Shown here piece by piece: positions 1 to 42,599 of a DNA stretch of 42,599 nt. The stretch spans positions 1-42,599 of IMG/VR virus record IMGVR_UViG_3300009605_000003; one strand, given 5' to 3'. The stretch is from a virus. Its lineage: Duplodnaviria; Caudoviricetes. Each line of letters opens with the position of its first letter. Position 1 is the stretch's first letter. Made by a program: the position numbers and the translations under genes. The notes beneath the pieces were generated by a model. The model did no database searches. It was not told the DNA's origin and was given only the letters and a program-made list of their open reading frames with translations.

Positions 1-123
1 AGGTCAATGAGATCTTGCTTATCACCTACTAGTATCCACTCAGTACCTGACTGATTATGGATACGGTCAACGGCACTAGCCCTCTTGATCTTCATCGCCA
101 TCTGCATCGTCCTCTCTATTCCA
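1..123. repeat. Terminal direct repeat, identical to 42477-42599 (circular assembly overlap)
   Basis: First 123 nt match the last 123 nt exactly; reading frames continue across the junction. Confidence 0.95.
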
Positions 124-645
124 TGGGTTTTCATTTGGGTCGGTGCTAACCACAATGGTTGGTTCAGGCTCGTGAATCTTGTGACGGTTAGCAATCACAG
201 TAAGTTGGAACAAGTTATCGACTACCTCCTTCTCGAAGTAAGTTTCACCAAACTTAGTTTGCCAAGGATAAACTACTAGCACAGAGTAACTATACCTTTC
301 AAGGCATAATCCTATCATGTGTAAGGTATCCTTAGAGAACCTATCCCAGAAGGCTATGATGTGGTTAGGGCATGGGCCGAACCTCAACATCTGCAGGTTC
401 CGTATTACCCCAGCCCGTGGTCCATATTCAGGCCAGTTAGCAGGCCACTCATGGACCTTCATACCCAGTCGAGTAGCAGCTAGGCTACCCATAAGGTCAG
501 CACCACCAGCCCCGCCATGATGGACGGTTATGTTAGTGTGAGGTTCAGGGTGTACTAGGTCCACGAGTGTCTGCTCGATAGCCTTCCCATGTGGGTCATA
601 GGTAGTCCATGACCTTGAGCCGGTTATCAGTAGGTCTATGACCAA
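76..645 (-). CDS. SLOG-superfamily protein (DUF2493/YspA-like)
   Basis: ITGSR, HGGAGGAD and WPANW..YG.RAG.IRN..M motifs typical of DUF2493 SLOG proteins; GGAGG SD upstream. Confidence 0.85.
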   Translation of the reverse strand: MVIDLLITGSRSWTTYDPHGKAIEQTLVDLVHPEPHTNITVHHGGAGGADLMGSLAATRLGMKVHEWPANWPEYGPRAGVIRNLQMLRFGPCPNHIIAFWDRFSKDTLHMIGLCLERYSYSVLVVYPWQTKFGETYFEKEVVDNLFQLTVIANRHKIHEPEPTIVVSTDPNENPWNREDDADGDEDQEG

Positions 646-884
646 CCTCCTCGGGGCATGGTTATCCTTAGCCCCTCATCCTTGATGGACCTTAGGTGAT
701 AGGTCACCGTGTCCATGCCAGCACCCAAAGCCTGGGTTGCACGCACTTGAGCCAATGGTATATTACCATCAGCGATTGCCTGGTTACACAACTTCAGATA
801 GTCAGAGGCAAACAAGGCATTACCTTGTATAGTCCTATCATTGACCGTCTGATTGTCCTTAGTGGACTGTTTTCTAGCAGGCAT
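636..884 (-). CDS. Early hypothetical protein (82 aa, start MPARKQ)
   Basis: ATG at 884 follows the AGAAAGGA SD of the repeated leader motif. Confidence 0.7.
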   Translation of the reverse strand: MPARKQSTKDNQTVNDRTIQGNALFASDYLKLCNQAIADGNIPLAQVRATQALGAGMDTVTYHLRSIKDEGLRITMPRGGWS

Positions 885-885
885 A

Positions 886-907
886 TAGTATTCCTTTCTA
901 CTTACTA
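886..907 (-). promoter_or_regulatory. Repeated leader/RBS motif, copy 1 (TAGTAAGTAGAAAGGAATACTA)
   Basis: Identical to 2110-2131; 3 mismatches to 3346-3367; each copy lies directly before an ATG. Confidence 0.8.
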
Positions 908-1066
908 AACCTACCGTTGATAGGTACGAGGGCCTACCTCCATAGTACCTCGCACCCATCCTCTGTATGTCAAGTGAATTGGCTATCCCCTACCAACCCG
1001 AGTGAGCTCCGCTTCATTTGTATAACCTACAGCTCACAATCCCTACTTCATATCAAGACAAGGTAC

Positions 1067-1237
1067 CTAGACCCTATTCAAATGGGTGGGTGGTGCCTCT
1101 ATCCTATATGATTGAGCCTTATTACCAGGTAACAGGTCAGTTTGAAAGGCTATGGCTTGGAAGCATAGTGATAGTGAGTCGGCTATTACCGAGTACATCA
1201 CATCATCCCCGCCATCGAGGACGTATACCCTATACAT
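1067..1237 (-). CDS. Small hypothetical protein (start MYRVYV)
   Basis: GGAGGG SD before ATG at 1237; tightly packed operon. Confidence 0.55.
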   Translation of the reverse strand: MYRVYVLDGGDDVMYSVIADSLSLCFQAIAFQTDLLPGNKAQSYRIEAPPTHLNRV

Positions 1238-1358
1238 TCCTACCCTCCAGTAACCGTCTGTCACCTATCTCAGCACAGTGCAGGCACTGTACACAGGTCT
1301 CAGGTGTCCAATGGTCCTCACGTTCAGTATGTAAGGCCCAATATTCTTCTATTGTCAT
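1230..1358 (-). CDS. 42-aa Cys-containing peptide (MTIEEYW...CVQCLHC), absent from ORF track
   Basis: TAATG coupling to the upstream gene; fills the gap in the operon. Confidence 0.55.
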   Translation of the reverse strand: MTIEEYWALHTEREDHWTPETCVQCLHCAEIGDRRLLEGRNV

Positions 1359-1669
1359 TAGCTATCTTTCCGTATCACTTCACAGAACATATCCCACAAA
1401 CTATGCCACGCCTCTATGTCGGCGTCTGAGTATGTGATCTGTCCTATGTCTAACCGTTCGGGCACAGGTATAGGGTTGATACTATCTGCTAGCGTACGGT
1501 ATGTGTTTCGTTCTTCTATTGTACTGTAAGCCACGAACTCATCAAAGAATAAGTCCGGTAGTGGTGCGATAGTCCGCCCATCCATCCAACCTATATGAGG
1601 TTTATCATACTGATTGGCAGTGGTGGGAAGACGCCGCTGAGATCCACCATGGCTAGGCCAAGTTTCCAT
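1358..1669 (-). CDS. Hypothetical protein (likely start METWP)
   Basis: TAATG overlap at both ends. Confidence 0.6.
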   Translation of the reverse strand: METWPSHGGSQRRLPTTANQYDKPHIGWMDGRTIAPLPDLFFDEFVAYSTIEERNTYRTLADSINPIPVPERLDIGQITYSDADIEAWHSLWDMFCEVIRKDS

Positions 1670-1851
1670 TAGACGTACTCGGCCATTACACAGGTATGTC
1701 CCATCCACTCCTCGAGTGTATAGAACCACATACCACATCCGGTAGGTGTGCTATCCACCTTCCCTTCAATAGTACCCCAATCAAACTCGATGATACCTGT
1801 GTAACATCTATATGGTGGTATCCCTGGCACTTTGTACTTACCAACGGCCAT
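1669..1851 (-). CDS. Small hypothetical protein (likely start MAVGKY)
   Basis: ATG 11 nt after the previous stop; TAATG coupling to the next gene. Confidence 0.5.
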   Translation of the reverse strand: MAVGKYKVPGIPPYRCYTGIIEFDWGTIEGKVDSTPTGCGMWFYTLEEWMGHTCVMAEYV

Positions 1852-1861
1852 TACCTTGTTG

Positions 1862-2110
1862 TTATCCAAAGCACTTACCGCATGAGAGGTTAGGCTTGAA
1901 CTGATCTTTGAGAGCCTCAATTCCGACAGACTCTGGATAGTCCCGTACTAGGTACCTAGGTGTTTTACCCAGCCAAGGTGCCTCAAGATATTCCCATATA
2001 CCACAGAAGGTGATCACCTTCTTGGTACGGATGGTGTTATCCCTAAGGTACTCTGTTTCTACCCGTCTTGAACCATGAGTCTTGCCGCCATACTTAGCGA
2101 CAACTAACAT
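1862..2110 (-). CDS. Hypothetical protein with Cys motifs (TFCG...CGKC)
   Basis: ATG follows leader motif copy 2. Confidence 0.7.
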   Translation of the reverse strand: MLVVAKYGGKTHGSRRVETEYLRDNTIRTKKVITFCGIWEYLEAPWLGKTPRYLVRDYPESVGIEALKDQFKPNLSCGKCFG

Positions 2111-2131
2111 AGTATTCCTTTCTACTTACTA
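2110..2131 (-). promoter_or_regulatory. Repeated leader/RBS motif, copy 2
   Basis: Identical to 886-907. Confidence 0.8.
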
Positions 2132-2135
2132 CTAA

Positions 2136-2292
2136 CCTGCAAGTTATGCAGGGTAGGATGAAGGACCATCACGGCCACTGACTGGTACTGCAAGGGAGCG
2201 AGTACCTTGGTAGCGTGGAGCAGACCGCTCAGGGCTAGGTCCCTCACCCTACCTTGCATCCAACCCGGCGACTTAGCCATGAGCTGGATGCA
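2136..2292 (-). ncRNA. Putative structured RNA / mRNA leader
   Basis: 2148-2167 pairs with 2238-2257 (19/20, two G-U on the minus strand) and encloses sub-hairpins; flanking hairpins at 2136-2152 and 2255-2292. Confidence 0.55.
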
Positions 2293-2385
2293 GGCATATG
2301 TAGGGGTATAAGTCGAGCACCCCATTGTAATTACAGGTCGGTTAGTTCATGTATATCACCCCCTCTCACCAACCTCAAGTGTGAA

Positions 2386-2580
2386 CTATCCAGGTAGTTT
2401 GATGGTATCACCCAACGTAGGATGTCTATGCCAGTACTTAGACTTGCCTCTGTCTGGCCCATTGGCCAGTACTGCATGGACATAGTACAGTCCATACATA
2501 GGGTCAAGCTTCACACTACGGTGAAGGTAAGACCTCGAGTCTAAGGACTTGGCCAGCCTCACGGCTGACTTATAGTCCAT
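2386..2580 (-). CDS. Small hypothetical protein
   Basis: GAAGGA SD; TAATG coupling. Confidence 0.65.
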   Translation of the reverse strand: MDYKSAVRLAKSLDSRSYLHRSVKLDPMYGLYYVHAVLANGPDRGKSKYWHRHPTLGDTIKLPG

Positions 2581-2753
2581 TAGTTATCCTTCCCTACTTC
2601 AAAGTCAAGAGAGCCCGTCGCCCTCTCATACCTCTCACCCCTTAGTGAGGTTACAGCACTAGCGATGGCTGCCTCTGCATTGGATGAGTCCTTCATTACT
2701 AGCCAGTACACGGCTAATTCAAGGTCACTCAACGCTTTGTCTACATTGTCCAT
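2580..2753 (-). CDS. 57-aa hypothetical protein (MDNVDKAL...), absent from ORF track
   Basis: GAGGTG SD; fills the gap; TAATG coupling to the next gene. Confidence 0.6.
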   Translation of the reverse strand: MDNVDKALSDLELAVYWLVMKDSSNAEAAIASAVTSLRGERYERATGSLDFEVGKDN

Positions 2754-2756
2754 AGG

Positions 2757-3185
2757 CTACATCACCTCGTACTCATCAGCCACAACCATTACCTGGTTAG
2801 CTGACGGTCTCACTATATGGTCACGCCATTCCCAGAGCAGTCGCTCAAAGATGGACTTGAAGTAATACCCGTGCCCTTTATCTTTGTGGTACTTGTAGGC
2901 CAAGAGATGGGCAGTCTCATGGACCATAGTGACAAGGTTGTTATCGTGTACCTTGATAAGACCTTCCCGCAAACGGGCCTGACCTTTCAGGTTCATACCT
3001 GATTTGCCAGTGAACTCAATCTCATATGTACCAGGGTCTATGCCCTCAGTCTCAAGGATGAGATCGAACAGAGCCCGTACCTCTTTCATAAGGTGCGGCT
3101 TGGTCCTAATAGGTGAGCGATAGTTAGGGTTGATTCCTTTAGGGAAATGTATCCCAGCCTCACCACCGAACCGGTCATAGGCCAT
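2757..3185 (-). CDS. SprT-like zinc metalloprotease
   Basis: HETAH (HExxH) followed by GHG..F, the SprT-like arrangement. Confidence 0.8.
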   Translation of the reverse strand: MAYDRFGGEAGIHFPKGINPNYRSPIRTKPHLMKEVRALFDLILETEGIDPGTYEIEFTGKSGMNLKGQARLREGLIKVHDNNLVTMVHETAHLLAYKYHKDKGHGYYFKSIFERLLWEWRDHIVRPSANQVMVVADEYEVM

Positions 3186-3343
3186 TAGATCATATGAACT
3201 ACAGGTAACTCAAGGTCTATGTACCTGCTCAGGATCGTGTGACACCAAGTACAGGCGAGGTGAGGACTATCATGTAGTACCTCATGTACCTGCATAGGTG
3301 ACGCATGTTCCATGAACAGGGATAGTAGGTCCCTGCCATCCAT
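3185..3343 (-). CDS. 52-aa hypothetical protein (MDGRDLL...CTWC), absent from ORF track
   Basis: ATG follows leader motif copy 3; TAATG coupling to the SprT-like gene. Confidence 0.65.
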   Translation of the reverse strand: MDGRDLLSLFMEHASPMQVHEVLHDSPHLACTWCHTILSRYIDLELPVVHMI

Positions 3344-3345
3344 AT

Positions 3346-3367
3346 TAGCAATCCTCTCTACTTACTA
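3346..3367 (-). promoter_or_regulatory. Repeated leader/RBS motif, copy 3
   Basis: TAGTAAGTAGAGAGGATTGCTA, 3 mismatches to copies 1 and 2. Confidence 0.75.
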
Positions 3368-3374
3368 CTTACTC

Positions 3375-3623
3375 GTGACCTTGTTGTCACAGTCTGATAT
3401 GCCCATCCTTAGGGGTAGTACTAAGCCCCTTATAGGTGGTGCTTATGAATCCTGGAATCGATCGCTAGACCGGCCAGGTCTAACAAACAGGACTCAGTGG
3501 CCCTTATTAGGGAACCTGTCCAGATGGACACATCAGACTATGACAGTTGTCACAGCCTAGAAGGTATACATCGCATACCCTCTAGGTAGTGGATGTATGG
3601 GGTGGCAGCTAACCCCACACACC
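3375..3623 (-). ncRNA. Putative highly structured RNA (~250 nt, multiway junction)
   Basis: About nine helices by eye, including 3390-3399/3531-3540, 3446-3454/3488-3496, 3462-3471/3477-3486, 3556-3586 and 3592-3623; imperfect pairs resolve as G-U on the minus strand. Confidence 0.65.
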
Positions 3624-3629
3624 AACCAA

Positions 3630-4172
3630 CTAGACGTTTACAGCGCCTGCGTTCCGTGCAATCTGGTCCTTCAGTTGCCACAGCTTCGAGTTGTTACCTT
3701 CAGCATCGGCCATCTTCTGGACGTAGTCAGCAGGAACACCAACACGATCAACTACTTCAGCGAGAGTCCCTTCGAACCCATCTGGCAGTCGGCGTCTGCG
3801 GATTGACCCGCCCCCACCGGAACCATTTGAAGTAGATGTGGCCTTTTTAGGGGCCACGGTGATCAGCCTGACCGTTGAGACAGCGGGTGCCTCTGGGTCA
3901 TTAGCATCGGGTGCCTGAACGATCTGTATACCGGATGCCCCAACTAATGCGATCTTTGCGAACACATCCTCGGGCAGCGCAGCAAGCAGATCCATTTCAA
4001 TTTCTTGAACGACATCCACACGCATGGAATTGAGAGCAGCTTCGGTTTCCTCGGCCTTGGTCTTATCCAAGACAGCGAGAGCCTCATTAGCAGACTTTAT
4101 CTTCTCGAGTATCGAAGCACGTTCCTCGTCCACCGACGTGGTGATCTCGGGTACCTGAACTTTGTCAGCCAT
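3630..4172 (-). CDS. Early protein with coiled-coil N-terminus, Gly/basic linker and small helical C-terminus (possible nucleoid-associated protein)
   Basis: AAGGA SD, promoter at 4260-4288, KKATSTSNGSGGGGSIRRRR linker; function is inference. Confidence 0.75.
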   Translation of the reverse strand: MADKVQVPEITTSVDEERASILEKIKSANEALAVLDKTKAEETEAALNSMRVDVVQEIEMDLLAALPEDVFAKIALVGASGIQIVQAPDANDPEAPAVSTVRLITVAPKKATSTSNGSGGGGSIRRRRLPDGFEGTLAEVVDRVGVPADYVQKMADAEGNNSKLWQLKDQIARNAGAVNV

Positions 4173-4259
4173 ATTCAGTTTTCCTTCTTGATTGCGTACC
4201 TCTGGACGCTGCCATTTCCAATGGTCAATTCAACTTTGTTGTTGAATCATCATGTCACC

Positions 4260-4288
4260 ATCTTATCACAGGTTCGACGCCGTGTCAA
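4260..4288 (-). promoter_or_regulatory. Sigma70-type early promoter
   Basis: TTGACA-17-TAAGAT with TG extension. Confidence 0.75.
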
Positions 4289-4366
4289 ATGGTACACCCA
4301 ACCGGGCGTGATATAGTAGATAGTTTAGGGTCATGTCTGGGACCGGTGCTATTCTATTGTACTAAC

Positions 4367-4396
4367 AGGCTATCATAGGATGGTACGGGTTGTCAA
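4367..4396 (-). promoter_or_regulatory. Sigma70-type early promoter
   Basis: TTGACA-18-TAGCCT with TG extension. Confidence 0.5.
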
Positions 4397-4419
4397 GGTC
4401 GCCCGTTGGCCAATCTGGA

Positions 4420-4656
4420 CTATCGCCTATGTAATCTCAGGCCTATTTTATTATCTTCCTCAGCCCACATTTCAGCGAGCACCCGTGCTTTGAGTTCACG
4501 TTGGGCTTCCCGTAGGGTATCCAGCCGTGTATCAATACGGCGGCGGATTCTACGATCAACCATATCATTATACGGTCCTTCTGGCAACACACGGCGACCA
4601 GGTAGGGGTATACGTGAGCCCATCGAACGGCGTTTCTTAACCGTGACGAAGGACAT
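4420..4656 (-). CDS. Arg-rich early hypothetical protein (start MSFVTV)
   Basis: AGGA SD; promoter at 4677-4705 just upstream. Confidence 0.6.
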   Translation of the reverse strand: MSFVTVKKRRSMGSRIPLPGRRVLPEGPYNDMVDRRIRRRIDTRLDTLREAQRELKARVLAEMWAEEDNKIGLRLHRR

Positions 4657-4676
4657 ATTCAATTCCTAACAACAAC

Positions 4677-4705
4677 AGATTATCAGATCGAGAACACAAT
4701 GTCAA
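4677..4705 (-). promoter_or_regulatory. Sigma70-type early promoter
   Basis: TTGACA-17-TAATCT with TG extension. Confidence 0.75.
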
Positions 4706-4784
4706 GGATCGAAGCGGGCATATCACAATTTAGGACCCGTCAATAACGGGTATAGTGATATCAATATCAATCTCGACATATACA

Positions 4785-4813
4785 AAGTTACACGAGATCG
4801 TGATACATGTCAA
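4785..4813 (-). promoter_or_regulatory. Sigma70-type early promoter
   Basis: TTGACA-17-TAACTT. Confidence 0.6.
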
Positions 4814-4898
4814 ATCGTACTTTCTGGACTATATCCGCAGATGATAATAGATTTTAGTCGATGCTCGTAGATCCTCGTATAATTTTGCTTTTCGGATA

Positions 4899-5115
4899 TT
4901 GTGCATTATTTCACAAAGATGGTGCTTGTGAAATCCTTCACAAAGTCCTGTCCTTGTGAAAAAGATCACAGCAGGTGTGAATAAAATCACAATGTCCCCA
5001 TGTGCTTGTGAAAAAGATCACAATGTCCCCAGGACTTTGTGAAAAGTTTCACACAATCCAGCTTGTGAAAAAAATCACAAAGGGGCTGTCGAGAACATTG
5101 TGAAATCCGTCACAA
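4899..5115. promoter_or_regulatory. Array of eight Rex-operator-like (TGTGA-N6-TCACA) palindromes
   Basis: 18-mers start at 4899, 4926, 4954, 4975, 5006, 5037, 5063 and 5098; the 4926 copy TTGTGAAATCCTTCACAA is a perfect TTGTGAA-N4-TTCACAA. Confidence 0.85.
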
Positions 5116-5129
5116 AGAACATATGTTCT
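5116..5129. promoter_or_regulatory. LexA (SOS) box, Gram-positive/Chloroflexi type
   Basis: AGAACATATGTTCT is a perfect AGAAC-N4-GTTCT palindrome. Confidence 0.65.
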
Positions 5130-5207
5130 ACACCCCCCATGCGATCTATCATACTAAAAAAAAGTTTATGGATAGTAATCGCAATGTTTCCAGATCACCA
5201 GATTCGA

Positions 5208-5669
5208 CTATACCTTTACTATTTCTGTGGCTGGGCGGTCCCAGGCTGGGGGTGCGCCGCCAAGATTTTGTATTTCCCACCAAAACCCATCCATTTTGAG
5301 AGTTTGAACCTGCACTAGCAAGGTATACCGTTGGTGTTGTACGGATCCTTCCGCATAATGTCGTAGGCGATCTTGATAATCGCTACGTCGGAGCTTATAA
5401 GCTGCTCTATGGCGGATAATTCTCTCTCTCTTGTTACGATCTTGGGGATTTAGGTCCAATGGTGGCCTACCTGGTTGTGGAGCTTGACGTGGATTCTCTC
5501 TAAGCAGTCGGAATGCGTCTACCAACCAACATTCAGGGTGCCAAGCTACCACTTTACGTTCTATCCTGGACTGAACACACTCAAAATCTTTATCTATAAT
5601 ACCAGAACGCTGGCAATCATCCTTGAAACAGGAGTAATCCCTATTTGCTATAGCTGGCCATAGATCCAT
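5208..5669 (-). CDS. Putative Zn-binding/DNA-binding protein (start MDLWP)
   Basis: CFKDDC...HPEC pair, PGRPP motif and basic helix; AGGTGA SD; own promoter. Confidence 0.7.
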   Translation of the reverse strand: MDLWPAIANRDYSCFKDDCQRSGIIDKDFECVQSRIERKVVAWHPECWLVDAFRLLRENPRQAPQPGRPPLDLNPQDRNKRERIIRHRAAYKLRRSDYQDRLRHYAEGSVQHQRYTLLVQVQTLKMDGFWWEIQNLGGAPPAWDRPATEIVKV

Positions 5670-5704
5670 TTGTTCACCTAACCTATATCGTGTATTATAT
5701 ATAC

Positions 5705-5733
5705 AGTATAACACAATGGTTCAACTTTGTCAA
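5705..5733 (-). promoter_or_regulatory. Sigma70 promoter
   Basis: TTGACA-17-TATACT with TGTGT extension, the same design as 38695-38723 and 42314-42342. Confidence 0.8.
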
Positions 5734-5771
5734 CTAGGTCAGACATACCTGTTATATATTGAGGGACAATA

Positions 5772-5800
5772 TTGACATACACAACCACCTATGATAGTCT
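5772..5800 (+). promoter_or_regulatory. Sigma70 promoter of the packaging operon
   Basis: TTGACA-17-TAGTCT with TG extension. Confidence 0.7.
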
Positions 5801-5838
5801 TGATGTATACCAATATACACTGATTATAAGGATTACCT

Positions 5839-6555
5839 GTGGATTACCCACCGGCCGCTCCACCAGCTGCTTCCCAGGTTATAGGGTCCCTGACTCCTGA
5901 ACCAGATACCCAAATGACCGAAGAAGCGACCGCTGTCGTAGAATCCGTTTCACCCTACTGGCAGGACTCCTCGGCAAAAACTGCCTATATGGGGTACAGA
6001 GGAGCAGGATTCAATAAACGGGAAGCGCTGGACTTAGTATCTCGATCGGACCGCACGCTATATTCATGGTACGCTAATGACAAAGAGTTCCAGGAGTTAG
6101 ATAATCAAGGACTCAACGAATTCAGAGAAAAAGTTGGACGTGACTTCGCCTACGCTGACTACATGCGTAATTGGCGGCTCACCATGCAGTATGATGGCAC
6201 TGTGCTACAGAAGGCAGTATCTGAACCTGAAAACCTCTCAGTTGAGGACCATCGGTACTTGCGTACTATTCGGGCTCAGTACACCCCCGCTGCACTTACT
6301 GCGATCACCGCCTACATGAAGGGTACAGAATCAGAATTACATGGCAATCGTACTCTCATTATGCAGGCTATAAACGCTGTCGCCAAAGACAGCCCTTCGT
6401 TTGGACCAATGTTCGACCCACACCAAGCAATAGAGGTAACTAATGCCGACCAAGAGAGGCCGCAGAGTAACCATACGTCAGAAGTCAGCTCGCAGGGGGA
6501 ACGCTCGCAAGGCCACAGTAACCAGGAAACTAGTGGGAAACAGGCGAGGCCCTAA
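5839..6555 (+). CDS. terS: Putative terminase small subunit (HTH)
   Basis: Directly upstream of terL; HTH-like REALDLVSRSDRTLYSW...D.EF. Confidence 0.65.
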   Translation: MDYPPAAPPAASQVIGSLTPEPDTQMTEEATAVVESVSPYWQDSSAKTAYMGYRGAGFNKREALDLVSRSDRTLYSWYANDKEFQELDNQGLNEFREKVGRDFAYADYMRNWRLTMQYDGTVLQKAVSEPENLSVEDHRYLRTIRAQYTPAALTAITAYMKGTESELHGNRTLIMQAINAVAKDSPSFGPMFDPHQAIEVTNADQERPQSNHTSEVSSQGERSQGHSNQETSGKQARP

Positions 6556-6571
6556 GGGTGGTCGATTCTAA
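6443..6571 (+). CDS. 42-aa Arg/Lys-rich protamine-like peptide overlapping the terS 3' end
   Basis: AGAGGT SD before ATG; MPTKRGRRVTIRQKSARRGNARKATVTRKLVGNRRGPKGGRF has no acidic residue. Confidence 0.6.
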   Translation: MPTKRGRRVTIRQKSARRGNARKATVTRKLVGNRRGPKGGRF

Positions 6572-8216
6572 GTTCGTACCACCAGCTCCAACAGAATCTC
6601 GATCTGACTTGAAGATGGAAGGACTTTCTAATACTCAGATCCAACTCTATATGGAACATATGGTCCGTAATAGAAGAGAGTTTATTGAATCTTGGATAAC
6701 CATCAACGACAAGAACAGGACACCTGGTCCTTTCTCGCTGAATCCTATTCAGTCGGATATGAGCTCTTACATTACGGAGAGGGGCGGCAGGCATGTAATG
6801 CTCAAGCCGTCCCAAGTGGGTGCTTCCAGTTATTTGATTTGCGATATGCTAGTAGATACTATCTTTACCCCTGGCACAACTTCAGTAATTGTCGCTCACG
6901 AAGAGTTCATTACCCAACGTCTACTCACTAAGGCTCAAGCTTTTTATGATTCCATACCAGAGGAATTCAAACCACCCATGGCTCACCGCGGAGCACATGA
7001 AAAATCCTTCCCTGATATTCACTCTGTGTTCTATATCGGATCAGCTAGAGCCTTCACTTTCGGGAGGGGCGATGCTATACATAACTTCCTCGCAGATGAA
7101 TATGCTTTTTGGCCGGACACTGCTAAGATTATGGTGCCCACCTTGCAACGAGTACCACCTCAGGGCCGGGTGATGGTTCTATCTACTCCCAATGGTGAGG
7201 ATAATGACTTCCATGATCTTTACTATGAAGGAAAGTCTCCCGACTCTAACTGGCAATCACACTTCTATCACTGGATGCAGCACCCAGAATATTTCTTATA
7301 CTCTGAATCTCCTCTTGCTCTCCCATCTGACCGTCAAGAAGAACTGAATCTCCTCACTGATATTGAGATACAACTTCTAAGAGATGGTTCAACCACAGAT
7401 CAAATAAGATGGCGTCGTTATAAGAACGCTGAGATGGCAGCACTAAAGAGACGTGGTGATACAATATCACTATTCCCACAGGAATTTCCCGAGGATGAAA
7501 TAACTTGCTTCCTAATAGCAGGAGACATGGTCTATGATCCCGAAGAGGTTGATAGGATGGCTCGTGATTGTATTGAGGCGCCCTCGTCCAAAAGTTTACT
7601 TCCAGGATTCCCTGCTACCAAAACTCTCATATGGGAAGAACCACAAGAACAATACGACTACCAAATCGGAGTAGACCCAGGCCAAGGTAAGCATACTGAA
7701 ACTTGTATATCAGTTTGGAGGTTTGAGTACGATGCAGAACTTGATATTGAGCGACCTATCTTTGTCGCAAGGTGCTCTGGCCTTATCGAACCTGACGAAA
7801 CCGCAGACCAGGCCAAAGCTATTGGCCGTTTCTACAACACCGCTTCAATATCGGTCGAGGGAAACGGACATGGAATGGCGGTCCTTTCCGGAGTTAGGGG
7901 TTACCCTAGACTCTACCACAGAGTTGAGATCGCCAGCGGGCGTCGCACTCGTACAATTGGTTGGATAACCTCCAATAAGACCAAACCTTTTATGATCTCT
8001 CAAGTCCAAGAATTAATGGAACATATGATCTGCCGAGATATACGGACAGTAAGTCAATTCCGTAATATCAGGTGGGTTAGTAATGCCCGAGGTGATAAGA
8101 TAGCTCAGTCTATGGGAGCCGACGACCTCCATGATGGTGCAGCTATCGCCATAGCTAGTCGAGATGTTTACAAGGGTGCCCGAGGATTCGTAGGCGCCAC
8201 AGCGGGGTGGGATTAG
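6558..8216 (+). CDS. terL: Terminase large subunit
   Basis: LNPIQ, LKPSQVGASS (Walker A variant), FLADE (Walker B), LSTPNG, and nuclease motifs GVDPGQG and DDLHD. Confidence 0.95.
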   Translation: MVDSKFVPPAPTESRSDLKMEGLSNTQIQLYMEHMVRNRREFIESWITINDKNRTPGPFSLNPIQSDMSSYITERGGRHVMLKPSQVGASSYLICDMLVDTIFTPGTTSVIVAHEEFITQRLLTKAQAFYDSIPEEFKPPMAHRGAHEKSFPDIHSVFYIGSARAFTFGRGDAIHNFLADEYAFWPDTAKIMVPTLQRVPPQGRVMVLSTPNGEDNDFHDLYYEGKSPDSNWQSHFYHWMQHPEYFLYSESPLALPSDRQEELNLLTDIEIQLLRDGSTTDQIRWRRYKNAEMAALKRRGDTISLFPQEFPEDEITCFLIAGDMVYDPEEVDRMARDCIEAPSSKSLLPGFPATKTLIWEEPQEQYDYQIGVDPGQGKHTETCISVWRFEYDAELDIERPIFVARCSGLIEPDETADQAKAIGRFYNTASISVEGNGHGMAVLSGVRGYPRLYHRVEIASGRRTRTIGWITSNKTKPFMISQVQELMEHMICRDIRTVSQFRNIRWVSNARGDKIAQSMGADDLHDGAAIAIASRDVYKGARGFVGATAGWD

Positions 8217-10007
8217 ATGGTTGAGACACAACAAGGATTAGGATCAAAAACTCCATCGGGGTTTAGTAGAACTCCGTTTCAGCCGTCTGATGGAGTGCCT
8301 CTAGTATTTGGTTCAATGGATTCAGTTACTAATTCTACTTGGTGGACTAGACGAGCCCAGACTATTGCAGGTAACTGGAATGCTCGTAATGCTAAGATGA
8401 AAGACTGGTACAATATTTTGTTGCTTGAGGATAAACTCAAGAAGCCAGGTTTAGAATCAGTTGTAGCCAATGACCCGCGAACTTCATTCAACCTTGCAAC
8501 TCATATTCTTAGTAGGTCCTTCCTTCGTCATGGGGAGTCCCTGTTCCCGGTAAGTAGCGAGTTTGACCGTCCACTTGCAGATCTAGCGGTCCAAATGGAC
8601 GCATGGTGGGAACTTGAGAACAAGCGAAATATGTCTAGAGGACGACGTGCTTGGCTTACCGAGGTGTCTCAGCATATGCTTGCAACTGGATGGTATGCAG
8701 TCAAGGTTGACCCTGATGAGACCAAAGCAGAAATTATTAGCCCAGCTCAGGTCTTTCCAGAGTATGACCCAGATATGGGAACTATCGAGGTAGTACATGC
8801 TTTCAGGCTAACTAAGCACCAATCTCTCATCAAGGCTCAGAATAATGGATGGAATGTAGAGTCCTTCGACCCACTCAACACTGGCCTTATGCAACGGTTG
8901 AAGGGTTGGTTCAATAATCCTAATGACACAGTACAATGGTATGACCACTGGATCTGGACTGGAGACGGAGCTATCAATGCAGTCCTGGCCGATGGTGAAT
9001 TTATGCGCCGGCCAATGGCCTTCACAGATCTCGACAAAATACCGATATTTACAGGTCCTGCCAAAGGACTACCAGATAGAGGAGAGATTCTATCTTCAGA
9101 TTGGACTAAGTCAGCGGGTGAATCTTTTGTAGGAGTTAGTGAAGAACTCTGGCATAACATGGACCGCCAACTTACATATCTACAACAACTACTCCGTGAC
9201 ACAGCTCAGGCTCGTTGGAAGGTTAGAGGTAATGTAGATGTAACCAAAGAGGAACTTGAGCGACGTGGTGGTGTGTTCCGAATGGATGAAAACTCTGATA
9301 TCTCTATGATAGATGGTATCCCCATTCCTGTTGAGATAAGTACCCAACTTCATATGATGAGTGGGATGCTTCAGAGAGACACCTTCCCACACTCTATCTT
9401 TGGTGATGTAACTGGGCAGATCTCTACTCTACAAATGTCACAAATAGCTGGTGCAGCCCAGCATGTGCTAACACCATATAGTGATGCTCTCACTACTCTA
9501 CTAGGTGAGATAGATAATATGTGGTTACGGGCCGTCAATAACATGGGTGAGGATCCACTCGGAAATTTATTACCCATAGGTTTGCCAGATAATCTTATTC
9601 TCAAAGTATCTCAGTACTTGTCAGTCCCAGGTGATGCTGTAGCAAGAGCAAACTTCTCCAAGATGATGAATCCTGATTTTACTCTATCCCCACAAACTCT
9701 CATGGAATTATCATGGCCTGAAGTTGATAATCCTCTAGAGGAAATAGAACGATCCAAAGCTTACAAGGCATTGAACTCACCACCATCCCAGCGTATAGAT
9801 TTGATAATTGCTTTGGAAATTCGATCTAATGAAGAAAAAATAGCAGGTAATGAACGTGCTTCGGAACTCTATGCTCAAGAAGCTACTAGGCTGAGACAAC
9901 AAGGTGCTGGACAGGATTTCCAACCGCCTGGACCAACTGGACCAGCTGGACCACCTCCTTCACCAAATGTAGCCCCACAGACTATCAGTACTGGAGAATT
10001 TGTATAA
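8217..10007 (+). CDS. Portal protein
   Basis: ~600 aa immediately after terL; portal-like helical pattern and Pro/Gln-rich tail. Confidence 0.8.
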   Translation: MVETQQGLGSKTPSGFSRTPFQPSDGVPLVFGSMDSVTNSTWWTRRAQTIAGNWNARNAKMKDWYNILLLEDKLKKPGLESVVANDPRTSFNLATHILSRSFLRHGESLFPVSSEFDRPLADLAVQMDAWWELENKRNMSRGRRAWLTEVSQHMLATGWYAVKVDPDETKAEIISPAQVFPEYDPDMGTIEVVHAFRLTKHQSLIKAQNNGWNVESFDPLNTGLMQRLKGWFNNPNDTVQWYDHWIWTGDGAINAVLADGEFMRRPMAFTDLDKIPIFTGPAKGLPDRGEILSSDWTKSAGESFVGVSEELWHNMDRQLTYLQQLLRDTAQARWKVRGNVDVTKEELERRGGVFRMDENSDISMIDGIPIPVEISTQLHMMSGMLQRDTFPHSIFGDVTGQISTLQMSQIAGAAQHVLTPYSDALTTLLGEIDNMWLRAVNNMGEDPLGNLLPIGLPDNLILKVSQYLSVPGDAVARANFSKMMNPDFTLSPQTLMELSWPEVDNPLEEIERSKAYKALNSPPSQRIDLIIALEIRSNEEKIAGNERASELYAQEATRLRQQGAGQDFQPPGPTGPAGPPPSPNVAPQTISTGEFV

Positions 10008-13000
10008 TGGCTGAACCGACTCCTCTGGAAGAAAAGCTAGCTCCAAAGCGTCTAAGGTTGGGTCGTGAAGAAGATCAGCCACCCTCTATTCCTTCTGAGC
10101 TGCTAATTCCTAAAACTATACCTGGTCCAATAGGGAGTCAATCTATTGGACAGATCCCAAATCCTCTGCACCCAGAGCCACTTATAACTGGTGGTGTAAG
10201 AGGGAGAGGAATTCCAAAGATTTCTCCCCGTGCAGTAGGGGGAGGATGGCATGCTCCTGATGATAACTTGGAAGCTCTAACTGAAGCTGGCATACAGAAC
10301 TTTACAGCTAGTGTCCGCCAAGCTGAGTCAAATTTACCAGAAATGTACAAGGATATGGAAGTATTTTGGTACACGGAAGCCCAACGCGAAAGTTTGAACC
10401 TTTCAATTGATGACCACAACCTTAGAGAATATATGTTCAACTTCCGTAGTACGATGGCAGACAGGCAGTTTAGCTCTTTCGTATTCACTAGTGGTGCTGC
10501 TGATTTCCCAGTACAGTCTGTACCAACTAATGATGATCTCTTAGCCCAGGATGAAACTTTCCTAGCTGGTGTTGAGGCTACTAATGCCCAACGGGTAAAA
10601 GTTGCTCGGGCTAACTTCATGTGGCAGACTCTTATCACTATGCAAACTGGCTGGGTAAATGGTGAGTATGATGATATAGAAGATGCTATAAATACTCTGA
10701 TAGGTACAGGTGAAGACGCTGAATACATAAGGTCTCTTATATCTCCAGAACTCCTTGAACAACTCGACTCTGCATTTTCTAGTCTAGCAGCCAATGTGCC
10801 TCGTACCTTCTCAGTAGTTGATATAGGTGATAAGGATATAGATGACGTTTTAGAAGACCTAACTAAACCAGCTGAGTCACAAGTTATATTTATCAGCAAC
10901 TACTCAGCAAAGCAACTTGCTGACATGATGCAAACTCGAGGTATCCCAGAGTTAGAGTTACCTAGGGGAATGTCTATTAGTGACTTCACTAGATACCTTG
11001 GTACTCAGGGTGTAGATAAAGAAACTATTGATGGCCTAAATTCTTCTCGAGAAGATCTAACTGAACTTGTGGGGCTATTTCAAGAGCAGCGCCTCATGTC
11101 TACAGCTATCCAGGCAGACTTAGCTAGTGCTATTGTACCAGCTCTGTCTTGGAAAGAGGCAATGAAACTATCTATATTACAGCCTGCCTACCAAGCAGCT
11201 ACCATGATGGAATGGTATGCTAATAGTATTAGTGAACCTTCTGCTGCACTTCAGGTTCGTAGTGGTCTTTCACCTGTAACCTTCGCTACACAAGGTTATA
11301 CAGTAGGGTCAGCCTTTGGGAAATATGGTCGTGTAATAGGTGCTGCGGCTGGGTTTACTTATGGGATGTATTCACAATTCAAATATCGTGGTGAACTCCA
11401 ATCAGCTTACTTACATGCTCGGTCTCGTGGCGATAATTTTTGGGAAGCTAATGGGCAGGCTTTCCAAGATTGGGACGCAGGTTTTGGATCTAAGATACTT
11501 CTTGAGACTGCTGGTGATCCATTATTGTTCTTCGGGTTTGAAATGTATGGTAGACAAATTGCAAAGATAGGATCTAGCAGTAGAGCTGGTCTAATAAACC
11601 CTGCTACTGGTCTAGTTCGTACTAGGGATTCTAATATAGCTTGGTTATCAAGTAGGCTTCTAGCCACAGAGCGACGTGTAAACCAAGTTACAGACGCTGC
11701 GTTTATACTTCCATTCAAAGCGATAGGTAAAATACCACTAACTCCATCCCAGGTAGCAATACGACGTGCTATTGCAGTAGCTAACCGTGGACGTAAGCTA
11801 GTCAAAAAAGTATCAGTTACTGGATTACCCGATGGGTCTCTACCTCCAGGACCATTGGTCAAGTGGTTCTCCCCCACTATTGACCGCGACACCACAAGAG
11901 CTGTAGCTGAGTATTCTTGGCAAGCAATGGTTGATGCTAAGAAGTCCAATGTAGCTATGGATGATTATGCTCTATTTGGCGATATGCTAAGAGAGTCTGT
12001 AAACCGTTGGTTGGATGCAGAGGAGATATCTAGATTATTTACTCCTATGCTAAGGAAGTCCACGGAAGGTAGATCAAATATAAGGTATGTACCTGCTCGT
12101 GATCCCCAGACGAAAATAGGTCAGGTACTCACTGTCCTCGACGAGAATACAGTGGAGATTACTATTGAGAATGTAACTAAAATCAATGAAATATTACAAA
12201 GTACAATCCATAAATCTGGTACTAGATATTCTATATTGGAAGCTAGAGCAGAGATAGCTAGAATTCTCCAAGCAGGTAATACGGCTGGTGAAAGGGAAGC
12301 TGGTCGAATAATAGGTAGGTATGCTAGAAATATCAAACGAGATGCTCTAGCTCCATTCCGATCTCTAGAGAATCCAGACGATATGTTCAAGAGGGTATTC
12401 CAGGAAACTCGAGATACTTTCAATAGGAATATCAACTCTGATGCCTGGCGGTACTATGAAGATCTTGGGGTCAACCAATCTCGCACAACTCGTGAGATAG
12501 CTAAGTATGGTCAACGTGCACCACTAACTTGGGCTATGTGGTTGGATCAAGCTATAGTATACCCATTTAGTAGGGCAGTTCTTTACTTCCTCAACTACGG
12601 ACCATTCAATGTTCTTGAGTCCAAGATTAGGTTAATAATGGCGGGTCATCCTATGCGGCCACCACCTCATATTAGAGCTGAACCAGCTTATGCTCTATGG
12701 CTGCAACAGGGTGACTTGACTAACTCTTCAGACTTCTTATTTGATTTAGATAGTACTTTTCATACTATGAGACAAGGTCCTATTGCTGCTCCACTATCCG
12801 TAGAAGAATCTCATCTTGGTATACCTATAGCTGATAATGTTAGGCGTGGTATATTTCCTGGTATAACTGAAGACCTTGACCACTTCGCCGCTAAGTTCCC
12901 AATCTTTGGAGATAAGATTGCACCTAAAGTAGGTGAACTCCCACGTGGGTTGATGTCATTAGCTTCGCTGAATGATGTATCTTCTAGGATAGCTACCCAT

Positions 13001-16000
13001 GATATGATTAGGTATGATTACTATGAGTTCGCCAGGCAGCTAGATATCCTTGGCCCAAAGATGAATCGTCAACTACGAGGTGCTATAGCAGGCGATGTAG
13101 CTGCTGGATTTGGTCATGTTGATTGGGAAATACTTGAGCAAAGAGTTGGTAAAGATCTAACCGATATTGTCAAAGGTCATATTACAGGTGTGGGACAGCG
13201 AGGGCCGGATATGGTGGAAGCCATAGAAGGACCAATAGCTGCTTTACTGGATCTCAAACTAAGCCATAATATTGATAAGGCACTCAACGAACATCCTTGG
13301 ATGGATGAACCTTTCAAGAATTCTATTATGGAATTAGTGCGTAATGGTAAACTTCATTCTGGAAATCTTGATGAAATGATGCCTCAGTTTGCTGCTATGT
13401 TACTCGAGTCTAATCATATCTACCAAGCTTGGTGGGCAGATCAGATTACTGATGAACTAGTCCGTCAAATAAAGACTTTCACTCCTACAGATGTAAAGTC
13501 CGCTATGGCTATGCTGGGTCAAGTAGATCTTATTTTGGAAACAGTCCGTACTAAGATGAGTAATGTATCACAAGCTGCAGCTGTCCGAGGCCACCAGATC
13601 AAGAGTAGTACAGTTAGATCAGGTCTACATTCAAACTCTAAGGATGTCATAGAAAAGATGTCCAATAGCCTTGAGGCAGCTATTATAGACTTGAGAGAAG
13701 ATATAGTAGCTAAGTTACGGGTTGGAGTACCTGGTATAACACCAAGTAGAGCTAATCTTATGTTACGCAGGTTAGACTTTGTTGAGCAGGATATGCGTAA
13801 TCTGATAGCTGCTGATGGTCCTAGGGTTATGGAAGCAAGGCGACATGAGTTAGTATTTATTAGGAGAACTGAGTCTCTTGAGTCAGCTAACCTCAAAGTA
13901 GAGCAAGCTTGGAATGATTACTGGGCCCAACATTACAGGATAAAGGCGGATATGTCAGATATTGATGACGCACTTTTCCTTGAAGAAGGTGGTATCAAAC
14001 CAGAAAAAGGTATCCGTGAGCCTATCTCTACGGAACTTACTTCTAGTGACATAGCCTTCATGTATGCAGGTAGAGATACAATCTCTTCAGACATGGTATC
14101 CAATATTTTGGATAAACAATCACTGACTCTAAAGACTAAAGAAGAGTTTATAGCTGAGCATATGGCTACTGCTGAGAGGCAGGCTGAAAAACGTAAGGCT
14201 AAGGCTGAGGACTTCGGGTTCAACCAAGGTAGTGTTGGTAAAGTCTATGATGACTTGTTATCATCTCTATCATTCCAGCCTGGTTCAGGTTATCATGAAC
14301 CTCTAATGCAGGCCGTTGAAGGGGTTAGGAATAGTCTCTACGATTCTCTTTGGAAATCAAAAGTAACGCCTGAGGACCATGAAATATATAGTAGGGTTAT
14401 TAGGCAAGTTGCTAACAATATAAGACGTACTGATATCACTGATGGATATTGGGAGCCTAAGATAACCCGTATCCCCAACAAGGATATGGACCCACAGTGG
14501 GATAACCCAATCACTAGTCCTGATGATATACCACCAGGATTTGTACATGGTACTAGTGAAGGTAATATCAAAAATATCCTCAGGGATGGACTTACTCCTG
14601 GATCTAGCCTAGAACCCTCGGGTCAAGATGTATACTCTACCAGTGATGTAATAAGGATTCACTACTCTGGTGAAGTAACTGGCCCAGACGCATCAAGGTC
14701 TTTTGCTCCAGAGTTCAAAATCCGTAGTAACAATACAACACTTCAGCCCAGTCAAATATCTGCTATAGAAATAAACGCTCAAGATATAGCAGTACCAGGA
14801 ACTGATGAAGGAGTCCGCTCGGCAGAAGAAGTAATCCAGGATTCTGGTGATTTTGCCGAATCCTTAGGATTCCCCAGAGATACACCTGAAGTCATCTTCG
14901 ACCAGGGTAGTCCTAGTGAAATGCGTAGGTTGGAAAGAATCCTTGATAGCCAGGAAACTGCCCCAGGCTCTGGTGTACGGGCAGATGGCCAAGCTGTAGC
15001 TATTGGACCCGAAGGAGTAGAGGCTCAAGTAATCAAGGATATAGAAGCTAGTGGTCTAAATATTGCCATCTTCCGTAACACCTTTGATGAGGATGGAATC
15101 TCCACTGGTATGGAGTTGATAAAGCCTGGTCGACGCACTCAAGTCTCAGGTACTCGTGCTCTTTCAGATGAAGGTAGACCAGTTATTGTATACCATGGTA
15201 CCTATAGAAATTTTGAAGAGTTCTTACCAGATTCTAGTAGTAATTTCAATTTTATGGGCGCCGGCATCTATGTAGCTGAGAACCCGGCCGTAGCTGGGAA
15301 ATACGTTGGGGACATGTCTCATAAGTGGACCGCTAGAGGTAACCTAATTTCAGAGAGTCCGGCTGATTCTCAGGTGATAGCTGATGACCTCAACATCGAC
15401 TTGACAAAGGTGGCTGACGCTATAGAGCATTCACGTACTGCACCGGGAGCACCAGAAAAGATTAGGTTATCCAGGTCAGAGGTTGAAGATCTATACTGGG
15501 TTACTGGTAAATCAGATATCCGCCAGGACACTAGCGTTCCAGTAGATCTTCCCTTTATGACTCATCAGGCAGATGTACTTCCTGGGGAACGTTCTATAAC
15601 CACACTTGAAAAGTATCTTAGAAGGATAGATTGGAACAGTGTACCCGAATCAGAGGATATTCCTGATGAAGTGGCAAATATATCTATTAGGGACGTACAT
15701 TTTGAGCAGGATGTTCCCCATGGTCCTATCCACGTAGAGGTTGATTTTGACCAAACAGTTGATGCCAGACCACAGGTAAAGACGGCTCGCCTCAATGTCC
15801 AGAATCCATACAAAGCTGACCATGCTATAGGTAGTTCAGAGGTTCGTGCTGTCAACGCCGACCCGGTACAAACAGGTGTTACCTTCGAAGCCTCTTCCGC
15901 TTTGGATGAAGGTGCTATATCTACTGAAATGAATATGGATGAGGTGTTCGATGACTTCAAGTCTATAGGTCTCAAGTCCGAATTTCATACCTCCAGGTAT

Positions 16001-19000
16001 GATACTAAGCCTATCCCTGAGACCTCAGAGTTTGGTGGCCTACAACTCTTCGTAGGTGAAGAAGCCATAGAGGGTGGGATTGAGGCACAGTCGAGAGCTA
16101 ATGCTGAAGTCTGGGCGGAGATTCTAAATGAAGGTGCTGACCTCACGCCTGGACCCGTCTTTATTACACAGCAGGACGTAACAAGTAATAGTATCCAGAG
16201 AGTAGTCAAAGCTACTCCTAAGATGAAGCATGAAGTTGAAGCAGTAAGGCTTCATAATGAATCCTTTACCAAGGAAACTTCTGCCGTTCAAGTACCTGCA
16301 TTTGAATTGGACATGGATGTAAGGTACCATGGTAGGACTTACAATCTCCGAGGTACCATGCAGACTGGACCATCCTATGAAGGTGAGGACTGGAGTAGTG
16401 GAGGAGCATTACTTATAGAACTCCACACCAAGGGTCAGGAATCTGCTGGCGTTATAGGTCTAGTAACTGGTCTTCCTCCCGCAGACACTGGTATTGTACA
16501 GGCTCTTACCGACAACGATCTTGTTCGCATAGGCCGTAAGGCTATGGATGAATCGCCTGAAGATGTAAAGAGTATAGGATTTATAGGTCGATCAGTTGGA
16601 GATTTAGATGTTGGTATGGCTGAAGCCGGCGCTCCATTGGTGGGTACCAGAGAATTCTTTGAGCGAGGACGTAATAAAGAGGAATGGGTCCTCGAAGTAG
16701 ACTACGAGCAAATACGGGGTATTGGTCAACCAATCTCCAACGCTGATGGTTCTACCACCAGGGTAGAAAACTTTGACTACATTTCTGAGAGTGAGGAATT
16801 TGCTGACGGTCTCAAGAAAGAAGCATTTATACCCGTCTATAATGTGAAGAAGACCTTCCTTGACCCAGTCAAATCTGCTGAGTCTAGGCTTCAGCATAAC
16901 CAGTTCATGGCAGGATATGATGAGTGGACTAGCAAACTTGACTTCAGTCATCTGGATGATACTACTAGGTCAGCACGAGAGCAAGATATCCGCTCCATGA
17001 GGATCGAGCTTGAAAAAGTATATGAAGATCCTAATTACAAAGATTTCCATCCTGAAACCGACCAGGTCAAGTCGGTCCGTAATATCAATGTTTACCCAAA
17101 CTTACGGGTATTATCACACCTCATAGACCGTTCGTGGACGTATAATTTAGGTGGCCCCTCGACTGGTCAGTCCGTTGGTAATGTGCTAAAAGAGATATTA
17201 CAGTCTGGTGATTTTGACAGTATTAGGCACTACGGTGGGCCCTATGGTGGCACCTTGAAATCCAGAACAGGTGGAGATGCTGAGGGTAGAGTCTGGATAC
17301 TTTGGGATGGCAATCAAATCCAACTCCCGCAGGATAGTGTGGACAAAATTCTTATGAGGAGAGATATACCTAACCCAGAATGGACTGATATCCGTGAGCG
17401 GGCTGCTCTTGCCGCCAAGGAACGTAGGACACTTGACTACCCTACCTACAATAATGATACAGCACTCAACGCTAGTGCTCAATCCATCTTCCCGTACTTC
17501 AATTATGAAGCCCAACGATGGCCTTGGATTATGCGTAACATGCTATCACGACCAGGACCTTTACAAGCTTGGGGTCGATACACAAGAGATAGTGATGGTG
17601 GCTATACTCACATACCAGGAACAAACTTAGAGATCAACCCTCTTAGAGGCACAGTATGGATGGGTGGCCTTAGGAGACTTTATAAGGCTGACTACCCAGA
17701 GTATGCTGACCAATTTGGATTTGGAACAGAATTCCTTGACTACATAAGTAGGCTAGGGTTCTGGCCTGGGATTCACGTGCAACTACCAATCACTATGTTT
17801 GGTGCTGCATCTACTAGTCATCGACCACAGCTAGGTGAGGTATTACCTCCAACTGCTCAAACTGCCTTAGGTGCTATTACGGCAAAGTTCCCTGATGCAG
17901 GATTTACTGCTGCACTAAATAATATAATATTCCCAGATAGATTCCGTGACTTCAAAATTGCTAACCTACTGTCCGAGACTGAGTTTGGTGGACATGATGG
18001 TGTTCAAATTTGGCAGAAACGTAAAGATGGTATAGCCCTAACTGCTACTGAGCAATCTGCATGGAATAAGACTGCTCGTCACGTAGCCATTATATCGGCT
18101 GGGCTAGACTCACAATTTGGGCTATTCAGAGTTAGAGGTAGAGAGAAGATTGAAGCTCTTGAAGCTTTACGTCAAGCTTACTTTGTCTACACTGGAATTA
18201 GCCCCGAGCAGCAGATAGAAATATCTTCTACTTTCGCTGCTACAGGACGTAGACTAAATGATGTTGTAGCTTTAGATCCGATGGACAGGTTTGTTGTGAG
18301 AGAATTCCTCGAGAAGCATATGAACCATCTTCAACAGCAAACTGCACCTCTAATGCCATCACTCCTTGGTGATATCCAGTCTAAGACTATTGAGTATCAC
18401 AACCAGATTGAGGATATATTTGAGGGGGCTCGTCGTAATGGGTTCGTAGACACTGATGCTATATCTGGAGCCGAATATCAGTCTCACCGTCCTATTGAAG
18501 CAATAGAGTTAGATTGGCGTGCTGGGGTAATTACTTCTCGTGATGCCATATCAGAAATAAATGATGTTCTATCCTTTGCTATAGACAGCGTCAAAGGTAT
18601 AGGTGACTTGCCTAGGTTTGAGGGTGTGCCAAAAACCCGATTCGAGCGTGAGCAGTTCTATATGGAACATAACATACCTATGCCGACTTGGTCTGCTGGA
18701 CAAGAGATCTTATGGGAATACTATAACCTTGAACCACGGCTCAAATTCAACCCTGATACTGGAACTATGGAAAGGGACTTTGACGGTTACTTTGCTCATA
18801 TAGATATGATGTTTGAACTTATGGGTCCTGAATTTGGACCTCGTCTGCTTAGCCGTATCCAAGCTGACTGGGCTGATATGCAAGTGCTAAGGTGGGGTGA
18901 CAGCCGTGAATTTATAAGGCCATATAAGAACATAAGAGCTATAGTCCAACGACGTCAACCTGAGAATGAACAGGCAATTATTGAGCGGTTCCTCAGGTCT

Positions 19001-19252
19001 GAGGCTGCTGAACGCCAGAACATACGTGAAGAACTTAGACCTGATGGTAGAGGTGTTATAGCTAATTGGGAAGCTGAAGTATCTCAAACTCGTGAGAACT
19101 TGAGACTCCTCAATCCTGAGTTAGATTCTGTACTCCTATTCTGGGGTGAAGTATTAGGTGTTCTTACTCAAGAAGCCCAAGATATGTATAATGACCGTGT
19201 AAGAAGGGAGCGCCCTGGAGTTCAGACCCTTGAAGCAACTCTATTGCAATAG
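10007..19252 (+). CDS. Giant (3081 aa) polyvalent/internal virion protein with ADP-ribosyltransferase-like domains
   Basis: Between portal and scaffold; FVHGT..ILRDGL.P and GRPVIVYHGT..F..F..GAGIY...A.KY motifs. Confidence 0.8.
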   Translation: MAEPTPLEEKLAPKRLRLGREEDQPPSIPSELLIPKTIPGPIGSQSIGQIPNPLHPEPLITGGVRGRGIPKISPRAVGGGWHAPDDNLEALTEAGIQNFTASVRQAESNLPEMYKDMEVFWYTEAQRESLNLSIDDHNLREYMFNFRSTMADRQFSSFVFTSGAADFPVQSVPTNDDLLAQDETFLAGVEATNAQRVKVARANFMWQTLITMQTGWVNGEYDDIEDAINTLIGTGEDAEYIRSLISPELLEQLDSAFSSLAANVPRTFSVVDIGDKDIDDVLEDLTKPAESQVIFISNYSAKQLADMMQTRGIPELELPRGMSISDFTRYLGTQGVDKETIDGLNSSREDLTELVGLFQEQRLMSTAIQADLASAIVPALSWKEAMKLSILQPAYQAATMMEWYANSISEPSAALQVRSGLSPVTFATQGYTVGSAFGKYGRVIGAAAGFTYGMYSQFKYRGELQSAYLHARSRGDNFWEANGQAFQDWDAGFGSKILLETAGDPLLFFGFEMYGRQIAKIGSSSRAGLINPATGLVRTRDSNIAWLSSRLLATERRVNQVTDAAFILPFKAIGKIPLTPSQVAIRRAIAVANRGRKLVKKVSVTGLPDGSLPPGPLVKWFSPTIDRDTTRAVAEYSWQAMVDAKKSNVAMDDYALFGDMLRESVNRWLDAEEISRLFTPMLRKSTEGRSNIRYVPARDPQTKIGQVLTVLDENTVEITIENVTKINEILQSTIHKSGTRYSILEARAEIARILQAGNTAGEREAGRIIGRYARNIKRDALAPFRSLENPDDMFKRVFQETRDTFNRNINSDAWRYYEDLGVNQSRTTREIAKYGQRAPLTWAMWLDQAIVYPFSRAVLYFLNYGPFNVLESKIRLIMAGHPMRPPPHIRAEPAYALWLQQGDLTNSSDFLFDLDSTFHTMRQGPIAAPLSVEESHLGIPIADNVRRGIFPGITEDLDHFAAKFPIFGDKIAPKVGELPRGLMSLASLNDVSSRIATHDMIRYDYYEFARQLDILGPKMNRQLRGAIAGDVAAGFGHVDWEILEQRVGKDLTDIVKGHITGVGQRGPDMVEAIEGPIAALLDLKLSHNIDKALNEHPWMDEPFKNSIMELVRNGKLHSGNLDEMMPQFAAMLLESNHIYQAWWADQITDELVRQIKTFTPTDVKSAMAMLGQVDLILETVRTKMSNVSQAAAVRGHQIKSSTVRSGLHSNSKDVIEKMSNSLEAAIIDLREDIVAKLRVGVPGITPSRANLMLRRLDFVEQDMRNLIAADGPRVMEARRHELVFIRRTESLESANLKVEQAWNDYWAQHYRIKADMSDIDDALFLEEGGIKPEKGIREPISTELTSSDIAFMYAGRDTISSDMVSNILDKQSLTLKTKEEFIAEHMATAERQAEKRKAKAEDFGFNQGSVGKVYDDLLSSLSFQPGSGYHEPLMQAVEGVRNSLYDSLWKSKVTPEDHEIYSRVIRQVANNIRRTDITDGYWEPKITRIPNKDMDPQWDNPITSPDDIPPGFVHGTSEGNIKNILRDGLTPGSSLEPSGQDVYSTSDVIRIHYSGEVTGPDASRSFAPEFKIRSNNTTLQPSQISAIEINAQDIAVPGTDEGVRSAEEVIQDSGDFAESLGFPRDTPEVIFDQGSPSEMRRLERILDSQETAPGSGVRADGQAVAIGPEGVEAQVIKDIEASGLNIAIFRNTFDEDGISTGMELIKPGRRTQVSGTRALSDEGRPVIVYHGTYRNFEEFLPDSSSNFNFMGAGIYVAENPAVAGKYVGDMSHKWTARGNLISESPADSQVIADDLNIDLTKVADAIEHSRTAPGAPEKIRLSRSEVEDLYWVTGKSDIRQDTSVPVDLPFMTHQADVLPGERSITTLEKYLRRIDWNSVPESEDIPDEVANISIRDVHFEQDVPHGPIHVEVDFDQTVDARPQVKTARLNVQNPYKADHAIGSSEVRAVNADPVQTGVTFEASSALDEGAISTEMNMDEVFDDFKSIGLKSEFHTSRYDTKPIPETSEFGGLQLFVGEEAIEGGIEAQSRANAEVWAEILNEGADLTPGPVFITQQDVTSNSIQRVVKATPKMKHEVEAVRLHNESFTKETSAVQVPAFELDMDVRYHGRTYNLRGTMQTGPSYEGEDWSSGGALLIELHTKGQESAGVIGLVTGLPPADTGIVQALTDNDLVRIGRKAMDESPEDVKSIGFIGRSVGDLDVGMAEAGAPLVGTREFFERGRNKEEWVLEVDYEQIRGIGQPISNADGSTTRVENFDYISESEEFADGLKKEAFIPVYNVKKTFLDPVKSAESRLQHNQFMAGYDEWTSKLDFSHLDDTTRSAREQDIRSMRIELEKVYEDPNYKDFHPETDQVKSVRNINVYPNLRVLSHLIDRSWTYNLGGPSTGQSVGNVLKEILQSGDFDSIRHYGGPYGGTLKSRTGGDAEGRVWILWDGNQIQLPQDSVDKILMRRDIPNPEWTDIRERAALAAKERRTLDYPTYNNDTALNASAQSIFPYFNYEAQRWPWIMRNMLSRPGPLQAWGRYTRDSDGGYTHIPGTNLEINPLRGTVWMGGLRRLYKADYPEYADQFGFGTEFLDYISRLGFWPGIHVQLPITMFGAASTSHRPQLGEVLPPTAQTALGAITAKFPDAGFTAALNNIIFPDRFRDFKIANLLSETEFGGHDGVQIWQKRKDGIALTATEQSAWNKTARHVAIISAGLDSQFGLFRVRGREKIEALEALRQAYFVYTGISPEQQIEISSTFAATGRRLNDVVALDPMDRFVVREFLEKHMNHLQQQTAPLMPSLLGDIQSKTIEYHNQIEDIFEGARRNGFVDTDAISGAEYQSHRPIEAIELDWRAGVITSRDAISEINDVLSFAIDSVKGIGDLPRFEGVPKTRFEREQFYMEHNIPMPTWSAGQEILWEYYNLEPRLKFNPDTGTMERDFDGYFAHIDMMFELMGPEFGPRLLSRIQADWADMQVLRWGDSREFIRPYKNIRAIVQRRQPENEQAIIERFLRSEAAERQNIREELRPDGRGVIANWEAEVSQTRENLRLLNPELDSVLLFWGEVLGVLTQEAQDMYNDRVRRERPGVQTLEATLLQ

Positions 19253-19287
19253 GAATGTTATAGCATATAAATTGCATTAGATAACAA

Positions 19288-19316
19288 TTGACCCGAAACA
19301 ACCAATCTGATATACT
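19288..19316 (+). promoter_or_regulatory. Sigma70 promoter of the capsid operon
   Basis: TTGACC-17-TATACT with TG extension. Confidence 0.7.
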
Positions 19317-19336
19317 AGATATATCGAGGTAGATCT

Positions 19337-19993
19337 ATGGCCGACGACCAGAAAACAGTACCAGAATCTGACTTCCTCAGGGTAAAGTCCTTGAAGGAGT
19401 CAGCCGAATCACGTGCCAATACGGCAGAATCTCGTGTGGCTGAGTTGGAAACAACCGCCACTTCAACCAATAAAGAATTACAGGACCTCAGAAACTGGAA
19501 AGCAAGCAATCAACCAGTTGTCTTAGAGGTGGCTCAGCTCAAAACCGATCTGGCTAGCAGCAAAGAACTAGTAGGAACCTTGGAAGAGAATGTGATATCA
19601 AATATCACCAAATCTGCCAGGGAACTGGGTATCTCCGAGAGTGATCTTGAAGGTAAAACGGTTTCACAGATTGAGTTACTTATGATTGGTGCTCGTAGCA
19701 TCAAAGGTGAGTCCAGTAATGGGGATGATTCTTCTACTAGTGATAGTAATATCGACTCTGAAACCTCTGGCGACGGCGAGAGTAGAGACGAAAACCCTAA
19801 TACTAATGAAGGAATCAACTTTGCTAAGATCGGCGGCAACCCTGAAAAGTCTGCAGTAGCTCAGTCTCGGTACTTCGTTGGAGGAACCAATGGAGGGCAG
19901 GCTAATGTACCTGCCAATGACCGCGAATACGCCGGGGCTCAACGAGAGCGGTCTCTGGCCAGACAAGCTGATCGAACGGCAAATAAAGTTTAG
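19337..19993 (+). CDS. Capsid scaffolding protein
   Basis: Coiled-coil, acidic, directly upstream of the MCP; GAGGT SD. Confidence 0.7.
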   Translation: MADDQKTVPESDFLRVKSLKESAESRANTAESRVAELETTATSTNKELQDLRNWKASNQPVVLEVAQLKTDLASSKELVGTLEENVISNITKSARELGISESDLEGKTVSQIELLMIGARSIKGESSNGDDSSTSDSNIDSETSGDGESRDENPNTNEGINFAKIGGNPEKSAVAQSRYFVGGTNGGQANVPANDREYAGAQRERSLARQADRTANKV

Positions 19994-20004
19994 AGGTAAA
20001 TAAA

Positions 20005-21036
20005 TTGCCCACGGAAATTGGTCATTGGGATAACCTCGCAGAGGCCCAAAAAGCCACACAAGAAGTCCTCATCCCTGGCGTAATCGAAGAGGATATCAAA
20101 CGTGGTGGACCTATCCAGTTCCTTCCAGTCCAGCAGACCTTAGGCCTGCGGGTAGACTACCTTCGTGAGACGGCGAACCGTCCACAGGCAGCCAAGCTAG
20201 GACCTGGTGGTTCAACTGTCGCAACTTCGGCAACGACCTATGACAAGCAGCAACGAGACTTGTCTATTGCCTACATTGAGACAGACCTTGACAAGTTCAC
20301 GGCTGAGACCTATGGCGGCCTGAACAATTACGCTAACCTTCAGTTCAAAGAGAACCAGAAGGCTATGGTGGAGTTCCTGAACGATAAGTTCTTCTATGGG
20401 GACGCCACTTACGCTACTGGTGACGCTGAACCTGATGGTTTACACGCTCTAGCAGCGGCTTTCCCTACTGGTATAGGTGGTGAAACTAACGGTCTCAACA
20501 TAGAGGTTTCTGGTGCTCTGACCATAGCCTCTATGCGGAAGATTTTGCGGAACATGAAGTATGGTGCTGACGCCATCTTCGTGCCCCACATTGTTGGTGA
20601 CCACATTGACGCCTACACTCAAGAGGCTGGTCTAAGCAACGTCACCAATGGACTCTTCCCTACTACAGTAGACGCTTTCGGGCGAGAGGTACCGTCCTTC
20701 AAGGGCATACCAATCATACGGACCGACTTTCTACAGGAAGAGACCGCTGAAACTGGTGAAGGTTCTAATGCTCGGGCGAAGTCATCGGGTGCTGCTAACT
20801 GGTCCATCTTCTTCGTGAAGTTTGGTCAGGTATCCGAAATGGACCCAGGAGTTGGCCTTCTTGTTGGTGGTAATGGAATGTCTCCAGGTGAAATGTTCTC
20901 TGTTGAGGAGATCGATACACTTGAAGGCAAGATTGCTTCCAAGCAGAGGCTACACACTTTCTATGGATTTGGCGACGGCTCAATTATGAGCATTGGCCGG
21001 ATCTTTGACATTACGGACACAGCTATCACAGCTTAG
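20005..21036 (+). CDS. Major capsid protein (HK97 fold)
   Basis: 343 aa; LAEAQK..L.PGVIEE, FFYGD...PDGL and F.GIPIIRTDF motifs; TTG start with AGAGGT SD. Confidence 0.9.
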   Translation: MPTEIGHWDNLAEAQKATQEVLIPGVIEEDIKRGGPIQFLPVQQTLGLRVDYLRETANRPQAAKLGPGGSTVATSATTYDKQQRDLSIAYIETDLDKFTAETYGGLNNYANLQFKENQKAMVEFLNDKFFYGDATYATGDAEPDGLHALAAAFPTGIGGETNGLNIEVSGALTIASMRKILRNMKYGADAIFVPHIVGDHIDAYTQEAGLSNVTNGLFPTTVDAFGREVPSFKGIPIIRTDFLQEETAETGEGSNARAKSSGAANWSIFFVKFGQVSEMDPGVGLLVGGNGMSPGEMFSVEEIDTLEGKIASKQRLHTFYGFGDGSIMSIGRIFDITDTAITA

Positions 21037-21113
21037 TCCATAGCGCCGGGGTGGGCGGCTACTTCCCACCAACACTCTCAAACGCCCCTCCCTGGAGGGT
21101 TAGGAGTTAGAAC

Positions 21114-21977
21114 ATGGCAGTTACGCCATACACGATTGATAGTCCGATGGGCGGTTACCACTATGGAGTGAAGCAACTCCGTAATGGGATTACCATTGAT
21201 ATCCCTGCCACTCATCCTCAAGTATTTGACCCATCTGTCCTGGAGTCAAACTGGAACGACTTAGATGTCTATGACATTGACACCGTGCAGAAGTTCCCAC
21301 TTGGTACTGTGCTCAAACAGAACCGCCGAGTGTGGATGTATGCTAGCTTTGCCGGCACCGTCACAGTAGGTGACATGGTGGTGTCTGAGGCTGACGATGA
21401 TGGCTACGACGCACTGGCGCCTGTGGCTGCAGATGCTGGTGTTACTGAATTTGAGATATCCCCTCCAGGTTCAGGCACAGACATTACGATCAATGAGTTT
21501 GCTGGTGGTTACGTTGAGGCTCAGGCGAATGGAACTCCAGGGTACTCATATGAGATCATGGCAAACGACATTCTGGATATGAATGGTTCTCCAACCATGA
21601 CGGTAAGAATCTTTGGTAACACTGCTGTGGCACTTAGCACCAGCGATGACCTGGCTCTTATCAAGCATCCAGCCAAGGATGTGGTCATTGCTCCTACTAC
21701 ACTCCTGAGTCCAACGCTTGGTGTCTGTCTGACAGCCCAGGCTGCTGACCAGTTTGGGTGGGTTGGAGTCAAGGGTCCACACACAGTGTACTTTGAAGGT
21801 ACTGTGGTTGACGGGGCCGAAGTCCGTCACTCAGAGACTACCGCTGGCTCTGTGGCAGGTATGGACTACACAGAGTCAACCGCTGAGTCTGACTCTGGTC
21901 CAATTGGACGGTTACGAAACTACTCAGGCACTACCACATTTGGTCTCGTTGACCTCTACGGTAAGGGCATAGTATAA
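21114..21977 (+). CDS. Putative head decoration/cement protein
   Basis: Follows the MCP; QKFPLGT...R.W.Y and FGWV..GP pattern; beta-rich. Confidence 0.55.
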   Translation: MAVTPYTIDSPMGGYHYGVKQLRNGITIDIPATHPQVFDPSVLESNWNDLDVYDIDTVQKFPLGTVLKQNRRVWMYASFAGTVTVGDMVVSEADDDGYDALAPVAADAGVTEFEISPPGSGTDITINEFAGGYVEAQANGTPGYSYEIMANDILDMNGSPTMTVRIFGNTAVALSTSDDLALIKHPAKDVVIAPTTLLSPTLGVCLTAQAADQFGWVGVKGPHTVYFEGTVVDGAEVRHSETTAGSVAGMDYTESTAESDSGPIGRLRNYSGTTTFGLVDLYGKGIV

Positions 21978-22050
21978 CCATTGGGGGTATTCAGTTAGGC
22001 TGGCCCCTAAACAAATAGTCCCTCTTAGAGGGTAGCGACGAGGCAAGCGA

Positions 22051-22434
22051 ATGTCGTTGACAACTATAGGTGATGAGACTATCACTATATCAAGTGCTTC
22101 ACTAGGACTCACAGCTGGGTCTGGTGGTGATCTCATCAGGTCTGGGCAGACCTCTAGTAGTGGGGTAGCATCTAATCTCCCATCTACTACTGGTGCCCAC
22201 AGGTATAATATGCCTGGTACTCGCATGGCTAGAGTTACAGTAGTCAGTGGAGCTATGAGAACTTCTACCAATGGGACAGTAACTGCTCCCACAGACGGTG
22301 GAAACTTTCCACTCTGGTCAGCCACCGAGTCCTTTGAAATCTGGGACCTACCAGATATGTCCACCTGGCGGGCTATCCGCGAAGGTGGTGTTGACTGTGT
22401 CATCTTTGTTGAGTACGAAGGGACAGATGAATAA
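22051..22434 (+). CDS. Small structural protein
   Basis: Ser/Thr/Gly-rich beta protein in the structural operon. Confidence 0.6.
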   Translation: MSLTTIGDETITISSASLGLTAGSGGDLIRSGQTSSSGVASNLPSTTGAHRYNMPGTRMARVTVVSGAMRTSTNGTVTAPTDGGNFPLWSATESFEIWDLPDMSTWRAIREGGVDCVIFVEYEGTDE

Positions 22435-23543
22435 TGGCTATTCGTAACCTTCGTCGTACCAATGCAAACCAAGAGTATGCTGATATATTCTTGAATGGTA
22501 ATAAGCTCAAGCTGGATGTAGATGATGACACCTATATCGTTTCTGACACCAACGACGAGATTCAGTTTTTTGCTGGTGGCGTTGAGATTGCAGAGTTTGA
22601 TGCGACTGCGATAACTCTCGCCAATGGTGCTGATCTTGTTATTAGTGCTGCGGATAAGTTGTACTTCGATAATGCTGGTGATACCTACATCTGGGAAGAA
22701 TCCGGTGACGACCTGCATCTAGTTGTGGGTGGCGCGATTATGCTTCAGTTAGACCAAGAAGCCGGTATTTCTACATTCAACCCGTCGTCTGCTAATTACG
22801 ATTTTAGGGTATTGACGGATGGTGGAACCTCTGCCATCAATGTTGATGCTGCTGCAAACGCTGGAAAAGGTGAGGTCAGCCTTGGATACACGGCGAATCC
22901 TGATGGGAACAACCGGGCGTGGCTCAAGATATACCCGCCAGCCATCTCCACGGCTTCGGGCAAGGCTACCTCATGGATGAGCATCCAGCCCGACTACGCT
23001 ATGACAATGGCCGGGACTGTTCCGTTTGTCGCAACGCTCCAGTTGGAAGAACCGAACATTACAGAGCCCGACGGGTCAAATGTTGTTTCGGTAGCTGCCA
23101 CGCTCTACATAAAAGATGCGCCAACTGAGGCTCCAGCAGGTAAAAATAGTGGCATCCACATGGAAGCTGGGGCGTTCTATGTTAGTGATGGGCATGGCAC
23201 AGATGGTGAACAGCTTACCTCTGGTGGGGATGATGCTGTTTTAGACTGGGCTGCTGCCAGTTGTGTGCGGAGTTCTAAAACTGCCATCGTGGAACGGGAT
23301 AATAATGATGAAGTTCTTGCGACACTGGTGAACACGCCAGTCCACGACTTCAAATATAAAAATGACCGATCACTTTCCAGCACCGGAGACTACGACACGG
23401 ACTATGTTGGTGTCATGGCTGACGAGGCTCCGTGGGCGATGCACCACAGCGGACGCATCCTGAATCCGATCAATACATTCGGCTACACAATCCAAGCCTT
23501 CAAGGCTCTGGAGAAACGCATACAGGAATTGGAGTCTAAGTAA
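22434..23543 (+). CDS. Fibre protein with C-terminal intramolecular chaperone (peptidase S74-like)
   Basis: S..R.SK..I...P..F.YK...GVMADE.P...IQAFKALEKRIQELE pattern. Confidence 0.8.
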   Translation: MAIRNLRRTNANQEYADIFLNGNKLKLDVDDDTYIVSDTNDEIQFFAGGVEIAEFDATAITLANGADLVISAADKLYFDNAGDTYIWEESGDDLHLVVGGAIMLQLDQEAGISTFNPSSANYDFRVLTDGGTSAINVDAAANAGKGEVSLGYTANPDGNNRAWLKIYPPAISTASGKATSWMSIQPDYAMTMAGTVPFVATLQLEEPNITEPDGSNVVSVAATLYIKDAPTEAPAGKNSGIHMEAGAFYVSDGHGTDGEQLTSGGDDAVLDWAAASCVRSSKTAIVERDNNDEVLATLVNTPVHDFKYKNDRSLSSTGDYDTDYVGVMADEAPWAMHHSGRILNPINTFGYTIQAFKALEKRIQELESK

Positions 23544-23761
23544 TGGCAACTAAAGCACAGATGAAAACAGCACTTGGAATCACAGACAGTCAAGTGACTA
23601 AGGCTCTTGCATACCTTGACCGGGTATCCCCAAAGCTTGATAGCTCAGGCGATGCACGGGCAAATACTATAAACGATTTCCGTGACCATATCGTTTCACA
23701 TTACGGTGGGCAGATTAGTGGAGACTTGAAACAGCAAGCTGCTTCCCCTGCCTGGGACTAG
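23543..23761 (+). CDS. Small hypothetical protein
   Basis: TAATG coupling; GGAG SD. Confidence 0.7.
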   Translation: MATKAQMKTALGITDSQVTKALAYLDRVSPKLDSSGDARANTINDFRDHIVSHYGGQISGDLKQQAASPAWD

Positions 23762-23770
23762 GGAGAGTAT

Positions 23771-23890
23771 ATGAGTCCGGTACATACGAAAACTGAGCGA
23801 CGTAAAAAGGGCATCAAGCGTGGTGCTGGTGGCAAGATAACGAAGGCATCTCCTAGCACGAAGCGCGCGAAGCCGAAGAAGAAATACTAA
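23771..23890 (+). CDS. 39-aa Lys/Arg-rich basic peptide
   Basis: GGGAG SD; MSPVHTKTERRKKGIKRGAGGKITKASPSTKRAKPKKKY; TAATG coupling to the next gene. Confidence 0.65.
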   Translation: MSPVHTKTERRKKGIKRGAGGKITKASPSTKRAKPKKKY

Positions 23891-24069
23891 TGGACTTCAA
23901 GAATTTCACTGAAAAATTCAGACCGCAGGTGATGGCTGTAATAGCTGGAATCGTGCTTATGGCTATGGCAGCGATGCGCTGGGACGGTCTTGAAGAACTG
24001 AAGACCGCCGCCCTTGTGTTAGGTCCGATAGCGATGGCAATCATTAACAAGCAGAAGTCAGAAGACTAG
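23890..24069 (+). CDS. 59-aa two-TM membrane protein (holin-like)
   Basis: Two hydrophobic segments (VMAVIAGIVLMAMAAM; AALVLGPIAMAII) with charged termini. Confidence 0.6.
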   Translation: MDFKNFTEKFRPQVMAVIAGIVLMAMAAMRWDGLEELKTAALVLGPIAMAIINKQKSED

Positions 24070-24141
24070 CTGGCAGGAGGAATAATTACTTAGGTTGATA
24101 CCCTACCCGATGACTAAAGACCATAATCCCGAGGCAAGCAA

Positions 24142-24618
24142 ATGGGACTTCTAATCAATACAACTTTTACCGATGTTATCTCTGGGAAACCAATCACTGT
24201 ACCTAGTGATGGTGAAGATTCAGAATTAGTACCGGCTACTACGGCTACTCTACTGAGGGCTTTAGCAGAACAATTACCGAGAGACTTCACTACCCCAAAC
24301 GATGACGCTTGCTTCTCTTTTGTATTCTCTATAATGAGAAACAATCCAAATGAACTTTACTGGACTATCCCACCTAAACACTTTGAACAACTGTTTGGTG
24401 TTGATGGTGAAACCGGAATAGTTATGAGAGATGTCCCTAACATGCAGGCTTATATGCCTGGTCCAAATGGGCCAGTCCCTGTAGAGGGTCGACCTAAGGT
24501 TATTCCTCTATTGAGAGCTATGCTCTCCATGAATACTACTGGTGCTCTCGAAGCCATGCGAGGTTCTGATATAGATGAACCAGCGGGTGAACTTACCGAA
24601 ATGAACTCATCTAACTAA
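24142..24618 (+). CDS. Hypothetical protein
   Basis: GAGG SD; lies in the structural operon. Confidence 0.7.
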   Translation: MGLLINTTFTDVISGKPITVPSDGEDSELVPATTATLLRALAEQLPRDFTTPNDDACFSFVFSIMRNNPNELYWTIPPKHFEQLFGVDGETGIVMRDVPNMQAYMPGPNGPVPVEGRPKVIPLLRAMLSMNTTGALEAMRGSDIDEPAGELTEMNSSN

Positions 24619-24620
24619 TC

Positions 24621-26399
24621 ATGCTTACTCTTTCTGCTGCCCTAACTACTACTCAGAAGCTGGCTAGTCGTGAGCCTAACATAAAGGTAGTTATTACTGA
24701 GGCAGAAGCAGCTAGTCCTACTGTTGCTACCTATTATACAGGGTACCATGCTTCATCCAGGGTCCGATCTATAGAACATACTGAATCTGCTCAAGGCGGA
24801 GAGATGACCAAAATTACTCTCTTCGATGGAGATCAATCTATAGCTAGTAAGGACTGGACCGGGCGTAGGGTGGCAATCTTCTATGGTTATAATAGTACTG
24901 GTAATGGTACTGGAGCCAAATCTGAGGATTGGCATGAAAGAGCACCACTCTGGGTAATCACCCATGAGGAGATTAGAGAAGAAGGTTACCAAGATATAGT
25001 TCTAACCTGTGGAGATATCTGGTGGTATATGGCACAATATCCTTCGGGTGGGACGACAATAGGTGATGTACCAACCTACCGTGGTGACGAGATAGGTGAT
25101 TATCTTGATAATGCTTCTCCTAAGGGAGTACTTACTCATCTTGTTCCACCAGGATATAATAATGCTCTAACTAGTGCAACTATAACTGACGGTGTACCTC
25201 TAACAATAGATGATAGTGATGGATTAGTAGATTCAGCTAGCTATCAAATTGACTTTGAGTTTGAATGGGGGACTACAGCTTTTACTATAGTACAAGCTAT
25301 GTTGGCTTGGACCGAAGGCGGGCTTCGTATGAGGAAGCACGGCGATGATATGAGGTTTGAGCACCTTGATGTTGATGAGTCTGTAACCTATACCTTTGGT
25401 ACTACCCATGAAGTAGAGGCAGCTACCCGTAGGATGGGTATTGTATTTCCTAATGAGATTATAGTAACAGATGTAGCACCTATGGTGAGTGCTAGATCTG
25501 GTGCGTCTCGAACATATACCGTAACTGCTAGTGATAGTACTAGTGCTGGTAGAATAGGTAAAATAGCTCAATTGATTACTCCACCTCAAGGAACTAAAGA
25601 TTCATGGAGTAGTGCTAAAGCACAGAAGATCGCTGACGCCATATTACATCAGAACCAGCAATCCGCCTCAGTAGGCTATATGATAACTAAACCTCATATT
25701 GGATTGGAAGTCCATGACCGTATAACTATCAACTATACTAGTATATCTGGTTGGTCATTCACTGGGTTTGTAACTCAGATCAAGTGGATCTATGTAGCCA
25801 AGACAGGAACATTCCTTCAAGAGGTTCAGATTGGTGGTTCACGTACCCGACTTAGTTCTTATCTAATTGGTCAAAGTCTAATAAATCCTGCTGCGATTGC
25901 AGCGGGTATCACTGAAATACCTCCAACTAGTGGTGGTGATATCCGAGACTTCCCTGAGCCTGATCCTGAATGGCTTGCCAGACAGAGGATTGAAGAAGAA
26001 CTTGAATTAGGTCGAGGACCAGTAGTACCTTTGCCGGTAGAGGAACCTGGATTCCGTAACATAGGTGAGGATGTGGGCGCTGGTGAGATTGATGAAGCTT
26101 TTAGGAGTATACCTCAACCTCGCACGGCACCTCAAGTATTCCAGAATATTGGTGCTGCAGTAGGTGAAGGTGAATTGGAACAAGTATTCCAATTACCTGA
26201 CTTTAGTATAAAGTCTGCTACTGAGGAACGTACAGCAGAACTTAGGGAGGCTGTTCTCAATCCACCAGAGGTAAGAGATCCTGTTGGTGAAAACTTTGCT
26301 AGGCGCCTTACTGATCTGGAAGATGATACTGGACCGTCCCGACCTAGAGTTGAGGGAGAAGCATTCCGCAGAGAAAATGGATGGGAGGAGAATCCATAA
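24621..26399 (+). CDS. Putative tail/baseplate hub protein with acidic Pro-rich C-terminus
   Basis: MLTLSAAL...Q start and beta-rich core; precedes the tailspike. Confidence 0.55.
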   Translation: MLTLSAALTTTQKLASREPNIKVVITEAEAASPTVATYYTGYHASSRVRSIEHTESAQGGEMTKITLFDGDQSIASKDWTGRRVAIFYGYNSTGNGTGAKSEDWHERAPLWVITHEEIREEGYQDIVLTCGDIWWYMAQYPSGGTTIGDVPTYRGDEIGDYLDNASPKGVLTHLVPPGYNNALTSATITDGVPLTIDDSDGLVDSASYQIDFEFEWGTTAFTIVQAMLAWTEGGLRMRKHGDDMRFEHLDVDESVTYTFGTTHEVEAATRRMGIVFPNEIIVTDVAPMVSARSGASRTYTVTASDSTSAGRIGKIAQLITPPQGTKDSWSSAKAQKIADAILHQNQQSASVGYMITKPHIGLEVHDRITINYTSISGWSFTGFVTQIKWIYVAKTGTFLQEVQIGGSRTRLSSYLIGQSLINPAAIAAGITEIPPTSGGDIRDFPEPDPEWLARQRIEEELELGRGPVVPLPVEEPGFRNIGEDVGAGEIDEAFRSIPQPRTAPQVFQNIGAAVGEGELEQVFQLPDFSIKSATEERTAELREAVLNPPEVRDPVGENFARRLTDLEDDTGPSRPRVEGEAFRRENGWEENP

Positions 26400-28777
26400 T
26401 GTCTGGGACTAATTCAGTTACATCAGTCCGGCGTATTCAGAGGCAGGCTCAACAATTACCACCCCAATCTATCGTAAGGAATGGTCACCTCAGGGCTAGA
26501 ACTGCTGAGTATTATCCTGAATATTTCAACCGTGTAGATCCTACTTCTATAATGACTGGAAGTCCTGCAAACCCACTCAGCTTGAACGGGTGGAATGGAT
26601 CTATTGTGGCAGGTCCAGATGTAGATGCTGGAGTTGTAATCAATGAATCTGGTATAAGGATAGCAGGTGGTAGTACTACTTCTGCCCACTTGTCTTTTGA
26701 GAATGCTTCTTGGGTCAGTAAGTTTCGACAAGTCTATGTACCTGGTGATGATTCTATTACCATGTACTTGGCAGACGGTGTAGACTTGAAAATCAGGATG
26801 TCTAATGGTAGTGTATTACCTGTAAATCAAGAAGCATTGGGGTCTCATGCTTCTTTGATTACTAGTGGAGTAGATAAAGCTTGGTCTCATATAGTAGCAG
26901 ACCAGTGGATTGGCCAGTCTCTTATATTTGAAGCTGATGAGACTGCCTCTAATGTGGCTGACGTAGGTGCTGTTACATCTATCTACCGTGATGATACGGG
27001 GGTGGGCGGCAGCGCCGGTAACCTTATATATAATGTACCTACCTCTAGTATCCATGTATTCCAAATAAATAATGTCCCTCTATTGACAATACCAACCAAT
27101 ACGCCAGAAAAAGGAGCCTTACTATATGCCGAGAACACCACAGGGACTGGCGTTTGGCAAAGGGACCAATTCAACGTTATTGTGTATGGTGCTGACAGTG
27201 GTGGTGGTAGCGACGCATCTAGTGAAATACAGGCTGCTATTGACGATGCAGAAGCTGCCAATGGCGGAGTGGTATACTTCCCTGAAGGCACATATAAGAT
27301 CAGTACGAAGCTAGAACTCAATAAGGCTGACCCTGGTAATAAGCGTATCATATTGTCAGGATTTGGAGCCACTATCAAACCTGATACTAACACTATCGCT
27401 CTTGAAATAGATGGTACTGTAGGTAATACTGCTGTTGGGTATGAGATCAACGGTATTCACTTTCAAGGACAGTCAACTACTGGCACTACGGGTGTTCTTA
27501 TCAGGGATCAGGACCGTGTATCTCTAAGGAATGTAAGGTTTGAGGACCTTGCTGTTGGGTTACATCTGCAGGTGGATGAAGATGATTCTGGTGATCACTG
27601 GGTTGAAGGTACTTCACTTGTTGATGCCTTCTTTAGTAATTGTACCAAAGGTGTTCACTTTGATAATGCTGATTCAGCACCATCAGCTTATGTATCCTTC
27701 TTTGAAACTTATTTTGAGAATGTAGGTATTCAAGGTTCCGCTACTGGTATTGATATAGAAAGATATGCTAACCTAACTCGATCAGTGTTCAAGAATATTT
27801 CTATCTGGCCTGCTGCTTCAGGTACTGGTTGGTCTATAGATGGTGATATGAAGAATGTACAGGCTGACATTCATGTGGAGAGGCAAGCATCATCTGTAAT
27901 AGGCGTGAGTATTGGTTCAAATGCGACCAATATGACTCGTTGGCATCCACACTTTGATTTTGTAGATACCAGCGGTAGTTGGGCTGCAAAGATTTTGGAT
28001 CCGTCACAGTTGATGTTTCCAGCTATTACTAGTCTTGGACCTCTAACTGGCTGGTTATATGCACATGGTGCGGGACCACCTATTGGTACTATAACGGCAA
28101 CAGATTCAACTGTGGCACACGCAGCTTTTACCTTGACTGGTATGCCAGGAGTGGAGTTCTCTAATAATGTTGGTAAGGGATATATAGCAAGAACCTTCCG
28201 AGTACCTGATGATTGGGCTGATGATGGAGATGACTTTGCTATCCAAGTTATCTGGTATGTAGATGGCACTGCTAGTACAGATGATGTGTTTAGTCTAAAT
28301 GTTACAGTTAGAGGGGTAGCTATAGGTGAAGATGCTGGCTCAGGTGGTGCTTCTGAGAATGAAGGTGCTCATATATCTACGCATGTTAGTGGTACTCATA
28401 CTGGCAGCAACGGAGCCTCAGTACTTACAGACTCAACAGCGTCGTTTATAGGTGATAGGGTTTCAAGCGGAGACACCGTTACTAATACTACGGATGGCTC
28501 GTCAGGTACTATCTCCAGCTCTAGTAACATTACTGCTACTACTATCACGGCCAGCTTGTCTGGTGGTACTGATAATGATTGGGATAACGGTGATGCCTTT
28601 ATTATCCTAACATCACCTGATGAGGAATTACAATCTACATATCATTACTTTACTGATGGGGTACTATCTAGGGGTGATCTTGCTAACATAGTACTTGAAC
28701 GTGATGGTGGAGCAGCTAATAATGACATAGATGTGATAATAGTAGATGTAATCCTGTGCTATAGAAGGAACACATAA
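26399..28777 (+). CDS. Tailspike with pectate-lyase-like right-handed beta-helix
   Basis: FNVIVYGA..G.SD....IQAAID.....GGVVYFPEGTYKI signature; start moved to the TAATG ATG with GGAGGA SD. Confidence 0.85.
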   Translation: MSGTNSVTSVRRIQRQAQQLPPQSIVRNGHLRARTAEYYPEYFNRVDPTSIMTGSPANPLSLNGWNGSIVAGPDVDAGVVINESGIRIAGGSTTSAHLSFENASWVSKFRQVYVPGDDSITMYLADGVDLKIRMSNGSVLPVNQEALGSHASLITSGVDKAWSHIVADQWIGQSLIFEADETASNVADVGAVTSIYRDDTGVGGSAGNLIYNVPTSSIHVFQINNVPLLTIPTNTPEKGALLYAENTTGTGVWQRDQFNVIVYGADSGGGSDASSEIQAAIDDAEAANGGVVYFPEGTYKISTKLELNKADPGNKRIILSGFGATIKPDTNTIALEIDGTVGNTAVGYEINGIHFQGQSTTGTTGVLIRDQDRVSLRNVRFEDLAVGLHLQVDEDDSGDHWVEGTSLVDAFFSNCTKGVHFDNADSAPSAYVSFFETYFENVGIQGSATGIDIERYANLTRSVFKNISIWPAASGTGWSIDGDMKNVQADIHVERQASSVIGVSIGSNATNMTRWHPHFDFVDTSGSWAAKILDPSQLMFPAITSLGPLTGWLYAHGAGPPIGTITATDSTVAHAAFTLTGMPGVEFSNNVGKGYIARTFRVPDDWADDGDDFAIQVIWYVDGTASTDDVFSLNVTVRGVAIGEDAGSGGASENEGAHISTHVSGTHTGSNGASVLTDSTASFIGDRVSSGDTVTNTTDGSSGTISSSSNITATTITASLSGGTDNDWDNGDAFIILTSPDEELQSTYHYFTDGVLSRGDLANIVLERDGGAANNDIDVIIVDVILCYRRNT

Positions 28778-30597
28778 TGGCAACACTTGCGACATTCCGC
28801 ACAGATATCCGCATAGACCTTGACGCCGTTGGAGACACGACTAACTTCTCTAACGCTCTCATAGATCGGGCGGTACAGCGTGCAGTACGTGACCTTAGTA
28901 GATATATTCCTAATGAGAAAGTGTTAGATCTACTCATTGATACCTCCATATCAGACGACTCTTTTACCTCTAGTCAGGGTAATGCTGTAGCCTTGGATAA
29001 TAAGTTTATCAAACCTGAATCTGAAGTGGTTCACACTGCTGTATCTAAAGGTGGTACCAAGTATACTCGTGATACAGACTATACTATGGACTATGCTAAT
29101 GGTACTATCACTGACCTGGCTGCAGGGTCTATGGCTGATTCCACCACTCACTATGTTAGCTACACTGTAGATGAAATCACCGCACCTCTTAGTAGCCTGA
29201 GTTCTGATCTACTCAAAGTGCATAAGGTAGAATATAACCCTATCAACCTACCTCAACAGTTCTATACCTTCGCAGTATGGGGTGATACTCTTTTTATCCG
29301 TGGACGTAGAGACTCGGAGCAACCTCAACTCTTAGATGGTAAGCACTTATGGATATACTATTATGTCCAGCACACGGCTCCTACTGCTAGTGCTAACGGT
29401 ACTTACCCACAAGAACTTGATGAGGTAGTAGTCAAGGGTGCACTGGGGTACCTGATGCGAGCTAAAGCTTCATCATTCGCTTTGGATGGTAAAGGTCACC
29501 ATAGTAGTGCTGCTGTCCAGCTAGCTGCTGCTCATACGGCTATGGAAAATATCCGTACAATTATAGATTCAGCCAATGCTCATTTCACTAATATGGATAC
29601 TAACGTAGATTCTAGTGTAACTGAGTTAGCGGCCATTCTTGGTGATCTCAAAGGTACTACCGGTACAGGAGATCCTCTTTATGAGACAGATCTTGGTAAT
29701 ACCGCTTCAGATTTAGCAACCACTACCTTAGCTGAGATAAATACCTTCCTCACCACAAGTTCCGCAGATGCTCTGGCTCAACTTACCGACATACAGAACC
29801 TTGCTAGTGGTCCACTCAAAGATGCGGATACTGAGCATGATGCTGCGGTTACTGAACATACTGCTGCTGTCGCTGATATGGTTCTCGCAGAAACTGACCT
29901 AGCTAGTGCTACTGATGTATTCGCTGCACAAGATGACTTTATAGTTACAGGTTCTGTGCCTAATGCAGAACAATACCTCATTGATGGTGACGGTACTATC
30001 TCTACTATCAATGATGGTGAGAATGAAGCTGAACTCTATAACAGGTATGCTGCCACTACTCTAGGCATAGCGGACCAGTATGCAGATAATAGAAAAGATC
30101 TTATAAATCAGGCTGCAGTTCATGTAAGGTTAGCTGAATCTAGGATAGCGAACGCTAATTCCAAGATAGCGAATGCTAACTCTCGTATGCAGGTCGCTAC
30201 CTCTAAGGCAGAAATAGCTGATCGGTACTTAGCCATAGCACAGAAGATTCTCAATGAGGCTCAACTCCATATTCAAACTTCTAACTCTCATAACGCTCTA
30301 GCTTCCACAACTATTAGAATACTAGAGAATAGGATACAAGTGGTTTCAGGGTACCAGGCTGCTGCCTCTCAATTTGGTCAGCAGGGTACGTTGGAGTTAC
30401 AGCAAGCCGCAGCTTACCTAAATGAAGCTCAAGGTCGTATATCTAATTCGGATGGATACGTTCGCCTAGCAGAGTCAACTACTCTATTAGGTATAGATTA
30501 TCGTAACCAAGCTGATTCTTTGAGGGAGGAATTCTTTGTCACTCTAAGATCTAGGTCACTATTTGACCACAAACCATTTGATGCCCCATCAGACTAG
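28777..30597 (+). CDS. Putative head-tail adaptor with long Ala-rich coiled coil
   Basis: TLATFRTDIRIDL...IDRAVQRAVRDLSRY adaptor-like N-terminus; YTRDTDYTMDYANGTI insert; ~350-aa helical region. Confidence 0.55.
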   Translation: MATLATFRTDIRIDLDAVGDTTNFSNALIDRAVQRAVRDLSRYIPNEKVLDLLIDTSISDDSFTSSQGNAVALDNKFIKPESEVVHTAVSKGGTKYTRDTDYTMDYANGTITDLAAGSMADSTTHYVSYTVDEITAPLSSLSSDLLKVHKVEYNPINLPQQFYTFAVWGDTLFIRGRRDSEQPQLLDGKHLWIYYYVQHTAPTASANGTYPQELDEVVVKGALGYLMRAKASSFALDGKGHHSSAAVQLAAAHTAMENIRTIIDSANAHFTNMDTNVDSSVTELAAILGDLKGTTGTGDPLYETDLGNTASDLATTTLAEINTFLTTSSADALAQLTDIQNLASGPLKDADTEHDAAVTEHTAAVADMVLAETDLASATDVFAAQDDFIVTGSVPNAEQYLIDGDGTISTINDGENEAELYNRYAATTLGIADQYADNRKDLINQAAVHVRLAESRIANANSKIANANSRMQVATSKAEIADRYLAIAQKILNEAQLHIQTSNSHNALASTTIRILENRIQVVSGYQAAASQFGQQGTLELQQAAAYLNEAQGRISNSDGYVRLAESTTLLGIDYRNQADSLREEFFVTLRSRSLFDHKPFDAPSD

Positions 30598-30667
30598 GAT
30601 TAGAATTGGCAGGTAGATAATAAGTGGTATATCAACAAACAGAAGTCGGAAGATTAGGTGGTGACTT

Positions 30668-31588
30668 ATGAAACGTATCAAGGCAGAAGTTATCTCTATT
30701 GCGGAGTCTGTCTGGGCTAACGTAAAGCCTCAGATAACTGCCGTTTTCAACAAAGCATCCGACCATGTGCTTGCGATTGTTATCGCGTCCCTCACCGTTG
30801 GAGCAGGTGCTGTTACAACCACGACGGATATTCAAGTTCCGATTGTTTCAGATGTGGTTGATGCCGTACCGTATATCGAGCCAAAAGCTGTTGAAGCAGC
30901 AGAGGCCAAAGAGGACGCTGCCGCGCTTGAGCGTGAAGAATTGCGCGACCGTATTTCTCTGGTACTTGATCTTGTTGGCTCCCTCTCTGACAGGGTGGAT
31001 ACTGTGGCTCCAGTAATTGCCACGAAGTCTATTGACTATTCCTGTAAGGGAAACCAGGGCTCTGTGTCGCTGTCGAACATCACAGTGCTGAAGGCTGCTG
31101 CTCATACGTATGCTGCTGAATTCCGAGGCATCAACGGTGGGCGAATCTTTATGCACACTGGCGATTGGACCAACATGCAGGGGAAGCAGCTTCTCGCTAC
31201 TTCATCGGTTGTGTTCGCTAACTCAACTATTACCGATAACGAAGCTGACGGCCTGAACCTCGGGCAAGTTTCTTCTTCAACAATTACAACCTATAATATA
31301 CCAAATTCAGCAGGTACAACAATTTGGGAGGACGACGTTGTTGACCGCATCTACTTCGTGGCTGATGGCGTGGACTGCCGCATCTATGACTTCGATGCTG
31401 ATGGGATCTTCACCGATGGCATCATCATCTTTGAGAATGTCTATGTGAACAATGGCTCGATCAAAAACTCATCCATCGGCAGCGCAGATAGCTTTGCGAA
31501 CGTGGACTTCGACGTTGAGGTGATTGTCTCCAGTACTGGCACAGTTACCCACTCAGGGAACAACGGCTTCGTAGCGGTTGGTTATTAG
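30668..31588 (+). CDS. Membrane-anchored protein (TM + coiled coil + beta-rich domain)
   Basis: VLAIVIASLTVGAGAV hydrophobic segment; last gene of the operon. Confidence 0.7.
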   Translation: MKRIKAEVISIAESVWANVKPQITAVFNKASDHVLAIVIASLTVGAGAVTTTTDIQVPIVSDVVDAVPYIEPKAVEAAEAKEDAAALEREELRDRISLVLDLVGSLSDRVDTVAPVIATKSIDYSCKGNQGSVSLSNITVLKAAAHTYAAEFRGINGGRIFMHTGDWTNMQGKQLLATSSVVFANSTITDNEADGLNLGQVSSSTITTYNIPNSAGTTIWEDDVVDRIYFVADGVDCRIYDFDADGIFTDGIIIFENVYVNNGSIKNSSIGSADSFANVDFDVEVIVSSTGTVTHSGNNGFVAVGY

Positions 31589-31618
31589 ATATTAGGCATC
31601 TATATCGGGTAGGTGCTT

Positions 31619-31662
31619 GGAGGTCTCTGGTCACTGGTCACCAGGGGCCTCCTCTTTATTTT
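31619..31662 (+). terminator. Intrinsic terminator of the structural operon
   Basis: GGAGGTCTCTGGT...ACCAGGGGCCTCC stem followed by TCTTTATTTT. Confidence 0.75.
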
Positions 31663-31807
31663 GAACATATCAACATTGACAGGTTATACACTAGGGATTA
31701 CCAGGTTATCACCCGGTCAACGTATAGGCCGTTTGTGTGATATAATACGTATTTGACCTGGATGCGAGGGGATGCAACCTCGAAGCCTTTATCATATATA
31801 GATAACA

Positions 31808-33574
31808 CTAGGCCCATGTAGCCGAGTACTTTACATCAATAGGTACAGTCATACCTGGTACTACATTTTCTAATTCTTCTCGCTTGCTTTCAATGTCATA
31901 TCGTCCATCCATAACTAGCTCATCATGGATAGGTATCTTGAAATTCCAACCGTATCCCCACACTTTCCTCATCTGCCTCTTGATAACATCAGCGCCTGAA
32001 CCCTGAATAGGGTAGTTTACTGCTGTCCTCTCAACTGCAGCCACCTCACCTGGATTATCAGGGTCAGGTTCCTTCAAGTAGATACGCCGCCCACCTATGG
32101 TTGTAACGTACCCATCCTGCATAGCTTTGTCTTTAGAGTACATAATATATTCCATGGCTTGAGGGAAGGTATTACCCCAAGCAATACCAAGATCATGGGC
32201 AAGTCGGAGATCAGGAACTCCCGCTGTCTCAGCTATAGTCTCGTCACTACCTCCATAGATCATAGCATAGCCAGTATTTTTAGCCGGGTCCCTAGATACA
32301 CCCATAGCTAAGGCAGTATATAGGTGTATGTCGCACTGTTCGCACTTAGTTTGCCCATTAGTACATTGGTGTTGAAGGTTAGTTGCTTGGCTGAATACTT
32401 CTCCCATCGCCACGTCGCTAGAGAGATATTGTAGTATACGCAACTCCTGCTGTGAATTGTCGAAGGAAGTGAAAACGCCGGAGTCTGGCAAGAACATTCC
32501 ACGGAGATGTTTTGGTACGTTGAGAGCTTGAATCTCTTCGGGTCCAACTTTGTAGCTAGATATTCTTGTAGTTGCGGCGAGGAGATGGTAATGAGTATAT
32601 ACACGGTCGAGTCCTCTCAGCGGGCTAACGTAACCCATTTGCTTTTGTACTGATCTGTAACTTAGTACCATAGCTGCTAACGGATCACTCATCTTTTTCA
32701 ATGTAGTCTTATCTAAAGTAAAACTAGCCTTCTGTTGCATAGCTTCACTTAGTAACTTATCTCGCCGTTTCAGCCTTAGGTGTTCAAAGGTATCAGGGTA
32801 TTCCTCGGCTCTTAGCCCTAGAATATAAGCCATCTGCTCACTGGACCCTGGGTTGGCTGAGTATTCCTCCTCACAGTAGTCCCTAAAAAACTTTATCTTC
32901 TGGTTGAGGTCAAGGTACCATCTATTTACTTCACGTTGGTCAAGAGCTAACCCTTGACCTTGAGCCACAATAAGTATAGGTATAGACTCCATCTCTTCCA
33001 TATAAGGGTCGAGATCCATTTCTGGTAAGATAGTAAGTAGTAACTTATGAGTAGTACGGACATCCCATATACATTTCTCTGCAGTAATTACCTCAGGGAT
33101 ATCTAGCATTGTCTTGCCTTTTGGCAGAACATCCTCTATATCTTGTATCTCTGAGCCATCATCCTTTTCTAAGTCTAGTGCTGCGGCTAAAATCTTGAGT
33201 TTACCTGGTAGTCCAAAGGTGGTACAGGCAATCATACTATCTAGTATAGGCCATATGGGGCGATGACCGCACTGCTGCCATATCTCTGGGGCATCGAACA
33301 TAGAGTTGTGCATAATTTTTATAACAGATGGATTTTCCATAAGGTTCCATGGAAATTCTTCTAGTCCACCTTCTTTGAGCCAGCTAAAATACCATCCATG
33401 CTCAGGTGATATACTAATCCCAATACCTATAATAGTACGGTCTTTTAGAGAGATAGTTTCAATATCAACTGCTATGAACTTTGGAGTAGTAGATAATAAT
33501 TGGTGGCTATAATCTATATCCATACCTTGGTAAGTACCAAGATAATACCAACCTCCATAATCAATCAACGGCAT
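31808..33574 (-). CDS. polA: Family A DNA polymerase with 3'-5' exonuclease
   Basis: VDIET and HNSMFD (exonuclease); DNSQQELR (A), RDPAKNTGYAMIYG (B), NYPIQGS and IHDEL (C). Confidence 0.95.
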   Translation of the reverse strand: MPLIDYGGWYYLGTYQGMDIDYSHQLLSTTPKFIAVDIETISLKDRTIIGIGISISPEHGWYFSWLKEGGLEEFPWNLMENPSVIKIMHNSMFDAPEIWQQCGHRPIWPILDSMIACTTFGLPGKLKILAAALDLEKDDGSEIQDIEDVLPKGKTMLDIPEVITAEKCIWDVRTTHKLLLTILPEMDLDPYMEEMESIPILIVAQGQGLALDQREVNRWYLDLNQKIKFFRDYCEEEYSANPGSSEQMAYILGLRAEEYPDTFEHLRLKRRDKLLSEAMQQKASFTLDKTTLKKMSDPLAAMVLSYRSVQKQMGYVSPLRGLDRVYTHYHLLAATTRISSYKVGPEEIQALNVPKHLRGMFLPDSGVFTSFDNSQQELRILQYLSSDVAMGEVFSQATNLQHQCTNGQTKCEQCDIHLYTALAMGVSRDPAKNTGYAMIYGGSDETIAETAGVPDLRLAHDLGIAWGNTFPQAMEYIMYSKDKAMQDGYVTTIGGRRIYLKEPDPDNPGEVAAVERTAVNYPIQGSGADVIKRQMRKVWGYGWNFKIPIHDELVMDGRYDIESKREELENVVPGMTVPIDVKYSATWA

Positions 33575-33986
33575 ATATTATTTCTCCGTTTAGATGGGCT
33601 AGTGGGATACCTACATTTACTATTAGTTCGGTACATCTACGGCATAGGTTTTTATACGGTCCATTACCTGCCACATACAAGTGTGACTCACTAAAGGATA
33701 CAAATCCATGTAACTGTGCATATAGTACAGCATTAGATTCAGCGTGGATACAAGCACATAAGTCAAGCTCGTCACCTGACTTTATGCTACCATTCTTCCT
33801 TTGTAAGCACCTATGGCAACCATCATCAGAACAATTCCTTTGACCCTGGGCAGTACCATTATACCCAGTGGACACTACTCTGTGTTCATATACTAGTACG
33901 GCGCCATAGTGTGAACCATGACAGTCTGCTCTAAGGGCTATAGTCCGAGCTAGCCATGTGAAGTATGTATCCCAGTCAGGTCTCAT
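33561..33986 (-). CDS. dCMP deaminase
   Basis: RPDWD.YF, TGYNG, HAESNA and LCRRC motifs. Confidence 0.92.
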   Translation of the reverse strand: MRPDWDTYFTWLARTIALRADCHGSHYGAVLVYEHRVVSTGYNGTAQGQRNCSDDGCHRCLQRKNGSIKSGDELDLCACIHAESNAVLYAQLHGFVSFSESHLYVAGNGPYKNLCRRCTELIVNVGIPLAHLNGEIIYAVD

Positions 33987-34957
33987 AGTTCTTTCCCAAA
34001 TATAACTATGTCTTCATCCAAAACTACCTCAAACCCTCTACTCTCATGTAGCTTTAGGTACCCTGTACCTGGGCTATGACGCTTATGCCACTGTAAGGTT
34101 TTGAAATGAGGGCTACCATCCTTCCAACCAACAGCATCTTGCGTACATACTTTCTCAAACCACTTGCTCAGGTATTGCCTCTCCTCAGCCTTCATAAAGT
34201 CTTTCATGATGGTGGTGAGTGTACCACCTGGTACCAATGCGTCGTAACAAGCACGATATACTTTGGTCATCTCATGGTTGTATTGGAACTTATTGAGTTT
34301 ACCTATGGATCGTGGGTGGTCACTATAGACTTGGATTGACTCAGAGTAAGATCCAGCTAGATGTTTGGTTGATTCTGCTTTAGGTTTAGATACACTAAGT
34401 ACTGCCGCATATGGGGGACTACCCATTATGTGGTGGATGTCAGGATTACCCCATTTGAGGAATGCTTCTCGCTTAGCTGTTGGTATGGTAATTCTATTAT
34501 CGCCTTCAAGTAGTAATACATTAGCGCCTATATCCTGACCGCTCAACTCACTGATCTTGACTATACTTTGCTTGATGAGGTCTATATAGGTAGGCTCTAG
34601 TTCACACAGGATAACTTTATACCCCTCTAGTACAGCCATCATGCTAGTGCCTGTACCACCAAAGAAATCCATGAGTACTTCACCTGGCTTACCAACATGA
34701 CGCCAGATGGAACGCATCATCTCTATGTTAGCCTTAGCAGGATGGCCCATAGAGCCTTCAGCAAACCATTTCTTTCTTTCATTGGCGTCAGCAGGGACAG
34801 TGGAGAATTCAATCCAATCTGTCTCCTCCTCACCCTTATAATAATGTCTTGGCTTACCTTTAGCAAACTCACTAGCTAGAGGTAGTACTGCAAAGTGTGT
34901 ACTACCTGCCTGTATTGCCAAGAACTCAGCAATCCTATCCTCCTGCGTCATCTGCAC
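33983..34957 (-). CDS. DNA amino-methyltransferase (N4-C or N6-A)
   Basis: HPAK, DFFGGTGT (motif I) and SPPY (motif IV). Confidence 0.88.
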   Translation of the reverse strand: MQMTQEDRIAEFLAIQAGSTHFAVLPLASEFAKGKPRHYYKGEEETDWIEFSTVPADANERKKWFAEGSMGHPAKANIEMMRSIWRHVGKPGEVLMDFFGGTGTSMMAVLEGYKVILCELEPTYIDLIKQSIVKISELSGQDIGANVLLLEGDNRITIPTAKREAFLKWGNPDIHHIMGSPPYAAVLSVSKPKAESTKHLAGSYSESIQVYSDHPRSIGKLNKFQYNHEMTKVYRACYDALVPGGTLTTIMKDFMKAEERQYLSKWFEKVCTQDAVGWKDGSPHFKTLQWHKRHSPGTGYLKLHESRGFEVVLDEDIVIFGKEL

Positions 34958-35699
34958 CTATCTCCTTGAAAAATTGAACCGCTCCATTCCACCCTAATAC
35001 TTCACTCATCTCCTCTATAGAAGATCGGAAAGCAGCGCCACTTGATCCGTACCATTCCACCAATCTAAGCGCACTAACTTCTCCGATACCTCGGACTCCC
35101 ATAAGGATTGGGACATGCTTGTTCCTGGACTTAGGGTGAACAATAGGTTTGTGATATCTATCCCATCCAATAAACTCGATACGCTGAGTTCCAGCATAGA
35201 TTGCAGTAATGTGAGATAACATCCACCTTCGGCTAGGTGTGCAGATTGTTGTGACTCCGAGTCGCTCCATCTTGTCCATCCATGTACAGATACCTTGCAT
35301 GAGTCCTGAACGTGGACGTGCTTTACTACCATAAGTACGTGACCGTCTAAAGTAAGTCGTACCCTTCTTGCTGACTTCCTCACTGTAAGTGTCAACACCA
35401 TATACCGTATCAAGAGGCCAGCCTTCAATGAGAAGGTAGTGCTCATCACTTTTTGTGATCTGCCTTCGGAGTTGTTCTTCCACGTGGGCAGGGAACTCTG
35501 CAATAAACTCATTCCATTGTTTATGCTCAATTTGAATTCTCTTTCCGTCTATCCCGATCCATGAAAAATCCGCCCAACCATTAGCGTTGAGCGGTTGTAT
35601 AGCTACAGGTATGGACTTACCTAACTCCTGTACTATACTAATATTCTCATGCACATCAATTAGTAGAGTCAGTGGGTTCCTCCTCAGGTAACATCTCAC
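34935..35699 (-). CDS. ERCC4/XPF-like structure-specific nuclease with HhH
   Basis: IDVHE, ADF, IEHKQWNEF, LLIEG and GVRGIG motifs. Confidence 0.8.
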   Translation of the reverse strand: MRCYLRRNPLTLLIDVHENISIVQELGKSIPVAIQPLNANGWADFSWIGIDGKRIQIEHKQWNEFIAEFPAHVEEQLRRQITKSDEHYLLIEGWPLDTVYGVDTYSEEVSKKGTTYFRRSRTYGSKARPRSGLMQGICTWMDKMERLGVTTICTPSRRWMLSHITAIYAGTQRIEFIGWDRYHKPIVHPKSRNKHVPILMGVRGIGEVSALRLVEWYGSSGAAFRSSIEEMSEVLGWNGAVQFFKEIGADDAGG

Positions 35700-36597
35700 C
35701 GGTCCTGCTCATGTGAATCATTCGGTAAAACTTCCACCACGTAGGCCAATCATGGTCCATACCATAGGCATTGAGGTCTAACCCACTAAGGGTAACCTTA
35801 CCATGTGGTACTTTCTTATCACCAGCTATATCTTCTAACCTAGTCTCAATAGCTAGATCAGCTTCACGACCAAACCTTGACCAAGCATCTCTCTCTACTC
35901 CAACAATGGAGTCCACCAACCTACCTCTATCATCTAGTATCTTACCGTACTTATCCCTAACATAGTTGATATAGACTAAGTTGACCCCCGCATCTCTAGC
36001 TGCATGTATGATAGCGCTCATACGAGAGTTTGGTTCAGCATACTCAATAGATATAAGGGATTCACGCCAGCTATTCTGACCTTGTGCCCGCTCTTGTTTC
36101 TCCTGAAGTACAGACCTATGACATATATTCCATAGTTGGGTACCACTATCGAACACTATAGTCTTGGCATTGAGTCCAGGTGTACCATCGGGGAAGTGAC
36201 CTTCTAATACAAACACTAGGTTCTGTAAGAATTCATACCATAATTCCTTAGTACCTATTACCATGTTAGATTGTTTGACTACTTGCCCAACATTACTGAC
36301 AGCTTCTCGCACTTGTGCCAGGTTAGTACCTTGTCCAGGTAGCCTGGCCTTCAATGCACCTAGTGCTGTCTCTACCCCTTGTGCCTGCATAGGTAGAGTC
36401 AAGTCATAATTGTAGATCTGATGAGTTTCCATTAGTTCCCTGAACTGTGGTAATGGGCTACCATCTAAATCACAAGCTGCTCGCTCAAACCCACCCTTAT
36501 CAAAGGTGAATATACAGATGGGTTTAGGAAACGTCAGGGCCAGGGTTGTCTTGCCTGTCTTCTCGTCGCCATCCAGCCCAATTATAAATCCGCTCAA
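35656..36597 (-). CDS. Sak4-like/AAA_24 ATPase
   Basis: GDEKTGKT Walker A and IVFDS Walker B; next to a Cas4-like nuclease. Confidence 0.75.
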   Translation of the reverse strand: MSGFIIGLDGDEKTGKTTLALTFPKPICIFTFDKGGFERAACDLDGSPLPQFRELMETHQIYNYDLTLPMQAQGVETALGALKARLPGQGTNLAQVREAVSNVGQVVKQSNMVIGTKELWYEFLQNLVFVLEGHFPDGTPGLNAKTIVFDSGTQLWNICHRSVLQEKQERAQGQNSWRESLISIEYAEPNSRMSAIIHAARDAGVNLVYINYVRDKYGKILDDRGRLVDSIVGVERDAWSRFGREADLAIETRLEDIAGDKKVPHGKVTLSGLDLNAYGMDHDWPTWWKFYRMIHMSRTGEMLPEEEPTDSTN

Positions 36598-36799
36598 GTT
36601 CTTCTCTCTTATCTATTACTTTATTGAGGTCACTTATGCCAAACACTACATCTAACTTAGTAGAAGTATTATCTAACCCAATACGACTGGACTTAGTGAC
36701 AGTGGTTTCAACTATGAATACAGACTCACTAATGGTTATAACCTGATGGTCTCCACCTAGTGAGCCTTGAATTAGGATCTTATTATCTTTAGATATCAA
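36524..36799 (-). CDS. Hypothetical protein
   Basis: Fills the operon gap; GAGG upstream. Confidence 0.5.
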   Translation of the reverse strand: MISKDNKILIQGSLGGDHQVITISESVFIVETTVTKSSRIGLDNTSTKLDVVFGISDLNKVIDKREELERIYNWAGWRREDRQDNPGPDVS

Positions 36800-37715
36800 T
36801 TACTTCAGCCTCTGAAGATGGAGCTGATACTGGTACTTTGACATAATTCCTACCGTTGGGACAGAATTGTGCTACATCACAGTACCGCCTGCACTTGGCG
36901 TCATTGTTCCACCTCTCCTCTTGAGTACATATGTCAGGCATACTATCTGATTCAAGGTGGATCCTTAGGATTGCAGCTTTGGCAGTAAAAAATTGTTCAA
37001 CTACTTCATCAGGTATAGGGTTTATAGGTATCATATACACCTGTTCAACTACACCTAAATTTTTAGCTGACTGTAACCCACCATCACGGCAAGTAGCCTG
37101 CACGAACATGTAGCGTATAGGATATCCGTCTTTCTCTAACTCAATACGGTACTTATTCAACTGTAACTCAGTATCGCGGTTGTCTACTGACTGTGGGTCC
37201 TGGTAATAAGTCCAATAGTCTGCATGCCTGCGGTCGGTACCAAGGTGGTTGGGATTCTTCTTCTTCCTTATACCTAATGATTTCATTATCCGGTATGAAC
37301 CCCAGGTTTTATAGTCTATAAGATCATAGACGCCACCGTCACTATCGGGTATAGGTTGTAGTAAGTCTGCTGTACCCTGAATAACACCTGGTCTGTTGAA
37401 GTTTATCTCAGCAGGTATCTCTAACTCTTGAGCGAATCCTTCTAACATGGAGTGATAAGCTGTACCTAATTGAGCATACATGGTACCTTTAGGATCTATA
37501 GCATAATCATGCTTGATCTGTAACCACTCTTGTAAAGTACCACCTATCAAATTGGTTACGTGGGGTGTACCATCCCACTCTCTTGTCTCTGCTGCCTTTA
37601 GCAGGGTGGGTAGGGTGAGACAACGCTCAGCCATCCTACACTCACTAATACACTGGTTTATATCTATCCTTTGACCATCAGGACAGATGAATTGGGTTGC
37701 TGGCACAATGGCCAC
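36789..37715 (-). CDS. Cas4-like PD-(D/E)xK exonuclease with Cys clusters
   Basis: GTAYH, GTADL, IDYKT, QLNKY and C-terminal C...CRRYC....C. Confidence 0.85.
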   Translation of the reverse strand: MAIVPATQFICPDGQRIDINQCISECRMAERCLTLPTLLKAAETREWDGTPHVTNLIGGTLQEWLQIKHDYAIDPKGTMYAQLGTAYHSMLEGFAQELEIPAEINFNRPGVIQGTADLLQPIPDSDGGVYDLIDYKTWGSYRIMKSLGIRKKKNPNHLGTDRRHADYWTYYQDPQSVDNRDTELQLNKYRIELEKDGYPIRYMFVQATCRDGGLQSAKNLGVVEQVYMIPINPIPDEVVEQFFTAKAAILRIHLESDSMPDICTQEERWNNDAKCRRYCDVAQFCPNGRNYVKVPVSAPSSEAEVIDI

Positions 37716-37825
37716 TCCTTCTATTAGGGCACTCTGGCCCTACCTTATGTTTTGAGGACTACGCCTAAGCCCACCCCATATGAGTCTTAGACGTAGAACC
37801 TCAACCTACAAGGACAAACTTGAGA

Positions 37826-38569
37826 CTAAGCTTTGGCGTACACCCCGTCATCTCCTCGGGTGACCAGGCCAGCGTTGATTACTTCATCAATAAAGATAGA
37901 AGCATCCCCAGCTGACTCACCTTTGGCCATGATAGAGTTGACTAAGTCGGTGTCAGTCTTTATCAAGTCATTGTTGAGTGCTGCCATGTTGAATACCGTG
38001 ACATTACTGCCAACCAGTAGTTCAATAGCTGCATCTCTTGCTGACTTTCCTTGTGCCGCTGCTAGAGATGGAGTCGCAGGGGTAATTCCTCCTCCTGCTG
38101 CTGGTGATACACCAGTTATAATCTCAGCTAACCCAGCTGGAGTGTCACCAAGACCCATACACTCCCAGGAATCTGTCGCTACATCATTCCATGATCCATT
38201 CACATTACGAGGCAGCATATGCCCAGGTGTGAATCCCATCCGCTGATACCTACCAACCAAGTAATCTAGTTCCTCAGCTGGTGGTATAAAGCTTACCGCT
38301 GACTTAGCGAAGATACCCCACCGTGAGTTGGCCCTAGTACTAGAGCTAATCTCAATGGTGCCATGGGGGAAGGTGTATGGAGTGGCTGAGACAATTACTT
38401 GTAACTCAGTGTAATTGAACCTTACCACTACATAGGTGTTCTGTTGACCCTGAACAGTAACAGGTTCCCATGATTCCAACTTCCCGACAAAGTCCCTAAG
38501 TGGTGTCTGTGGGCCACCACTCTCTTCTAACCCTCGCAGCTTGATAGCTGCCCTTAGTTGCTCGACCAT
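37826..38569 (-). CDS. Hypothetical protein, possible ssDNA-binding protein
   Basis: Beta-rich N-terminus; heads the recombination operon; AAGGA SD; function is inference. Confidence 0.6.
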   Translation of the reverse strand: MVEQLRAAIKLRGLEESGGPQTPLRDFVGKLESWEPVTVQGQQNTYVVVRFNYTELQVIVSATPYTFPHGTIEISSSTRANSRWGIFAKSAVSFIPPAEELDYLVGRYQRMGFTPGHMLPRNVNGSWNDVATDSWECMGLGDTPAGLAEIITGVSPAAGGGITPATPSLAAAQGKSARDAAIELLVGSNVTVFNMAALNNDLIKTDTDLVNSIMAKGESAGDASIFIDEVINAGLVTRGDDGVYAKA

Positions 38570-38576
38570 ATAATGG

Positions 38577-38642
38577 TCATCCTTTCTTTACCATAGTGAC
38601 TACTACGATTGCACTTACAACCCAAGCCACTAATATAGCCAT
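38577..38642 (-). CDS. Possible 21-aa single-TM peptide
   Basis: MAILVAWVVSAIVVVTMVKKG lies right after the promoter. Confidence 0.35.
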   Translation of the reverse strand: MAILVAWVVSAIVVVTMVKKG

Positions 38643-38694
38643 GTAATCGCCCAACCTGTACCTTTCTATTGATGCGTGCTGGGTGATATTATTC

Positions 38695-38723
38695 AGTATA
38701 ACACATAGGCATATCCTTGTCAA
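38695..38723 (-). promoter_or_regulatory. Sigma70 promoter of the replication operon
   Basis: TTGACA-17-TATACT with TGTGT extension. Confidence 0.8.
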
Positions 38724-38806
38724 CTTAGGTCTTTTATATATACTTTATTTATTAGGTACTCCTTCCTGTTATACTCAATGTCAATAGGAGATATAATAAT
38801 GCAAAG

Positions 38807-39445
38807 TCACGATAACAGAGATTCATCGAAGGACTTGATATGGATTATACCTAGTGTTCTTAGTTGAGTGGTATCAATGTTGACTACTAGGTTTTCAATT
38901 ATGGTAGGTAATTGATGTTCACCTACTTTTATTTCAGTATCTGTAACGGCTGATAGTAACTTAGAGAATAAATCTATCTGTGTATCCCTTACATTGGATA
39001 CCATGGTCTTGAGGATGGTGCGGTTTTGTTCATACAACGGTCGTATGGAACTAGGTGACCTATGTACTTTAGCTACCACACCTCTAACCCATGCGGTCTT
39101 CCTCTTGTCACGCTCAAGCTGCCGACAATTAGAACATAGCCATACTACCATCTGTTTACGGTATGAGATAGGAATACCACGTTCTCTCATCTCTATCCAT
39201 GGCCACAGGAATACAGGGTATAACTTGACGTTCCTAAGGTTGAGGCATCCAACTACATAGGCGTCAGCATCCCCTAAACAATTAGTGTTAGGAGGTGGAC
39301 TCATCTCTGTCAAGGCTTGGTTCAGTTCCATCCCTGCTTGAGTCTGTTCCTTCACGGCTCCTGGTAGGATTTCCTTTATCATCAGTTCTTTCCAGTGCCT
39401 CTGATCTACTGATTGGTTTGGTGGAAAGGGGACGAAGGGTACCAT
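38807..39445 (-). CDS. Hypothetical protein (CSNC motif)
   Basis: 212-aa ORF on the coding strand. Confidence 0.6.
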   Translation of the reverse strand: MVPFVPFPPNQSVDQRHWKELMIKEILPGAVKEQTQAGMELNQALTEMSPPPNTNCLGDADAYVVGCLNLRNVKLYPVFLWPWIEMRERGIPISYRKQMVVWLCSNCRQLERDKRKTAWVRGVVAKVHRSPSSIRPLYEQNRTILKTMVSNVRDTQIDLFSKLLSAVTDTEIKVGEHQLPTIIENLVVNIDTTQLRTLGIIHIKSFDESLLS

Positions 39446-39547
39446 CTAGTTGTGTCCGTAATAGTCATCTGTATAAAACAATATACTATCCTTTGTTATG
39501 CTATAAATGTGTTATTATATCTCCAGTTCGCATTGAAGATAACAGGT

Positions 39548-39826
39548 CTAGTTATATTTGATGTAGCCTACCTCTTCCGAATTGTAGTGGTCAATTTCTG
39601 ACAGCATATCATAGGCATCACGAACTTTATCATCGTACTCCATGCCTTCAAGCTCACCTATACTACGAGCAGGATCCTCAGCAGTAGGTGAACACATCAT
39701 ATAGCACCAAGCACATACATCCGCATTGGTTACAGTTACACACTGATGAAAGGGGCACTTACAGAACGGTGCACCTTCTATCATCTCTTCTTGCAACTGT
39801 ATCAAAAGTTCACTCATTATTCCCAT
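39548..39826 (-). CDS. Small Cys-rich protein
   Basis: AGGAG SD; CKCPFHQC...CAWC. Confidence 0.65.
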   Translation of the reverse strand: MGIMSELLIQLQEEMIEGAPFCKCPFHQCVTVTNADVCAWCYMMCSPTAEDPARSIGELEGMEYDDKVRDAYDMLSEIDHYNSEEVGYIKYN

Positions 39827-39827
39827 A

Positions 39828-40598
39828 TCATACTCCTATATTTATACTGGCCTGTTCCATAAACGTAAGTGTAGGTCGATGCACTCTTATTATTTTAGGT
39901 GGTATACGAACCAAAGCATGGCGTGTCTTCTCAAAGGTCAACTTTATCTCATCATACATAGGGTTAGTGTGCTGTACTGATACAAGTGAGTCAGCCCAGT
40001 TAGCTAAGAAGGAAGCACCGATGAGTTCATGTTGTAGGTTACGACCATCTTCGCCTATCTCCTCATCTCCACTAGGTTTCTTAGTATGACCTACTAAAAT
40101 TACAGCCAGCCCATGTATACCAATAATCTTCTCATCTATAAAATCTAGTAGACGTGATACCTCATGGTTATTGTTGACGTCTCGTGAGATAGTACGATAT
40201 AGGGGATCTATAATGATGGTTCGGACTCCATAGTTACGAGTCATCATTACTAGTTGAGTATCAAGATCGTACTGTGGGCCTGCATCCATCTTATAGAACG
40301 GTTCGCTAGCTACGAACAGGTTAGGAGGCATAATCATATTACGTGAAGTGAGATACGATACCATCCTCTGCTGGAACATATACTTAGGGATCTCAATTTG
40401 TAGGATGGCAACACCAGACTTGAGAGTAGGGAACGTAAGCCAAGGTTCACCTGTTGCTAATGAGTACCCCATATCCATAGTAAGCATAGACTTCCATGTC
40501 TGCCACTGTCCATAGATAATAGTACGTGAGCCTGGTACTACGAGGTTCTGTTGGGATGTGCCTACTAGGTTAGTTATATTGGGTGGATCCCATGCCAT
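39828..40598 (-). CDS. AAA_25/RepA-like helicase
   Basis: GQWQTWKS (degenerate Walker A), IIIDP, VGHTKK, GAS..A.WAD and FEKTR motifs. Confidence 0.85.
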   Translation of the reverse strand: MAWDPPNITNLVGTSQQNLVVPGSRTIIYGQWQTWKSMLTMDMGYSLATGEPWLTFPTLKSGVAILQIEIPKYMFQQRMVSYLTSRNMIMPPNLFVASEPFYKMDAGPQYDLDTQLVMMTRNYGVRTIIIDPLYRTISRDVNNNHEVSRLLDFIDEKIIGIHGLAVILVGHTKKPSGDEEIGEDGRNLQHELIGASFLANWADSLVSVQHTNPMYDEIKLTFEKTRHALVRIPPKIIRVHRPTLTFMEQASINIGV

Positions 40599-40633
40599 GA
40601 AGGTAGGTAAATCTTCAAATATTACTGATGGTA

Positions 40634-40984
40634 TTAGAGTTCCTCTACTTCCACAATAGGGTTAGTTACTACTCTCTTAGTTGGGCTACCATGTTGGTCA
40701 AAGGTGTGGCGACAAGTAATACATAGGTAGGTGTCCCAAGATTCAAGTGCAGTTATAGATTCTGACGTACACTTTGGGCATTTATATACCCTTACCCGGT
40801 TGCGAGTATGGTTATTACGATTGCTACAGTAAGGGTCTAGATTATGGCAAGTAGAACAAACAAGCCTACGATTTGTACCTTTCTTTCCTCTAAGTTGGTA
40901 GTACTCAAGACCCTTTTCCTTTAGGATAAGTTGTCGTATATGGTTAGTGGTAGTATAAGGACGGGCCATTACTTGATTGACCAC
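40634..40984 (-). CDS. Zn-ribbon protein
   Basis: CSTC and CPKC...CITC. Confidence 0.65.
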   Translation of the reverse strand: MVNQVMARPYTTTNHIRQLILKEKGLEYYQLRGKKGTNRRLVCSTCHNLDPYCSNRNNHTRNRVRVYKCPKCTSESITALESWDTYLCITCRHTFDQHGSPTKRVVTNPIVEVEEL

Positions 40985-41589
40985 ATCCTGTCTTGAGGCG
41001 CACCACCTATTGTATCAGCTACCTTCCTACCTTCAGGTATATCTTGTTGGTAGTATAACTGATGATTATCATATGCTAACTTCCAGTATTGATGACTGTT
41101 CCACATATGGGCTATGCTCAGTAATCGGTCCTGGACTGAGGATAAATATAAGAACTTCAACATGGCTTGGACAGCTTGGTACGATGCGTAACCTGGGTAG
41201 TATGGTCGTCCGTCGGTATGGACTAATGAGAAGGTGGATATACGTGATGCTTCCGTGAGCAGGGGAAGTTTGGCTATACGCCAAGAGAAGAAGTCCTTTA
41301 CGAATTGGGGGTTGAGTTCATGTGATACCCTAAGTAGGTTGATACGTAACCTAAAGAACAAGGGCCTCCATGTAGGTGAGGAGAGTAGGTATTCTACATG
41401 ACTACTGTCTGTTGAGAGTGCGGTCATAGTACAAGTGATACAATAGGTAGTGTCACTATACTCTTCACACTTGAAGTTACGGCACAGGTGTAAGCCCTTA
41501 TCACTGACCCATGAACTTACACTCATCCAATTATCATACTCACCTGGTATAGAGATCAGGGCTTTGTTGGGTAGACGATACGGTGCCAT
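40969..41589 (-). CDS. Hypothetical protein with N-terminal Cys motifs
   Basis: CRNFKC...CITC. Confidence 0.6.
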   Translation of the reverse strand: MAPYRLPNKALISIPGEYDNWMSVSSWVSDKGLHLCRNFKCEEYSDTTYCITCTMTALSTDSSHVEYLLSSPTWRPLFFRLRINLLRVSHELNPQFVKDFFSWRIAKLPLLTEASRISTFSLVHTDGRPYYPGYASYQAVQAMLKFLYLSSVQDRLLSIAHMWNSHQYWKLAYDNHQLYYQQDIPEGRKVADTIGGAPQDRMWSIK

Positions 41590-41592
41590 AGT

Positions 41593-41805
41593 TTAGCCCA
41601 CCATCTCAGATGATACCGCTTCATATTGATCTTGATAGGTGACATAGGTATCTATAACCTCACAGTCCTGAAATAAATATGGAGGGTGAGGGAACCCATT
41701 GGAGGAGGATTGCAGGCCGACTCCGGGTTCAGGGTCATGGTCTTTGGCGGGCCAACCCTTGTCTACCTCACCCTCGCTAAATAAGTTAGTCACTAGTCTA
41801 CCCAT
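41593..41805 (-). CDS. Small hypothetical protein
   Basis: Packed operon ORF. Confidence 0.5.
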   Translation of the reverse strand: MGRLVTNLFSEGEVDKGWPAKDHDPEPGVGLQSSSNGFPHPPYLFQDCEVIDTYVTYQDQYEAVSSEMVG

Positions 41806-41999
41806 CCATGTATATCAATGGCATGTTGTATACTAGGTACCTCACCGCCAGGGTATCTGTCCTTACGAGTCATTACTCCAGCCTTGAAGGTAAGGATCTC
41901 TGAGTCCTGACACTCATTACACCATGATAGGTTACACCCATCACAGTTATAACTGTTACTACCAGGTACTATATTAGTAAGGCAGCTATCACATACCAT
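41793..41999 (-). CDS. Small Zn-finger protein
   Basis: CDSC, CDGC and CNEC; TGATG coupling. Confidence 0.65.
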   Translation of the reverse strand: MVCDSCLTNIVPGSNSYNCDGCNLSWCNECQDSEILTFKAGVMTRKDRYPGGEVPSIQHAIDIHGWVD

Positions 42000-42235
42000 C
42001 AGAGTACCTCGTACCCTTCACCCTCGCTTACGGTGTAGCGAGACATTAGTACCACGGGAGCCCTTCCCTCTTTTTTTCTTTCCTCTATACGTCGAGGAGA
42101 CCCCTCCTTATCGTGCTTAGTCCAGCCACACTGGATGCACTCAAGGGTTGAACCATATTCCTCTGGAACCTGGTCACAGGTAACTAACTTGACGTCACCA
42201 GTCCCACAATGGGGACAACTTTTCCTATATAACAT
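41999..42235 (-). CDS. Zn-ribbon protein (start MLYRK)
   Basis: CPHC...CIQC; AGAGGA SD. Confidence 0.7.
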   Translation of the reverse strand: MLYRKSCPHCGTGDVKLVTCDQVPEEYGSTLECIQCGWTKHDKEGSPRRIEERKKEGRAPVVLMSRYTVSEGEGYEVL

Positions 42236-42313
42236 CTGCAATCCTCTTCTATGGTAGGCTATGTAGGAAGGAACAACACACATCTGGATTTACATGTTCC
42301 CCCTACACATACA

Positions 42314-42342
42314 AGTATAACACAGGTGGTCATAAATGTCAA
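42314..42342 (-). promoter_or_regulatory. Sigma70 promoter
   Basis: TTGACA-17-TATACT with TGTGT extension. Confidence 0.8.
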
Positions 42343-42352
42343 ACTTATCTGA

Positions 42353-42583
42353 TTAGCCTTGGTCCTTACGGGCTATCTCAAAGTGGTCAGCAAGTGGTCC
42401 AAGGGCATCGAGTATCTCCTTGATTCTCATCCTCGATTCCACATTCAATGGTCTAATTGACTTCACTACCTCAACTAGGTCAATGAGATCTTGCTTATCA
42501 CCTACTAGTATCCACTCAGTACCTGACTGATTATGGATACGGTCAACGGCACTAGCCCTCTTGATCTTCATCGCCATCTGCAT
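42353..42583 (-). CDS. Hypothetical protein (follows the SLOG gene on the circle)
   Basis: GAGG SD; overlaps the 3' end of the SLOG gene across the junction. Confidence 0.6.
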   Translation of the reverse strand: MQMAMKIKRASAVDRIHNQSGTEWILVGDKQDLIDLVEVVKSIRPLNVESRMRIKEILDALGPLADHFEIARKDQG

Positions 42584-42599
42584 CGTCCTCTCTATTCCA
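42477..42599. repeat. Terminal direct repeat, identical to 1-123
   Basis: Exact match. Confidence 0.95.

Follow-up and report, generated by a model that had tools for sequence, protein, structure and literature searches.

The array and its surroundings

The window, by which we mean the whole stretch of DNA analysed, is the complete 42.6-kb record (42,599 nt) of a phage from marine samples that encodes a terminase, a capsid protein, a tail-spike, a family A polymerase and a 3081-aa protein. Its early promoters read outward, and between them and the terminase side lies a slot of non-coding DNA. This slot is bounded on the left by the first early gene (3630-4172, minus strand), a core gene of the family whose product has a long coiled coil, a Gly-rich linker and a small helical C-terminal domain. 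The right edge is a second core gene (5208-5669, minus strand) with a predicted PARP-like zinc finger and helices; the finger (C-x2-4-C...H-x2-C) gives weak matches to the DNA-break-binding fingers of PARP-1, and the product is a candidate end-maturation or late-activation factor. Fold searches with both products returned no significant match. Homologues of the 3630-4172 gene are found beside the slot in either orientation, and the layout of the protein is reminiscent of nucleoid-associated proteins. The promoter of the zinc-finger gene (5705-5733, minus strand) reads towards the array, and a search for an intrinsic terminator between the two found none. Further right are the promoter of the terminase/structural operon (5772-5800, plus strand), a probable small terminase, assigned by its position (5839-6555, plus strand), and the large terminase (6558-8216, plus strand).

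Within the slot we observe eight palindromic Rex-type boxes of 18 nt each (4899-5115, no strand). Their starts at 4899, 4926, 4954, 4975, 5006, 5037, 5063 and 5098 are exactly those of the original prediction, and the start-to-start spacing is irregular and unphased (27, 28, 21, 31, 31, 26 and 35 nt). All eight match the 18-bp palindrome TTGTGAA-N4-TTCACAA, with its fixed spacer, at 0-2 mismatches (1, 0, 2, 2, 1, 1, 1 and 1 for boxes 1 to 8), so box 2 alone is perfect. Box spacers are A/T-rich (A+T 0.83), positions 4-5 are intact, and most of the deviations affect positions 1 and 7. The exact core TGTGA-N6-TCACA is found in 7 of the 8 boxes and nowhere else in the 42.6-kb genome; base composition predicts ~0.05 exact cores genome-wide vs the 7 observed in 217 nt. 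When up to 2 mismatches are allowed, the genome total of 27 shows no excess over the 26 expected, so the signal is one of clustering. The remaining ~2.9 kb of intergenic DNA holds no further box, save one 1-mismatch core at 3539 that has non-Rex flanks. We regard the eight-box array as confirmed.

The linkers, previously described as mostly divergent, share more sequence than that description allowed, with both direct and inverted local duplications. Among strains, the covered part of the array carries 7 substitutions, 0 of them in the GTGA/TCAC cores and 1 at box position 2; this sparing of the cores is suggestive (p ~0.07, calculated by hand). The array has no match in Rfam and lacks the constant repeat-spacer period of a CRISPR-like element. 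A structured RNA was considered and rejected, since the folding z of -6.9 is explained by the palindromes, as were promoter-like matches at 4932 and 5048, which are composed of box halves.

A LexA-type box, AGAAC-N4-GTTCT (5116-5129, no strand), abuts box 8 and contains the sole exact GAAC-N4-GTTC in the genome. Both this box and the family context described below had been overlooked. To its right, a C-run and an A-run (5131-5163, no strand) form a candidate packaging end; in many relatives this spot carries a pyrimidine-CG-AAAT motif, which the two runs match poorly. About 18 of 70 relatives have a single pyrimidine-tract-CG-AAAT motif right of their boxes, a candidate pac or terminus signal. 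An iterated matrix for this end motif drifted and was dropped.

On the left, four good leftward promoters read away from the array, all on the minus strand, with -35 ends at 4813, 4705, 4396 and 4288: TTGACA-17-TAACTT (4785-4813), the first of these sigma-70-type early promoters, TTGACA-17-TAATCT (4677-4705), TTGACA-18-TAGCCT (4367-4396) and TTGACA-17-TAAGAT (4260-4288). The boxes are clear of the promoters, as had been reported, and the nearest -35 element (4808-4813, minus strand) is 86 nt from box 1. The array therefore does not overlap a repressed promoter, as a Rex operator would.

In T7-like and headful phages, the first-entering end has early promoters directed outward from a stretch that lacks genes and adjoins the terminase. 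Since the promoters of the window point outward beside the terminase in this way, the array region is likely, by analogy, to be the leading DNA end. Contig ends in the family do not pile up at the slot, a comparison made on contigs, whose depth was not usable. No other non-coding region is as large as the slot, so its position is partly confounded.

The protein predicted to bind the boxes

We detected no rex, CRP-type HTH or tyrosine integrase gene in the phage genome, which bears out the earlier statement that the phage encodes neither Rex nor a CRP-type regulator. It had also been proposed that the flanks fit Rex better than CRP, and this held: matrices derived from sites of a neutral pattern rank 7 of 8 boxes as Rex over 22 E. 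coli CRP cores and 8 of 8 over 15 cores from rex-negative Chloroflexota genomes, at a moderate separation of the classes (leave-one-out 11/15 vs 8/22). A T precedes the core in 13 of 16 box half-sites vs 9 of 44 in E. coli CRP sites. The core shared with CRP is exact in 7 of 8 boxes, but by these scores the flanks and spacers fit CRP less well than Rex in 7 of 8. S. aureus Rex tolerates changes at operator positions 1 and 7, spacers are A/T-rich, and Rex leaves DNA at high NADH (PMC2883068).

Evidence from the host side comes from 151 Chloroflexota genomes, 45 of which have rex and 129 of which have CRP-family genes. The motif TTGTGAA-N5-TCACAA was found in 16 of 45 rex-positive and 2 of 106 rex-negative genomes (p 4e-8, a value that overstates independence because the genomes are incomplete and related). 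Half of the host loci scanned (13/26) adjoin formate transporter, hydrogenase, heterodisulfide reductase (Hdr), SQR, PDH or cytochrome genes, and three host sites are identical to box 4 at 17 of 18 positions. A box near rex itself was seen at 3 of 30 rex loci. In Chloroflexota, the probable host group, the motif is found together with rex and redox genes, and phage-type flanks in these genomes follow rex, not CRP. One genome in which no rex was found (G089) has a core identical to that of boxes 3 and 5. The binder of the array is probably Rex; judged from operator sequence and genome comparison, we consider such binding quite likely.

Site types in the same slot of related phages

TerL has 306 homologues. 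From three viral, one metagenome and one genome scan, keeping the best 80 per viral or metagenome scan, we obtained 70 non-redundant loci, 61 of which have usable DNA left of the zinc-finger gene. Across these 61, the slot holds a directional 11-mer in 35 loci, LexA boxes in 19 and Rex arrays in 3. Control segments inside the terminase region (n=69) contain the 11-mer in 4 cases, a LexA box in 1 and a Rex array in 0. At least one motif type is present in 42 of 61 loci and none of the three types in 19, and site types can be mixed within a single locus. De novo dyad counting recovered GAAC-N4-GTTC 27 times vs 0.75 expected. The carriers of Rex arrays are the window genotype, L023 and L144, which are neighbours in a FastTree phylogeny but do not form one clade. 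The Rex boxes of L144 adjoin its promoters, and the four boxes of L023 score nearer the rex-negative class. In L027, L046, L203 and L263 the LexA box abuts a promoter -35 element, an arrangement that looks regulatory.

Other repeats were seen in the slots of individual relatives. That of L056 holds four TAGTAACTTCCTA-like copies ~900-700 nt left of the zinc-finger gene, and further slot repeats are paired in L156:3360-3790 and tandem in L057. In marine contigs 11 and 20 of runs X15 and X16, a Rex-type and a LexA-type box lie close together, a pairing that recurs.

The 11-mer, the commonest motif of the slot, is equal or nearly equal to the published XerD arms of dif (PMC3025954): of 88 arms, 15 are exact, 42 have one mismatch and 31 have two, so that 57 of 88 are within one mismatch. 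Whereas dif has both arms, the family 11-mers are lone directional half-sites; an XerC-type arm end occurs at the expected place in 0 of 88 arms. In the relatives 70 of 94 copies point the same way, and the window has no copy. XerD is the predicted binder of the 11-mer, on sequence identity with the published arms. At L223 (same contig as L055), 10-11 tandem XerD-arm-like sites at ~15-nt spacing lie ~1.9-1.65 kb left of the zinc-finger gene.

The same 11-mer is replichore-polar in 6 of 9 Chloroflexota genomes (G101, G026, G038, G076, G121 and G028), the first three of which had been preselected by their matches in a preceding pattern search. Each of these chromosomes has 22-43 copies vs 0-12 for control, densest near a single switch point, and in G076, G121 and G028 the polar 11-mer and rex are both present. 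The polar signal was absent from G048, G139, G148, four Bacillota genomes and E. coli, and where the polarity switches we saw no dif. The polar 11-mer may mark a separate system of a KOPS-like, fork-trap or SMC-unloading kind; a role of XerD and XDS sites in SMC unloading is described in two reports (PMC11894783, PMC13220808). In one Bacillota genome XerD arms occur as inverted pairs, and four such pairs, spaced by 6 nt as XDS sites should be, lie at ~3.70-3.74 Mb of G427:C1. Dif-type patterns are not enriched in Chloroflexota (25 genomes vs 22 control), and the dif sites predicted for Dehalococcoides in the literature differ in their arm.

The polar 11-mer points to a Chloroflexota lineage as the host group, one that would include genomes of 1.4-1.5 Mb, which we take to be Dehalococcoides-sized. 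A LexA-type box like that of the window lies upstream of lexA in 28 of 30 Chloroflexota lexA loci. The TA flank of LexA boxes is found in 19 of 61 Chloroflexota, 26 of 54 phage and 6 of 93 Bacillota cases, so the phage LexA flanks are closer to Chloroflexota than to Bacillota. No spacer or prophage link to a host was found, and a DNA search of window positions 1-19900 against 401 genomes gave one 42-nt match at 86%. TerL and polymerase match those of cultured phages at 21-27%, too low for a host assignment by homology. Weak capsid matches (25-31%) were found in 32 of 301 Chloroflexota genomes, in a sample composed of Chloroflexota alone. Host assignment from GTDB genomes was abandoned, as the family contigs there fall in unrelated bins.

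Arrays of these boxes are also present in unrelated phages. Pattern scans gave at least 31 non-family loci with ≥3 cores in 400 nt and enough flank, after 5 short loci were dropped. A large terminase lies ≤3.6 kb downstream of the array in 8 of the 24 loci whose large ORFs were scanned, an enrichment that is partly confounded because non-coding DNA concentrates near terminase genes. A contig of 14.6 kb that encodes a phi29-type connector carries three boxes at 40-nt spacing within each of its ~200-nt inverted terminal repeats, 51-146 nt in (L011:51-146 and L012:10001-10096). The remaining arrays are scattered, in part over the early regions of large phages, and some have non-Rex flanks. In two unrelated phages (L266 and L334) Rex boxes are mixed with six LexA-type boxes within 1 kb, and the mixed array of L266 is directly upstream of its terminase.

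Possible functions of the slot

The sites that fill the slot have one predicted property in common, which is that each would be bound by an abundant, tight host binder. Because interchangeable sites for unrelated proteins occupy one place, we tentatively favour the occupancy of the likely leading end by host proteins, although at somewhat less than even confidence, over explanations specific to Rex. Under this reading host Rex would dock on the eight boxes at the likely first-entering end, just outside the early promoters, in a slot that can be filled interchangeably with Rex boxes, LexA boxes or XerD-arm-like polar sites. The selected function would be tight binding of a host protein on the slot immediately upon entry. 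The bound protein could be a roadblock to helicase-nucleases or translocases that load at the end, and might also serve as a ratchet, until transcription by host RNA polymerase starts at the leftward promoters; titration of Rex would be a by-product. Several observations stand against host-protein occupancy: NADH releases Rex, a poor property for a shield, 19 of 61 relatives are without the three motifs, and LexA boxes lie at -35 elements in several.

The original prediction took the array to be a sponge for host Rex, which would derepress NAD+-regenerating and respiratory genes; extended to the family, the adjacent box would titrate LexA and relatives would titrate other proteins. We rate this as possible, with a weight clearly below that of occupancy. 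It is still credible because the phage genome has 7 exact cores vs a median of 2 (range 0-13) across 45 rex-positive genomes, although exact-core counts underestimate the true host sites. The boxes are near-consensus and outside promoters, an early-entering location would act immediately, and modest numbers of decoys can perturb a bacterial regulon (PMC8599769). Titration probably takes place during replication whatever the selected role. A sponge, however, has no need of a fixed place, yet every box is in one slot; what the family's slots most often hold is a directional, non-transcriptional site (70/94 in one orientation), and a shared benefit of titrating Rex, LexA and XerD is not evident. 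A Rex-specific metabolic sponge does not account for the fixed slot or for LexA boxes and a non-regulatory polar site as its usual occupants. Of the earlier interpretation, Rex as the binder is supported and titration is numerically possible, but derepression of respiration as the selected purpose has no specific support, with Rex arrays in just 3 of 61 relatives, LexA boxes or XerD-arm-like sites, neither of them metabolic operators, as the usual content, and the slot fixed beside the packaging genes. The alternative offered with it, that Rex occupancy affects early events, fits at least as well as the sponge. In such a gate on host state, Rex bound at high NAD+ would block or delay early transcription, read-through from the 5733 promoter, or the initiation of replication or packaging at the end. 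We think this rather unlikely as the selected role, even though Rex and LexA are both released by signals, LexA boxes lie at -35 elements and Rex boxes beside the L144 promoters in relatives, and the 5733 promoter has no terminator found before the array. Precedents are Spo0A, with host boxes at phi29 promoters and origins (PMC2731898), and LexA in GIL01 (PMC4551915). Against a gate, 86 nt separate the boxes of the window from the nearest -35 downstream of them, no signal is known to be sensed by XerD-arm-like sites, and no integrase or repressor that would support dormancy was found in the genome. The ends of phi29-like phages are already protected by terminal protein, so the boxes in the terminal repeats of the phi29-like contig fit a replication gate better.

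Two further readings concern a different binder. That a host CRP/FNR-family protein uses the array as an activator platform or decoy seems improbable: the 16-nt core is identical, CRP-family genes are widespread (129/151 Chloroflexota genomes), some rex-negative genomes are core-rich, and the four L023 boxes score nearer the rex-negative class, but Rex is preferred in 7/8 boxes of the window against E. coli CRP and in 8/8 against rex-negative Chloroflexota cores, and phage-type flanks track rex instead of CRP. Iterons for a phage protein acting in packaging or replication are very improbable. The three genes that flank the slot, those of the zinc-finger protein (5208-5669), the 3630-4172 product and TerS, encode plausible DNA binders; they are, however, core genes that are also present in relatives lacking the array, and the boxes are irregularly spaced and occur in unrelated phages and host chromosomes as well.

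Returning to host-protein occupancy, its widest form is a claim that we hold more loosely than the occupancy itself: that this is a family of small Chloroflexota phages with a plug-in landing pad at the leading end that accepts sites for whichever host protein binds tightly, one type of site mimicking a polar signal that points to the host terminus. Host proteins would then shield or steer the incoming genome, providing protein-free counter-defence and entry control in DNA alone. If so, phages could draw host proteins to the end of their DNA with no gene for the purpose, and operators of unrelated proteins would be functionally interchangeable there, which bears on the survival of entering phage DNA before gene expression. 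Even as a sponge or gate, the array would connect a phage with the NADH/NAD+ sensor, a natural link of which our literature searches found no earlier example. For a large unassigned phage family, the boxes also provide a signature of the host, and the polar chromosomal motif of the Chloroflexota lineage is apparently undescribed.

Sites for host proteins on phage genomes are already known. The lytic Bacillus phages phi29 and Nf carry Spo0A boxes and parS sites for host proteins that they do not encode, some near the ends, as in the window; those boxes overlap promoters and origins and repress, whereas here eight redox-sensor boxes are clear of promoters and relatives swap site types (PMC2731898). 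GIL01 likewise has Gram-positive-type LexA boxes in a phage control region, but it is temperate, its boxes are in promoter P1 and gp7 is needed, while the window has one LexA box 300 nt from a promoter and no lysogeny module was found (PMC4551915). The Rex operators (ROP) of S. aureus resemble the boxes in their TTGTGAA-W4-TTCACAA-like 18-mer, A/T-rich spacer and tolerance at positions 1 and 7; host ROPs are single or paired at promoters, in contrast to eight tandem phage copies away from promoters (PMC2883068). Extra sites can titrate a bacterial regulator, which is likewise conceivable here, although the decoys there were engineered on plasmids (PMC8599769). Our searches of the open-access literature found no description of phage Rex arrays, natural phage decoy arrays or end ratchets. 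New relative to these precedents are the compact array on so small a phage, the family-wide slot in which site types can be exchanged, the host-side support for Rex and the mimicry of a polar host chromosomal signal.

Elsewhere in the window, the 3081-aa protein (10007-19252) is probably ejected and has an ART-PolyVal ADP-ribosyltransferase-like stretch at residues 1721-1767, just below cut-off. Downstream of the early promoters, an early gene (76-645) encodes a SLOG-family (YAcAr) protein with a nucleotide-binding fold.
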